Part shown: positions 1 through 64,000 of the stretch, piece by piece | Layout of the letters: the number at the start of each line of letters is the position of its first letter | How positions within the stretch are numbered: position 1 is the stretch's first letter | Source: Alphaproteobacteria bacterium | GTDB taxonomy: Bacteria; Pseudomonadota; Alphaproteobacteria; UBA9219 | Length of the DNA: 64,000 nucleotides | Assembly: GCA_031291395.1 (NCBI GenBank) | Contig: JARLJD010000138.1 | Coordinates: 3,860-67,859, forward strand | Direction of reading: 5' to 3' | Notes under the pieces: generated by a model | Database searches by the model: none | What the model saw: only the letters and a program-made list of their open reading frames with translations | Told to the model about the DNA's origin: nothing | Made by a program: the position numbers and the translations under genes

Positions 1-68
1 GTCGTCAAGTCCAAGAAAACCGCGTAGACTTCGACTAATCAAGCGAATCTGGCGAAGCAGAGCTATAA

Positions 69-204
69 AATCCCCTCCCTCTCTATGGGGGAGGGTTAGG
101 GCGGGGGTTATGTCTCCGCATGAGATGTCTTTGAAAATCGAGGGACGGTTTTTACGGCACGATCACCCCCACCCTAACCCTCCCCCATAGAGGGGGAGGG
201 AATC
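69..204. repeat. REP/MITE family-1 copy (nested palindrome, large-loop variant) upstream of plsX
   Basis: atcccctccctctctatgggggaggg..ttagggcggggg / cccccaccctaaccctcccccatagagggggagggaatc inverted arms around a ~70-bp loop; same arms recur at 12 other sites. Confidence 0.6.
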
Positions 205-225
205 TTTGCTGCTGCGAGTTCCTTC

Positions 226-1305
226 ATGCCCATCACCGCAACCGTGAAATCCTCGAACCCCGACGTTATCGCGCTGGACGCGATGGGCGGCGATGCTGCG
301 CCGGCCATTGTCGTAAACGGCGCGGCTTTGGCGCGCACGCGTTACCCCGATATTAAATTCATCTTTTTCGGCGACGCGGCGCAGATCGAGCCTTTGCTCG
401 CCAAACATCCCGCTCTGCGCGCCTGCAGCGAATTGCGCCACACGCCGGAAGTTATTTCGGCGGAGATGAAGCCGTCTTTGGCTTTGCGGCAAGGGCGCAA
501 ATCGAGCATGCGCCTTGCGATCAACGCCGTGGCCGAGGGCGAGGCCAGCAGCGTCGTTTCCGCGGGAAATACCGGCGCTTTATTGGCTATGGCCAAATTC
601 GTTTTGCGCACCTTGCCGGGCATCGATCGTCCTGCGATCGCCACGTTGATCCCGACGCAGACCGGCGAGACGGTCATGCTCGATCTGGGCGCGAACATTG
701 AATGCGACGCGGAAAATCTGGTGCAATTCGCGCTGATGGGCGCGATTTTCTGCCACACCGTTCTGGGCCGCAGCGAGCCGTTGATCGGCCTTCTGAATAT
801 CGGCACCGAGGAGCTTAAAGGCCACGACGAAGTGCGCATCGCCGCCTCGATTTTGCGCGAAAGGCCTATTCCCGGGCGTTTGTTCGGCTTTGTCGAAGGA
901 AACGATATTACGGCGGGAACCGTCGATGTCGTGGTCACGGACGGTTTCAGCGGCAATATCGCGCTGAAGTCGATCGAGGGCACGTCGCATTTGGTTTCGC
1001 ATTTCCTGCGTCAGGCTTTCGACTCTTCGTTGATCGCAAGGTTTGGCTATCTGTTCGCGCGCGGCGCGTTCAAACGCCTGAAAGAAAGAGTCGATCCGCG
1101 CCGCTATAACGGCGCGATGTTTCTGGGCTTGCAAGGCGTTTGCGTCAAGAGCCACGGCGGCACCGATGCCCAAGGCTTTGCCAGCGCTATCGGCGTCGCG
1201 CATGATCTGGTGGCGCGTAACTTCAATTTGCGCATTGCGGAGGAAATCGCGGCGCAGTACGGCATCAACGTGGCCGTGGAGTCCGAGCCGGAAGGCGGCC
1301 AATGA
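226..1305 (+). CDS. plsX: phosphate acyltransferase PlsX
   Basis: 359-aa ORF; N-terminus [13 protein letters not shown] and overall PlsX-like sequence; overlaps fabH start by 4 bp (plsX-fabH arrangement). Confidence 0.9.
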
Positions 1306-2258
1306 TCCGCTCGATCATCCTTGGCTGCGGCGCGTATTTGCCTGCGCAAATTCTGACCAATGACGCGTTGATCAAGATGCGCGGCCTTGACAGTTCGGAC
1401 GAATGGATTGAGCGCCGCACCGGAATCAAACAACGCCACATCGCGGCCGAGGGCGAAAAGACTTCGGACATGGCGACGAAAGCGGCAAGCGCGGCTTTGG
1501 CCGACGCGGGGATTGACAGCGGCTCTATCGACATGATCGTTCTGGCGACGACGACGCCGGATAATGTTTTTCCCGCCTGCGCCGTTCGCGTTCAGGCCAA
1601 TCTTGGCATGGAGCGCGGTTTTGCTTTCGATATTCAAGCGGTTTGTTCGGGCTTCGTTTACGCTTTGGCGATGGCGGATAATGCCCTTCGCGCGGGTCAG
1701 GCGCGACGGGCGCTGGTCATCGGCGCTGACGTTCTCTCGCGCCTGATCGACTGGAACGACCGCGGCACAAGCGTTCTTTTCGGTGACGGCGCGGGCGCTG
1801 TCGTTCTGGAAGCGCGAGAGGGTCACGGAACTGTCGCCGATCAAGGCATTCTTTCGGCCCATTTGCATGCCGACGGACGGCATTACGAATTGCTGCAAAC
1901 CGACGCCAACGCATTCATCCGCATGAACGGTCAGGAAGTCTTCCGCCACGCCGTCGCCAATCTTTCTTCGGTCGTCGATGAGGCTTTGGCGGCCACGGGC
2001 TTAAAACCTGAAGAAATCGACTGGCTGGTGCCGCATCAGGCCAACAAGCGCATCATCGACGGCACCGGCAAAAAATTAGGCCTGCCGCCGGAGCGCATCG
2101 TCACCACAATCGCCGATCACGCCAACACCTCGGCGGCATCTATCCCCTTGGCTTTAGCAACTGCAGCCCACGACGGTCGCATCAAACGCGGGCAGATTGT
2201 TTTGCTGGATGCGATGGGGGGCGGGTTTACATGGGGGGCAGCAGTGGTGAGGTGGTAA
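1302..2258 (+). CDS. fabH: 3-oxoacyl-ACP synthase III FabH
   Basis: 318 aa; FabH-like N-terminus [19 protein letters not shown], active-site region [16 protein letters not shown]-terminal [13 protein letters not shown]. Confidence 0.9.
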
Positions 2259-2586
2259 GCGCCTTAAGCCGGTCGATATCCAGCCTTCAAAACGGTACGC
2301 AAAGAGGACGGGATTGATGTGATTGGCCAGAATGCGCGCTCAACGCACGCAAGATATTCTATGCTTGAATGGCTCGCATCATAATCGCTACATGCCGCTA
2401 TCGTTGCGCATGTTAGCAAAAGAGGAACTTCAGCCAGAGGAAATGTCTTCCGCGCCATTTCAGCTTGACCATGCGGCGCGGATAGGGAATGTTTGTAAAA
2501 GTTTATCCCCACACAGCAGGGGGATTACATAAAGCTCGGGGTTGTCCCCCTCTTTCCCTTTTGCTCTTCCCCCCTTTTGGGTTGTT

Positions 2587-2862
2587 ATGACCGAAGCCGA
2601 AATCATAGAAATCTGCCGCGAAGCCATTCTTGTGATGCTTAAGCTTGTGGGGCCGATCATGCTGGCGGGGCTTCTGGTCGGCGTCGTCGTGTCGATGATC
2701 CAGACTGTGACGCAGATTCAGGAACAAGCCTTGACCTTTATCCCTAAAATGGTCGTCGTTTTCGGGATCACGATCTGGTTGCTGCCTTTCATGCTGGCGA
2801 CGCTAAGCGGCTTTACCTATACGTTGACCGATCGCATCGTGCAGGTCGGGCTGATGAATTAA
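2587..2862 (+). CDS. fliQ: flagellar export apparatus protein FliQ
   Basis: ~91 aa from internal Met of ORF 2542..2862; two TM helices and the VSMIQTVTQIQEQALTFIPKM motif typical of FliQ/SctS. Confidence 0.8.
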   Translation: MTEAEIIEICREAILVMLKLVGPIMLAGLLVGVVVSMIQTVTQIQEQALTFIPKMVVVFGITIWLLPFMLATLSGFTYTLTDRIVQVGLMN

Positions 2863-2868
2863 GTCCCT

Positions 2869-3642
2869 ATGCATACCTATCATCTTGACGCCTTTCTGTC
2901 CGGACATGTCTTCGCGTTTGTCCTGTTGTTGTCACGCATCGGCTCGGTCATGCTGTTGTTTCCGGGCATTGGCGAGCACTATGTCTCGGCGCGCGCGCGG
3001 CTGTTTTTTGCCTGTTTGATCTGCCTGTTGCTGCTTGAGCCGATGCTGCCCAGATTACCCGCTCTTCCGTCTGCTCCCGCGGAAATGGCGCGGATGGTCG
3101 GCTATGAGGTTATCGTCGGTCTTTTTTTTGGTACTTTGGTGCGACTTGTTTTTGGCGCTTTGGAATCGACCGGCATGATTATCGGCTTTACGACCGGTTT
3201 GTCGAACGCGACGATGATGAACCCCGCTTTGGCGACGCAAAGCCCTTTGCCCAGCGCCTTTCTCACTGCGGCGGGGTTGGCGCTGATTTTTATTACCGGG
3301 ATGGACCATTTTCTGATTCGCACCACGGTCGCGCTTTATGACATCTTTCCGGCCGGGGGAACTCTTATGACTGGGGATATAGCGAAAACCGTCATCAACG
3401 TCACCAATCAAAGCTTCGTTGTCGGTGTCGAGCTGGCGACGCCGTTTTTGGTCATGAGTCTGCTGCTTTACGCCGCCATGGGCATCATTCAGCGCCTGTT
3501 GCCTTCCGTGCAGGTTTTTATGGTTATGCTGCCGATCCAGATCTGGGGCGGGTTGATGATGTTCTTGCTAACGATCGCAGGAATATTGACGATCTGGCTG
3601 CGTTATATGGATCAATCTGTCGGCTCCTTTTTTCAAGGATGA
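2869..3642 (+). CDS. fliR: flagellar export apparatus protein FliR
   Basis: 257-aa polytopic membrane protein immediately after fliQ; FliR-like length and hydrophobic pattern. Confidence 0.85.
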   Translation: MHTYHLDAFLSGHVFAFVLLLSRIGSVMLLFPGIGEHYVSARARLFFACLICLLLLEPMLPRLPALPSAPAEMARMVGYEVIVGLFFGTLVRLVFGALESTGMIIGFTTGLSNATMMNPALATQSPLPSAFLTAAGLALIFITGMDHFLIRTTVALYDIFPAGGTLMTGDIAKTVINVTNQSFVVGVELATPFLVMSLLLYAAMGIIQRLLPSVQVFMVMLPIQIWGGLMMFLLTIAGILTIWLRYMDQSVGSFFQG

Positions 3643-3648
3643 TCCTCG

Positions 3649-4719
3649 ATGGCCAGCGAAGACGATAAAGAAGACAAAACCGAGGCCCCGTCCGGCAAGC
3701 GATTGGACGATGCGCGCGAACGCGGCCAGATTCCGGTCAGCAGGGAAACCGCGATGTGGGTGGAGCTTCTGGGCGTATTGGTGGTTGTTGCCTTGGTCAT
3801 TCCGCCGATGATGCGGCAAATGGCAGATTATTTGCGCGGCTTTATCGAAGAGGCGCATACGTTTCAGCTTGATGAAAACAATGTGCAGCCTTTGTTTTTT
3901 CAGATTTTTGGCCGGATAACGCTGATTACCGGCGTCGCTTTTGGTCTTATGGTCGCCGCCGTGGTGGCAGGCTATATGATACAAACGGGCTTTTTTTACT
4001 CGCTTGAATTATTAGCGCCGGATTTTTCGCGTTTGCTGCCGACCAATGGATTAAAGCGTTTGTTTTCGACGGACTCGCTGGTCAATCTGGGCAAAAGTTT
4101 TGGAAAACTCGCCTTTCTGGGAGGCATCGCCTATGCCGTTTTGAAACCGGTCGCCGTTGAAGCGCCGGGCTATACGGGATTGCCGATTGAGGCCATGCTG
4201 CTTTTTCTGCATAAGAAGGTTGTGCATTTGATCGAGATGCTGCTGGTGGTTTTCACGGCGATTGCGGCGGTCGACCTGTTCTGGACGCGCTTTCAATATA
4301 CCCGCAATCTGCGCATGACCAAGGTCGAGGTCAAGGATGAGCGCAAGGAACAGGAAGGCGATCCGATGATCAAGGGACGCCTGCGCCAGATGCGCATCGA
4401 ACGCGCGCGCAAGCGCATGATGGCGCAAGTGCCCAAAGCCGACGTCGTCATCACCAACCCGACGCACTATGCCGTGGCATTGCAGTACGACGCCAAGCAA
4501 ATGGCCGCGCCCGTCGTCGTCGCCAAAGGCATCAATCTGATTGCGGAGCGCATTCGCGAGATTGCCGAGGAACACCGCATTCCCTTGGTCAGCAACCCGC
4601 CTCTGGCGCGCGCGCTTCACGACTCAGTCGAGGTCGACCAACAGATTCCCAACCAGCATTACCGCGCCGTGGCCGAGGTGATCTCGTATGTTTACAAATT
4701 GAGGAAGAGGAAGTTTTAG
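3649..4719 (+). CDS. flhB: flagellar export switch protein FlhB
   Basis: 356 aa; N-terminal MASEDDKEDKTEAPSGKRLDDARERGQIPVS and the NPTH autocleavage motif (VITNPTHYAVAL). Confidence 0.9.
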   Translation: MASEDDKEDKTEAPSGKRLDDARERGQIPVSRETAMWVELLGVLVVVALVIPPMMRQMADYLRGFIEEAHTFQLDENNVQPLFFQIFGRITLITGVAFGLMVAAVVAGYMIQTGFFYSLELLAPDFSRLLPTNGLKRLFSTDSLVNLGKSFGKLAFLGGIAYAVLKPVAVEAPGYTGLPIEAMLLFLHKKVVHLIEMLLVVFTAIAAVDLFWTRFQYTRNLRMTKVEVKDERKEQEGDPMIKGRLRQMRIERARKRMMAQVPKADVVITNPTHYAVALQYDAKQMAAPVVVAKGINLIAERIREIAEEHRIPLVSNPPLARALHDSVEVDQQIPNQHYRAVAEVISYVYKLRKRKF

Positions 4720-4744
4720 GGCCGGAAGCTTGAGTGGACGAGGC

Positions 4745-5032
4745 CTAAGCCAATTCAACTCGCAATTCACGCCCCACAGCATGCGCCGCGCGTATCAAGG
4801 TTTCGAGCGTCGCGCTGCCGTTATCACGGGCGAGCAACCGATCGACTTGAACGCGGCTGGTTTTCATTAATACAGCCAAGCGCGACTTCGTGATGCGCTG
4901 CTTCTTCATCTCCTCGCCAATCTGCGCCGCGATGACGGATTTGACAGCGGCGGCCGTAACCTCCTCGCGAATGCCGACTTCATCAAGCCAGCTTTCAAAA
5001 GTAGAACCGATATGGGGATTCTTTTTTGTCAT
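4745..5032 (-). CDS. higA: HTH (XRE-like) antitoxin of a HigB/HigA-type toxin-antitoxin pair
   Basis: 95 aa, HTH region KKQRITKSRLAVLMKTSRVQVDRLL; 4-bp overlap with an upstream RelE/ParE-fold toxin gene, toxin-first order as in higBA. Confidence 0.65.
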   Translation of the reverse strand: MTKKNPHIGSTFESWLDEVGIREEVTAAAVKSVIAAQIGEEMKKQRITKSRLAVLMKTSRVQVDRLLARDNGSATLETLIRAAHAVGRELRVELA

Positions 5033-5376
5033 GCCGTTGTCTCCTTTAATCTTTGTCTGCCGATTGCTAAATCTTCCGGCGGCGTTTCTCTGGTTTTTTT
5101 AATGAACGCGTGTAACGCGATCACCTTTCCTTCATGAAAGCCGAAAAGAACGCGAGCTTCCCGTTTGCTCGGCAACGAAGACCGTATTTCCCAAAGCCCA
5201 CGGCTAAGCGGGCGACACACAGGCAGACCGATAGGCCAGCCAAATTGCACTTTGGCAATATCATGTCCTATGGTTCTCTGGTCGTTGCGCGAAAGCTCGT
5301 TCAACCACTCCCGCACCGGCTCGCGTCCTGCGGCTGATTTCCAAAAAACCAAAGATATAGGCTTCAATCTATCCAT
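5029..5376 (-). CDS. higB: RelE/ParE-superfamily toxin (HigB-like addiction-module killer protein)
   Basis: 115 aa; Gp49/HigB-like sequence (REPVREWLNELSRNDQ...GLWEIRSSLPSKREARVLFGFHEGKVIALHAFIKKT). Confidence 0.65.
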   Translation of the reverse strand: MDRLKPISLVFWKSAAGREPVREWLNELSRNDQRTIGHDIAKVQFGWPIGLPVCRPLSRGLWEIRSSLPSKREARVLFGFHEGKVIALHAFIKKTRETPPEDLAIGRQRLKETTA

Positions 5377-5483
5377 CGTCAGTTATTGTACCAAAAAGGG
5401 TGCGCGCATACAAGGGCTTCTTTTTACCGTTTTCTTATGGATTTTGCTTTCCGGCGGGAATAGAATCCGTCTCGTTTTCGGTG

Positions 5484-5505
5484 CGGGGCGTTCAGCCCCG
5501 TTTTT
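5484..5505 (+). terminator. GC hairpin (cggggcgttcagccccg) plus T5 tract 15-60 bp upstream of the nadA start; possible leader terminator/attenuator
   Basis: perfect 6-bp stem, 5-nt loop, followed by ttttt on the + strand only. Confidence 0.35.
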
Positions 5506-5517
5506 CGGGGGTTACTA

Positions 5518-6564
5518 ATGCTCATAACGAGCATAAATAACCCTTTCTGCGGACAAGGAGTCCTTATGGGCGTTAGCTCTTCCCAAACCGCCGCGGCGCT
5601 GGAGCGCACCGCCGCGATTTACGAACGCGTCAGATCCGTCATTCCCGCGATGGAGTGGACGGTCTTTGCCGACGACGTCGACGCGATCTTGCGGCTGAAG
5701 AAAGAACGCAAGGCGGTCATTCTTGCCCACAACTATATGCGCCCCGAAATTTTCCACGGCGTCGCCGATATGCGGGGCGACTCGCTGGCTTTGGCGCGAG
5801 AAGCAGCAAGTGTCGACGCCGAGGTTATCGTTATGGCGGGCGTGCATTTTATGGCCGAGACCGCGAAACTGCTGAACCCCTCGCGCACGGTTTTGATTCC
5901 CGATCCGCAAGCGGGCTGTTCGCTGGCGGAGGCGGTGACGGCCGAGGACGTGCGCCTGATGCGCCAGCGTTATCCGAACACGCCGGTTGTCACTTATGTC
6001 AACACCTCGGCGGCGGTTAAGGCGGAATCCGACATTTGCTGCACGTCGGGCAACGCGAAAAAGATCGTCGAATCCTTGGGCGCAAAGCAGGTCATCATGC
6101 TGCCGGACAAATATCTGGCGCAAAACGTCGCCAGAGAAACAAACGTCAAAATCATCACATGGGAGGGACGCTGCGAGGTGCATGAACGCTTCACCGCCGC
6201 CGACATCGCTTTGTTCCGCGAACAAAATCCGGGGATCGTTATTCTGGCGCATCCCGAATGCACACCGGAAGTCGTCGCTGCCGCAGATTATTCCGGCTCA
6301 ACCGCAGGCATGATCGATTGGGTCGGCCAACATAAACTTGCCCGCGCCGTTCTTCTGACCGAATGTTCGATGAGCGACAATGTGGCCGTCAGCTACCCCG
6401 AAACCAGCTTCGTCCGTCCGTGCCAGCTTTGTCCGCATATGAAACGCATCACGTTGGCGAACATCCGCGCTGCGCTTGAGACTATGACACATGAGGTGAC
6501 AATTCCCGACGCGATCATCCCCGCCGCAAGACGCGCGGTTGAACGCATGATCGCGGTTAAGTGA
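5518..6564 (+). CDS. nadA: quinolinate synthase NadA (true start may be Met at 5566)
   Basis: KAVILAHNYMRPEI, MAGVHFMAETAKLLNP, three-domain NadA-like sequence; stop overlaps nadB start. Confidence 0.9.
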   Translation: MLITSINNPFCGQGVLMGVSSSQTAAALERTAAIYERVRSVIPAMEWTVFADDVDAILRLKKERKAVILAHNYMRPEIFHGVADMRGDSLALAREAASVDAEVIVMAGVHFMAETAKLLNPSRTVLIPDPQAGCSLAEAVTAEDVRLMRQRYPNTPVVTYVNTSAAVKAESDICCTSGNAKKIVESLGAKQVIMLPDKYLAQNVARETNVKIITWEGRCEVHERFTAADIALFREQNPGIVILAHPECTPEVVAAADYSGSTAGMIDWVGQHKLARAVLLTECSMSDNVAVSYPETSFVRPCQLCPHMKRITLANIRAALETMTHEVTIPDAIIPAARRAVERMIAVK

Positions 6565-8087
6565 TGCAACCCATCATCCTCGGTGCAGGCCTCGCCGGAC
6601 TCTCCGCCGCTTTGGCGCTTGCGCCTATGCCGGTCATTCTGGTTTCGCCTTGCGCGCTTGGCGAGGGGTGCGCCAGCGCGTGGGCGCAGGGCGGCATCGC
6701 GGCTTCGGTTGGCGCGGACGACGAGGCCGGACTTCATATTCAAGACACGCTGGCCGCCGGAAACGGCATCAACGACTTTGCTATCGTGCGGCAGACTTTG
6801 CAAGACGCGGCGCAGGTCATCGACCGATTGACAAAGGCGGGCGTAGCCTTCGACCGCGATACGCAAGGCCGCTTGTCGTTGGGGCTGGAAGCGGCGCACA
6901 GCCGCCGCCGCATCGTTCGCGCCAAAGACGCGACAGGGTTTGTCGTGATGCAGGCCTTGATCGAAGCCGTGCGCTCTACGCCCTCGATCATGCTCATCGA
7001 AAACGCAACCGCGCAGGATTTGCTGGTTGACGGGGCCGTCACCGGCGTTGTTCTGCGTCAGCAAGAAAAAGAAATCACACTGCAAACAGATTGCCTTGTT
7101 TTGGCGACCGGCGGCTCTGTGGCTTTGTGGCGCGACACGACCAATCCGCATGAAAACTGGGGCCAAGGTCTCGCGCTGGCGGCGCACGCAGGCGCGACGC
7201 TCTGCGATCTGGAATTCGTGCAATTCCACCCCACGGCGATTGATATAGGCCGAGACCCGATGCCCTTGGCCAGCGAATCCTTGCGCGGCGAGGGCTGCGC
7301 CTTGATCGATGAAACAGGCGAGCGTTTTACCGATGAACTTCAGCCGCGCGATGTCGTCACTCGCGCGATCTGGGCGCAAATCGCGCAAGGGCACAAAGTC
7401 TTTCTGGACGGACGCAAGGCTTTGGGTAAAAATTTCAAAGAACATTTCCCGACTATCTATGAAATCTGCGCCTCCGCCGGCATCGACCCGGCCACAATGC
7501 CCATCCCCGTCAAACCCGCCGCGCATTATCATATGGGCGGCGTGGCCACCGACGCGCAAGGCCGCACCGACGTTCCCGGCCTGTGGGCCTGCGGCGAAGT
7601 CGCCTGCACAGGGTTGCATGGCGCGAACCGGCTTGCGAGCAATTCCTTGCTTGAGGCCGCGAGTTTCGGGTGGCGGGTGGGGGAGGGGATAAAGAATGCG
7701 CCATGCCAAGAACAAAAAATTTGTCATCCTCGCAAATGCGGGGATCCATCTTGGCCGCAAGAAAGGAAGAAAGAAAGATGGATCCCCGCATTCGCGGGGA
7801 TGACGAGCGGAGATAGCGTCCGCTCCCTTATGTCCGACTCCGTCGGCGTCATCCGCGACAGTGCTGGACTGCAACGCGCCATGGCGCACTTATCGCCCTT
7901 GGCGCATCAATCCGACAAAGCTCTCGTCGGCCTGATGATCGCCGCCTGCGCTTTGAAACGCGAGGAAAGCCGCGGCGCGCATTTCCGCAGCGATTTTCCA
8001 AAGGCACAAAGTTTGGGACGACGCTCTGCATTCAGATTTGCCGATTTAGTCGACGTGAGGAAACAGGTGAATCTGTTTGATGGTTAA
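6561..8087 (+). CDS. nadB: L-aspartate oxidase NadB carrying an in-frame ~84-bp palindromic MITE insertion
   Basis: FAD-binding N-terminus ILGAGLAGLSAALALA, HYHMGGV, GANRLASNSLLEA, C-terminal ESRGAHFRSDFP; inserted peptide ...KICHPRKCGDPSWPQERKKERWIPAFAGMTSGD... Confidence 0.9.
   Translation: MMQPIILGAGLAGLSAALALAPMPVILVSPCALGEGCASAWAQGGIAASVGADDEAGLHIQDTLAAGNGINDFAIVRQTLQDAAQVIDRLTKAGVAFDRDTQGRLSLGLEAAHSRRRIVRAKDATGFVVMQALIEAVRSTPSIMLIENATAQDLLVDGAVTGVVLRQQEKEITLQTDCLVLATGGSVALWRDTTNPHENWGQGLALAAHAGATLCDLEFVQFHPTAIDIGRDPMPLASESLRGEGCALIDETGERFTDELQPRDVVTRAIWAQIAQGHKVFLDGRKALGKNFKEHFPTIYEICASAGIDPATMPIPVKPAAHYHMGGVATDAQGRTDVPGLWACGEVACTGLHGANRLASNSLLEAASFGWRVGEGIKNAPCQEQKICHPRKCGDPSWPQERKKERWIPAFAGMTSGDSVRSLMSDSVGVIRDSAGLQRAMAHLSPLAHQSDKALVGLMIAACALKREESRGAHFRSDFPKAQSLGRRSAFRFADLVDVRKQVNLFDG
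7723..7806. mobile_element. MITE family-2 (short derivative) inserted in frame within nadB
   Basis: tgtcatcctcgcaaatgcggggatccatc ... gatggatccccgcattcgcggggatgacga inverted repeat; same TIR as the 28119 and 41900 copies. Confidence 0.6.
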
Positions 8088-8111
8088 AAATAGAAGCGAA
8101 GCGAAAACGGC

Positions 8112-8146
8112 GGGATTCCCTCCCCCTTTATGGGGGAGGGGATTCC
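8112..8146. repeat. REP family-1 minimal (core palindrome only) copy between nadB and nadC
   Basis: gggattccctccccctttatgggggaggggattcc perfect palindrome. Confidence 0.6.
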
Positions 8147-8206
8147 ATCGCTATTGCTCAATCGTTTGTCTCACTAATTTCCTCTTGCCACCTTAGGAGA
8201 TTCCTC

Positions 8207-9076
8207 ATGCCCCTCTCTCCCCTGCCTGATCTCATCCTGCGCCCTTTGGTCGCAAACGCCTTGTGCGAAGATTTAGGCCGCGCGGGAGACATAACGACCG
8301 ACGCGATTATCCCGCCGGACATGCAAAGCCGCGCCAAACTGAATGCGCGTCAAACGGGCATCCTTGCCGGTTTGGATCTGGCGCGTCTGGCCTTTCAGCT
8401 TTTCGACCCTACCGTTATTTTCACGCCCTTGAAACAAGACGGCGAGGCGATCAGGACAGGCGACAGCCTCGCGCAAGTTGAAGGGGCCGCGCGTAGCCTT
8501 CTATCCGCCGAACGTGTGGCCTTGAACTTTCTGTGTCATCTCAGCGGGATAGCCAGCGAAACGCATAAACTGGTTGAGGCCGTCAAGCCGCATAAAGCGC
8601 GCATCTGCTGCACGCGCAAAACCACCCCGGGACTCAGAGCGATTGAAAAATACGCCGTGAAAGCGGGGGGCGGAAGCAATCACCGCTTCGGTCTCGACGA
8701 CGCCGTGCTGATTAAGGACAACCACATCGTCGTCGCCGGAAGCATTAAAAACGCTGTCGAACGCGCGCAGAGTGCCGTAGGGCATCTTGTTAAAGTCGAA
8801 ATTGAAGTCGATACGCTGGCGCAACTGGACGAGGCGCTGGCTTTGCTCTCCGCCATGCCGATCGATGCCGTACTGTTGGACAACATGCAGCCTGCGCAAC
8901 TGAAACTGGCGGTTGAAAAAGTCGCCGGTCGATTGACGGTCGAAGCTTCGGGTGGCATCACCCTCGAGTCTGTTGCCGCAATCGCCGCCACAGGCGTAGA
9001 CGTGATTTCCGTTGGCGGGATCACGCACAGTGCACCGATATTGGATATCGGGCTGGATATAGTTGGAGATCAATAA
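8207..9076 (+). CDS. nadC: nicotinate-nucleotide pyrophosphorylase (quinolinate phosphoribosyltransferase) NadC
   Basis: 289 aa; NadC-like sequence and nadA-nadB-nadC operon context. Confidence 0.9.
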   Translation: MPLSPLPDLILRPLVANALCEDLGRAGDITTDAIIPPDMQSRAKLNARQTGILAGLDLARLAFQLFDPTVIFTPLKQDGEAIRTGDSLAQVEGAARSLLSAERVALNFLCHLSGIASETHKLVEAVKPHKARICCTRKTTPGLRAIEKYAVKAGGGSNHRFGLDDAVLIKDNHIVVAGSIKNAVERAQSAVGHLVKVEIEVDTLAQLDEALALLSAMPIDAVLLDNMQPAQLKLAVEKVAGRLTVEASGGITLESVAAIAATGVDVISVGGITHSAPILDIGLDIVGDQ

Positions 9077-9260
9077 CTCCGTCAGAGCCGAGGCAGGAAC
9101 AGAAGGTCTAAAAGAGGCATGAAACACAGCGCTACCTACCAAAGCGCGCGCCACAAAAAGACTAGGACGACAAGAAAACACTCTGGCAAATTTATAAGCT
9201 TTACACCCACATTGCCATGAGCGGGGGTTTAGTGGGGCAATTGTGGAGTCGCGGTAGTTT

Positions 9261-10235
9261 TTATGATGCTGCCCGTATCTCGTTCATCGCATTGATAAAC
9301 GCGAGTTTGCGGTCGAGGTTGGAGGCATCCGCGGCGGTGAAGGTTGCGCGAGTCTGGTCCCAGATTTGCAGGGCGAGAGTTCCGCCATACGACTGGCGCA
9401 GCGCCTCGTCATGCACGGCGCAGCGAAGACGCTCGACAAGAAGCGTCGCGAGAACGTCGAAGCTTTCGGCGTCGGCTTTGCGCGCGATTTGATCGGCCAG
9501 TTTGTGCAAACGCGCGACGTCCCATTGCGGCATCGCATCCAGCAGAGCCAGCATCTCGCGATAAAGCGGCAGCGTCGCGGTGCGCAGGATTTTAAGCGCG
9601 AAACCGGCGCTTCCGCCCGACAGGTCGACCGCAGCGTCGATGTCTTCCGGCGTCGCGGGCGTTTCTTCGCGGCGTATGATCTCGCGCATGTCTTTGGCGT
9701 TCACGGGCGAGAGTTGCAGCGCGCGCGAACGCGAACGGATCGTCGGCAGCAAGACGCCGGGCGTCGTCACGGTGATCAGGATCAACGTGCGCGGCGGCGG
9801 CTCCTCGACGATTTTCAAAATCGCGTTCTGGCCGTTACGGTTCAGCCTGTGCGCATCTTCGAGTATCACCACGCGCCAACCGCCGTGCGTTGCGGTTCTG
9901 TGCAGGAAGGCCGCGACTTTTAAAACTTCTTCGACGGGGATGACGGAACGCAGTTCGCCGGTTTTCTCGTCCAAAGGGCGGCGGATGACAAGCAGATCGG
10001 GGTGCGTTTCTGCTTCGACCAGCTTTGCCGTGCGGGTTTCGGGATCGCCCGCGCCAAGCTCGCCTTGCCCGCCGCCCAAAACGAATTGTGCGATATGCTT
10101 GGCAAGGGGAGCCTTGCCTACGCCCGCGATCCCCGCGATCAACCACGCATGCGGCATGCGGCTCGAAGCATAAGCCAACTGAACCTCGCGGCAAGCGGCA
10201 GTGTGGCCGATGAAGTGGGGAGGGAACTCGATCAT
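9261..10235 (-). CDS. holB: DNA polymerase III subunit delta-prime HolB
   Basis: 324 aa; AAA+ clamp-loader N-terminus HAWLIAGIAGVGKAPLAKHIAQ, Walker B VVILEDAHRLN. Confidence 0.85.
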   Translation of the reverse strand: MIEFPPHFIGHTAACREVQLAYASSRMPHAWLIAGIAGVGKAPLAKHIAQFVLGGGQGELGAGDPETRTAKLVEAETHPDLLVIRRPLDEKTGELRSVIPVEEVLKVAAFLHRTATHGGWRVVILEDAHRLNRNGQNAILKIVEEPPPRTLILITVTTPGVLLPTIRSRSRALQLSPVNAKDMREIIRREETPATPEDIDAAVDLSGGSAGFALKILRTATLPLYREMLALLDAMPQWDVARLHKLADQIARKADAESFDVLATLLVERLRCAVHDEALRQSYGGTLALQIWDQTRATFTAADASNLDRKLAFINAMNEIRAAS

Positions 10236-10388
10236 AAAGCCTCTTAGTACACTCGCATGAATAAGTAAATCAAACGGCGCGGCAACGGCTACAGATCCCG
10301 TTTCCCTGATTGAACGACGAAAAGATTGACACAGAAATTTATTTATGTGTAGTCTGTCTCAGCATACACAACCGAACGTAGGAACACA

Positions 10389-10439
10389 TGCGTCAAAATA
10401 TGCTTATCGTAAGAGGTGCGCTGAACGGGCGATCATAGG
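10389..10439 (+). CDS. candidate ilv leader peptide MRQNMLIVRGALNGRS (Leu-Ile-Val run)
   Basis: AGGA Shine-Dalgarno 5 nt upstream; 16 codons including consecutive Leu-Ile-Val; followed by two alternative hairpins and an intrinsic terminator just before ilvB. Confidence 0.45.
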
Positions 10440-10465
10440 ATCGCACGACGGTTCAGCGCATGCCA

Positions 10466-10492
10466 AAGGCTCCCTTAAGGGGGCCTTTTTTA
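10466..10492 (+). terminator. intrinsic terminator (aaggctccc-ttaa-gggggcctt + T6) between the leader peptide and ilvB; putative attenuator
   Basis: 9-bp stem with one mismatch, T6 tract; preceded by the gcgctgaacgg...ccgttcagcgc alternative hairpin that overlaps the leader stop. Confidence 0.5.
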
Positions 10493-10526
10493 TTGCCTGA
10501 ATTCAACCAAGCAAGGGGAGGGGACA

Positions 10527-12323
10527 ATGGGACATATGAGCGAGGCGACGGGACAGGAAGATCAAATCCTGAAGGCCGACAATCTGTTTATAAGCGGCGC
10601 GGAAATGGCGATGAAGGCGCTGGCGGAGCATAAAGTCCAACATGTTTTCGGCTACCCGGGCGGCGCGGCGCTTCCTTTGTATGACGCCTTGTTTCAGCAA
10701 ACTGCCGTTTATCATACGCTGGTCTCGCATGAGCAAGGCGCCGTTCATGCCGCCGAAGGTTATGCGCGCTCAACCGGCGAAGTCGGCTGCGTGCTGGTGA
10801 CGTCGGGGCCTGGGGCGACCAATACCGTGACCGGATTGATGGACGCTTATGCGGATTCCGTTCCGCTGGTGGTGATTTCGGGACAGGTGGTCTCGACGCT
10901 GATCGGCACAGACGCGTTTCAGGAATGCGACGTTGTTGGGATCACGCGGCCTTGCACCAAGCGCAATTATCTCGCGACCGACATCGCCGATTTGCCGCGC
11001 ATTTTGCACGAGGCGTTTTTCATCGCCAAGAACGGAAGACCCGGCCCCGTGCTGATTGACATCCCCAAAGACGTTCAGAATGCCAAAGGCATCTATCGCG
11101 CGGCGCATGAATTTGCGTTCACTGACGCGCGAAGCCGTGCCAAACCGCGCGACAGAACGGGAGATTTCAAATTCACCGACGCGGCGATCGAGCAAGCGGA
11201 ATCGATGATGCGCGAAGCCAAACGCCCCGTGTTTTACATCGGCGGCGGCGTGATCAATTCCGGCATCGAGGCGTGCGAGGCCTTGCGCGAATTGGCGCGG
11301 GCGACGGGGTTTCCTGTCACCTCGACGTTGATGGGATTGGGGGCATATCCGGCGTCGGATGCGCAGTGGCTGGGGATGCTGGGCATGCACGGAACCTATG
11401 AGGCCAACAAGGCGATGCACGAAGCCGATCTTATCCTTGCGATCGGCGCGCGCTTTGACGATCGCGTGACGGGGCGCGTCGATAAATTCGCGCCGCAGGC
11501 GCGGAAAATTCACGTCGATATCGATCCATCCTCGATCAATAAAATCGTGCAGGTCGATGTGGGCATTGCGGCCGATTGCCGCAAGGCTTTGGCGGCGATG
11601 CTGTGCGCGTGGCGGCGGCAGAGCGAAAGCGGGAAGGCCGAAGATCTCTCGGTGTGGTGGCAGATCATCGATTTGTGGCGGCGCGAGGACAGTTTGGCGT
11701 TCGAAGAGTCCGACAGCGTCATCAAGCCGCAACAAGCGCTTCAAAAACTGGCGCGGTTGATCAAAGGCAAAGACGCCCGCATCGTCACCGATGTCGGGCA
11801 GCATCAAATGTGGGCGGCCCAGCATTTACGGATCGAAAAGCCGCATCGCTGGATGACGTCAGGCGGGTTGGGAACGATGGGATACGGCTTGCCCGCATCG
11901 ATCGGCGTGCAGACCGCGCATCCGGATGCTTTGGTTGTTTGCATTTCCGGCGACGGCTCGCTGCAGATGAACAGTCAGGAAATGGCGACGGCGGTTCAGG
12001 AAAATCTGCCGATCAAGATTCTGCTTCTTAACAACGCCGCGCTGGGAATGGTGCGACAGTGGCAGGAATTGTGCCACGGCAAGCGTTACGCCGCGAGCAA
12101 AGGCAAAGCGCAGCCTGATTTCGTCAAACTGGCCGAGGCTTACGGCTGGCGCGGCTCGCGCTGCGTCGCGCCGCAGCTGCTGGATAAGGCGTTGCGGGAA
12201 TTGATCAAAACCGTAGGCCCGTGTTTGCTGGATTGCCGCGTCGACGCAAACGAGAATTGCTATCCGATGATCCCTGCGGGGAACGGGCATGATGAGATGA
12301 TTTGGGGTTCGGCATCTGTGTAA
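10527..12323 (+). CDS. ilvB: acetolactate synthase (AHAS) large catalytic subunit, ThDP-dependent
   Basis: 598 aa; HVFGYPGGAALPLYDAL, HEQGAVHAAEGYARSTGEVGCVLVTSGPGATN, C-terminal GDGSLQMNSQE ThDP motif; no ilvN small-subunit gene downstream. Confidence 0.8.
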   Translation: MGHMSEATGQEDQILKADNLFISGAEMAMKALAEHKVQHVFGYPGGAALPLYDALFQQTAVYHTLVSHEQGAVHAAEGYARSTGEVGCVLVTSGPGATNTVTGLMDAYADSVPLVVISGQVVSTLIGTDAFQECDVVGITRPCTKRNYLATDIADLPRILHEAFFIAKNGRPGPVLIDIPKDVQNAKGIYRAAHEFAFTDARSRAKPRDRTGDFKFTDAAIEQAESMMREAKRPVFYIGGGVINSGIEACEALRELARATGFPVTSTLMGLGAYPASDAQWLGMLGMHGTYEANKAMHEADLILAIGARFDDRVTGRVDKFAPQARKIHVDIDPSSINKIVQVDVGIAADCRKALAAMLCAWRRQSESGKAEDLSVWWQIIDLWRREDSLAFEESDSVIKPQQALQKLARLIKGKDARIVTDVGQHQMWAAQHLRIEKPHRWMTSGGLGTMGYGLPASIGVQTAHPDALVVCISGDGSLQMNSQEMATAVQENLPIKILLLNNAALGMVRQWQELCHGKRYAASKGKAQPDFVKLAEAYGWRGSRCVAPQLLDKALRELIKTVGPCLLDCRVDANENCYPMIPAGNGHDEMIWGSASV

Positions 12324-12345
12324 TGAACAATTCGGCAGTTTTTTG

Positions 12346-13326
12346 CTAAAACTCTTTGGCAAAAAAATCCGTCGCCGCGATTGTCGCATCCAACGTGCCT
12401 TGTTCGGAATAGGCGTGTCCAGCATCCGGAATCATGACCAGACACGAAGTCGGCCACTTTTGGTGCAATTCCCAAGCCGTCGTTGGCGGACAAATAACGT
12501 CATAGCGTCCATTGATGATAATGCCGGGAATATTCTTTAATCTCTTCGCGTTTTGCAGAAGCTGGCCTTCTTCCAGAAAAGCCTTGTTGATGAAATAATG
12601 ATGTTCGATTAGGGCAATCGCCAGAGCGAAAGCGTCATCGGCTTTGCTGCGTTTCTTTATTTTTTTGGACAAAAGACTTAACGTTTCCCTTTCCCAATTC
12701 GCCCAAGCGCGAACGGCTTCCATTTTCTTTTTGAGATTCTTTGAAGCAAAACGCCGCGTATAGGATTGCACAATATTTTTGCGCTCTGCCACGGACAGAA
12801 TGCTGACAAAACGGCTCCACGCTTCGGGAAATATGAGCGACGCGCCTTCCTGATAAAACCACGCCAGCTCTTTTTCACGCGCGGTGAAAACGCCGCGCAG
12901 GATAAGGCCTCGAACGCGCTTCGGAAACGCCTCGGCATAGGCCAGCGCCAATGTGCTGCCCCACGAGCCGCCCAAAACGAGCCAGCGGTCGACGCCTAAC
13001 AGCGCGCGCAGTTTTTCAATATCGGCGATCAGATGCGCTGTCGTATTGGCTTCAAGACGGGCATGCGGCGTTGAGCGTCCGCAGCCGCGTTGGTCGAAAA
13101 GGATAATGCGATAACGTTTGGGATCGAACAACCGCCGGTGATCTTTGGAGCAGCCTGCGCCGGGGCCTCCGTGCAGGAAAAGCGCGGGTTTGCCTTTGGG
13201 ATTGCCGCAGGTTTCCCAATAAATCCGATGTCCGTCTCCGACATCCAGCATGCCGTGTTCGTAAGGCTTTATCTCCGGATAGAACGAGCGAGGGGTCAAG
13301 ATTTTCTTTGCGGCGGGCATAGGCAT
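12346..13326 (-). CDS. pip: proline iminopeptidase (prolyl aminopeptidase, alpha/beta hydrolase)
   Basis: 326 aa; YEHGMLDVGDGHRIYWETCGNPKGKPALFLHGGPGAG, GGSWGSTLALAYA nucleophile elbow. Confidence 0.85.
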   Translation of the reverse strand: MPMPAAKKILTPRSFYPEIKPYEHGMLDVGDGHRIYWETCGNPKGKPALFLHGGPGAGCSKDHRRLFDPKRYRIILFDQRGCGRSTPHARLEANTTAHLIADIEKLRALLGVDRWLVLGGSWGSTLALAYAEAFPKRVRGLILRGVFTAREKELAWFYQEGASLIFPEAWSRFVSILSVAERKNIVQSYTRRFASKNLKKKMEAVRAWANWERETLSLLSKKIKKRSKADDAFALAIALIEHHYFINKAFLEEGQLLQNAKRLKNIPGIIINGRYDVICPPTTAWELHQKWPTSCLVMIPDAGHAYSEQGTLDATIAATDFFAKEF

Positions 13327-13429
13327 GATCCTGTGGTTTAACGCGCGATGATCGCAAGGGTTTTTTGCATTATACGAAAGCGAAAGTAAAATAACAGGCG
13401 GTTGTTAATTTTGAACAAACAACCAAGCT

Positions 13430-14275
13430 TTATTTGATAACAATGCTGTGCCGCGCCAGAGATTGTTCAATGCCTTTTGCGACCAGTTTTTCGGAGGTAG
13501 CGGCAAGAATTTTACGGTTGGGGCAATCGGCGGTCGTCAGCGGGGGGTGGAAAATGATGTCTAGGGTGAAGTGGCCGCGCTGGAAAACATTCCACAAATG
13601 CGGCACCAGAGTCATATCGCCGAACCATGCGTATTGCGCGCGCTCCTCGTGCAACAGGGGAAAGCCGTCGAGTCCTGTGCAGGTCAGGGAAATTGGTTGC
13701 ACTGTAATCGGCGCGTTGAGGGCGGAGTTTTCGACGATGCTGAACAGGCTGCTTTTAAAAGGAAGCGTCGTTATCCCCTCCGACGATGTGCCTTCGGGAA
13801 ACAGGATCAGGTTTTGCCGTTTGGCGAGGATATCTTGCAAATAGGTGCTTTGGTCGGCCGCGCGGATGCTTCGCCGTTCGATGAAAACGGTGTTTTGCAC
13901 GCGCGCCAGAAAGCCGAATAAGGGCCATCCTGCGACTTCGGATTTAGCGACAAAACTTGCAGGCAAGAGGGATCCCAGCGCGATAACGTCGAGATAAGAG
14001 ACGTGATTGGATACAAATAAAACCGGCGCTGTGGTCGAAGGTGTGCCGCAGACGCGCAAGCGGATGCCCAGAAGCCGAAGCAGTAGCCGATGGAAAAGAA
14101 TGGGAATCCGGAACGGTTGTCGCGGGTCGATGCGTTTATAAATAAGTGCGACGGGAACGAGAAGGGCGATCAACGCAAAGAAGGCTGCAACTTTCAGGCA
14201 GCCCTTGATAACAGCTATAATGTCGTCGATCTTTTCCATGCGCGGTTTGTGGCACAAGTTACGCGATAAATCCAC
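13430..14275 (-). CDS. lysophospholipid/PlsC-family acyltransferase (candidate OlsA-type O-acyltransferase)
   Basis: 281 aa; N-terminal TM helix; HX4D motif FVSNHVSYLDVIAL; FPEGTSS motif; sits near an olsB-like gene. Confidence 0.7.
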   Translation of the reverse strand: MDLSRNLCHKPRMEKIDDIIAVIKGCLKVAAFFALIALLVPVALIYKRIDPRQPFRIPILFHRLLLRLLGIRLRVCGTPSTTAPVLFVSNHVSYLDVIALGSLLPASFVAKSEVAGWPLFGFLARVQNTVFIERRSIRAADQSTYLQDILAKRQNLILFPEGTSSEGITTLPFKSSLFSIVENSALNAPITVQPISLTCTGLDGFPLLHEERAQYAWFGDMTLVPHLWNVFQRGHFTLDIIFHPPLTTADCPNRKILAATSEKLVAKGIEQSLARHSIVIK

Positions 14276-14316
14276 AGTCGTGAAAATCGATTTTTGATCG
14301 ACAGGAACTTATCTTA

Positions 14317-14988
14317 TTACGGATGGGGGGCGAGGGTATTGCCAAATTCCCCCATCGTCAGCACGGTTCTGGAAACAATTTTCCCGCCCGCCTTTTTAAG
14401 CTGGTTTTCATACCATTCTCGGTCGCTTTCAACCAACTGACGCGCCGCTGTTATCTTGACAACCGTTGGCATCATGAACGTATGGTTGGGGATTCCCAAA
14501 TTCACATATCGACCCCGTGCGTTCATGCTGATAAGATAGGTTGGGTAGAGAAGTTGGATTGGTACTCCGCTGTTATTGCCGATTTTTTCCAGCTTTATGC
14601 CTGTTGCGGCCAATTCAATACTCGCAATTGAAAATTGTCGACAGAAAACGACGGGTTTTTTATTTGCGCGGGGAACTAAAATAACGCCACTTACGACAAT
14701 TCGTGACGTATCACGCGGATCTCGTTTTGCGCTTGTGACAAAAACATTGTTGTAGGGATCGTCAAAATTCTCGACGACGGGTTTGGATAAACACTTGTAT
14801 GCAACACCGAACGCGAACGCTCCGCCGCCCAGTCCCCAAGCGGGGTTAATTCCAGCGAATTTCAGCGCGAAGGAAGTCACGATGGAAGTAACGGCAAAAA
14901 TCGGAACACCCAGCCTTACTATCGCTTTTCCTGAATTATTTGCCATCCATGTTACAAACTTCCCCTGATCTTTTTCTGTTTCGGACAT
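14317..14988 (-). CDS. hypothetical membrane-anchored protein (no recognised domain) in a lower-GC islet
   Basis: 223 aa, one N-terminal TM helix (IVRLGVPIFAVTSIVTSFALKFAGI); region visibly AT-richer than its flanks. Confidence 0.5.
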   Translation of the reverse strand: MSETEKDQGKFVTWMANNSGKAIVRLGVPIFAVTSIVTSFALKFAGINPAWGLGGGAFAFGVAYKCLSKPVVENFDDPYNNVFVTSAKRDPRDTSRIVVSGVILVPRANKKPVVFCRQFSIASIELAATGIKLEKIGNNSGVPIQLLYPTYLISMNARGRYVNLGIPNHTFMMPTVVKITAARQLVESDREWYENQLKKAGGKIVSRTVLTMGEFGNTLAPHP

Positions 14989-15102
14989 AATGCATCCTTT
15001 CTTGCCAATGCGATTTAAGCGTTAATTTAGGACGCCAAGAGATCTGCGTCAAACAAAGCTTATAGTTAATAGGGTTTGTGCCGCCTTGATGAGGCGTGCA
15101 TT

Positions 15103-15969
15103 TTAATCCACCGGCAACGTAATCCCTGAATCCCCGTCCAATTTATAATGCCTTTGATACCGCCGCGTCATCAAATCGGTTTTGACGATGATGCAGACAT
15201 CGGTCGTGTTGAACTGGTGATCGACAAACGCGCCGTCGCCGACGAAGCCGCCCACGCGGATATAGCCTTTGATGAGCGGGGGCAGACTGTTGCTTCCGCT
15301 GCGCGGGTCGAGCTTCAGTTCCTCGAACGCGGTGTTGGGGTCGAAGGCTTCACGCGGCAGCAATTTCATATCGACGTAATATTCCGGCAAAGTTCGGGCG
15401 CGTAGCGCGGGCGGCGCAAGGTGATGATGATAAAGATAGGAAAGCGGGATTTTCAGCGCCAGAGGATCGGTGCCGGGCAGGCTGGCGCAGCCGAACATCA
15501 GCGCGACATTATGGCGCGCGATGTAATGGCCAAGCCCGCGCCACAGCAATTGCATGACGGGGCCGGTGCGGTATTCGGAATCGATGCAAGAGCGACCCAG
15601 TTCAAGAATTTCCCCGGGATAAGCGATCAGGCGCGAAATATCATATTCCGAACTTGAATAAAAACCGCCGCATTTGTCGGCGGCGGTTCTGCGGATCAGG
15701 CGATAGGTGCCGATGACAGGATTCCTGTTTCGTCGCGCGTGATCGATAAGCAAAAGATGGTCGCAAAATTCGTCATGCCTGTCGAAATCGCGACCAAGCT
15801 CCGCCATTTCTGGTGTCGGCTTCGCGCCCATTTCGTTGTAGAAGGTTTTGTAACGCAGCGCCTGCGCGCAATCGATATCTTTCGCGCTTCTGGCCAGACG
15901 GACTTCCAGACTGCCCAAACGCGTGTTTTTATCAGCGTTCTCCCTGATCGTGTGCAAAGCCGCGGTCAT
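15103..15969 (-). CDS. olsB: ornithine-lipid N-acyltransferase OlsB-like (COG3176 hemolysin-like GNAT)
   Basis: 288 aa; LEVRLARSAKDIDCAQALRYKTFYNEMGA N-terminal motif characteristic of the OlsB/COG3176 family. Confidence 0.65.
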   Translation of the reverse strand: MTAALHTIRENADKNTRLGSLEVRLARSAKDIDCAQALRYKTFYNEMGAKPTPEMAELGRDFDRHDEFCDHLLLIDHARRNRNPVIGTYRLIRRTAADKCGGFYSSSEYDISRLIAYPGEILELGRSCIDSEYRTGPVMQLLWRGLGHYIARHNVALMFGCASLPGTDPLALKIPLSYLYHHHLAPPALRARTLPEYYVDMKLLPREAFDPNTAFEELKLDPRSGSNSLPPLIKGYIRVGGFVGDGAFVDHQFNTTDVCIIVKTDLMTRRYQRHYKLDGDSGITLPVD

Positions 15970-16175
15970 GGACTCTCCCGTTTAAAAGGGCTGGAAGCGC
16001 AAGCGTTTCCCCCCACCCCATCGAATCTTCACGGAAAGGACATATAGCACGAATGAAAGGCTGTCTCTATAAAAACGCAAGCGCGGATGGGATCGTTAAA
16101 AAGGCAATAATAGGCGCAACCTTCTGGGCGCACAACCGCAACACCGGTGTTGCCTTTTTTCAACGACTCACGCTC

Positions 16176-16634
16176 TTACCCCTGCGGCGTGGCGTCAACC
16201 CAGCCTTTGTCGGTCTGCTGCCAGTAAGACAGGTCATGCCCGTCTTTTTTGTTCGCCGCCCAGCGCTGTCGCGCAGCCGTTAACGCTTGTTCGTCGGTGC
16301 CGTCGAAAATGTCGCACACGCGGACGTAATCGCTCAGACGGGAACTGGATGCGCCGTCGGTCAGGAAAAGGATTTTGGCGTCGTTGGGACGTTCGTCCTC
16401 CGCCGTCAACCAGATCGGCTGCAATCCGGCGTTGCCGTCTTTGGCGTTGCCGTGCGGCAAAAAACGGTTGGGGTTATAGGTCCACAACATCTGCGTCAAA
16501 GCCTCGGCGCGTTCCGCCGAACCCGTCATCACCACAGCCCGCATCCCGCGCTCCAGCGTTTTTTCCAGCAATTCCGGCAGGACTTGCTCCAGCGTTTTGC
16601 GCGTGAGGTGGTAGAAGCGGATTTCGGTCATCAA
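16176..16634 (-). CDS. holC: DNA polymerase III subunit chi HolC
   Basis: 152 aa; MTEIRFYHLTR...RAVV..GSAERAEALTQMLWTYNPNRFLPHG chi-subunit-like; downstream of pepA as in many proteobacteria. Confidence 0.85.
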   Translation of the reverse strand: MMTEIRFYHLTRKTLEQVLPELLEKTLERGMRAVVMTGSAERAEALTQMLWTYNPNRFLPHGNAKDGNAGLQPIWLTAEDERPNDAKILFLTDGASSSRLSDYVRVCDIFDGTDEQALTAARQRWAANKKDGHDLSYWQQTDKGWVDATPQG

Positions 16635-17516
16635 TCAACGCGCCTGATACGGTTTGGCAACACGGTAGAAGCTGCCGGGATATTTTTCATATTTGCGGAT
16701 AATTTGCTCCATCTCGCCGTTGTTGATCATATCCTGAAAAATCCTGTCGAAGGTGTTTTTCAGTTTTTGTTCGCCCTTGGGCGCCAGAAACACATCGGGA
16801 TAAATCCTGATGGGGTTTTCGGCGGCGATGTTTTTCAAAACGCTGGGGTTTTTTTCATTAAACGCCATTCCCTGAGAGTTCTCGACAAACGTCACATCCG
16901 CTTTTCCGTTCACAACATTCATTAGGTTAAACGTGTAATCGGTTATCTGGGGCAGACTAATGACCTTGGCTTTGGGAAAATCAACAGCAGCGATGCGCCC
17001 CGGTATCATGCCGTCGATGCTTGCGATTGTAACGTTCGGATCGTTAATGCGATCAATATGGCCTGTAAAACGATCATCGTTCGCGCGCACCCAAACGCCG
17101 ATGCCAGAGTAGAATAACGGCCCGATGCTTTCGGTTTGCAGCCATTCCTCAGGCGTATTATTCCATGATGCAGCGCATATCATGTCGGCATGATTATATT
17201 GCAGCGCGGTTAAATAATCGCCCCAATTAACTTCTGTCGCCCACTCAACTTTTATCCCGATCTTCGCTGCAGCTTTTTCAATAGCATCGTACAAAATTCC
17301 CGACATCGCTCCGGTATTCGGATCTTTTATTATTGTCGGAGGAAAGACCACATAGCCGCAACGCAAGGTTTTTGTCCGCACCACGCGGTCATAAACGGGT
17401 TGTTGAGACGAGATGGTCGCGTCTTGGCGGCGGCTGTTTGGAGACACGCGAACGGCACCCAACGCAACGATTGCAGCGACGGCGATCACAGACAAAAATT
17501 GAAACGGTTTATTCAT
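16635..17516 (-). CDS. periplasmic solute-binding protein, family 3 (amino-acid ABC transporter type)
   Basis: 293 aa with signal peptide; PBPb-like LRCGYVVFPP..., GDYLTALQYNHADMICAA; no cognate permease or ATPase adjacent. Confidence 0.7.
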   Translation of the reverse strand: MNKPFQFLSVIAVAAIVALGAVRVSPNSRRQDATISSQQPVYDRVVRTKTLRCGYVVFPPTIIKDPNTGAMSGILYDAIEKAAAKIGIKVEWATEVNWGDYLTALQYNHADMICAASWNNTPEEWLQTESIGPLFYSGIGVWVRANDDRFTGHIDRINDPNVTIASIDGMIPGRIAAVDFPKAKVISLPQITDYTFNLMNVVNGKADVTFVENSQGMAFNEKNPSVLKNIAAENPIRIYPDVFLAPKGEQKLKNTFDRIFQDMINNGEMEQIIRKYEKYPGSFYRVAKPYQAR

Positions 17517-17536
17517 AACGTTCCTCGGGGGTTTTG

Positions 17537-19048
17537 TTAAAACTCAATCCTATCCTCAAAATTATCCGCGACAAAGCGATCCAGCAAACGGACGCCATAG
17601 GCCGTTGCGCCTTTGACCGAGAGGGGGAGGTCTTTCGATTGCCATGCGGTTCCGGCGATGTCGAGATGCGCCCAGAGCGCGCCTTTCCTGACAAAACGTT
17701 GCAGGAATTGCGCCGCCGTGATGCTGCCGGCGTCGCGGCCGCCGTGGTTTTTCATGTCGGCAATGGGGCAGTTGATAAGTTTGTCATAGGCTTCGCCCAG
17801 TGGAAAACGCCATAAAGTTTCCTCGACGCTTTTTCCCGCCTGTGTCAATTGATCGCACAATTTATCATCGTTGCTGAACAAACCGGCATGTTCGCCCGCA
17901 AGCGCGATCACAATCGCGCCGGTCAGCGTGGCCAGATCGACGAGGCAGCGCGGCTTGAATTTTTCCTGCGCGTACCACAAAGCGTCGGCCAAAACCATGC
18001 GCCCTTCGGCGTCCGTGCTGATGATCTCGACCGTCTGACCCGACGCCGTGGTGATGACATCGCCCGGTCTTTGCGCCGCGCCCGAGGGCATGTTTTCGAC
18101 CAGCCCGATCACGCCGACGACATTGGCTTTGGCTTTACGCCCCGCCAGCGCCTTGATCGCGCCAATCACAGCGGCCGCGCCCGCCATATCGTGTTTCATC
18201 GCTTCCATGCCCCCGGGAGGCTTGAGCGAAATGCCGCCGGTATCGAACGTCACGCCCTTGCCGATAAAGCAAACCGGCGCTTTGTCCTTTGCTGCTGTAT
18301 CGCCCAACCACTGCATCGTGACGAGGCGCGGCGGGTTGACGCTGCCTTGCGCCACGCCCAAAAGCGCGCCCATGCCGAGTTTTTTCATCTGCTTTTCGTC
18401 GAGAATATCGACCTTTACGCCAAGCTCAGCCAAAGACGCGGCATGTTGCGCCAGCGTTTCGGGATAAAGGATATTGGCCGGTTCGCTGACGAGATCGCGC
18501 GCCAGATAGACGCCGTCCGCGACTTTATCAAGCGGCGCGTAACGCGCTTTGGCGGCGGAGGTTTCCTTGCAGGCGACAATCAAATGTTTCAAGGCCGGTT
18601 TCTGGTCGGCTTTCATTTTGGTGCGGTATTTGTCAAAGCGATAAGAACGCAACCGTGCGCCCAACGCCGCCTGCGCCGCTGCCTCGCCCACAGCCAAAGT
18701 CAAAGAATTGAAGCGATCGACCAGCAAAACCGCTTGCGCGTCCTTGCCGTTCAAAGCCGCAACGGCAGCAGCTCCTACGCGCGTGAACAAAGCCGCGTTC
18801 GACTTGGCCGGATCGCCGATGCCCACCAAAACCAAACGCGTCAGCCGCGTTTTGGCGGGTGCCATAATTGTCAAAGTTTGTTCCTTGGCTCCCGTAAAAT
18901 GGCTGGACTCCATCGCGCGGGAAAGCGCGCCGCCCAGTTTTTTATCCAGCTTCTGTCCCTGCTCGCCGAGTTTTCTTTTTTCGGCAACGGTCAGGATCAG
19001 GGCGTTTTGGCCGGGGATTGTATCGGGGGCGAAGGCGACTTTGAGCAT
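17537..19048 (-). CDS. pepA: leucyl aminopeptidase PepA (M17); start taken at internal Met MLKVAF, the ORF extends to 19141
   Basis: NPPRLVTMQW, VCFIGKGVTFDTGGISLKP, NTDAEGR-like STDAEGRMVLADAL M17 active-site motifs. Confidence 0.85.
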   Translation of the reverse strand: MLKVAFAPDTIPGQNALILTVAEKRKLGEQGQKLDKKLGGALSRAMESSHFTGAKEQTLTIMAPAKTRLTRLVLVGIGDPAKSNAALFTRVGAAAVAALNGKDAQAVLLVDRFNSLTLAVGEAAAQAALGARLRSYRFDKYRTKMKADQKPALKHLIVACKETSAAKARYAPLDKVADGVYLARDLVSEPANILYPETLAQHAASLAELGVKVDILDEKQMKKLGMGALLGVAQGSVNPPRLVTMQWLGDTAAKDKAPVCFIGKGVTFDTGGISLKPPGGMEAMKHDMAGAAAVIGAIKALAGRKAKANVVGVIGLVENMPSGAAQRPGDVITTASGQTVEIISTDAEGRMVLADALWYAQEKFKPRCLVDLATLTGAIVIALAGEHAGLFSNDDKLCDQLTQAGKSVEETLWRFPLGEAYDKLINCPIADMKNHGGRDAGSITAAQFLQRFVRKGALWAHLDIAGTAWQSKDLPLSVKGATAYGVRLLDRFVADNFEDRIEF

Positions 19049-19094
19049 GGGATTTCCTTCATTCGACGGGATTAGAAAAAATATCCACCCAAGA

Positions 19095-19895
19095 TCATAA
19101 CGACAATTTTCCGCAAAGATAGGGTGAAACCTTGCCGCCAAGAATAACCGTGGGGCCGTTAGTATATTCGCAGAACACGTCGCCGCCTCGGCGGGAAACA
19201 GCCTGTCCGTGGAGGCGCGGTTTCGCGAGCCTTGCCGCCCAATAGGGCGCTAGAACGGATTGAGACGCTCCGTTAACTGGATCTTCCCAGACATTTGTCA
19301 TGCGCGGACTGAAATAACGATAGGCATAATCCGCAGATTTTCCGGGGCTTGTGAGAACATAGCCGTAATAGCCCGTTGCCATCAGTTCAGGAAAGCGCGG
19401 CGCGACAGATCGGATATCTTCTTCCTTGGGATAAACCACCAATAAATCACCGCGTTCGCTGCTGACCATTGTTTCAGGACGAGCGCCGCCGAGAGCGGCA
19501 TAAACGGCATCGTTAAAAAGCGGCTGCAAGGGTTTTTTGACAGGAATTTCTATTTGAAAACGATCCCCCGCTTTTTTGACGGGCAACATGCCGTAACGCC
19601 GCGTTGCAAACACCACTTCCGGCTTTAAGTGAGCGATATGCGTCAGATATACATACCCTGCTGAAAGTGTCCCATGACCGCAGAAATCCACTTCCTGACT
19701 CACCGCAAACCAGCGCAATTCCGGATTTGAGGCTTGGCGGGAAACGATGAAGGCTGTTTCCGAAAACTGGTTTTGAGCGGCGATGTTTTGCAGTAGGGCG
19801 TCTTCGGGCCATTCCGTGAAAACACAAACAGCGCATGTATTTCCGCGAAAGGGGGCGGCGGTAAAAGCATCGACTATGAAGATTTTGACGTTCAT
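19095..19895 (-). CDS. PhzF-family isomerase (phenazine-biosynthesis-like protein)
   Basis: 266 aa; MNVKIFIVDAFTAAPFRGNTCAVC, NQFSETAFI, CGHGTLSAGYV, PhzF/DAP-epimerase-fold hallmarks. Confidence 0.8.
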   Translation of the reverse strand: MNVKIFIVDAFTAAPFRGNTCAVCVFTEWPEDALLQNIAAQNQFSETAFIVSRQASNPELRWFAVSQEVDFCGHGTLSAGYVYLTHIAHLKPEVVFATRRYGMLPVKKAGDRFQIEIPVKKPLQPLFNDAVYAALGGARPETMVSSERGDLLVVYPKEEDIRSVAPRFPELMATGYYGYVLTSPGKSADYAYRYFSPRMTNVWEDPVNGASQSVLAPYWAARLAKPRLHGQAVSRRGGDVFCEYTNGPTVILGGKVSPYLCGKLSL

Positions 19896-20096
19896 TTTTC
19901 TCTACGCAACTTGAGCTATATTTAACCGCCCTCATTTGTTTAGCTTTTTGCTTTCTCAGGTTCAAACATATACTTTGGGGCGCTTCTCGTGACAGATGTT
20001 CCTCCTAACGCGCATGCGGATGCAAGCTAAGGGCTTGTCTAGAAATAACCGCTATAGATGTGGACGGAGTATGTAATTCTATTCTCTGTGAAAGCT

Positions 20097-20519
20097 TTAG
20101 GCTCCGAACACATGCCGTTTGGCTGCGAAGAAATTAAAAAACATCCCGACGCCGGTTCCTGCCAGCAAGCCGACCACCGGATGGTCGTAGATGAACGGCA
20201 CTGTGCTGACGAGCAGGCTGTACGTGCCGCGGTTAAAAACCAGCCCGATGGCGCAGACGGCGGCGAATTTGGCGAGCTGCCTCGTTGCCGACGTTCGCGG
20301 CGCATGTTTGAATGTGAAGTGGCGATTGCCGCTCCATGTGACCGTGACCGCAAAAGGAAACGAAAACAGCCCTGCCGCGATGCGCCCCAATCCCAGCGCG
20401 TAAATGCCGAAATAAAGCATAGCGGTATCGACGACGAAGCCGCATCCGCCGACGATGCCGAATTTGAAAAACTGCCGCGCGGTGGCGCGCCAGTGTATGA
20501 ATGCGTTACTTTTTGTCAT
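20097..20519 (-). CDS. GtrA-family small membrane protein (polyprenyl-phosphate-sugar flippase-like)
   Basis: 140 aa, 4 TM; FFKFGIVGGCGFVVDTAMLY, WSGNRHFTF motifs of the GtrA family. Confidence 0.8.
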   Translation of the reverse strand: MTKSNAFIHWRATARQFFKFGIVGGCGFVVDTAMLYFGIYALGLGRIAAGLFSFPFAVTVTWSGNRHFTFKHAPRTSATRQLAKFAAVCAIGLVFNRGTYSLLVSTVPFIYDHPVVGLLAGTGVGMFFNFFAAKRHVFGA

Positions 20520-20577
20520 CGGGGGGTTTTCCTATCGAATAAAACGTGACTTTTTGCTGCGAAAACCGGCGCTGATA

Positions 20578-20775
20578 ACCCCTCCCCGCCCGCCCTTGCA
20601 GGGGGAGAGGGGGGATACTGACGTTCGAGCAAAAGCAAAAGGCGAGATGGGGTGAGGTGGGTGGTCGAGGGCAAAAATAATCCTCACCACCCACCTCACC
20701 CTTTTCGTTCTACGGCGAATGTTCAACGTTCTGTCTCCCCCCGCAAGGGCGGGCGGGGAGGGGGTAACAGCGCCG
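20578..20775. repeat. REP/MITE family-1, long (~200 bp) variant between the gtrA-like and GT2 genes
   Basis: outer arms cccctccccgcccgcccttgcagggggagagggg / ccccccgcaagggcgggcggggaggggg, inner arms ggggtgaggtgggtggtcgagggc / cctcaccacccacctcaccc; near-identical to the 47763 copy. Confidence 0.6.
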
Positions 20776-20792
20776 TTGTTTATGCGAAAAAA

Positions 20793-21719
20793 CTACTCAT
20801 CCCCCTGCGCCGCCGGAATGTTCAGATAGCGCATACGCTTCATCTCGCGTCGCCCCCGCGTTACCGTGTCGAGGATAAGGCCGCAGGCGAGGCTGAGGAA
20901 GGCGACGATCATCAGCCCCATCGACAACACCGCCGTCGGCAGGCGCGGCACCAAACCTGTTTCCATAAACTGCACGAAAATCGGCACGATCAGCGCTGTC
21001 GAAATCACGGAAAAAGCCAATGCCAACAGTGAGAAAAACTGCATCGGCCTTTCTTCCTTGACCAGAACGACAATTGTCCACAAAACGCGAAAACCGTCTT
21101 TGAACGTGCTGAGCTTGCTGACCGATCCGTCCGGGCGATCCCTTAAAGGCGTGGCGACCTCCAGTGTGGGCATGCGCAATTCCAGCGCGTGAACCGTCAA
21201 TTCAGTCTCGGTTTCAAAACCGGCCGACAAAGCCGGAAAGCTTTTGACGTAGCGCCGCGACATCACGCGATAGCCCGACAGCATATCGGTAAAACGGCTG
21301 CCGAAAATCCACGCCACCATGCTGGTCAAAAGCCAGTTGCCGAAACGATGTCCCGGGCGATAGGCTTCTTTCGTGCTGGCGACGCGCGCGCCGTTGACCA
21401 TATCGAGGGACTCGCGCCGCATCGCTTCGATCATTTTCGGCGCCGAGGCGGCGTCATACGTGTCGTCGCCGTCTACCATCACGTAAATATCGGCTTCGAT
21501 GTCGGCGAACATGCGGCGCACGACATTGCCTTTGCCCTGTAGCGGCTCCGAGCGAACAATGGCTCCGGCCTGTTTGGCGACGTCAACCGTGCGGTCGCGC
21601 GAGTTGTTGTCGTAAACATAAATGGCCGCATCCGGCAAAACCCGCCTGAAATCGGCGACGACTTTGGCGATGGTGATTTCTTCGTTATAGCAGGGGATGA
21701 GGACTGCGGTACGGGGCAT
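20793..21719 (-). CDS. family-2 glycosyltransferase, polyprenyl-phosphate sugar synthase type (GtrB/ArnC/DPM1-like) with C-terminal TM anchor
   Basis: 308 aa; VLIPCYNEEITI, YVYDNNSRDRT, MVDGDDTYD (DXD), two C-terminal TM helices. Confidence 0.85.
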   Translation of the reverse strand: MPRTAVLIPCYNEEITIAKVVADFRRVLPDAAIYVYDNNSRDRTVDVAKQAGAIVRSEPLQGKGNVVRRMFADIEADIYVMVDGDDTYDAASAPKMIEAMRRESLDMVNGARVASTKEAYRPGHRFGNWLLTSMVAWIFGSRFTDMLSGYRVMSRRYVKSFPALSAGFETETELTVHALELRMPTLEVATPLRDRPDGSVSKLSTFKDGFRVLWTIVVLVKEERPMQFFSLLALAFSVISTALIVPIFVQFMETGLVPRLPTAVLSMGLMIVAFLSLACGLILDTVTRGRREMKRMRYLNIPAAQGDE

Positions 21720-21791
21720 GTAAAGCTCATTCCTTTGGGGACATAAGTGAAGTTGTTCAATGGCTATAAAAACAGCGAAGCAAAAAGCAGC

Positions 21792-21826
21792 GGGATTCCC
21801 TCCCCCATAGAGGGGGAGGGGATTCT
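21792..21826. repeat. REP family-1 minimal copy between GT2 and GT-C genes
   Basis: gggattccctcccccatagagggggaggggattc palindrome. Confidence 0.6.
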
Positions 21827-21865
21827 ATCGCTTTTGCTGCATCATAGGGCCCCCTCATTTCTTGT

Positions 21866-23509
21866 TCAGTTTTGAGGAATAACAGGACACAGGCTCAACT
21901 GCATATCATCAAAAAGACGATCCGTCACGCTTTGGCAATTTTGGGGCAGCACTTTAAGTCCAAAATAAGCCACGGCTTTCTCGGCGACATTGATCTGAAA
22001 CGAGGGGATCAGAATCATAAACCGCCCTCCGGCCTTGCGATGCGCGTCGACACGTTCGTGGAGCAGAAGATTGATGCCTTTGCCGTCGTCGGGGCTGGAA
22101 AAATTGCTTTGAATGCGCACAAAGGAAATGTTCGGCGGAAATTCGGGGATCAGATGGGAATAAGGTTCAATCCCCGCCATAAGAATCATCAGATGCGAGG
22201 TATCGCCCAGATCGGGAATTTTCGCCTCGACAAAACGGTCGAGCCATTCTCCGCGCCGATGCCAGTTGCCCGGCTGAACCGAAAGCGCGACGATCGTCAA
22301 CGTAAACGCCGCGAGCAAGCCGCGCGTTGTTATTTTGAGCGGCAACATGCCGATCGCAAACACGATCAAAAGCGGCGAGATCATCTCAATCGGCACGGCA
22401 TAGCGATAGATTGTGAACAGCGTCAGCCACACGATATAGGCGATCGAAAAACTCGCAAGCAAGTAACGCGCAGGATAGGGCGCGGCCAAGGCGTCGTTCG
22501 CTGCGCGATTGCGGCCGAAAAACAGGCGCAGCATCAGGCACAGCGGCAATAGCGCGTACAAAAGAGGCAGGCGCCAGTCGCGCCACGCGATCTCGCCGAC
22601 GCGAAAGGGGCTGTGGGCGAAAAGGAAGGGCATCAGCAGAAAATCGCTTAAGCTGCGCGGAACATATTCCGTGTCGCGGCCGCCTACAGGCGGCGCAAGC
22701 GGCGAATGGAAGATCTGGTTAAAATAGGGGAACAACGGGCTGCCGAAATGGCTTTGCAAAAAGACCGCCCAATAACCGAACGTCACGGCGCAGCCAAGCA
22801 AAACGCCGAGGCCGAAGGCGAAGCTCAACCACAGCCCGTGCTTCAAGCTTCCGCCGACAAACAACAACCCGCCGCAAAGCCCGACGGCAAAAATGACGCT
22901 GGGCAGCTTCAACCCCATCATCATGCCCGCAGGTACGCCGAAAGCCAGAGCCAGCGCGAACACGCGCGCGGGCTTGTCGATGGAAAGGCGTTGCAGGTGG
23001 CGCACGATCAATGCGGCGGAGAGAAACACGCCGAGGCTGGTGATGTTGTCGCCGAACGTCGTGCCGATCAGCGCGATTCCGCCGCCGCCCAGCATGCCAA
23101 GGGCGGCCAGCGCGGCGCAGACGAAAACCTTATGCCGCGGATTTGGCACAATCAGCGTGACCTGCGCGATCATGAACAACAGGATAAAATTCAGCCCCTG
23201 AACAAAACCCAGAACAAAACCGACGGTCTTTGCCGCGACATGCGTCGCCAAAAGAAAAAACGGCACGTCCAGAAGCGGATTATAAAAATAAGGAATCTGC
23301 GACGGCAACAAATCCCGCGCATAGCGATCGTTCAGAAAAGCATAGGCGTTGTAGAAATGATAATTTCTCAAATCCCAATTAGCGTCTTGCCCCAGCGCCA
23401 CCGCCAGCAAGCCAAAAGCGAAAGGCGCGACGCACAAAATCGCCAGAGCTAAAGCCCGTGCGCGTTGCCCCTTGGCGGGGAGGAGGTGGGGGGAGTGAGG
23501 AAGAAACAT
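21866..23509 (-). CDS. polytopic GT-C-fold membrane glycosyltransferase (ArnT/PMT/DUF2029-like)
   Basis: 547 aa, >=12 predicted TM helices, N-terminal DANWDLRNYHFYNAYAFLNDR periplasmic-loop motif; genomic association with GT2 and GtrA genes. Confidence 0.55.
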   Translation of the reverse strand: MFLPHSPHLLPAKGQRARALALAILCVAPFAFGLLAVALGQDANWDLRNYHFYNAYAFLNDRYARDLLPSQIPYFYNPLLDVPFFLLATHVAAKTVGFVLGFVQGLNFILLFMIAQVTLIVPNPRHKVFVCAALAALGMLGGGGIALIGTTFGDNITSLGVFLSAALIVRHLQRLSIDKPARVFALALAFGVPAGMMMGLKLPSVIFAVGLCGGLLFVGGSLKHGLWLSFAFGLGVLLGCAVTFGYWAVFLQSHFGSPLFPYFNQIFHSPLAPPVGGRDTEYVPRSLSDFLLMPFLFAHSPFRVGEIAWRDWRLPLLYALLPLCLMLRLFFGRNRAANDALAAPYPARYLLASFSIAYIVWLTLFTIYRYAVPIEMISPLLIVFAIGMLPLKITTRGLLAAFTLTIVALSVQPGNWHRRGEWLDRFVEAKIPDLGDTSHLMILMAGIEPYSHLIPEFPPNISFVRIQSNFSSPDDGKGINLLLHERVDAHRKAGGRFMILIPSFQINVAEKAVAYFGLKVLPQNCQSVTDRLFDDMQLSLCPVIPQN

Positions 23510-23621
23510 GCGGAATTTGTCTCATTTTTATAATTACGAAAGCTATCGCATGTTTCAGCTTCGGGATATTAGATTTCAATCTGGATACCGGCTGTCGCCG
23601 GTATGACGAACCGGAGCGAAC

Positions 23622-24395
23622 TTACCTTCCCCCCGCCCCCGTAAGGGGGATCGTCGCTGCGGGCGCGGGAGCAGAGAACGAATCCGGCGACGAGGCTAAC
23701 GATCCCGCCTTGCCGGTTCCGAGCACCGGAGCTTGCGGTGCGGGCTGTTCAAGGGATTGGCTCTGCACGGTGGCAACAGGAGCCGCGCCGGTCTGCACGG
23801 CGGTAACGCCGTAAACCGGAGGTTGCATGACAAAATTTGCCATATGGGTTCCGATGCCGGATTCGAGATTCTGCCCCAAATCTTTCATCAATCCGTTCAA
23901 CATGGTGAAATAGGCATCCTGCTTTTCGATCGGCGTGGGATCTTCCGGCAGCGTCAGAACGCGCGACGCCGAGGCGTCGGTCATGGCATATCCCGATTTG
24001 CCGTTGGCCTCGATGGAAACATCGGCATGTCCCATGTATTTCAAGCCCTGCTGGCGGGTGAACCAGCTGTCGATGTCGTCTTTGGTCGGCAAGGGCTGAA
24101 CCGTCAATGACGCGTCCTTGATGATGACAATTGCCTCTCCCGACTCGCCGCCCGCCTGCAGACGATCGCCCGCCCATTTTCTGATCGCCTCGGCAATCGT
24201 CGGCGAGAAATGATCGCTGGCATAGAGCGATCCAGGCCCTTGCGAATTGCTGCGGTCGGCCAATCTGATCGTATGCACATCCATAACGATTTTAGGCGGC
24301 AAAGCCTGAGAAACAGGCGCAGGCGGCGGCAACGGATCGTCCGCACAAGCCGAAAGCGCAAGGATCATACCGAAAACAGCGACTAGTTTTTTCAT
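23622..24395 (-). CDS. hypothetical lipoprotein
   Basis: 257 aa; signal peptide plus lipobox MKKLVAVFGMILALSAC; Pro/Ala-rich N- and C-terminal low-complexity tails; no recognised domain. Confidence 0.5.
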   Translation of the reverse strand: MKKLVAVFGMILALSACADDPLPPPAPVSQALPPKIVMDVHTIRLADRSNSQGPGSLYASDHFSPTIAEAIRKWAGDRLQAGGESGEAIVIIKDASLTVQPLPTKDDIDSWFTRQQGLKYMGHADVSIEANGKSGYAMTDASASRVLTLPEDPTPIEKQDAYFTMLNGLMKDLGQNLESGIGTHMANFVMQPPVYGVTAVQTGAAPVATVQSQSLEQPAPQAPVLGTGKAGSLASSPDSFSAPAPAATIPLTGAGGR

Positions 24396-24728
24396 GTGTT
24401 AGGCTCCAAAGACTGAATCACTTGGGAAGGTTAGAACAGAATGGGGCGGGGGGAAATATGATTCTTTAAGAGGGCGAGATACAAAGGTGGTTTTCAAATC
24501 GGGAAGAGAGAACAAAATATGACAAAAGGACAAAAGAACGACCCTGATCTTGCTCCCTTTCGACTCTGACACAAGATATCAAGAAATCATGGAAAGATGC
24601 ATGATTTCAAAGAGAATAAAAAATTCACACCATAAATTCTTTTTGAATAATTTGTCCCGACTTTCCGAGTATAAGTTTATCACTATATGGTTTATTGTCG
24701 GTTAATCTGTTCTTCAAATGACACGATC

Positions 24729-27700
24729 ATGAGCTTCTCCGCCACTTTTATCAAACGTCCGGTCGCGACCACGCTTTTGACGTTGGGCATTGCGCTGTCC
24801 GGCGCTGTGGCCTTCTTTTTGTTGCCGGTGGCGCCTTTGCCCCAAGTGGATTTTCCTACCATTTTGGTCGAAGCGGGCATTCCGGGCGCAAGCCCCGAAA
24901 CGATGGCGACCAGCGTCGCCACGCCTTTAGAGCGGCACCTCGGCCAGATTGCCGACGTGGCCGAGATGACCTCGACCAGCACGATCGGCAATGCGCGCAT
25001 TACGCTGCAATTTGGTCTTGACCGCGATATCGACGGCGCGGCGCGCGATGTGCAGGCGGCGATCAACGCCGCGCGCGCCGATTTGCCCTCAAGTCTCAAA
25101 AGTAACCCGACCTATCATAAACTGAATCCCGCCGACGCGCCGATCCTGATTTTGGCGCTGACGTCGCAAACCATGACGCCGGGCCAGATTTACGATGCCG
25201 GATCGACCGTGCTGGCACAGAAGCTGTCGCAGATTAAGGGCGTCGGTCAGGTTCGTATCGGAGGCAGCTCACTGCCCGCCGTACGCGTCGAGTTAAACCC
25301 GCGCGCTTTGTCCCATTACGGCATCGGGCTGGAGGATGTTAGAGCCGCCCTTGCCGCCGCCAACGCCAACAGCCCCAAGGGCGCTTTGGAAGAGCAAGAC
25401 CGGCATTTCCAGCTCTACACCAACGATCAGGCTTTGCACGCCGACGATTACCGCAATTTGATCATCGCTTGGCGCAACAGCGCGCCTGTGCGCCTCGGCG
25501 ACGTGGCCGAGGTTAAGGATTCGGTCGAGGATTTGCGAAATCAGGGGCTTTTCAACGGCAAGCCCGCCGTCATCCTGATCGTCACCAAACAGCCCGGCGC
25601 TAACGTCATCGACACGATCGACCGCATCAAGGCGGAATTGCCTAATCTTAAAGCCTCTATCCCTTCGGCGATCGCCTTGACGGTGGCGCTTGATCGCACC
25701 ACGACGATCCGCGCTTCGCTGCGCGATGTCGAAAGCTCAATGCTGATTTCGACGTTCCTTGTCATTATGGTGGTGTTTTTGTTCCTCCGCAACGCGCGCG
25801 CGGCGATGATTCCCAGCGTCGCCGTGCCGGTGTCGATGGTCGGAACTTTCGGGATCATGTATTTACTGGATTACAGTCTCGATAATCTGTCGCTGATGGC
25901 GATGACGATCGCGACCGGCTTTGTCGTCGACGACGCGATCGTGGTTCTGGAAAACGTCATGCGCCACATCGAAAGAGGCATGCCGCATTATAAAGCGGCG
26001 GCGCAAGGCGCGAAGGAAGTCGGCTTTACGGTTTTGTCGATGAGCTTGTCGTTGATCGCAGTCTTCACGCCAATTTTGCTGATGGGCGGCATCGTCGGCC
26101 GCCTGTTCCACGAATTCGCGGTGACGTTGTCGGTCGCTATTCTCGTATCCCTGCTGGTGTCCTTGACCGCGACGCCGATGATGTGTTCGCGCTGGCTGGG
26201 CACGGGAACCAAACACGCGCATGCCGGAAAAGCCCCTCTCCCCACTCTTGGGGGGAGAGGGGTTGGGGTGAGGGGGGCTATGGGGATTACCCATGACGCC
26301 CCCCCTCACCCTAACCCTCTCCCCCCAAGAGGGGGGAGAGGGAATCATCGCTCCCTGCTCAACCGCATTTTCGACCTCAGCGAGAACGGTTTTACCCGCT
26401 TGCGCCGTGCCTACGACCTGACCCTCATGCGTGCGCTGCGGCACCGACGGCTGGTGATGCTGATCTTGGCCGCGACTTTGGGACTGAACGTCTATCTGTT
26501 CATCGTCGCCCCGAAAGGCTTCTTCCCGCAACAAGACACAGGCGGGATTATGGGCAATCTGGTGGGCGATCAGAACATATCGTTTCAGGCGATGAAGAAG
26601 AAAATGATCGACTTTGTCGGAATCGTGCAGAAAGACTCTGCCGTCGATACGGTCACGGCTTTTACTGGCGGCGGTTCGACTAATTCTGGCTTTCTCTTTA
26701 TGTCGCTGAAACCTAAAGCCGAGCGCAACGCCTCCGCGGATCAGGTCATCGCCCGCTTGCGCAAGCCGATGAGCCGCATTCCCGGCGCCACTTTGTTTCT
26801 TCAATCCGCGCAGGATTTGCACATGGGCGGCAGAGCCGCGAACGCGCAATACCAGTATACGCTGCAATCCGACAGCCTTGCCGCGCTGCGCGAATGGACG
26901 CCCAAACTGACCGAGGCGTTGCAGCACGACCCTTTGCTCAGGGACGTCAATTCCGATCAGCAGGACGCCGGTATGGAAACCGACGTGATCGTTGATCGCG
27001 ACACGGCGTCACGGCTGGGACTGAACACGATGCAGATCGACAACGCGCTCTACGACGCCTTCGGCCAGCGTCAGGTTTCGGTGATTTACAATACGCTTAA
27101 CCAGTATCACGTTGTGATGGAAGTCGCGCCCGAATACTGGCAAAGCCCGGAAACGCTGAAAGAACTTTTTATCAGCACTTCGGGCGGCAGCCTCAGCGGC
27201 ACCGAAGCCTCCAGTTCCAGCCTCAGCGCGGCGGCGCGCGCGGCGGCCACCAACGCGCTGGCGGCAACCGGCCACGGCGGCGCCATGACCGGAGCCGCCG
27301 TCAGCACGACCGCCGAAACGATGATTCCCTTGTCGGCGTTCAGCGCGGTCGAGGCCAGCTCCACGCCGCTTTCGGTCAATCATCAGGGGCATTTTGCTTC
27401 GTCGACGATTTCTTTCAACCTGCCGGTCGGCAAGTCCCTAAGCGACGCCACAACGGCGATTAACAACGCCACGCGAAAGATCGACATGCCCGCAAACGTT
27501 ACCGGCGGTTTCCAAGGCACGGCGCAAGTCTTTCAGCAATCGCTGGCTAATGAGCCAATTCTGATACTCGCGGCCTTGCTCGCGGTTTATATCGTGCTTG
27601 GCATTTTGTACGAAAGCTTGATCCACCCGCTGACCATTCTCTCCACTTTGCCCTCGGCAGGCGTGGGCGCGGTCGCGGCTTTGATGCTTTTCCATATTCC

Positions 27701-28094
27701 GTTCGATATTATGGGGATGATCGGCGTTATTTTGCTGATTGGCATTGTCAAGAAAAACGCGATCATGATGATCGACTTCGCTTTGGACGCCCAGCGCACA
27801 CACGGGTTGACGCCGCAACAGGCGATCTACCGCGCCTGCCTTTTGCGCTTCCGCCCGATCATGATGACGACAATGGCCGCGATGTTTGGCGCTCTGCCCC
27901 TGGCCATCGGTTTGGGCGAAGGGGCAGAATTACGGCGTCCTTTGGGCATTTCCATCGTCGGCGGCCTGCTTGTCAGCCAGTTGCTGACTTTGTTCACGAC
28001 GCCGGTTATATATCTCTATCTCGACCGCTTCAGCCGCTGGTGCCGCAGAAGGCAGGGGGTTGGGGGAAGGGTTCAGAAAGAAATAAACGCATGA
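24729..28094 (+). CDS. RND efflux permease (MdtB/MdtC/AcrB family) carrying an in-frame REP insertion and a second Ala/Ser/Thr-rich insertion; ORF begins at 24687
   Basis: [18 protein letters not shown], 12-TM RND architecture, PLSVNHQG...STISFNLP; ~1121 aa versus ~1040 typical. Confidence 0.9.
26231..26346. repeat. REP/MITE family-1 (~115 bp) inserted in frame inside the RND permease gene
   Basis: agcccctctccccactcttggggggagaggggttggggtgagggggg ... cccccctcaccctaaccctctccccccaagaggggggagagggaatc; translated as [37 protein letters not shown]. Confidence 0.65.
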
Positions 28095-28118
28095 GAAAGC
28101 ATCTCCATTCCCAAGGCT

Positions 28119-28260
28119 CCGTCATTCCCGCGAAAGCGGGAATCCATCGCCGCGCGTCTGCGCGGCAAAAGAGTCAAACTGCGGTTCAATCGGAAACCTC
28201 TCTGGACTCATATGCCTGCTATCACTCGCGCTGGCTTCCCGCTTTAGCTGGAATGACGAC
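28119..28260. mobile_element. MITE family-2 (~140 bp, ~30-bp TIRs) between the RND and OMF genes; its right end contains the OMF start codon
   Basis: ccgtcattcccgcgaaagcgggaatccatcgc ... cttcccgctttagctggaatgacgac; internal sequence is the reverse complement of the 41900 copy. Confidence 0.65.
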
Positions 28261-29626
28261 TGCATTACTTCTCCTAACAACCGCCTGCGCCGTCGGCCCT
28301 GACTACGTCAAACCCCCTGTCGAAACCCCCGCCGCGTTCAAAGAATCCGGCGAATGGAAACAGGCCGCGCCACAAGATGCGATCGACCGCGGCGAATGGT
28401 GGAAAATATACCACGACCCGATCTTAAACGCGCTGGAAAGCCAGATCGACATTTCCAATCAAAACCTCAAACAAGCCGAAGCCTCTTATCGCTCCGCCGT
28501 CGCCCTTGCCGACCAAACCCGCTCCGGCCTGTTCCCGACTGTCGCCGCCGAGAAATCCGCGACGCGCACAGGCGTCGGTGCGCACACCGCCGCTAACACC
28601 TATGATCTGTCGGCAAGCGCGAGCTGGAGCCTCGACGTCTGGGGCAAAATTCGCCGCGCTTTGGAAAGCCAAGAGGCCAGTGCACAAGCAAGCGCTGCCG
28701 ATATCGCCTCGGCGCGTCTGTCGGCGCAAGCGGAATTGGCAACAGATTATTTCGCCCTGCGCGTACAGGATGAATTACAGCGTCTGCTGAACAAAACCGT
28801 CGCCGACGACAGGAAGATTCTAACCATCGTTCAAAATGAATATAAAGCGGGAGTCGCCGCGCAGTCCGATGTTCTGGCAGCGCAAACCGAATGGGAAAAC
28901 GCCCGCGCTACTGCTACAGGCGCAGGCGTCAAACGCGCCCAGTTGGAACACGCGATTGCGGTTTTGACCGGCAGGCCTCCGGCGGCGTTCGCGCTTGCGC
29001 CTTCCGATAAAATCGCCGCCGTGCCCATGATTCCGGCAAGCGTGCCTTCCGTCCTTTTGCAGCGCCGCCCCGACATCGCCAGCGCCGAACGGCAAATGGC
29101 GGCAGCCAACGCGCAAATCGGCGTCGCCGTGGCGGCGTATTATCCCGATTTAACGCTGTCGGCCTCTTACGGCTTTACGAGCAATGTGCTGAATAACCTA
29201 TTTAACGCCGCAAGCTCCCTGTGGTCGTTCGGCGGCTCGGCCAGCGAAACCTTGATCGATTTCGGCGCGCGCGACGCCGCGACCGAGGAAGCGCGCGCCA
29301 ATTTCGACGCCAGTACAGCATCCTACCGCCAAACCGTCTTAACGGCTTTCCAAAACGTCGAAGACAACCTTGCCGCGCAGCGCATTTTGGCCGATCAGGA
29401 AAAAGCGCAAACCGCCGCGACATCCAGCGCGCGCAAATCTGAACAGGTCACGGTTAACCAATACAAACAAGGCATCGTCCCCTACAACGCCGTCCTCTCA
29501 GCCCAAATCACGCGCCTGAATGACGAGCAATCCTCCCTGACCGTGCAAAGCAACCGCCTCGCCGCGAGCGTCTCGTTGATCGAGGCGTTAGGGGGCGGGT
29601 GGGATGCAAAGCAATTGCTTAAGTGA
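28253..29626 (+). CDS. RND efflux outer-membrane factor lipoprotein (NodT/OprM family); start chosen at the lipobox-bearing Met
   Basis: MTTALLLLTTAC lipoprotein signal then GPDYVKPP, WWKIYHDPILNALE, two OEP repeats; longer ORF from 28040 runs through the MITE. Confidence 0.8.
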   Translation: MTTALLLLTTACAVGPDYVKPPVETPAAFKESGEWKQAAPQDAIDRGEWWKIYHDPILNALESQIDISNQNLKQAEASYRSAVALADQTRSGLFPTVAAEKSATRTGVGAHTAANTYDLSASASWSLDVWGKIRRALESQEASAQASAADIASARLSAQAELATDYFALRVQDELQRLLNKTVADDRKILTIVQNEYKAGVAAQSDVLAAQTEWENARATATGAGVKRAQLEHAIAVLTGRPPAAFALAPSDKIAAVPMIPASVPSVLLQRRPDIASAERQMAAANAQIGVAVAAYYPDLTLSASYGFTSNVLNNLFNAASSLWSFGGSASETLIDFGARDAATEEARANFDASTASYRQTVLTAFQNVEDNLAAQRILADQEKAQTAATSSARKSEQVTVNQYKQGIVPYNAVLSAQITRLNDEQSSLTVQSNRLAASVSLIEALGGGWDAKQLLK

Positions 29627-29773
29627 GAGAAAAATCCTTCCTCTTTATGGCGGCATGATTAAATACATGACCCCCTTTGAGGGTTAGAAAGATAGTGCCA
29701 AAAACGGTTGTTTTCAACGCGCAATAATGGGTTCACTCACTACTTTACGCTGACTTACATAGAAGTAGGTGTC

Positions 29774-30676
29774 ATGTCACAGTCGCAAGAATATGTCGTT
29801 ACGCTTGTCGCCGGAAAAGGAGAAAATCTCTCTGAAGAAATCGTGCGGCAAATGGCGCAGAAGTTTTCCGCAACCCGTTGCGTATGGCTAGCGAAAAACG
29901 AAGCCGTCGACCTTTTTTTTGTCGCCCTCCCCACGCGGGACATGGACAAGTTCTTAAAGCATCAGCTCGGCAACCTCCCCATCGACGGCATCGTTCAGGC
30001 GGCTCATACGCGTCGCAAAAAATTGCTGTTGGCCGACATGGAATCCACAATTATCAAACAGGAAATACTGGATGAGTTGGCCGACGCCATAGGAGCGCGC
30101 GATAACGTCGCGGACATCACGCGTCGCGCCATGAACGGTGAATTGGATTTCGCGGACGCGTTGCGGGCGCGGGTCGCGCTTATAAAAGCGCAGCCTGTCT
30201 CAATTCTGGATCACGTCGCCAAGAACATTCGTTTCACGCCGGGCGCTCAGACCCTGATTGCCACGATGCGGGCCAACGGAGCCACATGCTGGCTGGTTTC
30301 GGGCGGCTTTACCCATTTTGTAGAACCAGTGGCGCGGCAGCTTGGCTTCGACGCCTTCTTCGGCAACGAACTCGTTGTTCACAAAGATATCATAACAGGT
30401 GAAGTGGCTGCGCCCATTTTGGACAAAAACGCCAAAAGCGCCCTGCTCAAAAAGGCGCAATCCGCTTTGGGGGTGCCTCTCGCCGAAATCATGACGGTGG
30501 GCGACGGCGCCAACGATGTTCCGATGCTTTGCTCGACCAACGAAGGCGGCGGGCTTGGCCTCGCCTACCACGCCAGACCGAATGTTCGTAAAATCATATC
30601 TCCCCAAATCAACCACGCCGACCTGACCGCGCTTCTCTATGCGCAAGGGTATAGGAGGAACGATTTCAAAATGTAA
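29774..30676 (+). CDS. serB: phosphoserine phosphatase SerB (HAD family); ORF begins at 29708
   Basis: LLLADMESTII (DxD/T motif I), WLVSGGFTHF, MTVGDGANDVPML motif IV. Confidence 0.85.
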   Translation: MSQSQEYVVTLVAGKGENLSEEIVRQMAQKFSATRCVWLAKNEAVDLFFVALPTRDMDKFLKHQLGNLPIDGIVQAAHTRRKKLLLADMESTIIKQEILDELADAIGARDNVADITRRAMNGELDFADALRARVALIKAQPVSILDHVAKNIRFTPGAQTLIATMRANGATCWLVSGGFTHFVEPVARQLGFDAFFGNELVVHKDIITGEVAAPILDKNAKSALLKKAQSALGVPLAEIMTVGDGANDVPMLCSTNEGGGLGLAYHARPNVRKIISPQINHADLTALLYAQGYRRNDFKM

Positions 30677-30820
30677 ACCCCGTTTCTGATCCGTTGCGAG
30701 AGCAGCGCTTCATTGATTGGATTCAGTGTTTGCAAGGTGTATCCACTTGGTCTCCGCATGGAATTCCGGGCGTGGGGGCGAGTGCAAGAAAGAGTGCTCC
30801 GCCTCTTTCCTGTGCAACAA

Positions 30821-33800
30821 TCATTTTTCCTCATTCCCGGCATCGTCGCGGAAGAACAGGTTGCGAATAAAGCCGGGGGTCAATAGCGATACTGGATTGA
30901 CGGAAATTTCCGGCGAGGAAAGTTTGCCCGTGATCTGATAGGACACCGCCAAAACGCCCTGATCTTTGCCGCCGGTTATCAGGCCTCCAATCACGGGAAT
31001 GTAATTCAGCAGATTGTTCACGACGCTGAACGGCACCACCGTTCCCTGCAAATTGGCGTCTCCGGAATTCATGTCGACTTTGCCGTCGATATTGATGCCG
31101 ACGGCTGATCCGGCGGCATGCGCGCGCGTCAACGTGATCGCGTCGCCCTGCCAGCGGTAATCGCCTTCAAAACGGCTGAAATCCGCGCTGTCGGTCAGAA
31201 TGCCGGTAAAGCCGAAGGGCGACGCCGCGTTCAACAAAAGCGCCAGAACCGGCAATTTTACAACCGTAAAATCGCTGATTTTTGCCTTGCCGATAATGAC
31301 GCGTGGAGTCTCGATCGCGCTTTGCCCCACAACGGACAGCTTGCCGCCCCTGATCGTGTCGGTAAAACCCAGCCCCTTCATCGCCTTACCGAAATTGTCG
31401 CAGGCGATCTTGAATGTGCGATGCCCGTCCGGCTGCGGAGTCAATTCGATGTCGAGCGGCGCGGAGCCGTCGGCAAGGCCGTGCAGATTAATTTCCAGCC
31501 AGCCGTCCTGATCGCGCGACGCGGAGCCTTGCGCCTGATCGATTTCGCCGATATCGCTGGTGTAAAGCTTGCCCACCTGAACATGATAATCCTTGGGGCG
31601 CGGATCGGTTTTGTCGGGATCGTTTCCGCCGCGCAAGCCGCCGACATCGAGCGACGCGCCCTTGGCGTCGAAACGCAAAGCGCCTTGCGGCCCGAAAGAC
31701 TGCGTGAAGCTGAGCGAAGCATCCGTGCGCCCCAGCACAAGCGGCGAAAGATTCAACGACAAAAGCTGCGACATGTCCGCCGACAAAGTCGCGTCGCCCT
31801 TGGCCGTGATTTGATCCCCGCGCAGCGTAAGCGACGAAACGACCACTGGCTTCCCTTCTACAGCCACAGCGGAGAAATTGAGTATCGCAGGCATGTTCGC
31901 CTGTTTTTTCCAGTCAAGCATATCAACCGTAAGCGCCGCAGGCGTCATATCCAGCGTTCCCGATACAAGCATTTTATTTTTGTCGGGCTTTGTCATGTCC
32001 AAAGCGACATTGATTGGGCCTTTGGTGCCGCCAAGAGCCGTGACACCGAGATTGTTCCATTGATCGCCCGCAACCGCGCCCGACGCCGTGACATGGCGCA
32101 AGGGCTGCCCCGCTTTCCGCTCAAAATTTTCCTGCCAAACGACTTGAAACGGCGCTTTGCCCAAATCCACCCTGCCTTTGAGATTAAGGCCGGAGGTATC
32201 CAGAGTCAGTTCCAGATTGCCCCGATCGATCGGAACGCCCGGGATCAATTTGGTCGAGGCGATGCCGCTGGCGTTGGCCGTGGCCTCGATCGATACGTCT
32301 TTCATCGCCAGCGTTTTCAGCAAGGGAAAACGGAATTTGACTGTGCCTTCGATTTTGCCGCTGATATCGTCGGGCGACAGCCCCAAAGCCTTGGCGTAAC
32401 CCAAAGGCTTGTGATCAAGCAAACGCAGAATATCCGGCACAGGGCCTGAAACCCGCAAGGGAATCTCGATATTTTGATCGGGATCGGCCAACCCCGTGAT
32501 TCGCAACGTGAAAGGCGAAAGGCGGACAGAGCCGATGCCCCCGCTTGTAATCTGCACCGCCATTTTCTTGAGGTCGAACGTCGCCGTGGCATCGACGTTT
32601 TCGACCGGCGGCATGCCGTCGACATAAGTCACGCGCCCGTTTGTGGCCACAACTTTGCCGTTGCCTTCCGTGACGAAAAGATTGGCGAGGTCGTTCCATG
32701 CCAGCGCGCCCTTCAACGTGGCTTCGGCGTGATCGAACGTCCCGTCGCGCAAATTCGTCGTCAGCCAGTAACGCGGATCGGGCAAAACCGGCTTGGGCCA
32801 GAAGTCTTCATAGCGGTTCATCGGCAGATGATCGACTTTCACCTCCGCCGTGAAATCCATATCCTTTCCGGCTTGCGCCGATGCCCCGCCTTCTATCTTC
32901 AGGCCGAGCGTCGGGCCGCCTAAATCGACGCGCGTGTCGCTGACCGTCAGTCTATGCGCGGGCTGATCATAATCGGCGCTCATGTCAAACGATTGGATCG
33001 GACAGGGCTTGTCCCAGAACGTGGGATAAACCAATTGCCCTTGATCGCCGTGAATTTGCGCCGCGACGTCGATCACGGACAGGCTCTTGTCGAATGTCAG
33101 TTTGATTTTTCCCGTCAAAGGCAAATCGACAATCGCCGCCAAAGGCAGCCCCAAAGTTTCGGGATGCCCTCCCGCAATGAAAGCCGGAGTCACATCGGTG
33201 AAAACCGCGGACAGGCTGTGCGTGCGCGCAGCCGGATCATAGGCGTAATGGGCGTCCAGCGAGGCCACGGCATCTTTCTGCGTTATCTCGATCGTCATGT
33301 GCCCGTCCAAAGCGCCATATTCGCGCGCGTGAACCAAAGCGCCCAGCCCCATGCGCGAAATCGAAATTTCAGGAACGGAAACCGACCAGTCTGTTTGCGT
33401 CTCCTCGTCGTGAACATCGAAAATCGCGCGCGTGACCGCCAACTTGCGCAGCAAAGCAGTGTGCGAAAGATGTCCGGAAAGCTTGCGCAGCGCGGTGCCG
33501 ATTGTCTCGGACGATGCGGCCCGACCAGTGCCGTTCATCGCCACGCCGCCGAACACGAAGCTTCCGTCTTTGGCGTGATCCAATTTGATCTGTGGATGAT
33601 CGATCGATAAATCCCGCGGCAGGAAATGCCCGAAGACCAGACCCAAAACGCTGATCTTCGCGTCGAACGAAGGGATCGAGGCAATTTCAAAACCGCTGGC
33701 GTCGTCGACCTTGATATTTTCCGCATGAACGGAAAGGACGCGATCTGCCATGTCCCACGTCACAAGCGTCGATCCCAGATGAACCGCGCTGCCCGGAAGG

Positions 33801-33952
33801 ACGGTTTCTATGCCTGCTGCGATATAAGGTGTCAGATAATCGGAACTGACGGGAGCCGAGTAGAGCCGCCACGCCAAAAGCAGCCCCAAAACAATCGTGA
33901 CGCCCACGAAAGCGGCGATAGCCTCGACGATATATCGTAAAAAACGCAACAT
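30821..33952 (-). CDS. AsmA-family / YhdP-like large envelope biogenesis protein
   Basis: 1043 aa; single N-terminal TM helix then long beta-rich periplasmic region, C-terminal ...GKLSSPEISVNPVSLLTPGFIRNLF typical of the AsmA/DUF3971 C-terminus. Confidence 0.55.
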   Translation of the reverse strand: MLRFLRYIVEAIAAFVGVTIVLGLLLAWRLYSAPVSSDYLTPYIAAGIETVLPGSAVHLGSTLVTWDMADRVLSVHAENIKVDDASGFEIASIPSFDAKISVLGLVFGHFLPRDLSIDHPQIKLDHAKDGSFVFGGVAMNGTGRAASSETIGTALRKLSGHLSHTALLRKLAVTRAIFDVHDEETQTDWSVSVPEISISRMGLGALVHAREYGALDGHMTIEITQKDAVASLDAHYAYDPAARTHSLSAVFTDVTPAFIAGGHPETLGLPLAAIVDLPLTGKIKLTFDKSLSVIDVAAQIHGDQGQLVYPTFWDKPCPIQSFDMSADYDQPAHRLTVSDTRVDLGGPTLGLKIEGGASAQAGKDMDFTAEVKVDHLPMNRYEDFWPKPVLPDPRYWLTTNLRDGTFDHAEATLKGALAWNDLANLFVTEGNGKVVATNGRVTYVDGMPPVENVDATATFDLKKMAVQITSGGIGSVRLSPFTLRITGLADPDQNIEIPLRVSGPVPDILRLLDHKPLGYAKALGLSPDDISGKIEGTVKFRFPLLKTLAMKDVSIEATANASGIASTKLIPGVPIDRGNLELTLDTSGLNLKGRVDLGKAPFQVVWQENFERKAGQPLRHVTASGAVAGDQWNNLGVTALGGTKGPINVALDMTKPDKNKMLVSGTLDMTPAALTVDMLDWKKQANMPAILNFSAVAVEGKPVVVSSLTLRGDQITAKGDATLSADMSQLLSLNLSPLVLGRTDASLSFTQSFGPQGALRFDAKGASLDVGGLRGGNDPDKTDPRPKDYHVQVGKLYTSDIGEIDQAQGSASRDQDGWLEINLHGLADGSAPLDIELTPQPDGHRTFKIACDNFGKAMKGLGFTDTIRGGKLSVVGQSAIETPRVIIGKAKISDFTVVKLPVLALLLNAASPFGFTGILTDSADFSRFEGDYRWQGDAITLTRAHAAGSAVGINIDGKVDMNSGDANLQGTVVPFSVVNNLLNYIPVIGGLITGGKDQGVLAVSYQITGKLSSPEISVNPVSLLTPGFIRNLFFRDDAGNEEK

Positions 33953-34090
33953 GAGGCGAAACGGCCTTTGCAGGCAAGAGGTTCAATCTAAACTGCCGAG
34001 GCAGGGCAGGGGGCGACGGCGTGTATGTCGGCGCAAAGGAATAAGTGAAACAACTTTTGTAAGTTGGAAACAGCAGTGAGACAAAAGCGG

Positions 34091-34258
34091 CGGGATTCCC
34101 TCCCCCTCGCGGGGGGGGGTTGGGTGGGGGGGGTGTGGGCAGAGTCCAAGTTTGGGCTTATTTTCCTTCTGCCGCGAAGTTGTTGCTAATTCCTGATCGT
34201 GATTCTAGCCGCTCTCCCCCCTCCCTAACCCTCCCCGCGAGGGGGAGGGGATTCTACC
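34091..34258. repeat. REP/MITE family-1, large-loop variant in the asmA-like/trpE divergent intergenic region
   Basis: gggattccctccccctcgcggggggg...gttgggtgggggggg ... ccccctccctaaccctccccgcgagggggaggggattc. Confidence 0.6.
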
Positions 34259-34476
34259 GCTTTTGCGGCACTACTGTTTCTGACTTACAAAAAAACAGGC
34301 TCATTCACTCCTTCACGTCGGCTATGCTTTGGGACGCGTCATAAAACCCCTTAAAAGAGGCTTGCTTAGGGTAGCGGAACTTCCCCCCGATTTCAAATTA
34401 TGTTTGGATTCACCTCTGGCGCTCAAAAAACGCGGGATTATAATGCGGCCTTCGCTTCTCCACCCAAGGCCTTTGA

Positions 34477-36072
34477 ATGACTCCCGATTACTCCGCCTTC
34501 CTCCGCCGCTGGACACAGGGCGAAAACCAGACTCTTTCGGCCAGCGTCGTCAGCGATCTGGACACGCCCGTTTCGGCGATGCTGAAACTCGGGCAGGGCA
34601 AGCCGTTTTCCTTTTTGCTGGAATCCATCGAAGGTGGCGCGGTGCGGGGCCGTTATTCGATCATCGGGCGCGAGCCGGATGTCGTCTGGTGTTGTTCGCG
34701 CGGCGGCAAGGTCGAGGTCAATCGCGACGCGCAGAACAATCCGCAGAAATTCGACATCTCGCAACGCCCGCCTTTGGAAGATTTGCGCGCGCTTTTGGAC
34801 GAATGCCGCATCGATGATCCCGATCAGCCGCAACCGATGGCCGCAGGCCTGTTCGGCTATCTGGGCTATGACATGGCGCGGTATACAGAACGCCTGCCGG
34901 ACGACAAGCCGCAGGGCGTCGACGCTCCCGAAGCGATCATGATCCGCCCGACCCTTCTGGCGATTTTCGATCAGATCGAGAATAAGTTCACGCTTGTGAC
35001 TCCCGTCTGGTACGACAAAAACGCCGCGCCGGATGTCGTTTACAAAGCGGCGGCGGCGCGGCTGCAGCGCGCTTTGGCTGATTTAAATCTCCCCCTCCCC
35101 TTGAGGGAGGGGGTAGGGGGTGGGGGCATGCCGCAAGAGCAAACGTCTGAAACAACGAACACTGCTCCCAGCCACTCTCCCCCCTCCCCCACCCCTCCCC
35201 TCAGGAGGGAGGGGAGTCTTTTTGCCGCGCCTATCTCCATATCCAACATGACCGAGGCCGATTATGTCTCTATGGTCGAACGCTCCAAAGAATATATACG
35301 CGCCGGAGACATCTTTCAGGTCGTGCTGGCGCAGCGGTTCGCGCTGCCGTTCACCCTGCCGCCTTTCGCGCTGTACCGCGCAATCCGCCGCCTCGATCCC
35401 TCGCCGTTTTTGTATTTCTTCGACTTCGGCGCTTTTTCCGTGGTGGGATCAAGCCCCGAAATTCTGGTGCGCGTGCGCGACGGCAAGGTAACGATCCGCC
35501 CCATCGCCGGAACCCGACCGCGCAATGCCGGAAATAAAACGGATCAGGAATTAGAGGCCGAACTGCTGGCCGATCCCAAGGAACTGGCCGAACATTTAAT
35601 GCTGCTCGATCTGGGCCGCAACGATGTGGGGCGCGTCGCCAAAATGGGCACGGTCAAAGTCACGGCGCGAAACACGATCGAATACTACAAGCACGTCATG
35701 CACATCGTCTCGAACGTCGAAGGCGAACTTGATCCGAAATATTCCGCGCTCGATGCGCTAATGGCGGGCTTTCCCGCCGGAACCGTCAGCGGCGCGCCCA
35801 AAGTACGCGCGATGGAAATCATCGCCGAGCAGGAACCGGATCGCCGCGGGATCTATGCCGGAAGCGTCGGCTATTTTGGCGCGAACGGCTCAATGGACAC
35901 CTGCATCGCCATCCGCACCGCCGTCATCAAAGACGGGCAAATGTATGTGCAAGCGGGCGCGGGCATCGTCTATGACAGCGACCCGCAAGCGGAATACCGC
36001 GAATCCGTTGCCAAGGCGCGCGGCATGATGCGCGCGGCGGAGGAAGCCGTGGCGTTTGCGAAAGGGGATTGA
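34477..36072 (+). CDS. trpE: anthranilate synthase component I TrpE with an in-frame REP insertion
   Basis: 531 aa; LESIEGG, chorismate-binding C-terminal domain (GAGIVYDSDPQAEYRE); inserted peptide DLNLPLPLREGVGGGGMPQEQTSETTNTAPSHSPPSPTPPLRREGSLF. Confidence 0.9.
   Translation: MTPDYSAFLRRWTQGENQTLSASVVSDLDTPVSAMLKLGQGKPFSFLLESIEGGAVRGRYSIIGREPDVVWCCSRGGKVEVNRDAQNNPQKFDISQRPPLEDLRALLDECRIDDPDQPQPMAAGLFGYLGYDMARYTERLPDDKPQGVDAPEAIMIRPTLLAIFDQIENKFTLVTPVWYDKNAAPDVVYKAAAARLQRALADLNLPLPLREGVGGGGMPQEQTSETTNTAPSHSPPSPTPPLRREGSLFAAPISISNMTEADYVSMVERSKEYIRAGDIFQVVLAQRFALPFTLPPFALYRAIRRLDPSPFLYFFDFGAFSVVGSSPEILVRVRDGKVTIRPIAGTRPRNAGNKTDQELEAELLADPKELAEHLMLLDLGRNDVGRVAKMGTVKVTARNTIEYYKHVMHIVSNVEGELDPKYSALDALMAGFPAGTVSGAPKVRAMEIIAEQEPDRRGIYAGSVGYFGANGSMDTCIAIRTAVIKDGQMYVQAGAGIVYDSDPQAEYRESVAKARGMMRAAEEAVAFAKGD
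35087..35218. repeat. REP/MITE family-1 copy inserted in frame within trpE
   Basis: aatctccccctccccttgagggagggggtagggggtggggg ... cccccctcccccacccctcccctcaggagggaggggagtc. Confidence 0.65.
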
Positions 36073-36075
36073 ATT

Positions 36076-38250
36076 TTACCGCATTGTTGTGTTTGAAGCC
36101 TTATCCAGCGCCTTCAAAACATCCTCCCGCGTTAACAATTCCGGCAGCACAATCCCCTGTTTCGCCTTTGGCCCGAACACGATGTTGAAGGGGATTCCAT
36201 AACGTCCGTATTGATGCAGAAGCTTGATCACGACCGGATCGGGATTGGTCCAGTCGGCTTGCATCGCCACGGCGTCGGAATGAAACAGGCGTAGGGCGAT
36301 CTCCGGCTTTGACAGAACGAAGGTCTTGTTCGCTTTGCAGGTTAGGCACCAATCGGCGGTGACATCGAGAAAAACGGTTTTGCCTTCGGCAATGTCGGCA
36401 TTCAGCGCGGCCTCGTCGAATTTTACCCACGCGCCATCGGTCTGCGGCTGCGCTTTCGGCATGTTTGCGCCGCTGATGCCCATGGCCAAAGCGGCGAAAC
36501 AAAGTGCGGCGAGACACGACAAAACGCGTTCGCGGCTCATCCCGCGTTTGCGCAAGGCCAGCAAAAGCTCAATCGCAATCATCAAAAAGCCAAAACTCAA
36601 AGCATAGGCCGTCGTGATCTGCGCCGCTAAAATCCCTATCAGCCACATCGCCGTTAGCGCGAGGGCAACACCGAGAAAACGGCGCAGCCAAAGCATCCAG
36701 CGACCCGGTTTGGGTAGCATCGTCGCGGCGCGTGGAAATGCCGCTATGGCGAGATAGGGCAGGGACATCCCCAATCCCAAACCCGCAAAAATGGCGACTA
36801 TGTCCCAACCGCCGGACGCCAGAGCGAATCCGATTGCCGTGCCGAGAAACGGCGCGGAGCAGGGAGTGGCCAACAGCGTCGCAAAAGCGCCGGTTGCAAA
36901 ATCGCCCGCCAGTTTGGGATGCCACGCGCTGTCCAGCGTATCGGCCAGAAAGCGCGGCAGCGGAATTTCAAACAATCCCCACAAATTGGCGGCAAAGAAA
37001 GTCAGCAACAGCACAAGGAACATCAAAAAAACCGGTTGTTGGAACTGAACGCCCCAGCCGATTTCTCCCCCCAAGTTTTTCAGCGCGGCCATAATGCCCG
37101 CCAGAGACAGGAACGAGAACAAAATTCCCGCCGCCGTCATCAGAAAGCTTTGCCGTACGCGGCGCGTCTCGCCGCCGCCGTGGCCGACGAGGCTGACGAT
37201 CTTAAGCGACAGAACCGGCAACACGCAAGGCATCAGGTTCAAAATGAAACCGCCCAAAAGCGCGAACAGAAACGCCGGAAAAAAAAGCGTTGCTGAAGCC
37301 CCTCTCCCCCCGCTTGGGGGGAGAGGGGTTGGGGTGAGGGGGGCGGCGGGTTTATATTCTCCACCGCCCCCCTCATCCTGACCCTCTCCCCCCAAAAGGG
37401 GGGAGAGGGAATCTGCCTGCTTGGAAACCAAAACATTTTTAATCTCCACCGCCCGATCGCCACTTGTGATCGTCAGAGTCAGCGGCAATTTGTCCAGTGT
37501 CACGCCCGCGGGAAGCTTGTCGAGCGGCTTGATTTTCAAGGTCGCCTCGGTGCCGGACGGCGCAAGCGTGACTTCGGGCGCGCTGAAGCCGATCTCCTTG
37601 TCGTTTTCGACAAAAACATCCGGCTGCGTCATCGCCTCGCGCGAGGCGATGGAGAGCGTCAGGCTTTGCCCGTCGCTTGTAATGTTTTTTAAGAAAATGC
37701 CGGAACTTTTTGAATCCGTTGGAACTTTAGCGCGCGCTTGACGTAAAAGATCGGCTTCGGCGCTGTCCCGCGCCGCGCCCGCCGGAACGGTCAGCTTCAA
37801 GTCGAAATGCTTGGGCACGCACATCGAACTGCACACAAGAATATCGGCCGAGACTTCGGCGTTCAAACCTTGCCCCGCTTTGCGCAAAACCGCGTCGATG
37901 GGGAAAATCACATGATCGCGATAGCCGATCGTCTCCATCCCAAAGGCGGTATAGCGGCGCGGGGCGGGATACAGTAGCGTTGCGGACTGCAAATTATTCG
38001 CATCGTTTTGGCTGCGGTTCCAATCCAATTGCGGCGGCAGCCCCGCTTCTCCGGGCGAGCGCCAATAGGTATGCCAGCCGTCTTTCAGCTCCAGCTCCAG
38101 CCCTAGAGGCACCGTCGCGTTTGTGCCCACGGCATCGCTGCTGGAAATCAGCCTCGCTGCCACGGCATCGTCTTGTACCCACCCTCCGCACAAGGCAAGA
38201 GCCTGTGCGGGGAGAAGCAGAAGCAGCGCGGCGAGAAAAAAACGGAGCAT
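36076..38250 (-). CDS. dsbD: thiol:disulfide interchange protein DsbD with an in-frame REP insertion in the linker; ORF extends to 38301
   Basis: signal peptide MLRFFLAALLLLLPAQALA with GAAGG RBS; central TM domain LMPCVLPVLSLK; C-terminal thioredoxin ADWCLTCKANK; inserted peptide [32 protein letters not shown]. Confidence 0.85.
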   Translation of the reverse strand: MLRFFLAALLLLLPAQALALCGGWVQDDAVAARLISSSDAVGTNATVPLGLELELKDGWHTYWRSPGEAGLPPQLDWNRSQNDANNLQSATLLYPAPRRYTAFGMETIGYRDHVIFPIDAVLRKAGQGLNAEVSADILVCSSMCVPKHFDLKLTVPAGAARDSAEADLLRQARAKVPTDSKSSGIFLKNITSDGQSLTLSIASREAMTQPDVFVENDKEIGFSAPEVTLAPSGTEATLKIKPLDKLPAGVTLDKLPLTLTITSGDRAVEIKNVLVSKQADSLSPLLGGEGQDEGGGGEYKPAAPLTPTPLPPSGGRGASATLFFPAFLFALLGGFILNLMPCVLPVLSLKIVSLVGHGGGETRRVRQSFLMTAAGILFSFLSLAGIMAALKNLGGEIGWGVQFQQPVFLMFLVLLLTFFAANLWGLFEIPLPRFLADTLDSAWHPKLAGDFATGAFATLLATPCSAPFLGTAIGFALASGGWDIVAIFAGLGLGMSLPYLAIAAFPRAATMLPKPGRWMLWLRRFLGVALALTAMWLIGILAAQITTAYALSFGFLMIAIELLLALRKRGMSRERVLSCLAALCFAALAMGISGANMPKAQPQTDGAWVKFDEAALNADIAEGKTVFLDVTADWCLTCKANKTFVLSKPEIALRLFHSDAVAMQADWTNPDPVVIKLLHQYGRYGIPFNIVFGPKAKQGIVLPELLTREDVLKALDKASNTTMR
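37297..37413. repeat. REP/MITE family-1 copy inserted in frame within dsbD
   Basis: gcccctctccccccgcttggggggagaggggttggggtgagggggg ... cccccctcatcctgaccctctccccccaaaaggggggagagggaatc. Confidence 0.65.
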
Positions 38251-38340
38251 GACGACCTTCGGATAATTTACGCTATCAATAAATCGCAAGTTGAGCCACA
38301 ATAGGCAAGAGCGAATTGTTTTGTCATTCTCAAGTCGCGG

Positions 38341-38456
38341 GGGATTCCCTCTCCCCCTCTTGGGGGGAGAGGGTTAGGGTGAGGGGGGACTCGGGAATTA
38401 TATCCGAACCGCCCCCCTCACCCCGACCCTCTCCCCCCAAGAGGGAGGAGAGGGAG
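38341..38456. repeat. REP/MITE family-1 reference copy (intergenic, dsbD/yqgE divergent region)
   Basis: gggattccctctccccctcttggggggagagggttagggtgagggggg - loop - cccccctcaccccgaccctctccccccaagagggaggagagggagtc; outer arm is itself a palindrome. Confidence 0.7.
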
Positions 38457-38499
38457 TCGCGCCCAAGCTTGGACGTTACACCTTCTCCGGACAAAGTTT

Positions 38500-39117
38500 A
38501 TGAAAGACATCGTGTCACGCATAAAAAAAATCGGCGGTTGGGGCGCTAAATTGCCGGTCGAGCCGCGCTGGCTGACGGGGCAGTTTCTGGTCGCGATGCC
38601 GGGCATGGCCGACCCGCGTTTTTCGCGCACCGTGATTTATGTGTGCTCGCACGGGCCCAGCGGCGCGATGGGACTCGTTATCAACCGCTTGTTCGGCGAG
38701 GCGGATTTCCGCATGCTTTTAGAACAATTGAACGTCGAAAGCGTGTTTCCTACGCCGGATATTCCCGTGCAGTTCGGCGGGCCGGTCGAAATGGGGCGCG
38801 GCTTTGTTTTGCATTCCAGCGAATATCTGCGCGAAGGCACGACCCGCATAGACGATTTCGTCGCCATTACCGCGACGGTCGAAATCATTCAGGATATCGC
38901 GGACGGCAAAGGCCCCGACCGCATTTTGATGGCGCTGGGCTATGCAGGCTGGGGCGCGGGGCAACTCGAGGAAGAACTGAAAGGCAACGGCTGGCTGACC
39001 GTCGCGGCGGACGAAAATATTTTGTTCGATTTTGATCTCGACTCCAAATGGGATCGCGCCATGGCCAAAATCGGCATCAGCCCAGCCATGCTGTCGGACA
39101 CGGCGGGACATGCGTGA
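38500..39117 (+). CDS. yqgE: UPF0301 protein YqgE/AlgH family
   Basis: 205 aa; FLVAMPGMADPRFSRTVIYVCSHGPSGAMGLVINR signature of the YqgE/AlgH family. Confidence 0.8.
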   Translation: MKDIVSRIKKIGGWGAKLPVEPRWLTGQFLVAMPGMADPRFSRTVIYVCSHGPSGAMGLVINRLFGEADFRMLLEQLNVESVFPTPDIPVQFGGPVEMGRGFVLHSSEYLREGTTRIDDFVAITATVEIIQDIADGKGPDRILMALGYAGWGAGQLEEELKGNGWLTVAADENILFDFDLDSKWDRAMAKIGISPAMLSDTAGHA

Positions 39118-39169
39118 GGGGCGCATACATCTTTGCTTATGGGCCGATTAATAATGAAAGCGTATTTTC

Positions 39170-40066
39170 ATGCGATTGCGTCAGAATCTTTGGCTTTTGA
39201 ATTTTTCTTTGCCTGCCGAGGCGGCGGAATTTTTTGGGGATGTTTTGGGGGAGGGGGCTGTTGCGGTCTCGGTTATGGCTCCGCCGCGCAAAGCCCTCGC
39301 GCAGGTTGAGGCGATTTATAATTTTGAGCCGGACAACGGCGAAACGGCGATGCGGCTTGCCCTTTTGGCTGCTGCTTGCGGGGTGGGAGCTCCGGCGTTT
39401 ACGATCCGGCCTTCGCCTGATCTTGATTGGCTTAAAAAGGTGGCCGCGGATTTTCCACCGCTTCGGATTGCGCGGTGGACTGTGCATGGGGCGTTGCATC
39501 GCGGCAAGGTTCAAAATCGTTTGCGGGCGTTGCAGATCGACGCGACCAATGCGTTCGGCACGGGCGAGCATCCGACGACGCGCGGGTGTTTGCTGATGCT
39601 CGATCGGGTTTTGACGTCAGGGTTTCGTCCGCGCCGGATGGCCGATATCGGGTGCGGTTCCGGCATTCTGGCTATGGCTTGCGTTCAGGCGACGCGGTGT
39701 CGTGCCGTGGGCGTCGACCTCGATCCGGATTCGGCGCAGATTGCGGCGGGGAATGCGCGCGTGAATGGGCTTGGCTGGAAAATGCGCGTGGGCGCGGGGC
39801 GCGGTTATGCGGCGGCGCTGGTTCGCCGCGAGGCTCCCTATGATCTGATCATGGCCAATATTTTCGCGCGGCCGCTCTGCCGGATGGCTGCGGATTCGAA
39901 GAGAAATTTGCGCCCGGGCGGGATTGCGATACTCTCGGGGTTGTTGACGTCGCAGGCCAATATGGTTATCGCCGCGCATCGGATGCAATCTCTGGCCTTG
40001 ATCGGTCATGAGAAAATCGGCGAGTGGTCGGTGCTTGCGTTGAGGCGTTCACACAGGGCAGGATAG
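39170..40066 (+). CDS. prmA: ribosomal protein L11 methyltransferase PrmA
   Basis: 298 aa; FGTGEHPTTRGCL, DIGCGSGILAMA SAM-binding motif. Confidence 0.85.
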   Translation: MRLRQNLWLLNFSLPAEAAEFFGDVLGEGAVAVSVMAPPRKALAQVEAIYNFEPDNGETAMRLALLAAACGVGAPAFTIRPSPDLDWLKKVAADFPPLRIARWTVHGALHRGKVQNRLRALQIDATNAFGTGEHPTTRGCLLMLDRVLTSGFRPRRMADIGCGSGILAMACVQATRCRAVGVDLDPDSAQIAAGNARVNGLGWKMRVGAGRGYAAALVRREAPYDLIMANIFARPLCRMAADSKRNLRPGGIAILSGLLTSQANMVIAAHRMQSLALIGHEKIGEWSVLALRRSHRAG

Positions 40067-40070
40067 CAGC

Positions 40071-41864
40071 ATGATAAATTCCATCTTTTCCGAACGACTC
40101 TCATCCCTGCGGCGCGAGATTGAATCTGCGGGATTCGACGGCTTTCTTGTGCCTATGGCGGATGAGTATCAGAGCGAATATGTTCCGCCTTGCGCGCGGC
40201 GGGTCGCGTTTTTGTCGGGGTTTAGCGGGTCAGCCGCTTATATTGTCGTGCTGAAGGATCGCGCGGGGTTTTTTACGGACGGGCGGTATACGTTGCAGGC
40301 GGCGCAGCAGGTATCCGGCGAGCTTTTTTCTTTATTCAACTGCGCGGAAAAACCGCCTTTGGCGTGGCTGGAGGAAAATGTCGGGAAAGGCGCGCGGATC
40401 GCCTATGATCCGTGGCTGCATCCGAGCGAGGGGATAGAGCGGTTGAAGAAGGCGCTGGCCAAGGTCGGCGCGGATGCTGCGCCGGTCGCGCGAAATCTTG
40501 TCGATGTGATTTGGGAAGATCGCCCTGCAGCGCCGCTTGAACCCGTTGTCGCGCATGATCTTGCGTATGCGGGGAAAAGTTCCGCCGATAAGAGGCGGGA
40601 GATTGCCGAGGCGTTGAAAAAGAAAAATCTTGCGGCGGCCGTCATCACCGACGCGGCTTCGGTCGCGTGGCTTTTGAATGTGCGCGGGCGCGATGTCGCG
40701 CATACGCCTTTGCCGCTCAGCCGCGCCGTGGTGAAGGACGACGCAAGCGCGTTGTGGTTTGTCGATGCGCGGAAGGTGCCGGATGGGCTGCCCGCGCATT
40801 TGGGCGACCCAGTGTCGATTTTGCCGCCGGAGGATTTTCCGGCGGCGCTGGGGAATTTGGCGCGGGCAGGCAGGGGGATTCTTCTCGATCCCGCGAATGC
40901 GCCGAGTTGGATCGGGGATTATTTGCGGGAAGTTGGGGGAGAGATCGAAAAAGACAAGGATCCTTGCGCTTTGCCGCGGGCGATCAAGAATGATGTGGAA
41001 CTTGCGGGCATGCGCGCGGCGCATCGGCGGGACGGCGCGGCTTTGACGAAGTTTTTGGCTTGGCTGGACAAGCATTGGGAAGGCGGTCTGACGGAACTTG
41101 AGGCCGAGGATAAACTGGCGGCGTTTCGCGAGGCCGATGATAAATATCGCGGGCCGAGTTTCGACACGATCTCAGGCGCGGGCGAACACGGGGCGATTGT
41201 GCATTACCGCGCGACGCGCGAGAGCAATGCGCGGTTGATGCGGGGGCAGCTTTTCCTGCTCGACAGCGGCGGGCAGTATCTTGACGGCACGACGGATGTC
41301 ACGCGCACCGTCGCGCTCGGCGAGCCTTCGGCGGAGATGCGCGATCGGTTCACGCGCGTGTTGAAGGGACATATTGCGCTGGCCTCGGCGCGGTTTCCCG
41401 ACGGCACGGCGGGGGGCGATCTCGATGCGTTGACGCGACAATTTTTGTGGGCGCAGGGGCTTGATTACGGTCATGGAACCGGTCACGGCGTGGGCTGTTA
41501 TTTGGGCGTACATGAGGGGCCGCAGGCGATTTCCAGACGTAACAAAGTGCCGTTGAAGCCGGGGATGGTTTTGTCGAACGAGCCCGGTTTTTACAAGGCG
41601 GGGCATTACGGTATTCGGATTGAGAATTTGCAGGCGGTTGTGGAGGTTGCCGGTTTGGCGGGCGGCGAGCGCAAAACTTACGGTTTTGAAACGCTGACGC
41701 TTGCGCCGCTGGATCGCAAGTTGATCGAGATTGGTTCGTTGAGCAGGGACGAAGTGAAATGGATTGACGCGTATCACCGGCGCGTGAGGGAAGAGTTGCA
41801 GGGGATGCTGGATGAGGAGACGCGGGGGTGGTTGGAGGAGGAGACGAGGTTGATAGAGAAATGA
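40071..41864 (+). CDS. Xaa-Pro aminopeptidase (aminopeptidase P, M24B)
   Basis: 597 aa; N-terminal creatinase-like domains; C-terminal HGTGHGVGCYLGVHEGP and SNEPGFY pita-bread motifs. Confidence 0.85.
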   Translation: MINSIFSERLSSLRREIESAGFDGFLVPMADEYQSEYVPPCARRVAFLSGFSGSAAYIVVLKDRAGFFTDGRYTLQAAQQVSGELFSLFNCAEKPPLAWLEENVGKGARIAYDPWLHPSEGIERLKKALAKVGADAAPVARNLVDVIWEDRPAAPLEPVVAHDLAYAGKSSADKRREIAEALKKKNLAAAVITDAASVAWLLNVRGRDVAHTPLPLSRAVVKDDASALWFVDARKVPDGLPAHLGDPVSILPPEDFPAALGNLARAGRGILLDPANAPSWIGDYLREVGGEIEKDKDPCALPRAIKNDVELAGMRAAHRRDGAALTKFLAWLDKHWEGGLTELEAEDKLAAFREADDKYRGPSFDTISGAGEHGAIVHYRATRESNARLMRGQLFLLDSGGQYLDGTTDVTRTVALGEPSAEMRDRFTRVLKGHIALASARFPDGTAGGDLDALTRQFLWAQGLDYGHGTGHGVGCYLGVHEGPQAISRRNKVPLKPGMVLSNEPGFYKAGHYGIRIENLQAVVEVAGLAGGERKTYGFETLTLAPLDRKLIEIGSLSRDEVKWIDAYHRRVREELQGMLDEETRGWLEEETRLIEK

Positions 41865-41899
41865 GTGAATTTTTCTTCACGACGATTTAGAAAAAACAA

Positions 41900-42039
41900 T
41901 CGTCATTCCGGCGAAAGCCGGAATCCAGCGCGAGCGATAGCGAGCATATGAGTCAACGGAATTTCAATTTGAATCGCAGCCGGACTCTTGTGCCGCGCAG
42001 ACGCGCGGCGCTGGATTCCGGCATTCGCCGGAATGACGA
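41900..42039. mobile_element. MITE family-2 full-length copy (inverted relative to the 28119 copy) upstream of thrC
   Basis: tcgtcattccggcgaaagccggaatccagcgc ... gcgctggattccggcattcgccggaatgacga perfect ~32-bp TIRs; internal gactcatatgctcgctatcgctcgc matches the reverse complement of the 28119 copy. Confidence 0.7.
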
Positions 42040-42058
42040 ATCTTGGGGATTATAGAAA

Positions 42059-43444
42059 ATGAACATGCGCTTTCACAGCACACGCGGCCTTGCGCCGGAA
42101 ACCGATCTTCGCGGCGTCGCTCTTTCGGGGCTTGCGCCTGATGGCGGGCTTTATTTGCCAAAGATATGGCCGCAGTTTTCAACTGACGATCTTCACGCGA
42201 TGCGCGGCGAGACGTATCAGCAAATTGCGTTTCGCGTGCTTCGGCCTTTTATGCAGGGCGCGATGCCGGAGGATATTTTACGCGGGATTATCGAGAAATC
42301 CTATGCGGCGTTCGATGCGGCGGAGGTGACTCCTATGCGTAAACTTGGCGCGGATTGCCACCTTTTGGAACTGTTCCACGGCCCGACTTTGGCGTTCAAG
42401 GATGTTGCGTTGCAATTTCTCGGCCATTGTTTTGAGTATTTTTTGCAGGATTCCGGTCGGCACCTGACGATCGTCGGCGCGACGTCGGGCGATACGGGAT
42501 CGGCGGCGATCGCGGCTTTGGCGAACCGCAAAAATATTGATGTGTTTATCCTGTATCCCGACAAGGGGCCGAGCGAAATTCAGCGTCGGCAGATGACGTG
42601 CGTCGATGCGGCAAACGTTCACGCGCTTGCGGTGACGGGGACTTTCGACGACTGTCAGGGGATTGTGAAAGCCCTATTCGCCGACGCGCGGTTGCGCGAG
42701 GAGGAAAATCTCAGCACCGTCAATTCGATCAACTGGCTGCGCATTATGGCGCAGATCGTTTATTATTTTGTCGCCGCGCAGAAGGTCGAGGGCAAGCCGA
42801 CCTTCGTCGTGCCGACGGGAAACTTCGGCGATGTTTTCGCGGGCTATGCGGCAATGAAATGCGGCCTGCCTGTCGGCAAGCTGGTTGTCGCCAGCAACAG
42901 AAACGACATTTTGACGCGTTTTTTCGCCACTGGGCGCATGTCGCCGCAGGGCGTGAAGGGGACGCTTAGCCCCAGTATGGATATTCAGATCAGCAGCAAT
43001 TTCGAGCGGCTTCTGTTCGATTTATGCGGCCAAGACGCGAAGCAAGTGCGCGGCCTGATGTGCGATCTGAAAGACAAAAACGGGTTTTCGGTTTCGGACA
43101 AACAGTTAAGGCAAGCGCAGGAGATTTTTGTCGCCGGACGCGCCGACGATGAGGAAACCTTGGCGACGATTGCGGATGTGTATGATAAATATGGCTATGT
43201 GCTTGATCCCCATACGGCGGTCGGAGTGAAAGTCGCGCGGGATCTGGCGTTGCCACAGCCGGTTATTTGTTTGGGTACGGCGCATCCGGCGAAATTTCCG
43301 GATACGATTCAAAGGGCTATCGGCTTAACGCCGTCGCTGCCCGCGAAAACAGCGATCTTGATAAACAAGCCGGAACGCACCATCTTGTTACCAGCTTCGA
43401 CGGAGCGCGTTGTTGCGTTTATGAGAGAACGAAAGAAATCATGA
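42059..43444 (+). CDS. thrC: threonine synthase ThrC
   Basis: 461 aa; HGPTLAFKDVALQFLG PLP-lysine motif, long-form ThrC architecture. Confidence 0.9.
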   Translation: MNMRFHSTRGLAPETDLRGVALSGLAPDGGLYLPKIWPQFSTDDLHAMRGETYQQIAFRVLRPFMQGAMPEDILRGIIEKSYAAFDAAEVTPMRKLGADCHLLELFHGPTLAFKDVALQFLGHCFEYFLQDSGRHLTIVGATSGDTGSAAIAALANRKNIDVFILYPDKGPSEIQRRQMTCVDAANVHALAVTGTFDDCQGIVKALFADARLREEENLSTVNSINWLRIMAQIVYYFVAAQKVEGKPTFVVPTGNFGDVFAGYAAMKCGLPVGKLVVASNRNDILTRFFATGRMSPQGVKGTLSPSMDIQISSNFERLLFDLCGQDAKQVRGLMCDLKDKNGFSVSDKQLRQAQEIFVAGRADDEETLATIADVYDKYGYVLDPHTAVGVKVARDLALPQPVICLGTAHPAKFPDTIQRAIGLTPSLPAKTAILINKPERTILLPASTERVVAFMRERKKS

Positions 43445-44703
43445 CCATACAAATCACGGAACTGGATAACGGCCTACGGATCGCGACCGATACGATGGAG
43501 GGCGCGGAGAGCGTCGTGCTGGGCGCGTGGGTCGGCGTCGGGACGCGGCACGAGCCGTGGAGGGCCAACGGCGTCGCGCATCTGGTCGAGCATATGATGT
43601 TCAAGGGGACGAAGACGCGGTCTTCCTACGCGCTGTCCTCGGCAATCGAGAACAAGGGCGGCGACATGAACGCGCACACCTCGCGCGAGGAGACGGCCTA
43701 TTACGCGCGGGTTTTGCCAGAGGAAGCTGAAAACGCGATTGATATTATCTCCGACATGCTGCGCCATTCTGTTTTTGCGCCCAAGGAATTGGATCGCGAA
43801 CGGCAGGTGGTCATTCAGGAAATCGGGCGCGATCTGGATTCGCCCGAAGATTACGTGTTCGACCTGATGCATCTGTTGGCGTTGCCCGGGCAGAAAATCG
43901 GGCGGTCGATTTTGGGAACCGCCGACGTCATCGCCGCTTTGCCGCGCTCCGCTATCGCCGATTATGTGGCGCGTTATTATGTGGCGGCGAATATGGTCGT
44001 GGTGGCGGCGGGGAAAATCACGCACGAAGCTTTCGTCGCCATGGTCAAAAAGCGTTTCGCCGGATTGCCGCGCGGCAAGAAGCCGGTTTCAGAGCAAACC
44101 CGCGTCGCTTCCGGCGCGAAGCTCTCGCCGAAGGAAATCGAGCAGGTGCATTTGATTTTGGGCTTCGCCGGGCCGGGCTATCATGCGCGGGCTTCTTATT
44201 ATGCGACGCAGGTTCTGTCGCTGATTCTGGGCGGCAGCGCGTCCTCGCGCCTGTTTCAGAAAGTGCGCGAGAAGCGCGGGCTTGTCTATACGATTAACTC
44301 GGCGCATATGGCGTTCAGCGACGCCGGCATTTTCCAGATCTATGCCGGAACGGACCCCAAGCGGCTGCGCGAACTCGTTCCCGTCGTTTGCGGCGAATTG
44401 GGCGACATCAGAAAGAACGTGACGCGCGGCGAGTTGGCGCGCGCCAAGGCGCAGGTCAGAGCCGATTTGCTGATGGGCAAAGAAAGCGTCATGCGCCGCG
44501 CCGAAATCATGGGGCATCAAATCCTCGCCTATGGCAAGCCGATACCGGCGGAGAAGATTCTAGAGCGTCTGTTGGCGGTCACGCCGGAAGACGTGCAAAA
44601 CGCGGCGCGGAAAGTGTTCGCGAAAAAGCCGATTCTCACGGCGCTGGGGCCGCTGGAGGAACTGGAGGATTATGGAGGGATTGCAGCGAGATTGAAGGAG
44701 TAG
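43441..44703 (+). CDS. M16-family zinc peptidase (insulinase/PqqL-like); ATGA start/stop overlap with thrC; ORF begins at 43267
   Basis: HXXEH motif GVAHLVEHMMFKGTKTRSS, paired M16 N and C domains. Confidence 0.8.
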   Translation: MTIQITELDNGLRIATDTMEGAESVVLGAWVGVGTRHEPWRANGVAHLVEHMMFKGTKTRSSYALSSAIENKGGDMNAHTSREETAYYARVLPEEAENAIDIISDMLRHSVFAPKELDRERQVVIQEIGRDLDSPEDYVFDLMHLLALPGQKIGRSILGTADVIAALPRSAIADYVARYYVAANMVVVAAGKITHEAFVAMVKKRFAGLPRGKKPVSEQTRVASGAKLSPKEIEQVHLILGFAGPGYHARASYYATQVLSLILGGSASSRLFQKVREKRGLVYTINSAHMAFSDAGIFQIYAGTDPKRLRELVPVVCGELGDIRKNVTRGELARAKAQVRADLLMGKESVMRRAEIMGHQILAYGKPIPAEKILERLLAVTPEDVQNAARKVFAKKPILTALGPLEELEDYGGIAARLKE

Positions 44704-44825
44704 GCGGCCAGTTTGAATGGCTGGACGGTTTGTGCGATGCTCTGTTCACCTAATGGATGGGGGGGGTGCAGCTTGAATGCTGCTCCCCCTTTTATACCAA
44801 TCGCTCGATGAAATGACAGGCTAAG

Positions 44826-44930
44826 CAACATGAGCGGTAGACTCCCCTTCCCCTCGAGGGAAGGGGCGGGGGGATGGGGGGACGCACGAGCCGTATTCAT
44901 AAAGCATACACATTTTGCGGCCCCCCCCAA
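44826..44930. repeat. degenerate REP family-1 remnant downstream of gspE
   Basis: ctccccttcccctcgagggaaggggcggggggatgggggg ... ccccccccaacccc; arms recognisable but eroded. Confidence 0.35.
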
Positions 44931-44933
44931 CCC

Positions 44934-46817
44934 CTAAAAACTTGATTGCCCGATTCTTGTCATATCGACATTGCGGCGCAGTTCGTCGAGGCTGGTTTCT
45001 TGGCGCAGGACTTTGGCGATGCCGTCGGCGGACATGGGACGAAATCCTTCGTACGCTGCCTGTTTGCGCAAAGCCGACTGTGGCGCGTCGTTCGCGATCA
45101 ATTCATCCATTTGTGGCGTGATGCGCAGAATCTCGGTCACGGCGCAGCGGCCGCGATAGCCTGTTTGGTTGCAATGATCGCAACCTTTGGCCTCGGCAAT
45201 CATCAGGGGGGCGTCGATTGATATTTGCGCCTCAGCAAATTCCTTGTTGCAAAGAGCCGCACGGACTCCCTCTCCCCCTTCTTGGGGGGAGAGGGTCGGG
45301 GTGAGGGGGGGGTGAGGGATATAACCACAATCGCCCCCCTCACCCAACCTTCTCCCCCCGGTGGGGGGAGAGGTCTTTGCTCCGCGCAAAATCTCCATTT
45401 CCTGAACCGTCGCCGTTCGCGCGCGTTTGCATTTCGGGCATAGCTTGCGCACCAGCCGTTGCGCCACAATGCCGCTGATATTCTCTGCCATGATACGTGA
45501 GGACAAACCCAAATCGTTTAACCGCGGCAGCGCGCCGAAAACATCGTTGCAGTGCAACGTCGTGAAAACCTGATGCCCCGTCATCGCCGCGCGCAGCGCC
45601 ATTCGCGCCGTATCGTCGTCACGCACTTCGCCGACAAAAATAATGTCAGGCGCTTGCCGCAAAATGCCGCGCACGCCTTCGGCAAAGGTCAGCCCTTGCT
45701 GCTCCTGAATGGCGGTTTGGCGGATCATCTCGAATTGATATTCGACCGGCTCTTCCAACGTCATGATGTTGACTTCGACGGTGCTGAGCCGTTTCAGCAT
45801 CGCGTAAAGCGTCGTCGTCTTGCCGCTGCCGGTCGGCCCCGTAACCAAAACAACGCCTTCAGGCCGTTCCAGAATCCCGTCAAGTTGCGTCAAAGCCTTT
45901 GCGTCATAGCCCAGCTTTTCCAAAGGCAGCAAAGCGCGGCGGTGATCGAGGATGCGGATAACAATATTTTCGCCCTGAACCGTCGGCATCACCGCCATAC
46001 GGAAATCGATGTCCGCGCTGCCGATTTGCATGTGGAAACGCCCGTCTTGCATGCTGCGCGTATCGGCGATGTTCATGCCCGCCATAATTTTCAGCCGATG
46101 CGACAATTCCGGCCAGTGCGAGCGGTGCAAAGCGTGTTTCTGCCTCAAAACCCCGTCCACGCGCACACGCAGGCGCACAAAGGAATTTTCAGGCTCCAAA
46201 TGAATGTCCGAAGCCCCTTCGCGCACGGCGTCCGTCAGGATGTTGTTGACGAGGCGAATGACGGGGTGTTGCCACGCCTCGCCTTCTTGCGCCAGCGTCG
46301 CTGCGACGCCTTCCAGTTCCGACAAAATAGCGTCGAAATCGACGTTCGTGCGCGCGTGCGCGTCGATCGCGTCCAGAATAGCCGTTTCGGCGGCGATCAG
46401 CGGGACGATCTCGATCTGGCGCGGAAAATAACGCCGCACTTCGTCCAGCGCCTTGATGTCGTGCGGGTCGGCCATCGCCAGATGCAAGACGTTTCCGTCG
46501 AACGCGACCGGCGCGGCGCGGCACCGCTCGGCCACAAGGCGCGGCAAGCGGCGCATCGCCTCGGGATCAATGTCGATATTCTTCAGTTCGACGGCGTCGC
46601 GCCCCGTATGCGCGGCAAGCGCGTTCGCCAGAATTTCGTCGTTGATGAAGCCCAGCTTGACCAAAGTCGCGCCCAACCGTTCTCCCCCGCGCCGCTGCTC
46701 ATGCAGGGCGATTTGCAGTTCGTCCTGCGTGATGAAATCGCCGCGCAGTAGACGTTCGCCGAGGCGAAGGGGCTTGTTTTTATCGCTGTCGTTGCGCAGA
46801 GCGGCGACTTTGCTCAT
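44934..46817 (-). CDS. type II secretion/type IV pilus assembly ATPase (GspE/PilB/MshE family) with tandem MshEN-type N-terminal motifs and an in-frame REP insertion in the C-terminal zinc-finger region
   Basis: 627 aa; RLGERLLRGDFITQDELQIALHEQ and RLGATLVKLGFINDEILANALAAH motifs; Walker A GPTGSGKTTT; CPKC ... CDHC tetracysteine split by the peptide [32 protein letters not shown]. Confidence 0.85.
   Translation of the reverse strand: MSKVAALRNDSDKNKPLRLGERLLRGDFITQDELQIALHEQRRGGERLGATLVKLGFINDEILANALAAHTGRDAVELKNIDIDPEAMRRLPRLVAERCRAAPVAFDGNVLHLAMADPHDIKALDEVRRYFPRQIEIVPLIAAETAILDAIDAHARTNVDFDAILSELEGVAATLAQEGEAWQHPVIRLVNNILTDAVREGASDIHLEPENSFVRLRVRVDGVLRQKHALHRSHWPELSHRLKIMAGMNIADTRSMQDGRFHMQIGSADIDFRMAVMPTVQGENIVIRILDHRRALLPLEKLGYDAKALTQLDGILERPEGVVLVTGPTGSGKTTTLYAMLKRLSTVEVNIMTLEEPVEYQFEMIRQTAIQEQQGLTFAEGVRGILRQAPDIIFVGEVRDDDTARMALRAAMTGHQVFTTLHCNDVFGALPRLNDLGLSSRIMAENISGIVAQRLVRKLCPKCKRARTATVQEMEILRGAKTSPPTGGRRLGEGGDCGYIPHPPLTPTLSPQEGGEGVRAALCNKEFAEAQISIDAPLMIAEAKGCDHCNQTGYRGRCAVTEILRITPQMDELIANDAPQSALRKQAAYEGFRPMSADGIAKVLRQETSLDELRRNVDMTRIGQSSF
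45262..45376. repeat. REP/MITE family-1 copy inserted in frame within the GspE/MshE-like ATPase gene
   Basis: gactccctctcccccttcttggggggagagggtcggggtgaggggggggtgaggg ... cgcccccctcacccaaccttctccccccggtggggggagaggtc. Confidence 0.65.
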
Positions 46818-46820
46818 GCG

Positions 46821-47762
46821 TCACCACGTCGTATTGCATGCGCCGTTCCCGAACATGCTGACCAGCGCGTTGCGGTCGGCGTAGGCGAGGACGTCGTCGT
46901 AAGGATCGGTATCTCCTACGACGGTCATAGCGTCGACGAAATTCGCCGTGCCTGCGGCGTTACATTTAGGATAACCGCTATAGGCGCTGCAAGGGTTGTA
47001 GGTTGCAGATGATGGATTGTTTGGTGGCGATGGAAACGGCATTTGCCACCCTTGTTGGAGACTTGCAACATAAGAACCGTAGCCGGTCGAACCATAACTG
47101 ACGAAAATGACAGCGGCTTTCTGCGATGTGCCGTTTGGCGTCGATACAGTGATAGGTACGGCGTTGCTGGCCGCGCTAAGATTGTATTTGCATAGCCCTT
47201 TATCCGAATATCCGACCGGCGAACCGCTTTGCGCCGCACAGTACCCGCTGCTGTAATCGGCGGTTGTGCAAAGGGCGGTTGGAGGAATAAATATATAATT
47301 GGAACAGGAGTTGCTCGCAGTCCCGCAATTCGCGGGGTTTGTCAGCGCCGGATCAACTCGCATCGTGATCCAGTGTCCCCAGCCGTCATGCGCGGTCGAT
47401 GCGGGAAGGCCGAGGGAGACATAAGGCGGAATGCCTTCGGGCGACGAGCAGATGCCGCAGGCATTTGGCGTCGGTTTGCCGCTGGTATTTATTATGTAAC
47501 TTGTTTCTGTCCCAAAACCGGTTCCGCTCGTAGCGGCGGGGCAGGGGAGGCAGCCGTTGGCCTGAACATAAGCCGCGGTCGCCAGCATCAGGCTGCGCAG
47601 GTTGCTTTGCGTCAGGGACAGTTGGTTGGCGGAACGGACTGTGTTCAGCGCAGGTAGAACCGTCAGCATCACAAGCCCCATAACGACCAAAACCACGGCC
47701 ATTTCGACGAGGGTGAAGCCAGAGCGCGATGTATCGTCTTTGGAACAAAAAACGACGGTCAT
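46821..47762 (-). CDS. large Cys-rich prepilin-type protein (type IV pilin/pseudopilin-like, class III signal); ORF extends to 48044 through a REP
   Basis: MTVVFCSKDDTSRSGFTLVEMAVVLVVMGLV prepilin leader with G/FTLVE cleavage-methylation motif; 14 Cys in the mature region; GGAGAGGGG RBS comes from the adjacent REP. Confidence 0.6.
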   Translation of the reverse strand: MTVVFCSKDDTSRSGFTLVEMAVVLVVMGLVMLTVLPALNTVRSANQLSLTQSNLRSLMLATAAYVQANGCLPCPAATSGTGFGTETSYIINTSGKPTPNACGICSSPEGIPPYVSLGLPASTAHDGWGHWITMRVDPALTNPANCGTASNSCSNYIFIPPTALCTTADYSSGYCAAQSGSPVGYSDKGLCKYNLSAASNAVPITVSTPNGTSQKAAVIFVSYGSTGYGSYVASLQQGWQMPFPSPPNNPSSATYNPCSAYSGYPKCNAAGTANFVDAMTVVGDTDPYDDVLAYADRNALVSMFGNGACNTTW

Positions 47763-47968
47763 AGCCCCTCTCCGCCCGCCCTTGCGGGGGGAGAGGGGAG
47801 ATGCCGACGTTCGAGCAAGAGCAAAAGGTTGAATGGGGTGAGGTGGGTGGTCGAGGGCGTGAATAATCTTCGGAACCCACCTCACCCCTTTCGTTCTGCC
47901 GCTCTTGTCCCGCGTTCTGTCCCTCCCCTCTCCCCCCGCAAGCGCGGGCGGAGAGGGGTTATCAGCGC
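47763..47968. repeat. REP/MITE family-1 long variant abutting the start codon of the Cys-rich pilin gene
   Basis: near-identical to the 20578 copy (gaatggggtgaggtgggtggtcgagggc ... cccacctcacccc; outer gcccctctccgcccgcccttgcggggggagagggg). Confidence 0.6.
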
Positions 47969-48028
47969 CGTTTCCGTTGTTGAAGAGCAGGGGGCTTTCC
48001 ATAATTGTTTTTCCAGCCTTTGCCTTCC

Positions 48029-48688
48029 TTACATCTGCATGCACATCGTATAAGTCTTTGAGGAGTCATAAGTAGCGGCGACGGTGCCATTTACAGCTTC
48101 GCCGACAGTACCCGTTGAAATCATCGCTTGAATCGATCCACTGTTGCTAACTCCGTCATCAAGGCGCGAGTCAATGGCTGACGCCGCATCCCCTGGCACA
48201 CCGTTGAGGCATAAGACGTTGGTTGTAAAAACTCCGTTGAAAGCGCCGTGCTGGAATCCATAAATACCTCCAAACGGATTAACTGGCTGGCTGGCGTCGG
48301 TTCCCGCGCCTTTGACAAGTCCTGCGGCGCGTAAATCCGCCCACAACAAATTGGTTTCTGCGTAATTTTCTGTGCCACTTGTTGTTGGCGTATTGTCGAA
48401 GGAGCCTTCAAGAGTGCCGTTGCCATTTCCGCTTGCGGGTATGCCGGCACTCGGAAAACGTGTCGTCGAAGCAAGCGCGTCGTCGCCCGGCATCGCGCCA
48501 TAGTTTTGCGTATAGGTTTGGAACTGCGCTTCATAAGCCTGAATGGAATTGATCACGTTCGTGACCTGCGCGTTTTGCATGATCTGCCTGCCGGTCAGAA
48601 CGCCGCCGATGATCAGGCCGATGATGACGAGAACGATCGAAAGCTCGACCAGCGTAAAACCGGCATTGCGTTGCTTTTTCCTTATCAT
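48029..48688 (-). CDS. type IV pilin-like protein (prepilin-type N-terminal cleavage/methylation domain); ORF extends to 48919
   Basis: MIRKKQRNAGFTLVELSIVLVIIGLIIGGV; GGAGAAAACAG RBS; Gly/Thr/Asn-rich C-terminal domain; 13 bp after the secretin gene. Confidence 0.7.
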   Translation of the reverse strand: MIRKKQRNAGFTLVELSIVLVIIGLIIGGVLTGRQIMQNAQVTNVINSIQAYEAQFQTYTQNYGAMPGDDALASTTRFPSAGIPASGNGNGTLEGSFDNTPTTSGTENYAETNLLWADLRAAGLVKGAGTDASQPVNPFGGIYGFQHGAFNGVFTTNVLCLNGVPGDAASAIDSRLDDGVSNSGSIQAMISTGTVGEAVNGTVAATYDSSKTYTMCMQM

Positions 48689-48701
48689 CTGTTTTCTCCG
48701 T

Positions 48702-50492
48702 CTAGAGGGTGGAATCGGAATCGTCGTCGTTATCATTGGCGGAAGGTTTGGCTGGAGCGCTGGGAATCTCCATCGGCCTTGGATCGTTGTTGTAATGCTG
48801 GTAAAGTTCGCTATCGGCTTTGTCGGGCGCGGGTTGATCCGCGATCGTGGCGCGCAGCAGGATGACAAGCTCGCTGGTCTTGCCTTCGTTGTCGCGCGAC
48901 TTGAACAGATTTCCGGCATAGGGAATGTCCGCCATGCCCGGCACGCCCTGATCCGTGTTGATCGAGCTGTCTTGCATCAAACCGCCCATGATCGCGATCT
49001 CGCCCGAGTGAAGCTGGATCACGGAATCCATCTCGCGCACCGCCAGAACCGGAATTTGCGATTGGACGGAAGTCGTCACGCCCGCGACGGCCGCGTTGAG
49101 GCTAATCGACGGATCATTGACTTCCCCTACCACGCGCGAAATTGTCGGGCGCAACGTCATTGTCACCCGATTGTGTTCCGCGTCGATGGAAGGCTGCACC
49201 GTCATCACAAGCCCGACCGGAACCGTGCGCGGGGTGCTGGTGTAAATCGGATTGGTAGTGATCGACGCGCCGCTGGCGTTGGTCGTGGTCGTGAATTGCG
49301 CCTGCGTGACGAAATAAACCTGATTGGTGGCGACTTTCATCACGGCGGTTTGATTGTTCAAAACGGTGATCCGTGGCGCAGACAAAACCCGCGTCGTGCC
49401 GAAAGTCTGAACCAGATTGATCATGCTGTTGAAACTGGTTCCCGTGACGCTGGCGGTAAAAACGCCGTTCGCGTTCAACGCCGCCTGCGTGCCGAAATTG
49501 GAAGCGATGCCGACCGTGTTTTTGAATACCCCATTCCAATCGATGCCCGATTGATAGCCGTCATCCAGCTCGACCTCGATGATCCGCGCGTCGATCAAGA
49601 CTTGCGCGTCGGCCTTACGGCGCAATTCCACGAAATATTTTTCGATAGCTTGCTGTTGCTTCTGAGTGCCGTAAACGGTGACCATGCCCGCTTGCTTATC
49701 GATGCTGAAATTGGCTTTTCCGTTCGATTTGCTCTCCCCCGCGCCCAAAATCTGTGCGATCGATTTTTCCGTTTCCGCCCAGAAATCGGCGTCGGACGTG
49801 CCGGAAACTTTGGCGGTCGAATTGTTCTCGGTCGAGGTCGAGCCGAGATTGCCGTTACCCGACGCGCCTGATGTCGTGCCGTTCGCGCCGACATCGACAT
49901 CGAACACATTGGTGGCAATAGAGGTATTGCTGGATGTTTTCCGCGCGAGGCTAAGGTAATCGAGGCGATAGGATTTCTGATAAGGATCGTCCGGTTCGAT
50001 ATGGATGAACGCGCCGTCGATCGTGTAACGCAAATTCGCCATAGTGCAGACGCGTTTCAGGATTTGCCCGAAAGGCTGATCGTGCGCGGTAAGGATGACG
50101 CTGCCTTGCACGCGCGGGTCGAGCTCAAGGTTCGCGCCCGTTTTGCGCACCAGCTCCATCAACACGTCGCGCACGGGGACGGTGTCCGTGACGGTCACGC
50201 TGACCCGTTTATCCAAAAGCGGATTTGATCCAACCGCATCGGATTCCTCTTCCGGCATTTTGGGAATGGGGGGGATGGAGGTTTTTTTTTCGGCTTCGGC
50301 CGTATTGGGCTTCTGGCGGTTGCGCAAAGCCATATAATCTTCGCGGCTCAATCCGCCCGTAGGGTCGATATTGCCAGTTGTCAAAAGCCCCGCCGACGGC
50401 GTGCAGCCTTGCACGATCAACAGGGACAGAATTAAAAGTATCAGATGAGGAAGAAGCCGCAGCTTCATGGGAATTAACAAAAAGTTAACCAT
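48702..50492 (-). CDS. secretin (GspD/PilQ family) outer-membrane channel lipoprotein
   Basis: 596 aa; lipobox LLIVQGC; secretin N domain; C-terminal secretin core VLIDARIIEVELDD ... GGLMQDSSINTDQGVPGMADIPYAGNLFKS ... VILLRATI. Confidence 0.85.
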   Translation of the reverse strand: MVNFLLIPMKLRLLPHLILLILSLLIVQGCTPSAGLLTTGNIDPTGGLSREDYMALRNRQKPNTAEAEKKTSIPPIPKMPEEESDAVGSNPLLDKRVSVTVTDTVPVRDVLMELVRKTGANLELDPRVQGSVILTAHDQPFGQILKRVCTMANLRYTIDGAFIHIEPDDPYQKSYRLDYLSLARKTSSNTSIATNVFDVDVGANGTTSGASGNGNLGSTSTENNSTAKVSGTSDADFWAETEKSIAQILGAGESKSNGKANFSIDKQAGMVTVYGTQKQQQAIEKYFVELRRKADAQVLIDARIIEVELDDGYQSGIDWNGVFKNTVGIASNFGTQAALNANGVFTASVTGTSFNSMINLVQTFGTTRVLSAPRITVLNNQTAVMKVATNQVYFVTQAQFTTTTNASGASITTNPIYTSTPRTVPVGLVMTVQPSIDAEHNRVTMTLRPTISRVVGEVNDPSISLNAAVAGVTTSVQSQIPVLAVREMDSVIQLHSGEIAIMGGLMQDSSINTDQGVPGMADIPYAGNLFKSRDNEGKTSELVILLRATIADQPAPDKADSELYQHYNNDPRPMEIPSAPAKPSANDNDDDSDSTL

Positions 50493-50645
50493 AACGAGGA
50501 AGCGCGAACTTTTATTACAAAATACGGGTGTGTGTCAAATTTATTTGCGACAAGTGTAATGTTTCAATTAGAAAAGGAAGAAAAATAGGGGAGAAAAGAT
50601 ATATACCCTTCTTGTTTGCAATCCCTTTCGTGAAAGGAAAACATC

Positions 50646-51368
50646 ATGTCAGGACAATTTTTCACAAAGCAGGCACAGGAAAACTCCCTGTCCAACCGCA
50701 TCTTATGGTGGGCATTCGGTATAAAAATCGGTTATCTGGACAATATAGACCCGCAGTTTCTGGCGTCTCAAAAAGATTTCTGGATGTTGAGCAAAGATTT
50801 TTACACGCTCGCGCAGGTTCGTAAAGCTGAATGGGTGCAGAGATTCAGCAATCCCGATCAAACAACAACGCTGGTTGCCGTGGATCATCTAAGCCCGAAC
50901 ATGGCTTCTGTTGCGACGATGGATCCTTACAAAACAACGGAATTACAGAAAAATGATTCTAACTGGATGGTTAAACGCCTTCAAGAGATCATGGCGCCGG
51001 TTGTGAAGGGGACGCCCGAAGATCAAAAACAAGCGTGCATGGAACGCAATAAATTGTTGGGTCATTCGAGGCTGCCTGCGCAAGTCGTTATCGCCGGAGA
51101 TAATGTTCTTTCGCTTCAATTTTACACAACCAACCCCATGCGCGGCCCTTTGTTTGGCATCAAGGCCGATAAGAGGAGAGGGGGGCTGGCGCGCGCTATC
51201 TATGATTATGGGGTTGGGATTATTCAAAAAGTCATTTGCGGCGAAACGATTGAACGAAAGAGCGAAGACGGCACGACCCAAGAACCGATTGTTTTGTCAC
51301 CGGCAAGAAATATGTGGGGAGACGATTTGTCTCATGTGAAAGAGGATTTGCGCGCCAAACTTGGCTGA
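50646..51368 (+). CDS. hypothetical cytoplasmic protein in a low-GC segment, divergent from the secretin gene
   Basis: 240 aa; no signal peptide, no motif recognised; AT-rich coding sequence and an AT-rich 150-bp divergent promoter region. Confidence 0.5.
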   Translation: MSGQFFTKQAQENSLSNRILWWAFGIKIGYLDNIDPQFLASQKDFWMLSKDFYTLAQVRKAEWVQRFSNPDQTTTLVAVDHLSPNMASVATMDPYKTTELQKNDSNWMVKRLQEIMAPVVKGTPEDQKQACMERNKLLGHSRLPAQVVIAGDNVLSLQFYTTNPMRGPLFGIKADKRRGGLARAIYDYGVGIIQKVICGETIERKSEDGTTQEPIVLSPARNMWGDDLSHVKEDLRAKLG

Positions 51369-51386
51369 GCAAACGATTGGCGGCAT

Positions 51387-52151
51387 TTATGAGCCTGCGC
51401 TGTCATTGGCGTGGGGATAACTCACGCTCCACAAACATAAACCCTGCGCCGGAGCCGTCGGGCCGCCCTTGGCGCGGTCGCAGGCGGCGAAAGCGGTTTT
51501 GAAATCGTCCAGCGTCAGGCGACCTGTTCCGACAAGACACAACGTGCCGGCCATATTGCGCACCTGATGATAAAGGAACGAACGCGCTTCGACCGTGACG
51601 ATGATTTCCTCGCCGTCTCGCGTCAGATCGCATCGATCCAAAGTCTTGACTGGCGAATTAGCTTGGCAATTCCGGGCGCGGAAGGTCGAGAAATCGTGAT
51701 GACCGATCAGAACATCCGCTGCTTGCTGCATTGCGCCAATATCCAGCTCATGCGCCACATGCCACGCATACTGATAGTGCAGAGCCAAAGGCGCGCGGCG
51801 ATTGATGATGCGATACCGATAGCTGCGCTTTAAGGCATCGAACCGCGCGTGGAAATTCTCATCGACCGGTGCGGCGTTCAGGATCGCGATTTTGTTCGGG
51901 CGCAAATAAAAATTCAGCGCGTCGCGAATGATGTCGCCGCTGGTTTCCTTATTCAGATCGAAATGCGCCACCTGCGCCCGCGCATGCACACCCGCGTCCG
52001 TCCGCCCCGCGACATGCAGCGTAACGATTTCTCCGGAAAACTTCGCAATCGCTTCTTCAAGCGTCTGCTGAACGGAACCCGCATTCGTCTGCCTCTGCCA
52101 CCCGCAGAATCCGGAGCCGTCATATTCGATCGTTAGTTTCCAGCGGGGCAT
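51387..52151 (-). CDS. truA: tRNA pseudouridine(38-40) synthase TruA
   Basis: 254 aa; MPRWKLTIEYDGSGFCGWQRQ, HVAGRTDAGVHA catalytic Asp motif. Confidence 0.9.
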   Translation of the reverse strand: MPRWKLTIEYDGSGFCGWQRQTNAGSVQQTLEEAIAKFSGEIVTLHVAGRTDAGVHARAQVAHFDLNKETSGDIIRDALNFYLRPNKIAILNAAPVDENFHARFDALKRSYRYRIINRRAPLALHYQYAWHVAHELDIGAMQQAADVLIGHHDFSTFRARNCQANSPVKTLDRCDLTRDGEEIIVTVEARSFLYHQVRNMAGTLCLVGTGRLTLDDFKTAFAACDRAKGGPTAPAQGLCLWSVSYPHANDSAGS

Positions 52152-52297
52152 AGGGAAAGGCCAAAGTCAATTTTTGAACGCCGAACCTGTTTACGATCTT
52201 GTCCGTCAGGCTGCAAGGCAAGGAAAAAGGCAAGGAAAAAGCTTGCGTTGTAGTCACAATGGGACTACAATAACAGCAACTGAAGAGGGGAAAGATC

Positions 52298-52567
52298 ATG
52301 AACGTCATTGCAGACACCTATGTTCGCGCGCGCATCGACGCGGGAACAAAGAACAAAGCCGCCGCCGCGCTCGGAAAAATGGGGCTTTCCGTATCGGACG
52401 CCATTCGCCTCTTGATGTTGCGGATAGCTGACGAAAAGCGATTGCCGTTTGAAGTCAAGGCGCCCAATGCCGCAACGCGTCGCGCCCTTTCGGAACTGGA
52501 TGCCGGAAAGGCGAAGGGCTTTACCAGCGTTGAAGCTTTAATGGCAGATTTGCATGCGGACGATTAA
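52298..52567 (+). CDS. dinJ: DinJ/RelB-family antitoxin
   Basis: 89 aa; RHH-type N-terminus; overlaps the downstream YafQ-like toxin gene by 14 bp. Confidence 0.75.
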   Translation: MNVIADTYVRARIDAGTKNKAAAALGKMGLSVSDAIRLLMLRIADEKRLPFEVKAPNAATRRALSELDAGKAKGFTSVEALMADLHADD

Positions 52568-52835
52568 TCGGCCGATCTCTTTCAAGAGAGATTTTAAGCG
52601 CGAGGCAAAGGGAAAGCACAGAGCCAATCTTGACGCTAACCTTGCGTCGGTTCTGGCGGCGTTGGCAACGGATGTTCCGTTGGAACCGCATCAACGCGAC
52701 CACGCTTTAGGCGGTCATTGGCACGGGTGTCGAGAATGCCATATTAAACCTGATTTGCTTCTGATTTATCGCAAACCGGACAGCGAAACATTGGAATTGG
52801 TTCGGCTTGGCTCTCATAGCGAACTGTTTGGATAA
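52554..52835 (+). CDS. yafQ: YafQ-type RelE/ParE-family mRNA interferase toxin
   Basis: 93 aa; [24 protein letters not shown] ... [24 protein letters not shown] typical of YafQ. Confidence 0.75.
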
Positions 52836-53767
52836 GACGGAAGGCGCGTTCCCACCTTCAACCTCAATCCGCGCAGCATCGCATCTCCCGCCGTCGCCTT
52901 CCCGCCCGCCCTCTGTACCGACAAAAGACGCAAGGCTCCGTTGCCGCAGGCGATAGTAAATGTGTCGTCGAGCAAAGTCCCCGGCTCTCCCGTTTGCCCC
53001 TCGACGATTTCCGCCGCCAACAGTTTCACCGTCTCGCCATTCAGCAAAAAGAAACATCCGGGCCAAGGATGCAACGCCCGCAACTTCCGTTCGATTTCAA
53101 CAGCCGGTTTGTTCCAGTCGATTTTGCCGTCCTCACGCGTCAATTTGGTGGCATAAGTCGCGCCGGTTTCCGGCTGGGGCGTGGGGTGTAAGCGTCCTGC
53201 TGTCAAATCGTCCAACGCGCGCACGATCAAATGCGCCCCCACCTCTGCCAAAGCGTCATGCAGGCTTTGCGCTGTCGTCTGATCCGTAATCGGCACGCTT
53301 TCTTTCAGCAGCATCGCGCCCGTATCCAGCCCCGCATCCATTTGCATAATCGTGATGCCGCTTTCCGCGTCGCCCGCCAGAATGGCGCGTTGAATAGGCG
53401 CTGCGCCGCGCCAGCGCGGCAGAAGCGAGCCGTGAATGTTGAGGCAACCATACTTCGGCGCCGATAAGATCGCCCGCGGCAAAATCAGCCCATAAGCCGC
53501 AACCACCGCGACATCGAGATTGAGCGCCGCGAATTTTTCTTGTTCCAGCGGATCGCGCAAAGTTTTCGGCGTGCGCACCTCGATCCCCAAAGCTTCCGCC
53601 GCGCAATGCGCCGGAGTTTTCTGCACCTGATGCCCGCGCCCAACAGGTTTCGGCGGCTGGCAATAAACGGCGGCAATGTCGTATTGCGCCTGATGCAAAG
53701 CCGTCAGCGCAGTAACCGCAAAATCAGGCGTGCCCATAAAGGCGATGCGGAGAGGAGGGGGGGTCAT
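52814..53767 (-). CDS. fmt: methionyl-tRNA formyltransferase Fmt (start at internal Met; ORF extends to 53818)
   Basis: [32 protein letters not shown], def-fmt gene pair. Confidence 0.9.
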
Positions 53768-53777
53768 AGCGTCAACA

Positions 53778-54305
53778 TCACAAAATATGCCCTTCTTCCT
53801 CTTTCCTCTCCTTCTCAATCTTCTTCAAAATCATGTCGCGTTTCAGTTTGGAAAGATGGTCGATGAACAGCACGCCGTTCAGGTGGTCGATTTCGTGCTG
53901 GATGCACTGGCTCAGCAAATCTTCGGCTTCCAGTTCCTGCTTCTTTCCGCGCGGATCAAGATAGGTCATGCGAATGCGCTTGGGGCGTGTGACGTTGGCG
54001 TAATGCCCGGGAATGGACAGGCAGCCTTCGTTATAGGTAAAGGTCTCGACCGGATCGCTCCAGATCACTTCCGGATTGGCCATAAGCAAAGCGCCCTTGC
54101 CGTTGCGCTCCTCCGACACGTCGACCGCGATGATGCGTTCCAAAGAACCGACCTGATTGGCCGCAAGCCCGATGCCGTTGCCTTTGTACATCGTCTCAGC
54201 CAAATCTTCCATGAATTTGGCGACGCGCTTGTCAATATCCGTCACCGGCTGCGCGACTTGGCGCAGGACTTCGGCGGGGATGATGCGTATGGTGAGATGA
54301 GACAT
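53778..54305 (-). CDS. def: peptide deformylase Def
   Basis: 175 aa; [24 protein letters not shown] metal-binding motifs. Confidence 0.9.
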
Positions 54306-54402
54306 TGAAAACCTTTATTGGATTAGAATGGTTATAATATACGACAAGCGTTCTTCCGGCGAAAGGTCTGCCCCATTGAAAAAAGAGGTCGGAATAGAGA
54401 AG

Positions 54403-55605
54403 TCACGCCGCGTCATCTTTCTCAACCGAATCAACCACTTGCAACCCCCTCGGCCTCGTATCAATCGGATCAATCGCCTCCACCAGTTCCTTGCCCTCCT
54501 TATGCGCCCCAAAATCGCGCAAGCGCCGCGCCTTGCTTAGCACATTTCTCTCAAGGCTCCCGATCATGCGGTTATAGCTGTCGAGCGTGCCTGAAAGTTT
54601 TCTGCCCATATCGCACACATGATCGGTCATCGTCGTGATTGCCGCGTAAAGCTCCCCGCCCAGATCGCCGAGTTTTTGAGCGTTCTCGCGCAAATTTTCC
54701 TGCCGCCAGCTTAGCGCCACCGTGCGCAGCAGGGCGACCAAGGTCATCGGCGTCGCCAGCACGACGTTATGCGTCACGCCATATTCGATCAAATCAGGAT
54801 CGCAATCCAAAGCGCCCGCCAGAAAATGATCGCCCGGCACGAACAGCACCACGAAATCCGCCGAGCCGTCAATCTGATCCCAATAGGCTTTGGCGCTTAA
54901 AGCGCGGATATGCTCGCGCACCTGCCGCGCGTGTTTTTCCATCGCCGCGCGTTTGAAATCGTTGTCGTTGCTCTGCGCGCCGTCGAGGTAGGCGGCGAGC
55001 GGAACCTTGCTGTCGATAATCACACAGCGGTCGCCCGGCATCCGGATAACATAATCGGGGCGCAAAGCGCCGTCTTCGCCATTGATGTGATGCTGCGCGG
55101 AAAAATCGTTGGCATGTTCCGCCATGCCGGTCATTTCCAAAATGCGCCGCACCTGAATTTCCCCCCAGCGTCCCCGCGTGGTAGGCGTGCGCAAAGCCTG
55201 CAGCAGTTGCCCCGTTTCGTCGCGCAGCTTTTGCTGGGATTCGTTCGACAGCGAGACCGCCTGCATCAATTCCTTGTAAGCCCCGTGACGCGCGACTTCC
55301 AGTTCCTTAAGCTGCGCGTCCATCTTGCTCAGTGTTTCCTTAACAGGCTTGATCAGCTCATCGATCGCGACGGATTTTTTGTCGAGGGTCGCGGCCGCCG
55401 CCAGCTCACTCTGCTTCAATCGGCTTTCGGCCAGTTGCAGAAAGCTTTCGTGGCTCTGGCGCAACGTCTCGGCTGCGATCGAGCGGAACCTGTCCCCCCA
55501 TTGCGTCTCATTTCCTGCCCGTGCGCGCGTCGCCAGCCAAACGGCTGCAGCGCCGAAAATCAAGCCGAGGAACAAGGTGAGGATGAGATAACCTGTGATT
55601 TGCAT
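54403..55605 (-). CDS. rmuC: DNA recombination protein RmuC
   Basis: 400 aa; N-terminal TM helix, long coiled coil, C-terminal RmuC nuclease-like domain (DFVVLFVPGDHFLAGAL). Confidence 0.85.
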   Translation of the reverse strand: MQITGYLILTLFLGLIFGAAAVWLATRARAGNETQWGDRFRSIAAETLRQSHESFLQLAESRLKQSELAAAATLDKKSVAIDELIKPVKETLSKMDAQLKELEVARHGAYKELMQAVSLSNESQQKLRDETGQLLQALRTPTTRGRWGEIQVRRILEMTGMAEHANDFSAQHHINGEDGALRPDYVIRMPGDRCVIIDSKVPLAAYLDGAQSNDNDFKRAAMEKHARQVREHIRALSAKAYWDQIDGSADFVVLFVPGDHFLAGALDCDPDLIEYGVTHNVVLATPMTLVALLRTVALSWRQENLRENAQKLGDLGGELYAAITTMTDHVCDMGRKLSGTLDSYNRMIGSLERNVLSKARRLRDFGAHKEGKELVEAIDPIDTRPRGLQVVDSVEKDDAA

Positions 55606-56187
55606 GATTCACCGTTTGGGGAGGTCGAATCACGTTATAACCGATTCGAAGCAGGAAAGGCGAGGGGAGTGCGATAACGGGGCAAAATCAGAAATCGCAA
55701 TGACCACAGATGTTGGCTGAATGCCTTCTTTGCGGAGGAGGGGCTGTTCGCTTTATACACAGCTCACCAAACCACGAGCCGTACCCGATGAGGAAACTTC
55801 CGACAGGAGAGCCGAACGTCTTAATAAGGCCCGTGCCGTGGAGAAACCATCCCTACGCCTATCGAGAAATTCCGGCTCGTCAATGAAGAGAACAGTTGAA
55901 TTTATATGCAAATCAATATGTTGCAGGCATGATCTGCGGCGCCGGTTGCGGTCGAGACGGGGAAAGTTTTTAACTTTCTGCATCTTAACCTTGCATCAAG
56001 GTTTTTGTGGCAAGAATCGGAAGCTTTGTTTGCAGATCCTGCGTTATTTTCTTAACAATGCTGCAGCACAGCACGAATGATGGTTCTTGCGAAAGCGGAT
56101 TTCAGCGAGAGCGCCAAAGAAGAAAATCTACAACACGCATCGACAAGGCGCGTATCTTGAAGAGAAGACCCACAAAAGGAGACAAAC

Positions 56188-56625
56188 GTGAGTCAATTGT
56201 CCACCCTGAGAGTTCTGATTGCCGACGACCATTTTTTGATCCGGCAATTTGTCCGCAATACGCTGAAAGAATCGAAAATCGAGAACGTTCAGACGGCGGC
56301 TGACGGCAACGAGGCGATCGACCTTGTGCAAAAATCCCGTCAGGCAGGACAGCCTTACGACATCGTTTTCCTTGATTGGAACATGCCGACGATTTCCGGG
56401 CTTGAGGTTTTGAGTTATTTCCGCGCCAAGCCTGAATATGCGGACACGGCTTTCGTCATGTTGACTGCGGAATCCGAACAGCAAAACATCATGAAGGCGA
56501 TCAAGGCCGGTGCGACTTCTTACATCGTTAAGCCGGTTTCCCCCGCCGATCTCGGCAAGAAGTTGTTCGAAATCAACGAATGGCTTAAACGCAAGCGCCA
56601 GGTTTCCGGCGGCATTTTCGGTTAA
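56188..56625 (+). CDS. single-domain CheY-like response regulator (GTG start)
   Basis: 145 aa; VLIADDHFLIR, DIVFLDWNMP (phospho-acceptor Asp), TAES, KPV; no output domain. Confidence 0.8.
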   Translation: MSQLSTLRVLIADDHFLIRQFVRNTLKESKIENVQTAADGNEAIDLVQKSRQAGQPYDIVFLDWNMPTISGLEVLSYFRAKPEYADTAFVMLTAESEQQNIMKAIKAGATSYIVKPVSPADLGKKLFEINEWLKRKRQVSGGIFG

Positions 56626-56638
56626 GGGGATCTCCCGC

Positions 56639-57160
56639 ATGTCCCATCCGCAAAAACAGCTTTCCCTTGACGAGGTTCTGGCAAAGGATATCACCCTCGC
56701 CGTCATTCGCTCGCTGCGCGAGACTTTCGCCATCGACGTCATTGCGGGCGTCCCCGAATTCGGCGACGGCATGGTGTCTCTCGTCGGCGATATTTCCGGC
56801 ATCATCGGCATGGTGCAGAAGCAGCTTGAAGGCACGTTGCTGCTTTGCATGACGTTCGAGACGGTGCGCGACATATTGCCGCAAGTCGTCGGCAAATCTG
56901 TGACGGTAACGCATGAAATGGCGGTCGATGCCGTCGGCGAATTGACGAATATGATCTTCGGTCAGGTCAAAAACGAGCTGAACCAGCGTGAATATCAGAT
57001 CAAGCTAGGTATTCCTTGCGTCGTGACCGGTAAGGGGCACTTTGTCTGCCAGTTCCATCGCGGCAAATACATGATTATCCCGTTCCATCTTGATGGGCAG
57101 TTGTTTCAGGTCTACGTCGCTTTGCATGAGAAGCCTGCGGCGGTCGCCAGCGAGGATTAG
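56639..57160 (+). CDS. CheX/CheC-like phosphatase family protein (ORF begins at 56510)
   Basis: 173 aa; AVGELTNMIFGQV matches the E-x2-N CheC/CheX active-site motif; located between a CheY-like RR and an HPt kinase. Confidence 0.6.
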   Translation: MSHPQKQLSLDEVLAKDITLAVIRSLRETFAIDVIAGVPEFGDGMVSLVGDISGIIGMVQKQLEGTLLLCMTFETVRDILPQVVGKSVTVTHEMAVDAVGELTNMIFGQVKNELNQREYQIKLGIPCVVTGKGHFVCQFHRGKYMIIPFHLDGQLFQVYVALHEKPAAVASED

Positions 57161-57211
57161 CGGATCGCCTTACGGCTCGCCTGCCGCACATATTCAGATT
57201 GAAAGATTTTT

Positions 57212-58951
57212 ATGTCCGAAATGAGTGACCTGTCCACGATCATCGTCGAGGCGACGGCTCAGCCGAAACCGCCTGTGGGGCGTCGTCGTTCCGTCCTTAA
57301 CGCGGCGGCGCGTCAGGTGGACGTCCTGCATACCTCTCTTATGGGGATGACGGCGATTGTCATTGTCCTGATGCTGGCTGTCGCGCTGCCGGTTTTCGGT
57401 TATGCGCCGGTGACGGGCAAAGGCAGCTTTTACATTATCGCGGCGACGACGTTCGGCGGCATCGCGTATCTCTATTACCTTAACTACACGGTTTACAAGC
57501 TGGTCAGCGACCACGACCGCCTGAACGAGGTGCTTGTCAACAGTCTGGGGCAGGGCTTTCTGTCGTTCGGGCCGGACGGCGTATGCGACGATGTTTATTC
57601 GCAGGCGTGCCTCGATTTGCTGGAAGAGGCGCCGTCCGGCAAAAACATCATGGATGTGTTGCGCGTACCGGAAGAAGGACGCCAGGATTTCAGGGATTGG
57701 CTCGATGTATTGTTCATGCCCGATCATGCGCTTGGTTTTCAGGATGTCGTTAATTTTCTGCCGCAATTTTTTCCGCATCCCGAAAAGCGCCGCGTGACCC
57801 TCGTATACAGGCCGATTTATTCCAGACCCCGCGTTCTGGAACGTGTGGTTTTAATCGCGACCGACGAAACCGAAGAACATGAAGCGCAGCAATTGGCCAA
57901 GCAGCGGCAGGACTTTGCCGATATGATTTGCCGCATCTTCCGCGAGCGCAACCAGTTCTTGGCCACGATCACGCATGTGCGCACGTTTCTGGAGCAAGCG
58001 GCCATCCCCGTGTCGCGCGAGGAATCGACGTCGATCATGCGCCTGTTGCACACCTTGAAGGCGGCGGTGAAGCATTTTCATCTCAAAGACCTTGCCGAAA
58101 CGGTGCACACGCTGGAATCCGAATTGCGCAGCGAGGCCATAACCTCCGACGAACAGTTTATGCAGGTGATGGAGGCGGGACGCCGATGCATCGGCAAGGA
58201 ACTGTCCGACGTTCTTGAAAACATCAAGGATTTGATCGGGCAGGATTACGAACGGCGCGGCAATACGCACGAAATCGAGGAAAGCGCTTTGTACAGCTTT
58301 GCTCTGGTCATGGGCGTGGCGGGCGTCAAATCCGATGTCATTGATCACTATATGCGCTTTATCGTCGCGCGGCCGATCGAGGATTGCATCCGCCAGTTTG
58401 AGCGTGAATTGGTTGACCTTGCCGAAATTACCGGCAAACAGCTGAAGCCGGTCAGGTTTTGCGGCTCCAATCCGCCGATCCTTACGCGCAATTTTCAGGC
58501 GCTGCTTTTCTCCTTGACGCACATCTCCCGCAACATCATCGATCACGGCATCGAACCTGCCGTAACCAGATTGGCGCGCAACAAGGATCCCGCCGGATTG
58601 GTAACAGTTACCACCGATGTTGTGACAAGCGAGGGGAGCGATAAGAAATGGCTGGCGTTGTCGATTGCCGACGATGGCTGCGGCATCGATCCGGCGCGCG
58701 TACGCGCCAAACTTTCCGCCGTGTCGCCTAACGGCGCGTGGCGCGAACAGGACGATCACGCCGTGATCCAGAACGTTTTCTCGTTCGGTTTCTCAACCCG
58801 CGACTGCGCAACTGAGCTGTCGGGCCGCGGCGTTGGGATGGAAGTTGTCGAGCGCGAGGTTAAGGCCTTGGGCGGCACGATCGAGGTCTTCTCCGAACTT
58901 TATCGCGGAACCAGATTTGAAATACGGGTGCCGTATTCGCTGGAGGTTTAG
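57212..58951 (+). CDS. membrane-anchored CheA-like histidine kinase: 2 TM + putative PAS-like region + HPt (P1-like) + HATPase_c, no CheW-like P5 domain
   Basis: 579 aa; TM helices at residues ~45-100; IMRLLHTLKAAVKHFHL HPt histidine motif; C-terminal GRGVGMEVVEREVKALGGTIEV ATP-lid/G2 box, protein ends right after it. Confidence 0.7.
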   Translation: MSEMSDLSTIIVEATAQPKPPVGRRRSVLNAAARQVDVLHTSLMGMTAIVIVLMLAVALPVFGYAPVTGKGSFYIIAATTFGGIAYLYYLNYTVYKLVSDHDRLNEVLVNSLGQGFLSFGPDGVCDDVYSQACLDLLEEAPSGKNIMDVLRVPEEGRQDFRDWLDVLFMPDHALGFQDVVNFLPQFFPHPEKRRVTLVYRPIYSRPRVLERVVLIATDETEEHEAQQLAKQRQDFADMICRIFRERNQFLATITHVRTFLEQAAIPVSREESTSIMRLLHTLKAAVKHFHLKDLAETVHTLESELRSEAITSDEQFMQVMEAGRRCIGKELSDVLENIKDLIGQDYERRGNTHEIEESALYSFALVMGVAGVKSDVIDHYMRFIVARPIEDCIRQFERELVDLAEITGKQLKPVRFCGSNPPILTRNFQALLFSLTHISRNIIDHGIEPAVTRLARNKDPAGLVTVTTDVVTSEGSDKKWLALSIADDGCGIDPARVRAKLSAVSPNGAWREQDDHAVIQNVFSFGFSTRDCATELSGRGVGMEVVEREVKALGGTIEVFSELYRGTRFEIRVPYSLEV

Positions 58952-58974
58952 GAAAGAAATACGGCGCTTTTTTC

Positions 58975-59043
58975 GCAGGCACGGCTTCCAGCCGCGACCT
59001 TTTTGTGTTTGCGTCAACAGTCGCGGCTGGAAGCCGTGCCTGC
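58975..59043. terminator. long perfect inverted repeat (24-bp arms, 21-nt spacer) between the convergent HK and ABC genes; preceded by a conventional hairpin+T6 terminator at ~58931..58976
   Basis: gcaggcacggcttccagccgcgac ... gtcgcggctggaagccgtgcctgc; upstream gccgtattc...gaaatacggcgc tttttt. Confidence 0.5.
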
Positions 59044-59056
59044 GAGAGGATAAACT

Positions 59057-59989
59057 TCACCCCTCATCCTTCCCGCCAAATCTGTTCATATAATGGATAA
59101 AGGCGTCTTCCAAAGACGGTTCCGCCTTCGTCCATACCAACCCTTTCTTTCTGCAATAGGGCGCTAGCACAGCCTCCAGCGCCGCGCCGTCCGTGCCGCT
59201 GATATGAAGCGTTTCGCCGAAAGGGGCAATGGTTGCGACGGCGGGATTGTCTTCGATCTCGCGCATCAACTTGACGAGACCAGCGCCGCGCACCGTCCAT
59301 GTCGTCAGCCCCGCATGCGCCACAACTTCCTCCACCGTGCCTTCCACCATCAGATGCCCATAGGCGATGTAAAAAATGGCATGGCAACGTTCGGCCTCGT
59401 CCATGTAATGGGTGCTGACAAGAACGGTCAGGCCGCGATCCGCCAATTCGTGAATCCGATCCCAAAAATCGCGCCGCGCCTGAGGATCGACCCCCGCCGT
59501 GGGTTCGTCCAGCAGCAAAAGTTCAGGCTCATGCAAAATACAGGCCGCCAAAGCCAGCCGCTGTTTCCACCCTCCCGACAATCGTCCCGCCAGTTGCGTC
59601 CGGCGCGCGTCCAGATGCATGCTTTTCAGAACCTGTTCGATGCGCTCTTTAGGGTTGTTCAGATCGAACATTTCCGCGACGAAAGCGAGGTTTTCGTAAA
59701 CGCTCAGATCTTCCCAATAACTGAATTTCTGGGTCATATACCCCGTGCGGCGCTTGATCTTGTCCGATTCCGTCAGAAGATCGAGCCCCAGACAGGAGCC
59801 TTCGCCCGCGTCGGGCGTAAGCAGTCCGCAGATCATGCGGATGGTCGTGGTCTTGCCGCTGCCGTTCGGCCCCAGAAACCCATAAATTTTTCCGCGCGGC
59901 ACGCGCAGACTGACATGATCGACGACAGTCTTGTCCCCGTAACGTTTAGTCAAGCCGCGAACGTCTATGGCAAAGGCGGAATCGTTCAT
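59057..59989 (-). CDS. ABC transporter ATP-binding protein (ABC-2/DrrA-like)
   Basis: 310 aa; Walker A GPNGSGKTT, signature LSGGWKQR, Walker B LLLLDEPT; overlaps the HlyD-family gene by 4 bp. Confidence 0.85.
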   Translation of the reverse strand: MNDSAFAIDVRGLTKRYGDKTVVDHVSLRVPRGKIYGFLGPNGSGKTTTIRMICGLLTPDAGEGSCLGLDLLTESDKIKRRTGYMTQKFSYWEDLSVYENLAFVAEMFDLNNPKERIEQVLKSMHLDARRTQLAGRLSGGWKQRLALAACILHEPELLLLDEPTAGVDPQARRDFWDRIHELADRGLTVLVSTHYMDEAERCHAIFYIAYGHLMVEGTVEEVVAHAGLTTWTVRGAGLVKLMREIEDNPAVATIAPFGETLHISGTDGAALEAVLAPYCRKKGLVWTKAEPSLEDAFIHYMNRFGGKDEG

Positions 59990-60774
59990 GGCTGCGTGAG
60001 CGTAATATCGACCGGCAAGCCCGGGCGAAGGGCGGGATCGAAAACCTCCGGCTTCGCTTCAAGCATGAAGACCAGCTTGTCGCGCGATTCCACGCTGTAA
60101 ATAACCGGCGGCGAATATTCGCTTTGCGACGCGATATAGCTGATCTTCGCCTTGATCGAGGGCGCGCACCCGTCGCAATGCACAGCGATGACTTGGCCGA
60201 GCGGAAAGCGCGACAGCTCGGCCTGCGGAACGAAGAAACGGATTTTGACATTTTCCGGCGGCAACAAACTGACGATGGGATCGCCCTCTTTCACATATTC
60301 GCCGCTGCGATAATAGGTATCCTCAATGCGTCCCGCCGCTGGCGCGAGGGGTTCTGCTTCCTGAATTTGTTTTTTCATCTGAATGACTTTTTGTTCCGCC
60401 ATGTGAACAGCAGCTTCGTCCGATTCAAAAGAAGCTTTTTTAGCCTCCAGATCGGCCTTACTCATCCCTCCGGGATCGACCAGAGTCTTTGCGCGCCTAA
60501 ATTCGTCGCGCGCGGCCGCAAGGGCGGCTTTGGTCTGCGCGACCTCGTTCAGGTTCGAGGCCAGCGACGCGTTAAGGTTAGTAAGATCCAAAGCAAACAG
60601 CTTGTCGCCTTTAACGACCGACTGTCCCCGCGCAACGGACAAAACATCCAGAACGCCCGGCGTTGTCGGCGCGATGTAAACATATTCGCCTTCGACATAG
60701 CCGTTATAGGTTTTCTGTTCCGGCTGGCATCCGGCCAGAACGACAAGAAACAGGCAAAAGCCAAGGTTTTTCAT
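59986..60774 (-). CDS. HlyD-family periplasmic adaptor lipoprotein
   Basis: 262 aa; lipobox LAGC, biotinyl-lipoyl-like hairpin, coiled coil (LEAKKASFESDEAAVHMAEQK). Confidence 0.75.
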   Translation of the reverse strand: MKNLGFCLFLVVLAGCQPEQKTYNGYVEGEYVYIAPTTPGVLDVLSVARGQSVVKGDKLFALDLTNLNASLASNLNEVAQTKAALAAARDEFRRAKTLVDPGGMSKADLEAKKASFESDEAAVHMAEQKVIQMKKQIQEAEPLAPAAGRIEDTYYRSGEYVKEGDPIVSLLPPENVKIRFFVPQAELSRFPLGQVIAVHCDGCAPSIKAKISYIASQSEYSPPVIYSVESRDKLVFMLEAKPEVFDPALRPGLPVDITLTQP

Positions 60775-60863
60775 AAGTTCTCCAGATTAACCAAGGATAA
60801 CATATTGATTTCCAATCTTTCATGTTTTACGATGCCTCGCGATCTTCAGAATAGGAGCAATTT

Positions 60864-61490
60864 ATGAAAATGTCATTTTCTTTCAAGGCATGCCTTGGTT
60901 TAAGCCTTATTGTTTGTTGCCTCGTCTCGTACCCCGCGTTGGCCTTTGACTCGCTGTCCGGGAATTGGAGGGGCGGTTATCTCGGCCTCTCGGTTGGCAA
61001 CGCATCGGCGAGTTTCACCAATCAATCAGGCGTTTTGGGGCCGTCCGGCAGCGGCGATTCGCTCATCAGCGGCGGCGACATTGGCGTGAACTGGGAAACG
61101 AACCGGCTGGTATTTGGCATCGAAGGCGATGGCGCCGGACTTTTCATCAATTCGCAATCGAACGGAGTCGTCACCCACGAAACATGGATGGCGTCTATTC
61201 GTGGGCGCGCAGGGTACGATGTGGGGCGCCTTATGCCTTACTTCACATCGGGGGTGGCGTGGACCAATACCGTGTCGGAACTGCAGTCCGGCGCAAGGTC
61301 GCATGAGGATCTCGATGCCGGTCTTGCGATCGGCGGCGGCCTCGACCTTTCGCTTTCGCCGCGCGTGATCGGCCGCATCGAATATCTCCATGTCGACGTT
61401 CCCAATCAGACCGCAACGATTCAGGACACAGCCGTCACCGGCGGGTCGAGCAACGACATTGTGCGGGTCGGATTTAACTACAGGTTTTAA
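60864..61490 (+). CDS. small outer-membrane beta-barrel protein (Omp25/OmpA-beta-barrel/OmpW-like)
   Basis: 208 aa; signal peptide, alternating amphipathic strands, C-terminal ...RVGFNYRF aromatic terminus. Confidence 0.7.
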   Translation: MKMSFSFKACLGLSLIVCCLVSYPALAFDSLSGNWRGGYLGLSVGNASASFTNQSGVLGPSGSGDSLISGGDIGVNWETNRLVFGIEGDGAGLFINSQSNGVVTHETWMASIRGRAGYDVGRLMPYFTSGVAWTNTVSELQSGARSHEDLDAGLAIGGGLDLSLSPRVIGRIEYLHVDVPNQTATIQDTAVTGGSSNDIVRVGFNYRF

Positions 61491-61629
61491 GCAACAAGCC
61501 GCTAAAGCTTTTGCCCTGAAAGGGCTTTCCAAAAATCTCGACTTTGATTTACGTTCTGCTATAAAGACCAGCCTTTGGAATTGGCTGTAGAGAAAGCACA
61601 AGGAAATTTCTATAACAATTTCAATGACC

Positions 61630-61719
61630 GGAGAGGTGGCAGAGCGGTCGAATGCGGCGGTCTCGAAAACCGTTATAGGTCTATGCCTATCAAGGGTTCG
61701 AATCCCTTCCTCTCCGCCA
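61630..61719 (+). tRNA. tRNA-Ser (anticodon CGA), class II with long variable arm
   Basis: 7-bp acceptor stem ggagagg/cctctcc, D loop agcggtcgaa, anticodon loop ctCGAaa, 5-bp variable-arm stem atagg/cctat, T loop ttcgaat, discriminator g + CCA. Confidence 0.85.
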
Positions 61720-61721
61720 GC

Positions 61722-61748
61722 CCTATCCAAAATGGATAGGCTGTTTTT
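61722..61748 (+). terminator. intrinsic terminator after tRNA-Ser (cctatcca-aaa-tggatagg + ctgttttt)
   Basis: perfect 8-bp stem, 3-nt loop, T-tract. Confidence 0.6.
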
Positions 61749-62328
61749 GGAAAACGACTTTGTAAAACGTATGCTCATGTCGAAACGGTGTTTCGTCCAC
61801 CCTGCTTTCTTCTTTTCCTAACAAGATTATTTGAGCACCATTTCTTTTCAATACATCTTTCAAGTGTTCCCGCGATTCTTGATGAAATGTCGTTTTTTTG
61901 TCCAGATCCTCAATCCTTATATCGAAACCCACTACTCCGATGCCCCCTGTTTCTAAGACTCTGATAAACTCAGGAATGCTTTTATTAATGTCAGTGTAAA
62001 ACAGGGTATTTATGGAAAAAACCACATGAAAAGATTCATCCTTATATGGCAAGGCTTCAGCATCGCCCATTGTGAAATTCAGGTTTGGAAAGGTTGTCTT
62101 CGCTGCTTGAATAAATCCTCCATCAACATCAACGCCTTCTGCCTTAAATCCTAGTTTCGTAAAATTGACCACTTCAATTCCTTCTGCGCATCCCACATCA
62201 AGGAGCTTCTTGCCGTCAGTTTCTGCATGTACTTGTTTGATCAATTCAAAATACTGCCCAGCAGGAGAAACACGCTTGACCCAATGTTTGCTTGCATCGG
62301 CAACACCTAAATAATCAGATTTATCCAT
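61723..62328 (-). CDS. class I SAM-dependent methyltransferase in a low-GC islet; C-terminal codons overlap the tRNA terminator hairpin (ORF extends to 62400)
   Basis: KKLLDVGCAEGIEVVNF motif I, VVFSINTLFY, LETGGIGV; coding sequence roughly 40% GC against a ~60% GC background. Confidence 0.7.
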   Translation of the reverse strand: MDKSDYLGVADASKHWVKRVSPAGQYFELIKQVHAETDGKKLLDVGCAEGIEVVNFTKLGFKAEGVDVDGGFIQAAKTTFPNLNFTMGDAEALPYKDESFHVVFSINTLFYTDINKSIPEFIRVLETGGIGVVGFDIRIEDLDKKTTFHQESREHLKDVLKRNGAQIILLGKEESRVDETPFRHEHTFYKVVFQKQPIHFG

Positions 62329-62606
62329 CGTTGCATTCTTTCCGTTTGTGATCAGAATTAATTCCTGTTGTAACAGGAAGGGGTGTGAGCTGCCCCCCAA
62401 AATTTAGACCAGTGATATAAGGTCCCTAAACGAGTACGGAATGGGAACGAAAATGACTGGAATAAGGAAGAACCGCGCGAAGGCGCGTTTGTCGCACGGC
62501 GATGCCGTCCTGCCGGGGCTAGCAATAGAAGCGGCGCTTTGCGGCCCCGCGAAAATGGATGAAGCGATTGATTTAGGACTTGACTCAAACCGTCCCATAT
62601 AAGGTT

Positions 62607-63854
62607 CTAACTCCCCGTCGCTCTCATTCCTTCTCCCTTGCTTGCCAGACACGCCGTGGCTTGCGTCGCCATTAACCGTTCTTCGTTGGCGGGGATGATC
62701 AGGACTCGGGGGATGTTCAGGAATTTAAGGTGTTCCAGAATGGCTTCGCGCACGGGCTTCGCGTGTTCGCCGATGCCGCCGGTGAAGACCAGACCATCAA
62801 TCCCGCCGATGGAAACCGCCGTCGACGCGATAAACTTGGCGATATAAAGCGCGAAATAATCCAGCGCATATTTGGCCTGAGGGTCTGAACTGTCCAAAAG
62901 CTCTTTGACATCGTTGCTGACGCAAGACATGCCTTTAAGCCCGGACTTCCTGTAAAACATATCCTCGACATCGTCGAGTTTCATGCCGAGCGCGCGCACC
63001 AGATAGAAAATAACGCCCGGATCGATCGCACCGCAGCGCGTGCCCATCGGCAAGCCGTCCAGAACGGACAGGCTCATCGTGGTGTCGACGCTTTTGCCGT
63101 TCTTGATCGCGCACAAGCTCGACCCGTTGCCCAGATGCGCGATAACGACGCGCCCCGCGGCCAGATCGGGATAATCCTTTTTCAGCGTCTGCGCCGACCA
63201 GTCATAAGACAGGCCGTGAAAACCGTAACGACGCACGCCTTTATCCGTAAGTTCCTTGGGAATGGCGAAATTGGTGAGCTTGGGATCGCGATGCGCGTGG
63301 AAGGCGGTGTCGAAACAGGCGACTTGCGGAAGCATCGGCAAAAAACGGTTGACGATGCCGACGGCGGCCAGATGATGCGGCTGATGCAACGGCGCGAGGG
63401 GGATAAGCTTTTTCAGCTTATGGAAAATTTCCGACGTTATGATCGTCGGCTCCAGAAATTCCTCGCCGCCATGCACAAAGCGATGCGCGACGGCGGTAAT
63501 TTTCCATCCCGCGTCGAGGCTGTGAATCCAGCCGATAATCTTGCGCACCGCGTCTTTTTGCAAAGATTCCGGCGGCATCGCCATCGAGATTTTCTGATCA
63601 ACCCCGGCGCGCGATGCGACGAAATAGTGCAGTTCGTCAGCGATCTTGCGTTTGGCGCGCCGCAGCAAGGCTTTGGGATGCAACGGCGTCGTGACTTTTT
63701 CGCTGGTTTCGTCGCGCTCGGCGACGAAAATCGGATGGCTTCCGATACCGGTCACGCTGCCGGTCGCGAGGCGCGGCAGGTCCTTGTCGCATCCGAAAAG
63801 CTGAAACTTAACGCTCGACGAACCGGCGTTGAGAACGAGGATGGTGTTGATCAT
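62607..63854 (-). CDS. ackA: acetate kinase AckA
   Basis: 415 aa; ILVLNAGSSSVKFQLF N-terminus, ASKHG-like fold motifs (HLGNGSS, DTTMS). Confidence 0.9.
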   Translation of the reverse strand: MINTILVLNAGSSSVKFQLFGCDKDLPRLATGSVTGIGSHPIFVAERDETSEKVTTPLHPKALLRRAKRKIADELHYFVASRAGVDQKISMAMPPESLQKDAVRKIIGWIHSLDAGWKITAVAHRFVHGGEEFLEPTIITSEIFHKLKKLIPLAPLHQPHHLAAVGIVNRFLPMLPQVACFDTAFHAHRDPKLTNFAIPKELTDKGVRRYGFHGLSYDWSAQTLKKDYPDLAAGRVVIAHLGNGSSLCAIKNGKSVDTTMSLSVLDGLPMGTRCGAIDPGVIFYLVRALGMKLDDVEDMFYRKSGLKGMSCVSNDVKELLDSSDPQAKYALDYFALYIAKFIASTAVSIGGIDGLVFTGGIGEHAKPVREAILEHLKFLNIPRVLIIPANEERLMATQATACLASKGEGMRATGS

Positions 63855-63897
63855 TTGTAACTCCCAATATGGTGAGATTTGACTCCCAAGCCGGAGA

Positions 63898-64000
63898 AAA
63901 GATTCCCTCTCACCCCACTTGGGGGGAGAGGGTTAGGGTGAGGGGGGACGTGGAGAATATAAACCACTCTCTCCCCCTCACCCCCCAGTCCCTCTTATTT
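63898..64000. repeat. REP/MITE family-1 copy upstream of ackA (truncated by the window end)
   Basis: gattccctctcaccccacttggggggagagggttagggtgagggggg ... ccccctcaccccccag. Confidence 0.55.

Follow-up and report, generated by a model that had tools for sequence, protein, structure and literature searches.

A palindromic element of 84 bp lies within nadB, the gene for L-aspartate oxidase, in a stretch of 64,000 nt (hereafter the window) from an alphaproteobacterial metagenome-assembled genome (MAG), and raises the question of what such a sequence is, how it came to be translated as part of an enzyme and whether it serves the gene in which it sits. We consider it very likely that the palindrome represents an inverted doublet of Ssn-related (NTS-like) hairpin motifs, fixed in frame, and that the gene tolerates it as a passenger and has gained no functional module from it. 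Each 28-nt arm is a copy of CGTCATTCCCGCGMAVGCGGGAATCYRG; in Neisseria, SsnA, a small nuclease of the GIY-YIG type, binds this motif and cuts it, but solely when the DNA is single-stranded (Chenal et al., Nat Commun 2025, PMC11893778). The family is dispersed over many phyla, usually as 70–90-bp inverted pairs with an unconserved spacer and no target-site duplications (TSDs), and one doublet would have become fixed inside nadB in this alphaproteobacterial lineage, having been mobilised or copied, we infer, by an Ssn-type nuclease pathway. The doublet may well persist because it comprises exactly 28 codons, has no stop in the frame used and falls in a disordered, length-variable linker.

The identity of the host gene is clear. 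The open reading frame carries the Pfam domain FAD_binding_2 (E=2.5e-79) together with Succ_DH_flav_C, its best solved relatives are L-aspartate oxidases (1CHU/1KNP/5KXJ/2E5V; PDB matches, 1.8e-80), and it lies between nadA and nadC (Table 1), an order also found in relatives (Pfam NadA upstream, QRPTase_N/C genes downstream); that the element is contained in a single NadB frame of 508 aa, as the original prediction had it, is therefore confirmed. The FAD-binding, capping and C-terminal helical domains, the active-site residues and the nad gene context are all present. Residues E110, H223, R263, H322, R357 and S360, which align with E121, H244, R290, H351, R386 and S389 of the Escherichia coli enzyme, show no variation among 38 orthologues, and with the frame kept the enzyme is, as had been claimed, otherwise intact. 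The closest protein in a collection of 5.8 billion is at most 72% identical; since the nearest NadB orthologues are only ~70% identical to that of the window, there is no true empty-site allele, and the boundaries of the insertion are not exactly definable.

Within nadB, the inverted repeat consists of 30-nt arms (7723–7752 and 7775–7804) that are 28/30 (93%) complementary and stand 22 nt apart. Allowing ≤3 mismatches, the 28-mer of the right arm is found three times in the window, namely at the two nadB arms and at 28121–28148, and not once in any of 100 dinucleotide-preserving shuffles, so that the predicted 84-bp palindrome with inverted ends is borne out at 7722–7805. The element is translated in frame as residues 388–415, with the peptide KICHPRKCGDPSWPQERKKERWIPAFAGMTSGD present. 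An Rfam scan of the whole window returned tRNA only, and no family for the element.

Table 1. Coordinates of the nad genes, of the parts of the nadB element and of the related elements in the window
Feature	Position	Strand	Remarks
nadA (quinolinate synthase)	5518–6564	+	ORF upstream of nadB; 3' end overlaps nadB start
nadB (L-aspartate oxidase), host of the insertion	6561–8087	+	Single ORF, 508 aa
Inverted doublet of NTS/SRM hairpin motifs, 84 bp	7722–7805		Codons 388–415 of nadB
Left arm, SRM motif TGTCATCCTCGCAAATGCGGGGATCCAT	7722–7749	+	Frame reads CHPRKCGDP; exact fit to published SRM pattern
A/G-rich spacer GGCCGCAAGAAAGGAAGAAAGA between 30-nt arms	7753–7774		Codes WPQERKKE part of loop
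Right arm, SRM/NTS motif CGTCATCCCCGCGAATGCGGGGATCCAT	7778–7805	-	Plus strand reads WIPAFAGMT; exact SRM fit
nadC (quinolinate phosphoribosyltransferase)	8207–9076	+	ORF downstream of nadB
Intergenic long-form element, 139 bp, NTS termini	28120–28258		NTS mismatches: left arm 1, right arm 3
Intergenic long-form element, 138 bp, NTS termini (ATTCCGGC/GCCGGAAT compensated variant)	41901–42038		Both arms exact SRM fits

A literature search with the DNA string led to the paper cited above, in which SRM/NTS are described as Ssn-related hairpin repeats containing the Neisseria dRS3 core and the SRM pattern is given as HGTCWYN(0-2)YYVSBRHN(0-5)WNVSBRGN(0-2)RNCYNB (PMC11893778). Both nadB arms (7722–7749, plus strand; 7778–7805, minus strand) fit this pattern exactly. 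It matches five times in the window, always within the three elements of Table 1, against a mean of 0.65 and a maximum of 3 in shuffles. The strict Neisseria NTS criterion of the same paper (≤1 mismatch to the consensus; PMC11893778) admits only 28120–28147 (1 mismatch) and neither of the nadB arms: the right arm departs from the strict 28-nt consensus at 4 positions and from the 26-nt core at 3, the left arm at more than 4 and at 5, respectively, and five of the six window arms have 1–4 mismatches to the strict NTS. Judged by its sequence, the nadB copy is an SRM variant with a compensated ATCCCC...GGGGAT rather than a canonical NTS and, since its arms deviate from the strict NTS, recognition by any particular Ssn is only putative. 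The ssn gene is typically flanked by SRM/NTS repeats (PMC11893778); a regex-level motif search, which is a weak test, found no Ssn/GIY-YIG gene in the 64-kb window, and this counts against our explanation. In another genome (L099), a GIY-YIG gene (Pfam 9e-17) is abutted by an NTS-like doublet.

The two other window copies differ from that in nadB chiefly between their ends. The element at 41901–42038 has 37-nt arms that are 92% complementary, and its interior and that of the 28120 copy are homologous to each other (z 7.3) and not to the nadB copy; the 28120 interior is also homologous to elements resident in the nadB genes of L001, L003 and L005. When the nadB spacer was compared with the interiors of the other copies, none proved significantly similar. 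The assignment to a 'family 2' with copies at 28119 and 41900 consequently holds for the termini, which are common to all three and absent from the nearest orthologues along with the rest of the element, and fails for the spacer, which shows no relationship to the interior conserved in the other two.

How the protein accommodates the insert is suggested by a structure model of the window NadB (pLDDT 86.2; TM 0.81–0.85 to solved NadBs, 0.85 to 1KNP). The sole long stretch of the model below pLDDT 50, residues 388–413, coincides with the insert and sits between helix 361–379, the last of the FAD-binding domain, and helix 414–427, the first of the C-terminal helical domain. The linker between these domains has a baseline of 37–43 aa and is very variable in length among orthologues, in keeping with the variable segment originally proposed. 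Because the insert lies in this linker, it would spare the catalytic core, and its 28 additional, mostly charged residues would form a surface loop; the insert is predicted to be disordered, as a tolerated surface loop would be, and on this model NadB most likely tolerates it. We infer that NadB carrying the insert is active and that the peptide is kept in the mature protein. The expected addition of about 28 residues is correct for the element itself, with its 28 codons and its peptide, and not for the net length of the linker, which at 54 aa in the window vs 39 and 41 aa in the nearest relatives P0003 and P0020 has gained only 13–15 aa, a figure that counts against our explanation.

The insertion is not the single, isolated event that had been supposed. 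Within the same alphaproteobacterial clade, family elements occupy this linker in seven further NadB orthologues, with differing frames, sizes and states of decay. NTS-derived peptides occur in 8/118 NadBs of the clade, always in this linker and at no other position of the protein (confirmed at the DNA level in seven), and in none of 57 distant NadBs. To judge from these comparisons, the NadB linker is a clade-restricted hot spot for the family.

Restriction to one clade and one linker would also follow from one ancient insertion, acquired by the ancestor of the NadB clade, inherited vertically, decayed in some lineages and renewed elsewhere by gene conversion (possibly Ssn-stimulated), the window copy being a renewed or replaced one; we regard this account as unlikely, although several observations fit it. 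Of the seven carriers for which DNA is available, six have the right arm in one common frame, and the left junctions align in register (window, AAAAAATTT/GTCAT; L007, AAAAATTC/GTTAT; L005, GAAAATT/GTCAT). Across orthologues these junctions cluster within a few nucleotides, an observation that would not be expected if a 'permissive loop' acted as a purely passive filter and that counts against our own explanation. A single event is clearly common to L001, L003 and L004 (spacer identity 73–80%, z 3.9–11), the net linker gain is small, and near-perfect copies are found in deeply diverged hosts, the NadB of L005 being 53% identical to that of the window. Against a common ancestral insertion, the left/right arm frames differ among carriers (3/1 in the window, 2/1 in the L001 group, 3/3 in L005), the window spacer is unrelated to all others, no significant remnant is present in the element-free P0003 and P0020 (P 0.05–0.8) or in the 33-nt pre-element segment of the window, and carriers are scattered among non-carriers on a linker-masked NJ tree (without support values).

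Two further candidates at this site were rejected. Apparent remnants of an older element were not significant in the 'empty' relative L008 (P 0.05–0.08), nor in L009 and the pre- and post-element segments of the window (P above 0.3). A native NTS look-alike in the GVIRDxAG codons (window 7847–7872; 19/26 matches in L009), considered as a seed of the hot spot, has a mean of 12.3 mismatches in carriers and 12.9 in non-carriers.

The nadB element folds into a 34-bp stem, both as single-stranded DNA (-31.2 kcal/mol, z -7.2) and, very stably, as RNA (-58.4 kcal/mol, z -9.4). In the family at large the hairpin has an 8-bp stem with 92% of cells paired, and compensatory cells number 69, whereas 1000 shuffles gave 17.6 on average and never more than 27: the hairpin is kept across family copies by compensatory changes. 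Given such folding, the modulation of transformation by NTS repeats in Neisseria (PMC11893778) and the recurrence at one site, the element might have been co-opted, as an mRNA structure controlling nadB (by way of cleavage by RNase III or a pause of the ribosome between domains), as a DNA site through which recombination at the nad operon, or transformation, is modulated, or as a new functional loop of the protein. We think co-option in any of these forms quite improbable. The covariation belongs to the family and not to the nadB copies, most orthologues, the nearest included, lack the element, and the copies in L003, L004 and L007 are decayed; further, the peptides vary with frame and spacer, none being conserved, and in the window copy the left arm has already diverged from the right by two changes.

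The passenger doublet proposed here belongs to a large family. A 25-mer from its terminus occurs at at least 120 loci in many phyla, including Povalibacter, Devosia and Sphingomonas, which are among the genera named as repeat-rich (PMC11893778), and the matches listed include 70 inverted pairs, 38 of them 70–89 bp, with unrelated spacers. The element had been called a MITE and its ends terminal inverted repeats (TIRs). A classical MITE derives from an insertion sequence by deletion, is non-autonomous and depends for its mobility on a DDE transposase supplied in trans that recognizes such ends. Inverted ends, small size, several window copies without a transposase gene and the conserved interior of the long-form copies, as in a true element family, all suit this description, and yet in its classical sense it is very unlikely to apply. 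In 64 family elements no TSD was found (k-mers of 2–9 nt, any offset up to 13 nt), no k-mer being common to the left and right flanks in more than 2/64, and none was found at the three window copies. What had been taken for TIRs are NTS/SRM hairpin motifs, conserved across phyla around unrelated spacers, and 104 unpaired half-sites are present among the matches listed. No insertion sequence with these termini was detected in ~0.9 Mb of loci among the matches listed, and the one associated gene seen encodes a GIY-YIG nuclease. Among the matches listed, just one inverted pair reaches kilobase scale (L032, 1023 bp). Considered as an autonomous element, it encloses an ordinary gene and neither transposase nor nuclease; judged by eye, this gene resembles that for ribosome-recycling factor.

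That the repeat was mis-assembled into nadB, the source being a MAG and repeats being apt to confuse assemblers, or that this nadB is non-functional, is scarcely credible given that 84 bp is shorter than a typical read, that the frame is exactly kept without a stop, that catalytic residues and operon are intact and that the same kind of insert occupies the same linker in seven independent assemblies.

Several known repeat systems resemble the element in part. Correia elements (NEMIS), the classical bacterial MITE of Neisseria, are small palindromes with long inverted ends that give long RNA stems when transcribed; the nadB element shares this architecture, whereas the TA target-site duplications and the termini of Correia elements have no counterpart here. 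Neisseria intergenic mosaic elements (NIMEs) consist of a variable segment between two dRS3-type repeats. The long-form window copies appear to be built in this way, and each window arm contains the dRS3 core ATTCCC-N8-GGGAAT or a compensated variant of it; in contrast to both dRS3 and NIMEs, the present element resides in a host differing at phylum level, and is intragenic and in frame. REPs are extragenic by definition. The REP/REPIN-RAYT systems nonetheless offer a likeness, namely inverted doublets of short hairpins with a spacer, no TSD, numerous singlets and, bordered by repeats, a small nuclease gene present in one copy, and the analogy with REP/RAYT was drawn by the Ssn authors themselves (PMC11893778). 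The associated enzyme, in the literature and in L099, is however a GIY-YIG nuclease and not an HUH tyrosine transposase (IS200/IS605-like Y1), and the GTAG-type REP head is absent here.

The closest likeness in sequence is to the SsnA/NTS system, with which the family has in common its exact SRM fits, a hairpin flanked 5' by an oriented CGTCAT, a large number of copies and the breadth of its taxonomic distribution. The repeats of that system are essentially extragenic, with 2% inside genes in N. meningitidis, whereas here a doublet is translated within an enzyme; in the main text of the paper the 2% figure is the sole statement on repeats inside genes, and 'intragenic', 'RPE' and 'MITE' are not mentioned (PMC11893778). 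In later literature we found nothing linking Ssn or NTS to coding insertions or to Rickettsia palindromic elements (RPEs).

In its insertion behaviour, as opposed to its sequence, the family is comparable to RPEs, palindromic repeats of ~150 bp, reported only from Rickettsia (Ogata et al. 2000/2002, outlined in PMC10969869), that lie in frame in unrelated housekeeping genes and whose peptides are predicted to be fold-compatible. The in-frame, fold-compatible insertion in NadB is joined by in-frame doublets in MurF, Tgt, UvrA-like and TruB genes of other genomes (4/69 pairs among the matches listed). By this analogy, what we describe is a known repeat family behaving like RPEs. Rickettsia is among the genomes with more than 300 SRM elements (PMC11893778), which we take as a lead only for kinship with RPEs. 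On a much bolder and rather doubtful reading, NTS/SRM doublets would be cross-phylum 'coding palindromes', of which RPEs are one example, and their arrival or renewal in genes would not be passive but driven by Ssn GIY-YIG nucleases that cut the hairpins in single-stranded DNA and provoke copying from elsewhere in the genome, a homing-like gene conversion. If true, Ssn-driven copying would explain both the near-perfect, differently formed elements in one NadB linker of diverged lineages and the clustering of their junctions.

Ssn/NTS was described only in 2025, with its repeats presented as essentially extragenic. The NadB cases and the four other housekeeping genes suggest that nuclease-target hairpin doublets are also translated in essential enzymes of several bacterial lineages, much as RPEs are. 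A repeatedly occupied intragenic site in NadB provides a concrete substrate for asking how the repeats spread, and bears on whether RPEs belong to the Ssn/NTS system and on how proteins gain new surface loops.

Finally, the translated elements appear to account for an odd, widespread class of peptides in annotated proteins (…IPAFAGMT…, …SFPRKRES…, …HSRESGNP… and …DSRFRGND…), and serve as a warning that inserts of this kind are not assembly errors. Only stop-free frames are used for coding in the family, the TGA within ATGAC closing one frame per strand, and a literature search with the translated element peptides gave no matches. From the nadB insert the expected tryptic peptides would include CGDPSWPQER and WIPAFAGMTSGDSVR.

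We show that the palindromic repeat inside nadB is a member of the NTS/SRM family (Neisseria Transformation Sequence and Ssn-related motifs), which sits in frame, as a doublet, in a permissive linker between NadB domains. That the palindrome lies within a single NadB ORF, as originally predicted, is borne out by the geometry of its arms (see table), a shuffle control, Pfam and solved relatives: the right-arm 28-mer, at ≤3 mismatches, recurs in the window only in the left arm and at 28121–28148, with zero matches in any shuffle of the window, and the ORF is that of L-aspartate oxidase (FAD_binding_2, 2.5e-79, and Succ_DH_flav_C), with 1CHU, 5KXJ, 1KNP and 2E5V as best solved relatives; the 3′ end of the upstream gene, nadA, overlaps the nadB start, and the downstream gene is nadC. 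The element can be read through in four of its six frames, the TGA within ATGAC shutting one frame per strand. Its RNA fold is a 34-bp stem (−58.4 kcal/mol, z −9.4), which might conceivably carry a cost, through RNase III cleavage or pausing of ribosomes; folded as ssDNA, the element reaches −31.2 kcal/mol (z −7.2).

Features located in the window and in loci from other genomes (L-numbers)
Feature	Location	Details
nadB ORF	window 6561–8087 (+)	single, 508 aa; contains whole element
nadB element, by motif boundaries	window 7722–7805	84 nt; exactly codons 388–415 of nadB
Inverted arms of nadB element	window 7723–7752, 7775–7804	30 nt each; 28/30 complementary; 22 nt apart
Other elements cited in the original prediction	window 28120–28258, 41901–42038	termini CGTCATTCC(C/G)GCGAAAGC(G/C)GGAATCCA in common
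NTS look-alike, native GVIRDxAG codons	window 7847–7872	CGTCATCCGCGAC...; 17/26 matches
Same look-alike	L009 1542–1567	19/26 NTS matches
GIY-YIG nuclease gene, Omnitrophota MAG	L099 7260–7550 (−)	97 aa; Pfam 9e-17
NTS-like doublet	L099 7557–7640	directly abuts GIY-YIG start codon
In-frame doublet, MurF, Massilia sp.	L027 1562–1643	inside Mur_ligase_M domain
In-frame doublet, Tgt, Parcubacteria MAG	L039 6951–7037	TGT domain split into two stretches
In-frame doublet, UvrA-like protein	L063 7194–7279	between UvrA_inter and DNA-binding domains
In-frame doublet, TruB	L071 1690–1766	inside TruB_N
Tandem doublet clusters	L052 1314–1819, L029 6910–7378, L074 519–703, L024 1877–4019	
Arms of nadB-resident copy	L001 5137–5162, 5216–5241	GCGGG to GCTGG in both
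Further NTS copy	L005 7632–7657 (−)	2 mismatches to core
WHD_NrtR gene	L001 1965–2861, L003 502–1398, L005 3785–4867	
Second palindromic family	window 67–206, 20562–20780, 26234–26342, 37300–37409, 38355–38445, 47750–47973	CCCTCTCCCCCC...GGGGGGAGAGGG with GGTTAGGGTGAGGGGGG-type extensions
Perfect 26-nt inverted repeat	window 58973–59045	TCGCAGGCACGGCTTCCAGCCGCGAC / GTCGCGGCTGGAAGCCGTGCCTGCGA; 21-nt spacer; unrelated to both repeat families
Long imperfect inverted repeat	window 34055–34292	92-nt arms, 78% complementary, 54 nt apart
tRNA gene	window 61630–61716	window's only Rfam match

Searching full texts for the DNA string led to the study of Chenal et al. (2025; PMC11893778), in which NTS is defined as CGTCATTCCCGCGMAVGCGGGAATCYRG, containing the dRS3 core ATTCCC-N8-GGGAAT, alongside the broader class of SRM; SsnA, a small GIY-YIG nuclease, binds and cuts the NTS hairpin only as single-stranded DNA, and the repeats typically flank ssn genes in many bacteria (PMC11893778). 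The published SRM pattern is matched exactly in both nadB arms, and all five SRM matches in the window (0.65 expected) fall within the three elements; relative to strict NTS, the 28120 arm has one mismatch and the nadB right arm four. Moreover, the GIY-YIG gene of L099 and the doublet abutting it show the arrangement reported for ssn; in the 64-kb window no Ssn gene was seen by a weak, motif-level test. Together, the exact SRM matches in both arms, the likeness to NTS and the L099 nuclease–doublet pair identify the nadB element, on sequence grounds, as an inverted doublet of SRM/NTS hairpins, resembling in architecture a REPIN (an inverted doublet of REP hairpin repeats). It had been called a MITE, but it is not of the classical transposase-mobilized kind, given these arms and the lack of a target-site duplication in family elements at every offset examined.

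In a scan of species-representative genomes the 25-nt terminus was found at at least 120 loci, which among the matches listed belong to Proteobacteria, Bacteroidota, Chloroflexota, Planctomycetota, Nitrospirota, Acidobacteriota, CPR groups and others, with Povalibacter, Devosia, Sphingomonas, Massilia, Sphingopyxis and Thiohalobacter as cultured hosts. The loci listed comprise 104 unpaired half-sites and 70 inverted pairs, 38 of which are 70–89 bp long, so that the window copy is of typical size. Throughout them a terminal module of ~26 nt is kept across phyla and the spacers are unrelated; flank conservation stops at YC|GTCAT...ATGAC|GR, and compensatory changes preserve the terminal stem of 8 bp (69 compensatory cells, whereas 1000 shuffles averaged 17.6 and never exceeded 27). 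A long form (~105–143 bp) also exists in this alphaproteobacterial group; its conserved interior (secondary palindromes, CATATGAGTCAA) is common to both intergenic window copies and to the nadB-resident copies of L001, L003, L004, L005 and L007 (z 3–11). The spacer of the window nadB copy matches none of the long-form copies, and hence the label ‘family 2’, which had joined it to the 28119 and 41900 elements, is valid for the termini, which are alike, but not for the interiors. Doublets often stand in tandem clusters, ~110–240 bp apart, their units and flanks nearly identical, a pattern suggestive of local duplication or of insertion beside existing copies.

A protein identical to the window NadB is already recorded under the NCBI MAG ‘Alphaproteobacteria bacterium’; after it, the best relatives share only 70–72% identity. 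Among 38 aligned orthologues, both the length and the sequence of the segment between ...GANRLASNSLLEAASFGxRVAEDI and ...IRxxMSDxVGVIRD are hypervariable, and in the 118 orthologues with usable anchors taken into a linker-length census the baseline is 37–43 aa, against 54 aa in the window. The window protein clusters, in a linker-masked NJ tree, with the orthologues P0003 and P0020, whose linkers are short (39 and 41 aa) and whose DNA bears no significant trace of the element; the element is thus an addition in the window lineage rather than ordinary sequence shared by orthologues. The claimed addition of about 28 residues stands in that 28 codons are encoded, but the net gain over these relatives is only 13–15 aa, a discrepancy.

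From the 38-sequence alignment AlphaFold2 gave a confident model (pLDDT 86.2, pTM 0.88), which superposes on solved NadBs with TM 0.85 (1KNP) and 0.81 (2E5V). Its sole long stretch with pLDDT <50, residues 388–413, is the insert, modelled as coil between helix 361–379, which closes the FAD-binding domain, and helix 414–427, which opens the C-terminal helical domain. E110, H223, R263, H322, R357 and S360 are invariant in the 38 sequences and align with E. coli E121, H244, R290, H351, R386 and S389; we take these to be the NadB active-site residues, an assignment that the 1KNP title (‘mutant R386L’) reflects in part. Considering the confident fold, the conserved residues, the low-confidence coil and the open frame, NadB is most likely intact, with a largely charged surface loop of 28 residues added. 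The earlier proposal of a tolerated loop in a variable segment agrees with these results, alignment and model together placing the insert in a hypervariable interdomain linker.

NTS-derived peptides (SFPRKRESS, HSRESGNP, WIPAFAGMT and DSRFRGND types) occur in 8 of the 118 NadBs (window, P0004, P0014, P0016, P0018, P0033, P0118 and P0119), every match lying within this linker and none in the rest of NadB. Family elements were confirmed at the DNA level in six of the seven other carriers: near-perfect copies in L005 (143 bp, both arms in frame 3) and L001 (107 bp, left arm in frame 2, right arm in frame 1), decayed copies in L003, L004 and L007, and a decayed left arm in L006. Judged by spacer identity (73–80%), L001, L003 and L004 represent one shared event, and differences in frame, size, arm sub-variant and spacer point to three or more separate events (window, L001 group and L005), with L006 probably a fourth. 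Left junctions lie 3–9 nt from the EDI codons (the end of the conserved block upstream of the linker) in all carriers other than the window, whose junction MAFFT sets in register with the others, placing its extra 23–24 nt as an upstream insertion. In 57 metagenomic loci whose NadBs are more distant (38–54% identity), NTS is absent from the linker, and the hot spot is therefore restricted to this clade. Insertion may have happened here repeatedly, with a degree of target preference, or an old copy may have been renewed through gene conversion; seeding by the native GVIRDxAG look-alike failed its test. The window look-alike and the right arm of the element form a 76% inverted repeat.

The two L001 arms share a stem-disrupting variant and are mutually identical though off consensus, which suggests homogenization between arms or a source copy already variant. 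The L005 genome has, as well as its full-length linker element, an NTS copy at the extreme 3′ end of nadB, at the nadB–nadC junction. Additionally, in three related loci nadA is adjoined by a gene with a Pfam WHD_NrtR domain, the NrtR-type winged-helix domain of NAD-metabolism regulators.

In-frame doublets in verified housekeeping genes account for 4 of 69 paired elements from other genomes, and in all four Pfam domains resume on either side of the insert. Such behaviour is known from Rickettsia palindromic elements (RPEs; review PMC10969869), and Rickettsia is listed among SRM-rich genomes (PMC11893778). In a term search, intragenic or in-frame copies, RPEs and MITEs went unmentioned in the main text of the latter paper, whose sole statement on the matter is that 2% of NTS in N. 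meningitidis lie inside genes, and our literature search found no later paper linking Ssn/NTS with coding insertions or RPEs. In-frame palindromic repeats as a kind of event, and NTS/SRM as a repeat family, are already known; the pairing of the two, and likewise a single linker occupied repeatedly in one clade, are apparently undescribed before.

Finally, the window contains a second, more abundant palindromic family, presumably ‘family 1’ of the original prediction. Peptides like its translations are seen in the same NadB linker in P0053 and P0070 (…PPPNLPRKGGG), whereas P0055 and P0063 carry them elsewhere, within the FAD-binding domain (columns ~163–223 of alignment A1).

Follow-up and report, generated by a model that had tools for sequence, protein, structure and literature searches.

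The window, i.e., the whole 64-kb stretch of DNA analysed here, comes from a short-read metagenome-assembled genome and carries on its minus strand four intact ORFs encoding a secretin, a prepilin of 219 aa, a second prepilin of 313 aa and an ATPase (Table 1). This co-directional cluster lies where the original prediction had placed it, and the neighbours were also correctly described, namely a convergent M16 peptidase gene and a divergent low-GC ORF (240 aa, no family match). The lack of platform, peptidase and alignment genes claimed for the locus extends to the 64-kb window, where the platform and downstream proteins of relatives gave zero tblastn matches and a six-frame motif scan detected only two prepilin motifs and a single T2SSE Walker A, with no second T2SSE gene. 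An ad hoc regular expression for the prepilin peptidase, G[GAS]GD[VIFLAM]K, a pattern of limited power for detecting this enzyme, also returned zero matches in the window. Sigma-70-like sites, such as the one upstream of the secretin gene, are no more numerous in the region than in shuffled sequence.

Table 1. Features of the filament locus, with positions given in the window.
Feature	Position	Strand	Evidence or remark
5'-truncated palindromic repeat abutting the ATPase stop codon; end of synteny with relatives	44840..44933		sequence
Extension ATPase, PilB/GspE/MshE class, N-terminal MshEN domain	44934..46817	-	Pfam T2SSE 392.6 bits, MshEN 63.3 bits
In-frame repeat insertion in the ATPase, between both CxxC pairs	45240..45375		+32 aa; 32-column gap in 3/3 relatives
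Cys-rich prepilin, 313 aa	46821..47762	-	Pfam N_methyl 26.7 bits
Nested palindromic repeat between the pilin genes	47750..47973		51-nt arms 90% complementary, inner 33-nt arms
Prepilin, 219 aa	48029..48688	-	Pfam N_methyl 29.4 bits
Lipoprotein secretin, MshL-like	48702..50492	-	Pfam Secretin 112.5 bits, Secretin_N_2 36.1 bits
Sigma-70-like promoter match, 5' of the secretin gene	50538..50567	-	TTGAAA-18-TAAATT, 9/12 matches; weak evidence only

Among NCBIfam models, the secretin scored best with MshL (TIGR02519; 225.3 bits, below the cutoff of 250.2), followed by GspD (TIGR02517) at 126.7 bits (127 against a cutoff of 351), and it also missed the cutoff for PilQ (TIGR02515; 98.7 against 284.35). 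The Cys of its lipobox is kept in six relatives, and translation probably starts at 50468 because NCBI calls a protein of 588 aa and the closest relatives, L003 and L005, begin with MKLR. In the ATPase, the N-terminal region exceeds the cutoffs of both MshEN (PF05157; 63.3 versus 23.1 bits) and the NCBIfam c-di-GMP motif domain (NF053729; 59.4 versus 38), and its tandem 24-residue c-di-GMP motifs, with a spacer of 5 residues, each match 10 of 11 conserved positions. This domain is predicted to bind c-di-GMP; it is not exclusive to MSH since PilB and PilF also carry MshEN. The ATPase contains QDGR as well as Walker A, GEVRD (Walker B), TGH (His-box) and both CxxC pairs, the residues around the latter four being invariant in a four-sequence alignment. 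At full length, the protein scored highest in the PDB with PilF and PilB structures (402-359 bits), MshE being represented there by its N-terminal domain only (5htl); the core scored 310 bits with GspE (1p9r) and 275 bits with the PilF core, i.e., it is similar to GspE and PilB. The cutoffs were missed for GspE (TIGR02533; 458 against an equivalog cutoff of 630 bits), PilB (TIGR02538; 470 against 675.65) and the TadA/CpaF type (TIGR03819; 56.8 against 373). All matches to plasmid proteins were below 40% identity, and no MshE annotation occurred among the 40 plasmid matches listed.

Both prepilins resemble pseudopilins in the N-terminal helix only, and their head domains matched no known family by sequence; the GspG model (TIGR01710) covered the N-terminus of a prepilin alone, with 27 bits against a cutoff of 89. 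As such, the outcome that the original prediction had named as contrary to it, i.e., an ATPase grouping with canonical GspE and prepilins grouping with T2SS pseudopilins, is not what is observed. The 219-aa prepilin, a candidate major subunit, possesses a short leader (MIRKKQRNAG) with cleavage predicted before FTLVE, hence Gly-1, Phe+1 and Glu+5, as well as two Cys near the C-terminus (Cys160 and Cys216) that could form a C-terminal disulfide. It is 64-79% identical to its relatives and the best conserved of the four gene products with respect to L003, while its PDB sequence matches are restricted to the N-terminal helix, as is the similarity in a comparison of the major pilin with MshA (9lab) and other solved pilins. 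The 313-aa prepilin, a candidate tip pilin, minor pilin or adhesin, contains 13 Cys, 12 of them in the mature part, with ANGCLPCPA and DGWGHWITMRVDP among its motifs. An alignment of 40 sequences shows Cys71, 74, 102, 105, 191 and 309 to be invariant, with Cys165, 258 and 267 kept in at least 90% of them. The AlphaFold model (pLDDT 84.2, pTM 0.83) exhibits a helix (17-69) and a head domain; against PDB folds it gave none significant, the best being CofA (E = 1.6). This prepilin has 232 homologues at E<=1e-3, and some members of the family have been named PulG by database annotators.

All relatives whose loci supplied sufficient flanking sequence share the four genes, and beyond the ATPase gene the operon goes on with a T2SSF platform gene followed by genes for proteins of ~495, ~200 and ~131 aa. 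This arrangement is seen in L003, L005, L006, L009, L010 and L013, and the genes rmuC-def-fmt-truA lie directly upstream of it in L003 and L010, matching the window. The relatives' platform is recognised as T2SSF (E 1e-43 to 1e-47), and its start codon either overlaps the stop codon of the ATPase gene or lies right next to it. By sequence, the alignment proteins matched no known family, PilM, PilN, PilO and PilP included. The AlphaFold model of the ~495-aa protein (pLDDT 86.5) consists of actin-like and ferredoxin-like domains plus a long helix, the best PDB folds being PilM (3jc8, 5eoy, 2ych) and cytoplasmic GspL/EpsL (E 1e-8 to 1e-5), which points to a fused PilM-PilN/GspL-like protein; the 204-aa protein has a faint T2SSM match (E = 0.027). 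The full operon encodes (i) a lipoprotein secretin, (ii) a ~215-aa pilin, (iii) a ~300-aa Cys-rich pilin, (iv) an MshEN-type ATPase, (v) a T2SSF platform, (vi) the ~495-aa PilM-PilN/GspL-like protein, (vii) a ~200-aa PilO/GspM-like protein, and (viii) a ~131-aa exported protein. Several genes are missing from these loci, namely the prepilin peptidase gene (relatives' loci), an AAA_22-type (MshM) gene (window, L009 and L010), GspC and GspH-K (window and relatives' operons, where prepilin genes are just two), and PilT (window and close relatives' loci). A larger relative, L014, encodes two PilT-like ATPases, and an AAA_22-type gene was seen only in a more distant homologue from Rhodocyclus gracilis, which comprises an AAA protein, a secretin, a TPR protein, an ATPase and a platform. 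Among 179 platform matches at E<=1e-10, ~90 are close (35-100% identity); some of the uncultured alphaproteobacteria with the operon have been deposited as "Bdellovibrionales". The original prediction regarded IVa-like systems as uncommon in alphaproteobacteria; cultured species left aside, the present family is frequent in uncultured members of the class, considering these platforms and the large-pilin homologues.

Nucleotide homology to L003, L005 and L009 stops at 44953-44956, in the last ATPase codons, next to the truncated repeat. An independent Logan contig, L007, is identical to window positions 42011-44869 and breaks inside the hairpin. The platform assigned to this genome (P0003) is encoded on Logan contig L008, which has the repeat at both ends; L008 comes from run SRR23300977, where the secretin contig is also present in identical form. 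Ranked by identity, the relatives fall into parallel orders for P0003 and the window ATPase, with a GC3 of 0.72 versus 0.71; the platform protein is absent from the GenBank protein set for this genome, and the 1.4-kb platform piece was probably left unbinned. The PilM/N-like protein (P0126) is GenBank MDR3423470.1, locus tag P4M13_00110, and lies ~1,400 accessions away from the window proteins (MDR3424866-69), a proximity that points to the same genome. Its Logan contig in that run, L015, starts with the repeat and also encodes a 201-aa PilO-like protein. The shared run, the repeat family, the matching divergence and the nearby accessions point to distal genes located in the same genome, for which neither the ~131-aa homologue nor a prepilin peptidase was found; the 7 genes recovered are all full-length ORFs. 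Of the genes that the original prediction proposed to look for genome-wide, candidates for the platform, PilM/N-like and PilO-like genes were recovered, and a peptidase was not. With these genes elsewhere in the run, the cluster turns out to be what was then raised as a counter-case, i.e., a split operon of a fuller locus; of the two readings offered, a module borrowing components encoded elsewhere stands, while a minimised or novel machine does not, relatives carrying the missing parts after the ATPase.

The repeat is ~110-130 nt long, scattered, and composed of very GC-rich hairpins (CCCTCTCCCC...GGGGAGAGGG). It occurs 4 times in the window versus 0 expected and is absent from the 12 other loci compared, operon loci of relatives among them. 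Paired copies lie at 26231, 37297, 45265 and 47764. Between the pilin genes, which are separated by ~10 nt in relatives, the 3' arm of the nested element covers the start codon of the large pilin, and the corresponding RNA (-174.5 kcal/mol, z = -12.65) is followed by a U-run. The ATPase insertion, located in a loop that also differs in length in L006, comprises two hairpins (45265-45295 and 45347-45373). The repeat also lies in frame inside an AcrB-family gene and a DsbD gene; both ORFs remain open and in-frame copies therefore appear tolerated. The hairpin over the large pilin start and the 32-aa insert in the ATPase could nonetheless impair expression or function.

The most probable interpretation, at roughly 78%, is that the four genes make up the first, promoter-proximal half of an operon of eight type IV filament genes, which breaks exactly where the ATPase gene ends, at the truncated repeat, with the distal genes elsewhere in the genome. 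On this reading, the locus belongs to a copy, split or fragmented by repeats, of a compact and uncharacterised type IV filament system related to MSH, and we infer that it is probably a c-di-GMP-gated adhesive pilus rather than a secretion apparatus. In such a system, both prepilins would be cut after Gly-1 by a prepilin peptidase encoded elsewhere, and the hexameric ATPase, docked on the platform via the PilM/N-like protein, would polymerise the 219-aa pilin into a fibre primed or capped by the large Cys-rich pilin and exiting via the lipoprotein secretin. By analogy with the Vibrio MSHA pilus, c-di-GMP at the MshEN domain would switch extension on, the likely output being attachment to a surface or a cell. 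Less probably, the operon could represent a distinct, unnamed MSH-related subtype with c-di-GMP control, a lipoprotein secretin, two pilins (one with a head fold unseen in solved structures), a fused PilM-PilN and two small partners, neither the fused protein nor the partners being recognisable from sequence; the system may still be working here though split; the repeats would then divide the operon into separate transcription units and add 32 residues to the motor.

The MSH model has mshA, E, G, L and M as mandatory genes and several pilin genes (mshA-D, O-Q), in a single locus without prepilin peptidase (Denise et al., 2019, PMC6668835). The likeness to MSH, e.g., the MSHA pilus of Vibrio cholerae, resides in the secretin, whose best family match is MshL though below its cutoff, in the tandem c-di-GMP motif of the ATPase, in a locus without peptidase (as judged in the window from our own motif only), and in the MSH-like order of the Rhodocyclus gracilis homologue. 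An MshG-type platform lies beside the ATPase in relatives and, as P0003, in the same run, but is absent from the window; likewise, the single locus is kept in relatives but split in this genome. The alphaproteobacterial operon further differs in lacking an MshM-type AAA protein and an MshN-type TPR protein and in having only two prepilins. With type IVa pili it shares the best ATPase scores (PilF/PilB structures, NCBIfam PilB) and the short leader, but it falls short of the cutoffs for PilB and PilQ, has PilM and PilN fused in one protein and lacks PilT in the window and in close relatives' loci, and one compact operon replaces the several loci of IVa. Alphaproteobacteria are better known for Tad pili, and a Tad/Flp (type IVc) assignment is at odds with an ATPase far below the TadA/CpaF-type cutoff.

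Another reading concerns function: a T2SS-like pseudopilus exporting proteins, instead of a surface pilus, would agree with the GspE-class ATPase, whose core scores alike against GspE and PilB in structures and NCBIfam models, with the T2SSF platform, with the fused cytoplasmic and periplasmic PilM/N-like protein, which has the architecture of GspL, and with the PulG name of some large-pilin family members. It is nevertheless unlikely, since the equivalog cutoffs of GspE, GspD and GspG are missed by a wide margin, GspC and GspH-K occur in no relative, and the lipoprotein secretin is closest to MshL and carries Secretin_N_2 instead of the GspD N-domain series. In addition, a Cys pair near the C-terminus, as in the small pilin, commonly marks type IV pilins but not GspG, and the two PilT-like ATPases of L014 suggest a retractile pilus.

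Alternatively, the locus could be a decaying remnant, whose ORFs are intact only because the rearrangement and repeat insertions that disabled the system are recent. The broken operon, the insert in the ATPase, the large pilin start codon lying within a hairpin of -174 kcal/mol that precedes a U-run, and the unrecovered ~131-aa homologue all fit, but full-length genes in 7 of 7 cases, the complete set of ATPase motifs checked, an insert loop that varies in length in L006 as well and the open AcrB-family and DsbD genes with the same repeat in frame make this improbable. An assembly artefact, in which the eight genes are contiguous in the real genome with repeats between the ATPase, platform and PilM/N genes and the ATPase-M16 join is a chimera formed at a repeat, appears quite unlikely. 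Every short-read contig in this area does break at these repeats, i.e., L001 at 47935, L007 at 44869, L008 at both ends and L015 at one; L007 ends inside a 30-nt hairpin by the junction, which must therefore occur in at least two contexts in the run, and hairpins A (3' end of L008) and B (5' end of L015) fit a platform-repeat-PilM/N order. On the contrary, the contig crosses several other repeat copies cleanly, paired ones included, and the post-ATPase hairpin ccccttccctcgaggggaagggg is unlike the one at the 5' end of L008 tccccccaagagggggga, so that a simple ATPase-repeat-platform join does not fit. The junction repeat is moreover 5'-truncated against unique ATPase sequence, which joining through a shared k-mer would not yield, and no ATPase remnant is seen in the 70 nt preceding the platform start codon. 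Finally, a self-sufficient four-gene machine without platform or alignment proteins, whose sole support is gene absence from the 64-kb window, is exceedingly improbable given that relatives always have these genes beside the ATPase, that counterparts are present in this run and accession series, and that we know of no type IV filament system functioning without a platform protein; because that reading is wrong, the claim of a platform-less minimal machine carries no weight.

As half of a split operon, the cluster belongs to a compact system with a small parts list, i.e., eight genes and two pilins, including a pilin head modelled confidently but with no solved counterpart and alignment proteins detectable by fold alone, which could help define the minimal needs of filament assembly. 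For genome scans, parts absent from metagenome-assembled genomes may reflect repeat-driven fragmentation and binning. The repeat recalls Rickettsia palindromic elements (RPE) and REP/MITE-like sequences, short palindromic elements found inserted in coding genes, in being short, scattered and inserted in frame, but it is very GC-rich and without sequence relation to RPEs. Interrupting the genes of a motor ATPase, an RND pump and DsbD without loss of frame, it resembles RPEs in another lineage.

All four open reading frames of the minus-strand cluster announced in the original prediction are present in the window, namely a secretin, two prepilins and an ATPase (Table). In a six-frame motif scan, the two prepilin genes account for the only prepilin motifs of the window and the ATPase gene for its only T2SSE Walker A, and an ad hoc regular expression for prepilin peptidase, which is a weak test, found no match there. 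Platform and alignment genes are absent from the window, where tblastn with the platform and accessory proteins of relatives gave no further match. The true start of the secretin is probably at position 50468. Exact-sequence look-ups with the ATPase and the large pilin returned no record, and Rfam gave no match within 40000-56000. Between truA and the secretin gene, a low-GC patch (0.42 vs about 0.56) holds an open reading frame for a 240-aa protein, which has no Pfam or NCBIfam match and is missing at the same position in the relatives' loci L003 and L010, and is thus probably an insertion. A toxin-antitoxin pair located between fmt and truA is likewise not found in that interval of L003 and L010.

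Coordinates of the features in the window and in two related loci (L012, Rhodocyclus gracilis; L014, a larger relative)
Feature	Position	Strand	Observations
ATPase	44934-46817	-	T2SSE 392.6 bits, MshEN 63.3 bits; MshE-related c-di-GMP domain NF053729 59.4 vs cutoff 38
Large prepilin	46821-47762	-	N_methyl motif, Gly-1/Phe+1/Glu+5; 13 Cys, 12 in mature part
Small prepilin	48029-48688	-	N_methyl motif, Gly-1/Phe+1/Glu+5; Cys160 and Cys216
Secretin	48702-50492	-	Secretin and Secretin_N_2; lipobox Cys kept in relatives
240-aa ORF	50646-51368	+	Probably an insertion
Toxin-antitoxin pair	52298-52835	+	RelB-type antitoxin, YafQ/ParE-type toxin
Repeat copies	26231-26342, 37297-37409, 45265-45373		In frame inside three open genes
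Further repeat copies	35091-35214, 38345-38454, 47764-47958
Single repeat hairpins	178, 8118, 20579, 21798, 34229, 44844, 63904
Second repeat family	41899-41948, 42000-42040		Around about 60 nt
Aminopeptidase P-like gene	40071-41864
L012 683-aa protein	14104-16155		WIXJ01000013.1
L014 pilus locus	1-20912		In order: TPR protein, peptidase A24 N-domain protein, two PilT-like ATPases, three unassigned proteins, four prepilins, two unassigned proteins, MshEN ATPase, platform, 561/234/150-aa proteins

A genome scan with the secretin revealed relatives in three 'Rhodospirillaceae' genomes (70-75% identity) and one 'Bdellovibrionales' genome (57%); that the operon carriers are Micavibrio-like predators is a guess made from the 'Bdellovibrionales' labels, and searching the literature on Micavibrio brought no usable result. 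In these and in other related contigs, the ATPase gene is followed, in the same direction, by the genes for a T2SSF platform protein and an accessory triplet of ~495-aa, ~200-aa and ~131-aa proteins, the next gene being convergent, and the ATPase stop codon is overlapped or abutted by the platform start codon. As rmuC-def-fmt-truA precedes the operon in L010 (889-kb scaffold) and L003 as it does in the window, the pilus locus appears to have been inherited vertically in this lineage. No sequence match in Pfam, NCBIfam or the PDB was obtained for the ~495-aa protein, a PDB profile search with its family included, and Pfam/NCBIfam sequence searches gave nothing usable for the ~200-aa, ~131-aa and Rhodocyclus accessory proteins. 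The AlphaFold model of the ~495-aa protein (pLDDT 86.5) combines an actin-like domain with a long helix and, at the C-terminus, a ferredoxin-like domain, the best fold matches being PilM (3jc8, 5eoy, 2ych) and GspL/EpsL (cytoplasmic domain); on this model, it is predicted to be an alignment protein, either a fused PilM-PilN or of the GspL/MshI type. As a whole, the operon family has platform and alignment genes. Prepilins of ~300 aa form a broader family, with 62 representatives at E<=1e-30, a number that rises to 3,479 when the limit is relaxed to E<=1e-10.

The window comes from a GenBank metagenome-assembled genome, in which the proteins of the cluster region are MDR3424866-69, encoded on a 69,682-bp contig. 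Parts of the window also occur as exact copies in the Logan assemblies of runs SRR23300977 and SRR23300978, where all the contigs concerned break at copies of a GC-rich composite palindromic repeat, whose core is found four times in the window vs 0 expected and in none of 12 other loci compared, among which are operon loci of the relatives. One short contig of run SRR23300977, L008 (1,367 bp), bears this repeat at both ends and carries an intact gene for a 403-aa platform protein, whose identity to relatives decreases in the order L009, L003, L005, L010, L006 and L012, an order shared with the window ATPase, and whose GC3 matches that of the window ATPase gene. Another contig of the same run, L015 (2,177 bp), has the repeat at its very start and, 17 nt further on, a gene for a 493-aa PilM/N-like protein, P0126, followed by a 201-aa PilO-like gene. 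P0126 corresponds to GenBank MDR3423470.1 (P4M13_00110), on a 21.8-kb contig and about 1,400 accessions away from the window's proteins; P0123, the best Logan-sourced PilM/N-like match, was discarded in favour of P0126 as it originates from another run, SRR12695112. From the common run, the repeats at contig ends, the identity ranking together with GC3, and the near accession, we conclude that the same genome holds the distal genes, on contigs other than that of the window. A platform-repeat-PilM/N arrangement would agree with the 3' end of L008 and the 5' end of L015, and the platform piece was probably left unbinned as too short. The minimal, platform-less machine, one of the readings first proposed, must consequently be abandoned, the missing parts being absent from the contig and not from the organism, with platform and PilM/N-like genes in the same run; the split operon named beforehand as the contrary outcome is what was found. 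The finding is real as sequence and its main claim ordinary.

Nucleotide homology to L003, L005 and L009 ends at 44953-44956, i.e., in the last ATPase codons, and past the ATPase stop the window continues with a 5'-truncated copy of the repeat and then a convergent M16 gene. It is improbable that this ATPase-to-M16 join is a chimera formed at a repeat, considering that the hairpin after the ATPase is unlike that of the L008 5' end, that the junction repeat is truncated against unique sequence, and that the contig runs cleanly through several further repeat copies. Since the genes that follow the operon in relatives do not lie close to the window's junction, no support was obtained for a simple internal deletion. 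Whether the join is true or chimeric, the system is not platform-less.

Respective to known filament systems, the likeness is to the mannose-sensitive haemagglutinin (MSH) pilus class: MshL is the best match of the secretin, the ATPase is of the MshEN type, and no locus of the operon family holds a prepilin peptidase, as is likewise the case of MSH loci (Denise et al., 2019, PMC6668835). The distant Rhodocyclus gracilis homologue adds an MSH-like order (AAA, secretin, TPR, ATPase, platform), and also has the accessory triplet, together with homologues of the two pilins. Between the triplet and the pilin homologues lies the gene for a 683-aa protein without any family match, whose hydrophobic N-terminus is GspK/PilX-like, possibly a tip adhesin, not encoded in the alphaproteobacterial operon. 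On the other hand, the secretin scores below the MshL cutoff (225 vs 250 bits) and the alphaproteobacterial operon lacks MshM, which is mandatory in the published MSH model, in the supplements of which none of the taxa searched for appears (Denise et al., 2019, PMC6668835). In a plasmid tblastn for MshE/PilB/GspE references, all matches stayed under 40% identity, and none of the 40 listed was annotated as MshE. PilF/PilB structures are the top scores for the full-length ATPase, and its core scores about equally against GspE, but membership in T4aP (PilB and PilQ), T2SS (GspE, GspD and GspG) and Tad (TadA, with no point in favour) was rejected as the curated cutoffs were missed. The system is filed as an MSH-related variant and not a member of the MSH class; the kind of machine is a known one, of which the operon family represents a compact, uncharacterised variant.

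Regarding its working, the ATPase N-terminus exhibits the tandem 24-residue c-di-GMP motif defined for MshE (10/11 and 10/11 positions, 5-residue spacer), from which the best guess would be extension gated by c-di-GMP. The 219-aa pilin, which is 64-79% identical to relatives, is better conserved vs L003 than any of the other three genes and has Cys160 and Cys216 near its C-terminus, may be the major subunit. The large pilin has six invariant Cys and three others conserved in >=90% of sequences; its head domain, confidently modelled by AlphaFold (pLDDT 84, pTM 0.83), has no significant PDB fold match, and the protein would act as a priming or tip subunit, or as an adhesin. In L014 (JGI 3300081562, 594-kb contig), the ATPase-platform-triplet module occurs within a larger locus with PilT-like, retraction-type ATPases; two of these alongside four prepilins favour a retractile pilus over a secretion pseudopilus.

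The repeat unit, scattered through the window and absent from the related loci compared, is about 110-130 nt long, its variable centre being flanked by two CCCTCTCCCC...GGGGAGAGGG hairpins, and is inserted in frame in an AcrB-family RND pump (residues ~515-552), DsbD (residues ~296-335) and the pilus ATPase, a behaviour similar to that of Rickettsia palindromic elements. In the ATPase, it adds 32 residues between the two CxxC pairs, in a loop whose length varies in L006 too, and the catalytic motifs checked are still present. The gap between the pilin genes, about 10 nt in relatives, is filled here by a 224-nt nested palindrome folding at -174.5 kcal/mol (z = -12.65), with the large pilin start codon buried and a U-run after, which might dampen or prevent expression of the genes that follow the candidate major pilin. 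Between the aminopeptidase P-like gene and thrC lies a second repeat family, cgtcattccggcgaaagccggaatcc with its inverse, on either side of about 60 nt; one arm shows 96% identity over 50 nt to L003 2999-3048, and a near-identical copy occurs at the 3' end of the PilO-like contig L015.

Follow-up and report, generated by a model that had tools for sequence, protein, structure and literature searches.

Three neighbouring genes in a 64,000-nucleotide stretch of alphaproteobacterial DNA (hereafter the window) probably encode a self-contained two-component module, in which chemotaxis-type parts are wired like an ordinary sensor kinase. The module comprises a CheY-like regulator, a CheX phosphatase and a membrane-anchored kinase that, judged from its sequence, works like CheA yet fails the definition of CheA. 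Far from being a one-off oddity, this kinase belongs to a very large family. The features discussed below are the following.

56188..56625, + strand: CheY-like single-domain response regulator, 145 aa (Pfam Response_reg, E=3e-28)
56639..57160, + strand: predicted CheX-family phosphatase, 173 aa (Pfam CheX, E=1.3e-16)
57212..58951, + strand: sensor kinase, 579 aa, with hairpin, PAS, CheA-P1-type HPt, short linker and CheA-P4-type ATPase
57341..57499, + strand: membrane hairpin, kinase residues ~44-96, with a strong TM1, a loop of 8 residues and TM2, which is weaker and aromatic/Gly-rich
57521..57868, + strand: PAS-fold module, kinase residues ~104-219 (Pfam matches in relatives, AF2 fold)
57953..58222, + strand: HPt domain of CheA-P1 type, kinase residues 248-337 (Pfam Hpt, E=1.7e-7, above cut-off)
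58280..58375, + strand: short linker helices, a P3 remnant (AF2 helices 357-369 and 374-384, 11-13 residues)
58376..58948, + strand: CheA-P4-type ATP-binding catalytic domain (PDB, Foldseek and hhalign matches to CheA P4)
58968..59050, no strand assigned: inverted repeat, a 31-bp perfect hairpin between the kinase stop and a convergent ABC-ATPase gene

The regulator, CheX and kinase genes are adjacent and co-directional on the + strand, between 56188 and 58951; all three ORFs were found again where the first-pass annotation had placed them. They form an operon, with intergenic gaps of 13 nt (regulator/CheX) and 51 nt (CheX/kinase). The inverted repeat that follows the kinase folds as RNA with -64.8 kcal/mol (z = -9.2), and its arms have no second copy in the window. 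A terminator-like site with a T-run is located at 58982. This hairpin is likely a bidirectional terminator that closes the trio operon.

The regulator had been described as receiver-only, which agrees with its receiver fold, acidic pocket and phospho-Asp and with the absence of an output domain. Its gene has a GTG start, with an AAGGAG Shine-Dalgarno sequence 7 nt upstream. The best PDB matches are all CheY proteins (E. coli/Salmonella CheY, E=1.5e-24) and lead other receivers by about nine orders of magnitude, the SLN1 receiver excepted. Residues D13, D14, D62, T93 and K115 are invariant in 52 orthologues, and D62, within the DWNMP motif, is the predicted phospho-acceptor. Pairwise alignment with E. 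coli CheY (42% identity) shows that the DD and DWNMP signatures and the equivalents of T87, Y106 and K109 are kept. Of the seven motor-contact positions of E. coli CheY, only about four are conserved, a point against a motor target. The regulator is not an orthologue of the E. coli-type CheY, since it scores 95.8 bits against an NCBIfam CheY equivalog cut-off of 189.

The middle gene product, previously noted for its CheC/CheX motif, is clearly a CheX, with a Pfam score of 60.8 bits (cut-off 27) and PDB matches to the CheX/CheC-like structures 3h2d, 3iic and 6vpw (E from 1e-18 to 3e-14). It combines the CheX fold with the conserved Glu/Asn active site of the family (D/S-x3-E-x2-N...P), and the corresponding motif D97-x3-E101-x2-N104...P126 is invariant in 53 orthologues. 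The first-pass annotation had made its reading depend on CheX/CheC similarity in this ORF, which both Pfam and the PDB detect. The ORF called mechanically runs from a GTG at 56510 and overlaps the regulator gene. It is probably over-extended, and the ATG at 56639 is preferred as the true start because it lies 13 nt past the regulator stop with an AAGGGG Shine-Dalgarno-like site, and because the homologues start there as well.

The catalytic half of the kinase is of CheA type. The HATPase domain proposed for this 579-residue protein was recovered by Pfam (HATPase_c, residues 435-575, E=7e-15). In a phmmer search of the PDB, the P4 region matches CheA alone until E=0.005, with a best E-value of 4e-26, and it superimposes on CheA P4 with Foldseek TM scores of 0.7-0.79. 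Profile-profile comparison of P1 and P4 against five genuine CheAs gave hhalign probabilities of 100% for P4 and 95.6% for the HPt domain against CheA P1. The P4 boxes are all found: N box HxxRNxxDHGIE (437-448), G1 DDGxGID (487), F box GFST and G2 SGRGVGM (537). Residues N441, D487, D488, G489, G491, G538, G540 and G542 are invariant across 134 representatives of the kinase family, which are 25-41% identical. The P1-like motif that had been picked out by eye, LHTLKAA, starts at residue 279. Its H280 (codon 58049-58051), also invariant in the 134 representatives, is the predicted autophosphorylation site, and K283, H299 and E302 are conserved with it at the spacing of H48/K51/H67/E70 in E. coli CheA. 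The kinase hence carries two of the defining parts of CheA, a P1 HPt whose phospho-accepting His has its catalytic neighbours, and a P4 ATP-binding domain.

Other parts of CheA are missing. P2, P5 and a full P3 are absent, and only a remnant of P3 is left. With a greedy hhalign setting, the match in this region is confined to kinase residues 359-388, which pair with the end of helix 2 of CheA P3 and with the P3-P4 linker; the linker helices are a P3 remnant, not the dimerisation hairpin (H-kinase_dim) of CheA. The last residue of the protein corresponds to position 510 of E. coli CheA. As had been claimed, the CheW-like, receptor-coupling P5 is lacking, because the chain stops at the end of P4. 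P5 was found in none of the 134 representatives, in which the tail after P4 never exceeds 28 aa (median 6.5 aa). Pfam detected no HisKA, H-kinase_dim or CheW domain in the window kinase even at E<=1, no HisKA in 70 relatives at E<=0.001, and no CheW or H-kinase_dim in the same 70.

These searches bear on whether the protein could be an ordinary HisKA-type sensor kinase whose H-box was overlooked by eye. Such a kinase would share the succession of transmembrane segment, PAS, helical region and ATPase, and Foldseek also aligns full-length LOV/PAS histidine kinases to the model. This reading is refuted by HMM, PDB and HPt evidence, and we regard it as virtually impossible: the HisKA clan is absent at E<=1 in the kinase and HisKA at E<=0.001 in the 70 relatives, the helical region matches CheA P1 and is a four-helix bundle of HPt type, and the ATPase finds CheA alone in the PDB until E=0.005. 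No HisKA-type domain stands directly before the ATPase, as it does in class I kinases. The suspected lack of a classical H-box is thereby borne out, and the regular HisKA domain that would have spoken for an ordinary kinase was found neither in the protein nor in its relatives.

The N-terminal half of the kinase has a sensor-like organisation. Two transmembrane helices had been proposed. TM1 (~44-64) is strongly hydrophobic (KD19 = 2.6) and stands, whereas TM2 (~73-95) is weaker, below 1.6, and the membrane topology, a hairpin without periplasmic domain, is for this reason only a probable one. AF2 predicts helices at 27-58 and 70-109. Hairpin residues G45, I49, P60, G83, L87 and N91, and H40, S42 and L43 before TM1, are invariant among orthologues. 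The PAS-like segment had been recognised from a GQGFLSF... motif, which we located at residue 113. Pfam does not detect PAS in the window kinase itself; over the homologous stretch, PAS_4, PAS_9 and PAS match in 16, 10 and 10 of 30 relatives, respectively. The AlphaFold model, of moderate confidence (pLDDT 70.8, pTM 0.38), shows a PAS-like beta/alpha/beta pattern with strands 115-119, 124-128, 186-188, 194-205 and 208-218. A PAS-core profile run against PDB sequences returned chance-level matches only (multicystatin, myosin light chains), so the PAS assignment rests on the Pfam matches in relatives and on the predicted fold. Cysteines occupy both positions of the pair C125 and C133 in 116 of 134 representatives. 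The PAS module is an invariant part of the family core, not a lineage-specific add-on. Whereas CheA has no sensor of its own and receives its input via MCP and CheW, this kinase has a hairpin and a PAS fold. Given CheA-type P1 and P4, the lack of P5, the membrane anchor and the PAS, the proposal of a membrane-integral CheA-type kinase with its own sensor, bypassing receptor and CheW, appears the best reading of the sequence.

The same organisation recurs widely. More than 120 full-length kinase homologues (560-610 aa) share a common C-terminal end point. The PAS-P1-P4 core is found in thousands of protein clusters behind varied sensor inputs (HAMP, PAS, CHASE, GAF, Cache, 4HB_MCP, or a separate FIST protein), and in this respect behaves as a true sensor-kinase transmitter. 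Repeating the homologue search with a diverse profile returned only the same close orthologues. About 51 of the 55 orthologous loci from uncultured Micavibrio-like Alphaproteobacteria preserve the synteny of the trio, with identities of 58-96% for the regulator, 47-80% for CheX and 37-78% for the kinase, and independent gene calls with Pfam labels match this synteny. In one Bdellovibrionota relative, the kinase is paired with a receiver-DnaJ protein. A "hypothetical protein" next to the kinase in Ralstonia was considered as a hidden CheX and showed no similarity.

One could also imagine a truncated or decaying CheA from a broken operon, or a mis-assembly, in which case the missing P5 would carry no meaning. 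JGI labels many of the homologues "CheA", and the window trio is sited differently from that of most relatives. Conservation effectively refutes this reading, which is extremely improbable: the homologues share their end position, no catalytic residue varies, CheA has nothing comparable to the N-terminal hairpin and PAS, P5 is absent from all 134 distant representatives and the operon signals are intact.

The module can be set against known systems. The CheA-CheY-CheX core, known best from work on Thermotoga maritima and Borrelia burgdorferi, has like the trio a P1-type HPt tetrad, a P4-type ATPase, a CheY-like receiver and a CheX with D-x3-E-x2-N. Unlike in that core, the trio kinase has no P5 or P2, keeps a P3 stub and brings its own anchor and PAS, and CheW, MCP, CheR and CheB were not found near the trio. 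Aer-type energy-taxis receptors consist of a membrane hairpin and a cytoplasmic PAS, and the kinase likewise pairs a minimal-loop hairpin and a cytoplasmic PAS with a CheA-type kinase reaction. However, Aer, itself a chemoreceptor, depends on CheW and on a CheA of its own, and it has an FAD-binding PAS at its N-terminus, whereas the PAS of the kinase follows the hairpin and is fused directly to P1-P4.

As in class I PAS kinases (FixL, engineered YF1/LOV), sensor and transmitter are on one polypeptide; the whole kinase model aligns with them by Foldseek, and the family swaps its N-terminal sensors. In contrast to class I, the phospho-His is predicted on a monomeric HPt bundle, not on a dimeric DHp/HisKA, and a DHp phosphatase motif would not be expected, in keeping with the CheX encoded alongside. 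ArcB, BarA and TorS, to which NCBIfam gives weak matches, also hold HATPase_c and Hpt. Their HPt is a relay after HisKA and receiver, while that of the kinase is its only His domain, stands ahead of the ATPase and has the catalytic tetrad of CheA P1. Atypical and split CheAs (R. sphaeroides CheA3/CheA4, bipartite) have domains that are separable or lost with phosphotransfer kept; they always keep P5 and stay in receptor arrays (PMC10782961), whereas the PAS-P1-P4 family dropped P5 entirely. In a survey, P1, P3, P4 and P5 were present in all 13,673 CheAs, and CheA is described as having no sensor domain (PMC10782961).

Under the definition P1+P3+P4+P5, a sister group of considerable size goes unclassified or is mislabelled, and databases name the family proteins "ATP-binding protein" or, wrongly, "CheA". 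Our literature searches found no paper on HPt-HATPase sensor kinases without a CheW domain or on the PAS-P1-P4 family, and no experiment on any of its members; the "CheA-like" proteins of P. syringae and Halomonas papers are ordinary P5-containing CheAs and do not belong to it. CheA is the textbook non-sensing kinase, controlled only inside receptor-CheW arrays, and how these arrays switch the P4-to-P1 reaction is still debated. A fused-PAS family with variable sensors and without P5, P3 or P2 would offer a simpler system for the gating of this reaction. We tentatively raise the possibility, itself rather doubtful, that PAS-P1-P4 kinases are an unrecognised third histidine-kinase design, in which CheA HPt chemistry is gated by a fused sensor and which is either ancestral to array-coupled CheA or a parallel pathway for taxis or behaviour that does without receptors and methylation-based adaptation. 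If so, a single kinase would suffice, as a minimal pathway, to link a redox or membrane cue with behaviour in Micavibrio- and Bdellovibrio-like lineages, many of which are predatory.

We propose that the kinase sits in the inner membrane through its hairpin, with PAS, HPt and ATPase presumably in the cytoplasm. Hairpin and PAS would read a membrane-associated or cytoplasmic cue, with the PAS as the likely regulator; the conserved Cys pair and the Aer-like layout raise the possibility of a redox or energy cue. The cue would control access of the P4-type ATPase to H280 on the adjacent P1-type HPt bundle. H280 would be autophosphorylated, and the phosphoryl group would pass, presumably in this direction, to D62 of the CheY-like regulator, which the CheX phosphatase may reset quickly. 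HPt-type kinases have no DHp-based phosphatase activity, which may be why a dedicated CheX is encoded between regulator and kinase; the strict CheX pairing supports a general rule that HPt-type kinases need an external phosphatase.

Lacking an output domain, the regulator has to work through binding to some other protein. The leading candidate is the flagellar switch, a guess with somewhat less than even chances. It is suggested by the flagellar export genes encoded here (fliR/flhB, inside the window) and by the DWNMP, T87, Y106 and K109 signatures of the regulator; FliM is absent from the window. Control of the nearby pilus-like filament system, also put forward by the first-pass annotation, found no support: the window neighbours, namely MSHA-like pilus genes, rmuC, def, fmt, truA and ABC/HlyD, are not syntenic with the trio elsewhere.

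The module may be real and yet have a non-motility output, a reading that is possible but remains the minority view: the regulator would switch growth, cell cycle or lifestyle through protein-protein interaction, as DivK, CpdR and Spo0F do. In Micavibrio-like predators, the transition from attack to attachment would be a candidate. Consistent with a non-motility output, 36 of 50 orthologous loci have the trio directly upstream of rpsM-rpsK-rpoA-rplQ and in the same orientation, and 26 of 46 have it after secY-adk. Synteny of the trio with flagellar or pilus genes was not seen, the Bdellovibrionota kinase has a receiver-DnaJ partner, and canonical che clusters of related organisms have their own CheYs. 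However, the closest solved relatives of the regulator are motor-binding CheYs, some nine orders of magnitude ahead, the DWNMP motif and the Y106 and K109 equivalents are kept, and work on CheX phosphatases has largely dealt with motility pathways, in which a rapid reset of the signal is important.

The earlier statement that the trio comes without MCP, CheW, CheB or CheR holds for the larger window ORFs that were scanned (most of those of at least 200 aa) and is confined to these. No MCP or CheW lies beside the orthologous trios either. Micavibrio aeruginosavorus has ordinary CheA/CheW/CheR/MCP clusters, according to a published supplement (PMC3189940). With canonical che clusters in related organisms, the trio is probably an additional pathway, not a replacement. 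The kinase might then be an auxiliary phosphate source, a second, receptor-independent input to the canonical CheY pool or motor, for which the cooperating atypical CheA proteins of Rhodobacter sphaeroides would be a loose parallel. Its CheA-type P1 chemistry, the full che clusters of the related M. aeruginosavorus and the flagellate nature of the window organism speak for this; it is nevertheless improbable. The trio encodes a regulator and a phosphatase dedicated to it, both extremely conserved, and this points to an insulated pathway; a kinase without P5 has no known route into receptor arrays.

A self-contained module thus remains our preferred reading, and it would give Micavibrio-like bacteria a highly conserved pathway, often embedded in a ribosomal-protein gene cluster. 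The window trio is located elsewhere than in most relatives. The rpsM-rpsK-rpoA-rplQ neighbourhood seen in 36 of 50 loci is not a usual place for motility genes. In M. aeruginosavorus, GMV_2111, which adjoins rpsM, is a possible orthologue.

Three ORFs reading in one direction on the + strand span positions 56188-58951 of the window. As the first-pass annotation had proposed, they encode a receiver-only regulator, a CheX protein and a kinase with Hpt and HATPase_c domains. Because these co-directional genes are closed by a hairpin after the kinase stop, they look like one operon.

Genes of the trio and the downstream hairpin
56188-56625 (+): response regulator, 145 aa, receiver-only; GTG start, AAGGAG Shine-Dalgarno 7 nt upstream
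from ATG 56639 (+): CheX, 173 aa (MSHPQKQ...); the mechanical ORF begins at GTG 56510
57212-58951 (+): kinase, 579 aa; Pfam Hpt at residues 248-337, HATPase_c at 435-575
58968-59050 (unstranded): hairpin, 31-bp perfect stem, -64.8 kcal/mol, z=-9.2

The hairpin separates the kinase stop from a convergent ABC-ATPase gene, and its arms are found nowhere else in the window. For the middle gene, a start at GTG 56510 would overlap the regulator gene; its homologues start at the internal ATG, 13 nt past the regulator stop and preceded by an AAGGGG site. The regulator (Pfam Response_reg, E=3e-28) has no effector domain. Its best PDB relatives are all CheY proteins of E. coli or Salmonella (E=1.5e-24), and alignment to E. 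coli CheY (42% identity) shows that it retains the DD pair, the motif DWNMP with phospho-site D62, and residues equivalent to T87, Y106 and K109. P119 (window 56524-56526) is a proline where E. coli CheY has Ala113, so that structures of the CheY A113P mutant (3oo0, 3oo1) top the PDB matches; in the E. coli protein, A113P is an activating change. The CheC/CheX similarity of the middle ORF, on which the initial reading had been made to depend, is borne out by Pfam (CheX, E=1.3e-16, 60.8 bits for a cut-off of 27) and by PDB matches to the CheC-like 3h2d and 3iic and to CheX 6vpw (E=1e-18 to 3e-14).

In the kinase, four helices (residues 220-348) make up the HPt domain, with H280 on the second. 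Profile-profile alignment to a set of five annotated, genuine CheAs places residues 251-334 on CheA P1 (probability 95.6%) and H280 on the CheA phospho-histidine, in agreement with the P1-like HPt recognised earlier. K283, H299 and E302, at +3, +19 and +22 from H280, reproduce the spacing of the invariant H46/K49/H65/E68 of the five CheAs, and also that of H48/K51/H67/E70 in E. coli CheA. Among 134 distant relatives, H280 is present in 100%, K283 in 120, H299 in 113 and E302 in 121. The C-terminal 190 residues clearly correspond to CheA P4: PDB sequence matches are all CheA down to E=1e-21, the hhalign probability is 100%, and Foldseek matches crystal structures of P4 with TM-scores of up to 0.79. 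The P4 motifs are intact (N box HxxRNxxDHGIE, G1 DDGxGID, F GFST, G2 SGRGVGM). The protein stops at the equivalent of E. coli CheA 510, the point where P5 would start, and HisKA, H-kinase_dim and CheW give no Pfam match in it even at E<=1, so the reported lack of a CheW-like P5 and of a HisKA H-box is upheld. HPt and P4 are joined by a disordered loop plus a pair of short helices, which a permissive alignment matches only to the end of P3 helix 2 and the linker from P3 to P4; nothing in the kinase corresponds to P3 helix 1 or to P2.

In a 2023 survey of 13,673 CheA proteins, P1, P3, P4 and P5 were found in all (CheW-like P5, 100%), and CheA is described as being without a sensor domain (PMC10782961). 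The kinase has P1 and P4 but lacks P3 and P5 and carries a sensor of its own, and hence lies outside CheA so defined. It also differs from class I kinases, since HisKA is absent. Judged by its domains, it is a kinase with CheA-like chemistry and class I-like wiring; the overall observation of a membrane-bound CheA-type kinase with its own sensor is confirmed, and the interpretation given to it is supported.

Of the two transmembrane helices claimed at first, hydropathy places a strong one at residues ~44-64 and, 8 residues further, a weaker, aromatic/Gly-rich one at ~73-95. Long helices 27-58 and 70-109 of the AlphaFold model (mean pLDDT 70.8) match these peaks. Because basic residues precede the first helix, the simplest topology would be a membrane hairpin that keeps both termini cytoplasmic and lacks a periplasmic domain. 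The PAS-like segment is backed by the predicted fold, a beta-beta-alpha...beta-beta-beta pattern at residues ~104-219, and by relatives, in 16, 10 and 10 of 30 of which PAS_4, PAS_9 and PAS, respectively, are called over this stretch (best E 3.6e-7), but Pfam calls no PAS in the window kinase itself. Two cysteines of this region, C125 and C133 (window 57584-57610), are both present in 116 of the 134 representatives and tend to vanish together (Fisher p=0.006, phylogeny ignored). As a lead only, the pair may form a redox or metal site.

We propose that the hairpin/PAS module would sense a cue and thereby gate phosphorylation of H280 by P4, that the phosphoryl group would pass to D62 of the regulator, and that CheX would reset the signal. 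By established two-component biochemistry, HPt-type kinases would be without DHp-borne phosphatase activity, which would explain why CheX is strictly present. Since PAS is a constant part of the core and it is the N-terminal sensors that differ, it probably controls the P1-P4 reaction, functionally in place of control by P5, CheW and a receptor; it may also supply dimerisation.

An exhaustive profile search over 1.84 billion cluster representatives gave 5,681 proteins at E<=1e-30. In the best 150 of these, every match is a single stretch (profile ~100-578) comprising PAS, HPt and P4 as a unit, preceded by N-termini that vary greatly in length. Among 70 of these scanned with Pfam, HATPase_c is found in 70, Hpt in 65, HAMP in 20, PAS in 15, and CheW, HisKA and H-kinase_dim in none; CHASE, CHASE4, GAF, Cache and MASE6 turn up occasionally. 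P4 is followed by a median of 6.5 residues and at most 28 in the 134 representatives. Mean P4 identity within the family, 36%, is hardly above the 33% shared with CheA; a quick neighbour-joining tree sets 70 members apart from five CheAs and, because just five were included, tells only that the split is deep. By these comparisons, the kinase is a member of a large conserved family of sensor kinases built on CheA P1 and P4. Full-text literature searches gave no published description of such kinases, though a paper in a subscription journal may have escaped them. NCBIfam has no model specific to the kinase, and members are named 'ATP-binding protein', 'Hpt domain-containing protein', 'PAS domain-containing protein' or, at JGI, 'CheA'. 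The main value of the family is as a simple natural system for CheA-type kinase control, together with the correction of these labels.

Other members illustrate the variety of inputs. The megaplasmid of a cultured betaproteobacterium, Ralstonia wenshanensis (CP076412.1, locus L078:3891-8392), encodes a 797-aa member with 4HB_MCP_1, a chemoreceptor-type sensor, plus HAMP, HPt and HATPase, annotated just as 'HAMP domain-containing protein'; downstream lie a 238-aa partial MCP signalling domain protein, a hypothetical protein and a receiver. A second, paralogous module in the same MAGs as the trio (L060:1852-5647; also L056, L057 and L062) consists, in order, of a CheY-like regulator, CheX, a 383-aa FIST_N+FIST_C protein and a soluble PAS-HPt-P4 kinase without membrane anchor, which suggests that a separate FIST sensor feeds the same kinase type. 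A subfamily of ~650 aa is common in Bdellovibrionota MAGs, where, in the one context examined, a receiver and a receiver-DnaJ protein are encoded behind the kinase.

The window kinase has a 100% identical counterpart at NCBI, from a MAG titled 'Alphaproteobacteria bacterium', and >120 full-length homologues share 54-76% identity with it. A scan of GTDB, with each species represented by a single genome, recovered 77 loci. Regulator and CheX lie directly upstream of the kinase, in the same order and orientation, in about 51 of 55 orthologous loci, the others being interrupted by contig ends; independent gene calls carrying Pfam labels agree with this arrangement. The regulator is 58-96% identical, CheX 47-80% and the kinase 37-78%; the active-site residues of the regulator do not vary, nor does the motif D97-x3-E101-x2-N104...P126 of CheX. 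These loci are recorded as uncultured Alphaproteobacteria, 'Rhodospirillaceae', 'Bdellovibrionales' and Micavibrio sp. The co-directional rpsM-rpsK-rpoA-rplQ genes directly follow the trio in 36 of 50 orthologous loci and secY-adk just precedes it in 26 of 46, which places it within the ribosomal-protein supercluster (e.g. L084:7005-12792; also L001, L004/L084 and L015). The window copy, situated between rmuC and an ABC/HlyD pair, is by this comparison relocated. No gene that flanks it in the window is found beside the trio in other genomes, and the suggested control of nearby pilus-like genes finds no support.

As the regulator's target, the flagellar switch is our leading guess, with somewhat less than an even chance. 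The CheY-like signatures of the regulator, its very high conservation and the CheX encoded with it speak for such an output, as do fliR and flhB in the window (2869-4719, +), which indicate a host that has, or once had, flagella. However, the trio is not syntenic with motility genes and in most orthologous loci adjoins ribosomal-protein and secY-adk genes; moreover, the relative M. aeruginosavorus already has canonical che clusters with CheYs of their own, according to the PMC3189940 supplement. The fliR-flhB pair itself is an isolated set of flagellar export genes between plsX-fabH and nadA-nadB-nadC.

Other features of the window
14317-14988 (-): ORF, 223 aa, no Pfam match at E<=1e-5
21866-23509 (-): ORF, 547 aa, no Pfam match at E<=1e-5
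23622-24395 (-): ORF, 257 aa, no Pfam match at E<=1e-5
44934-50492 (-): pilus or type II secretion-like cluster with MshE-type ATPase (MshEN), pilin-like ORFs and secretin (Secretin_N_2)
50646-51368 (+): ORF, 240 aa, no Pfam match at E<=1e-5
52298-52835 (+): RelB antitoxin/YafQ toxin pair, overlapping genes, between truA and fmt-def
61630-61719 (+): tRNA-Ser(CGA), ~2.7 kb downstream of the trio

Neither an integrase nor repeats mark the tRNA-Ser(CGA) gene as an island boundary. In other genomes the pilus-like cluster shows no synteny with the trio. Two of its ORFs have N-terminal methylation (prepilin) motifs ~80-105 residues into the ORF, so that their starts are probably over-extended.
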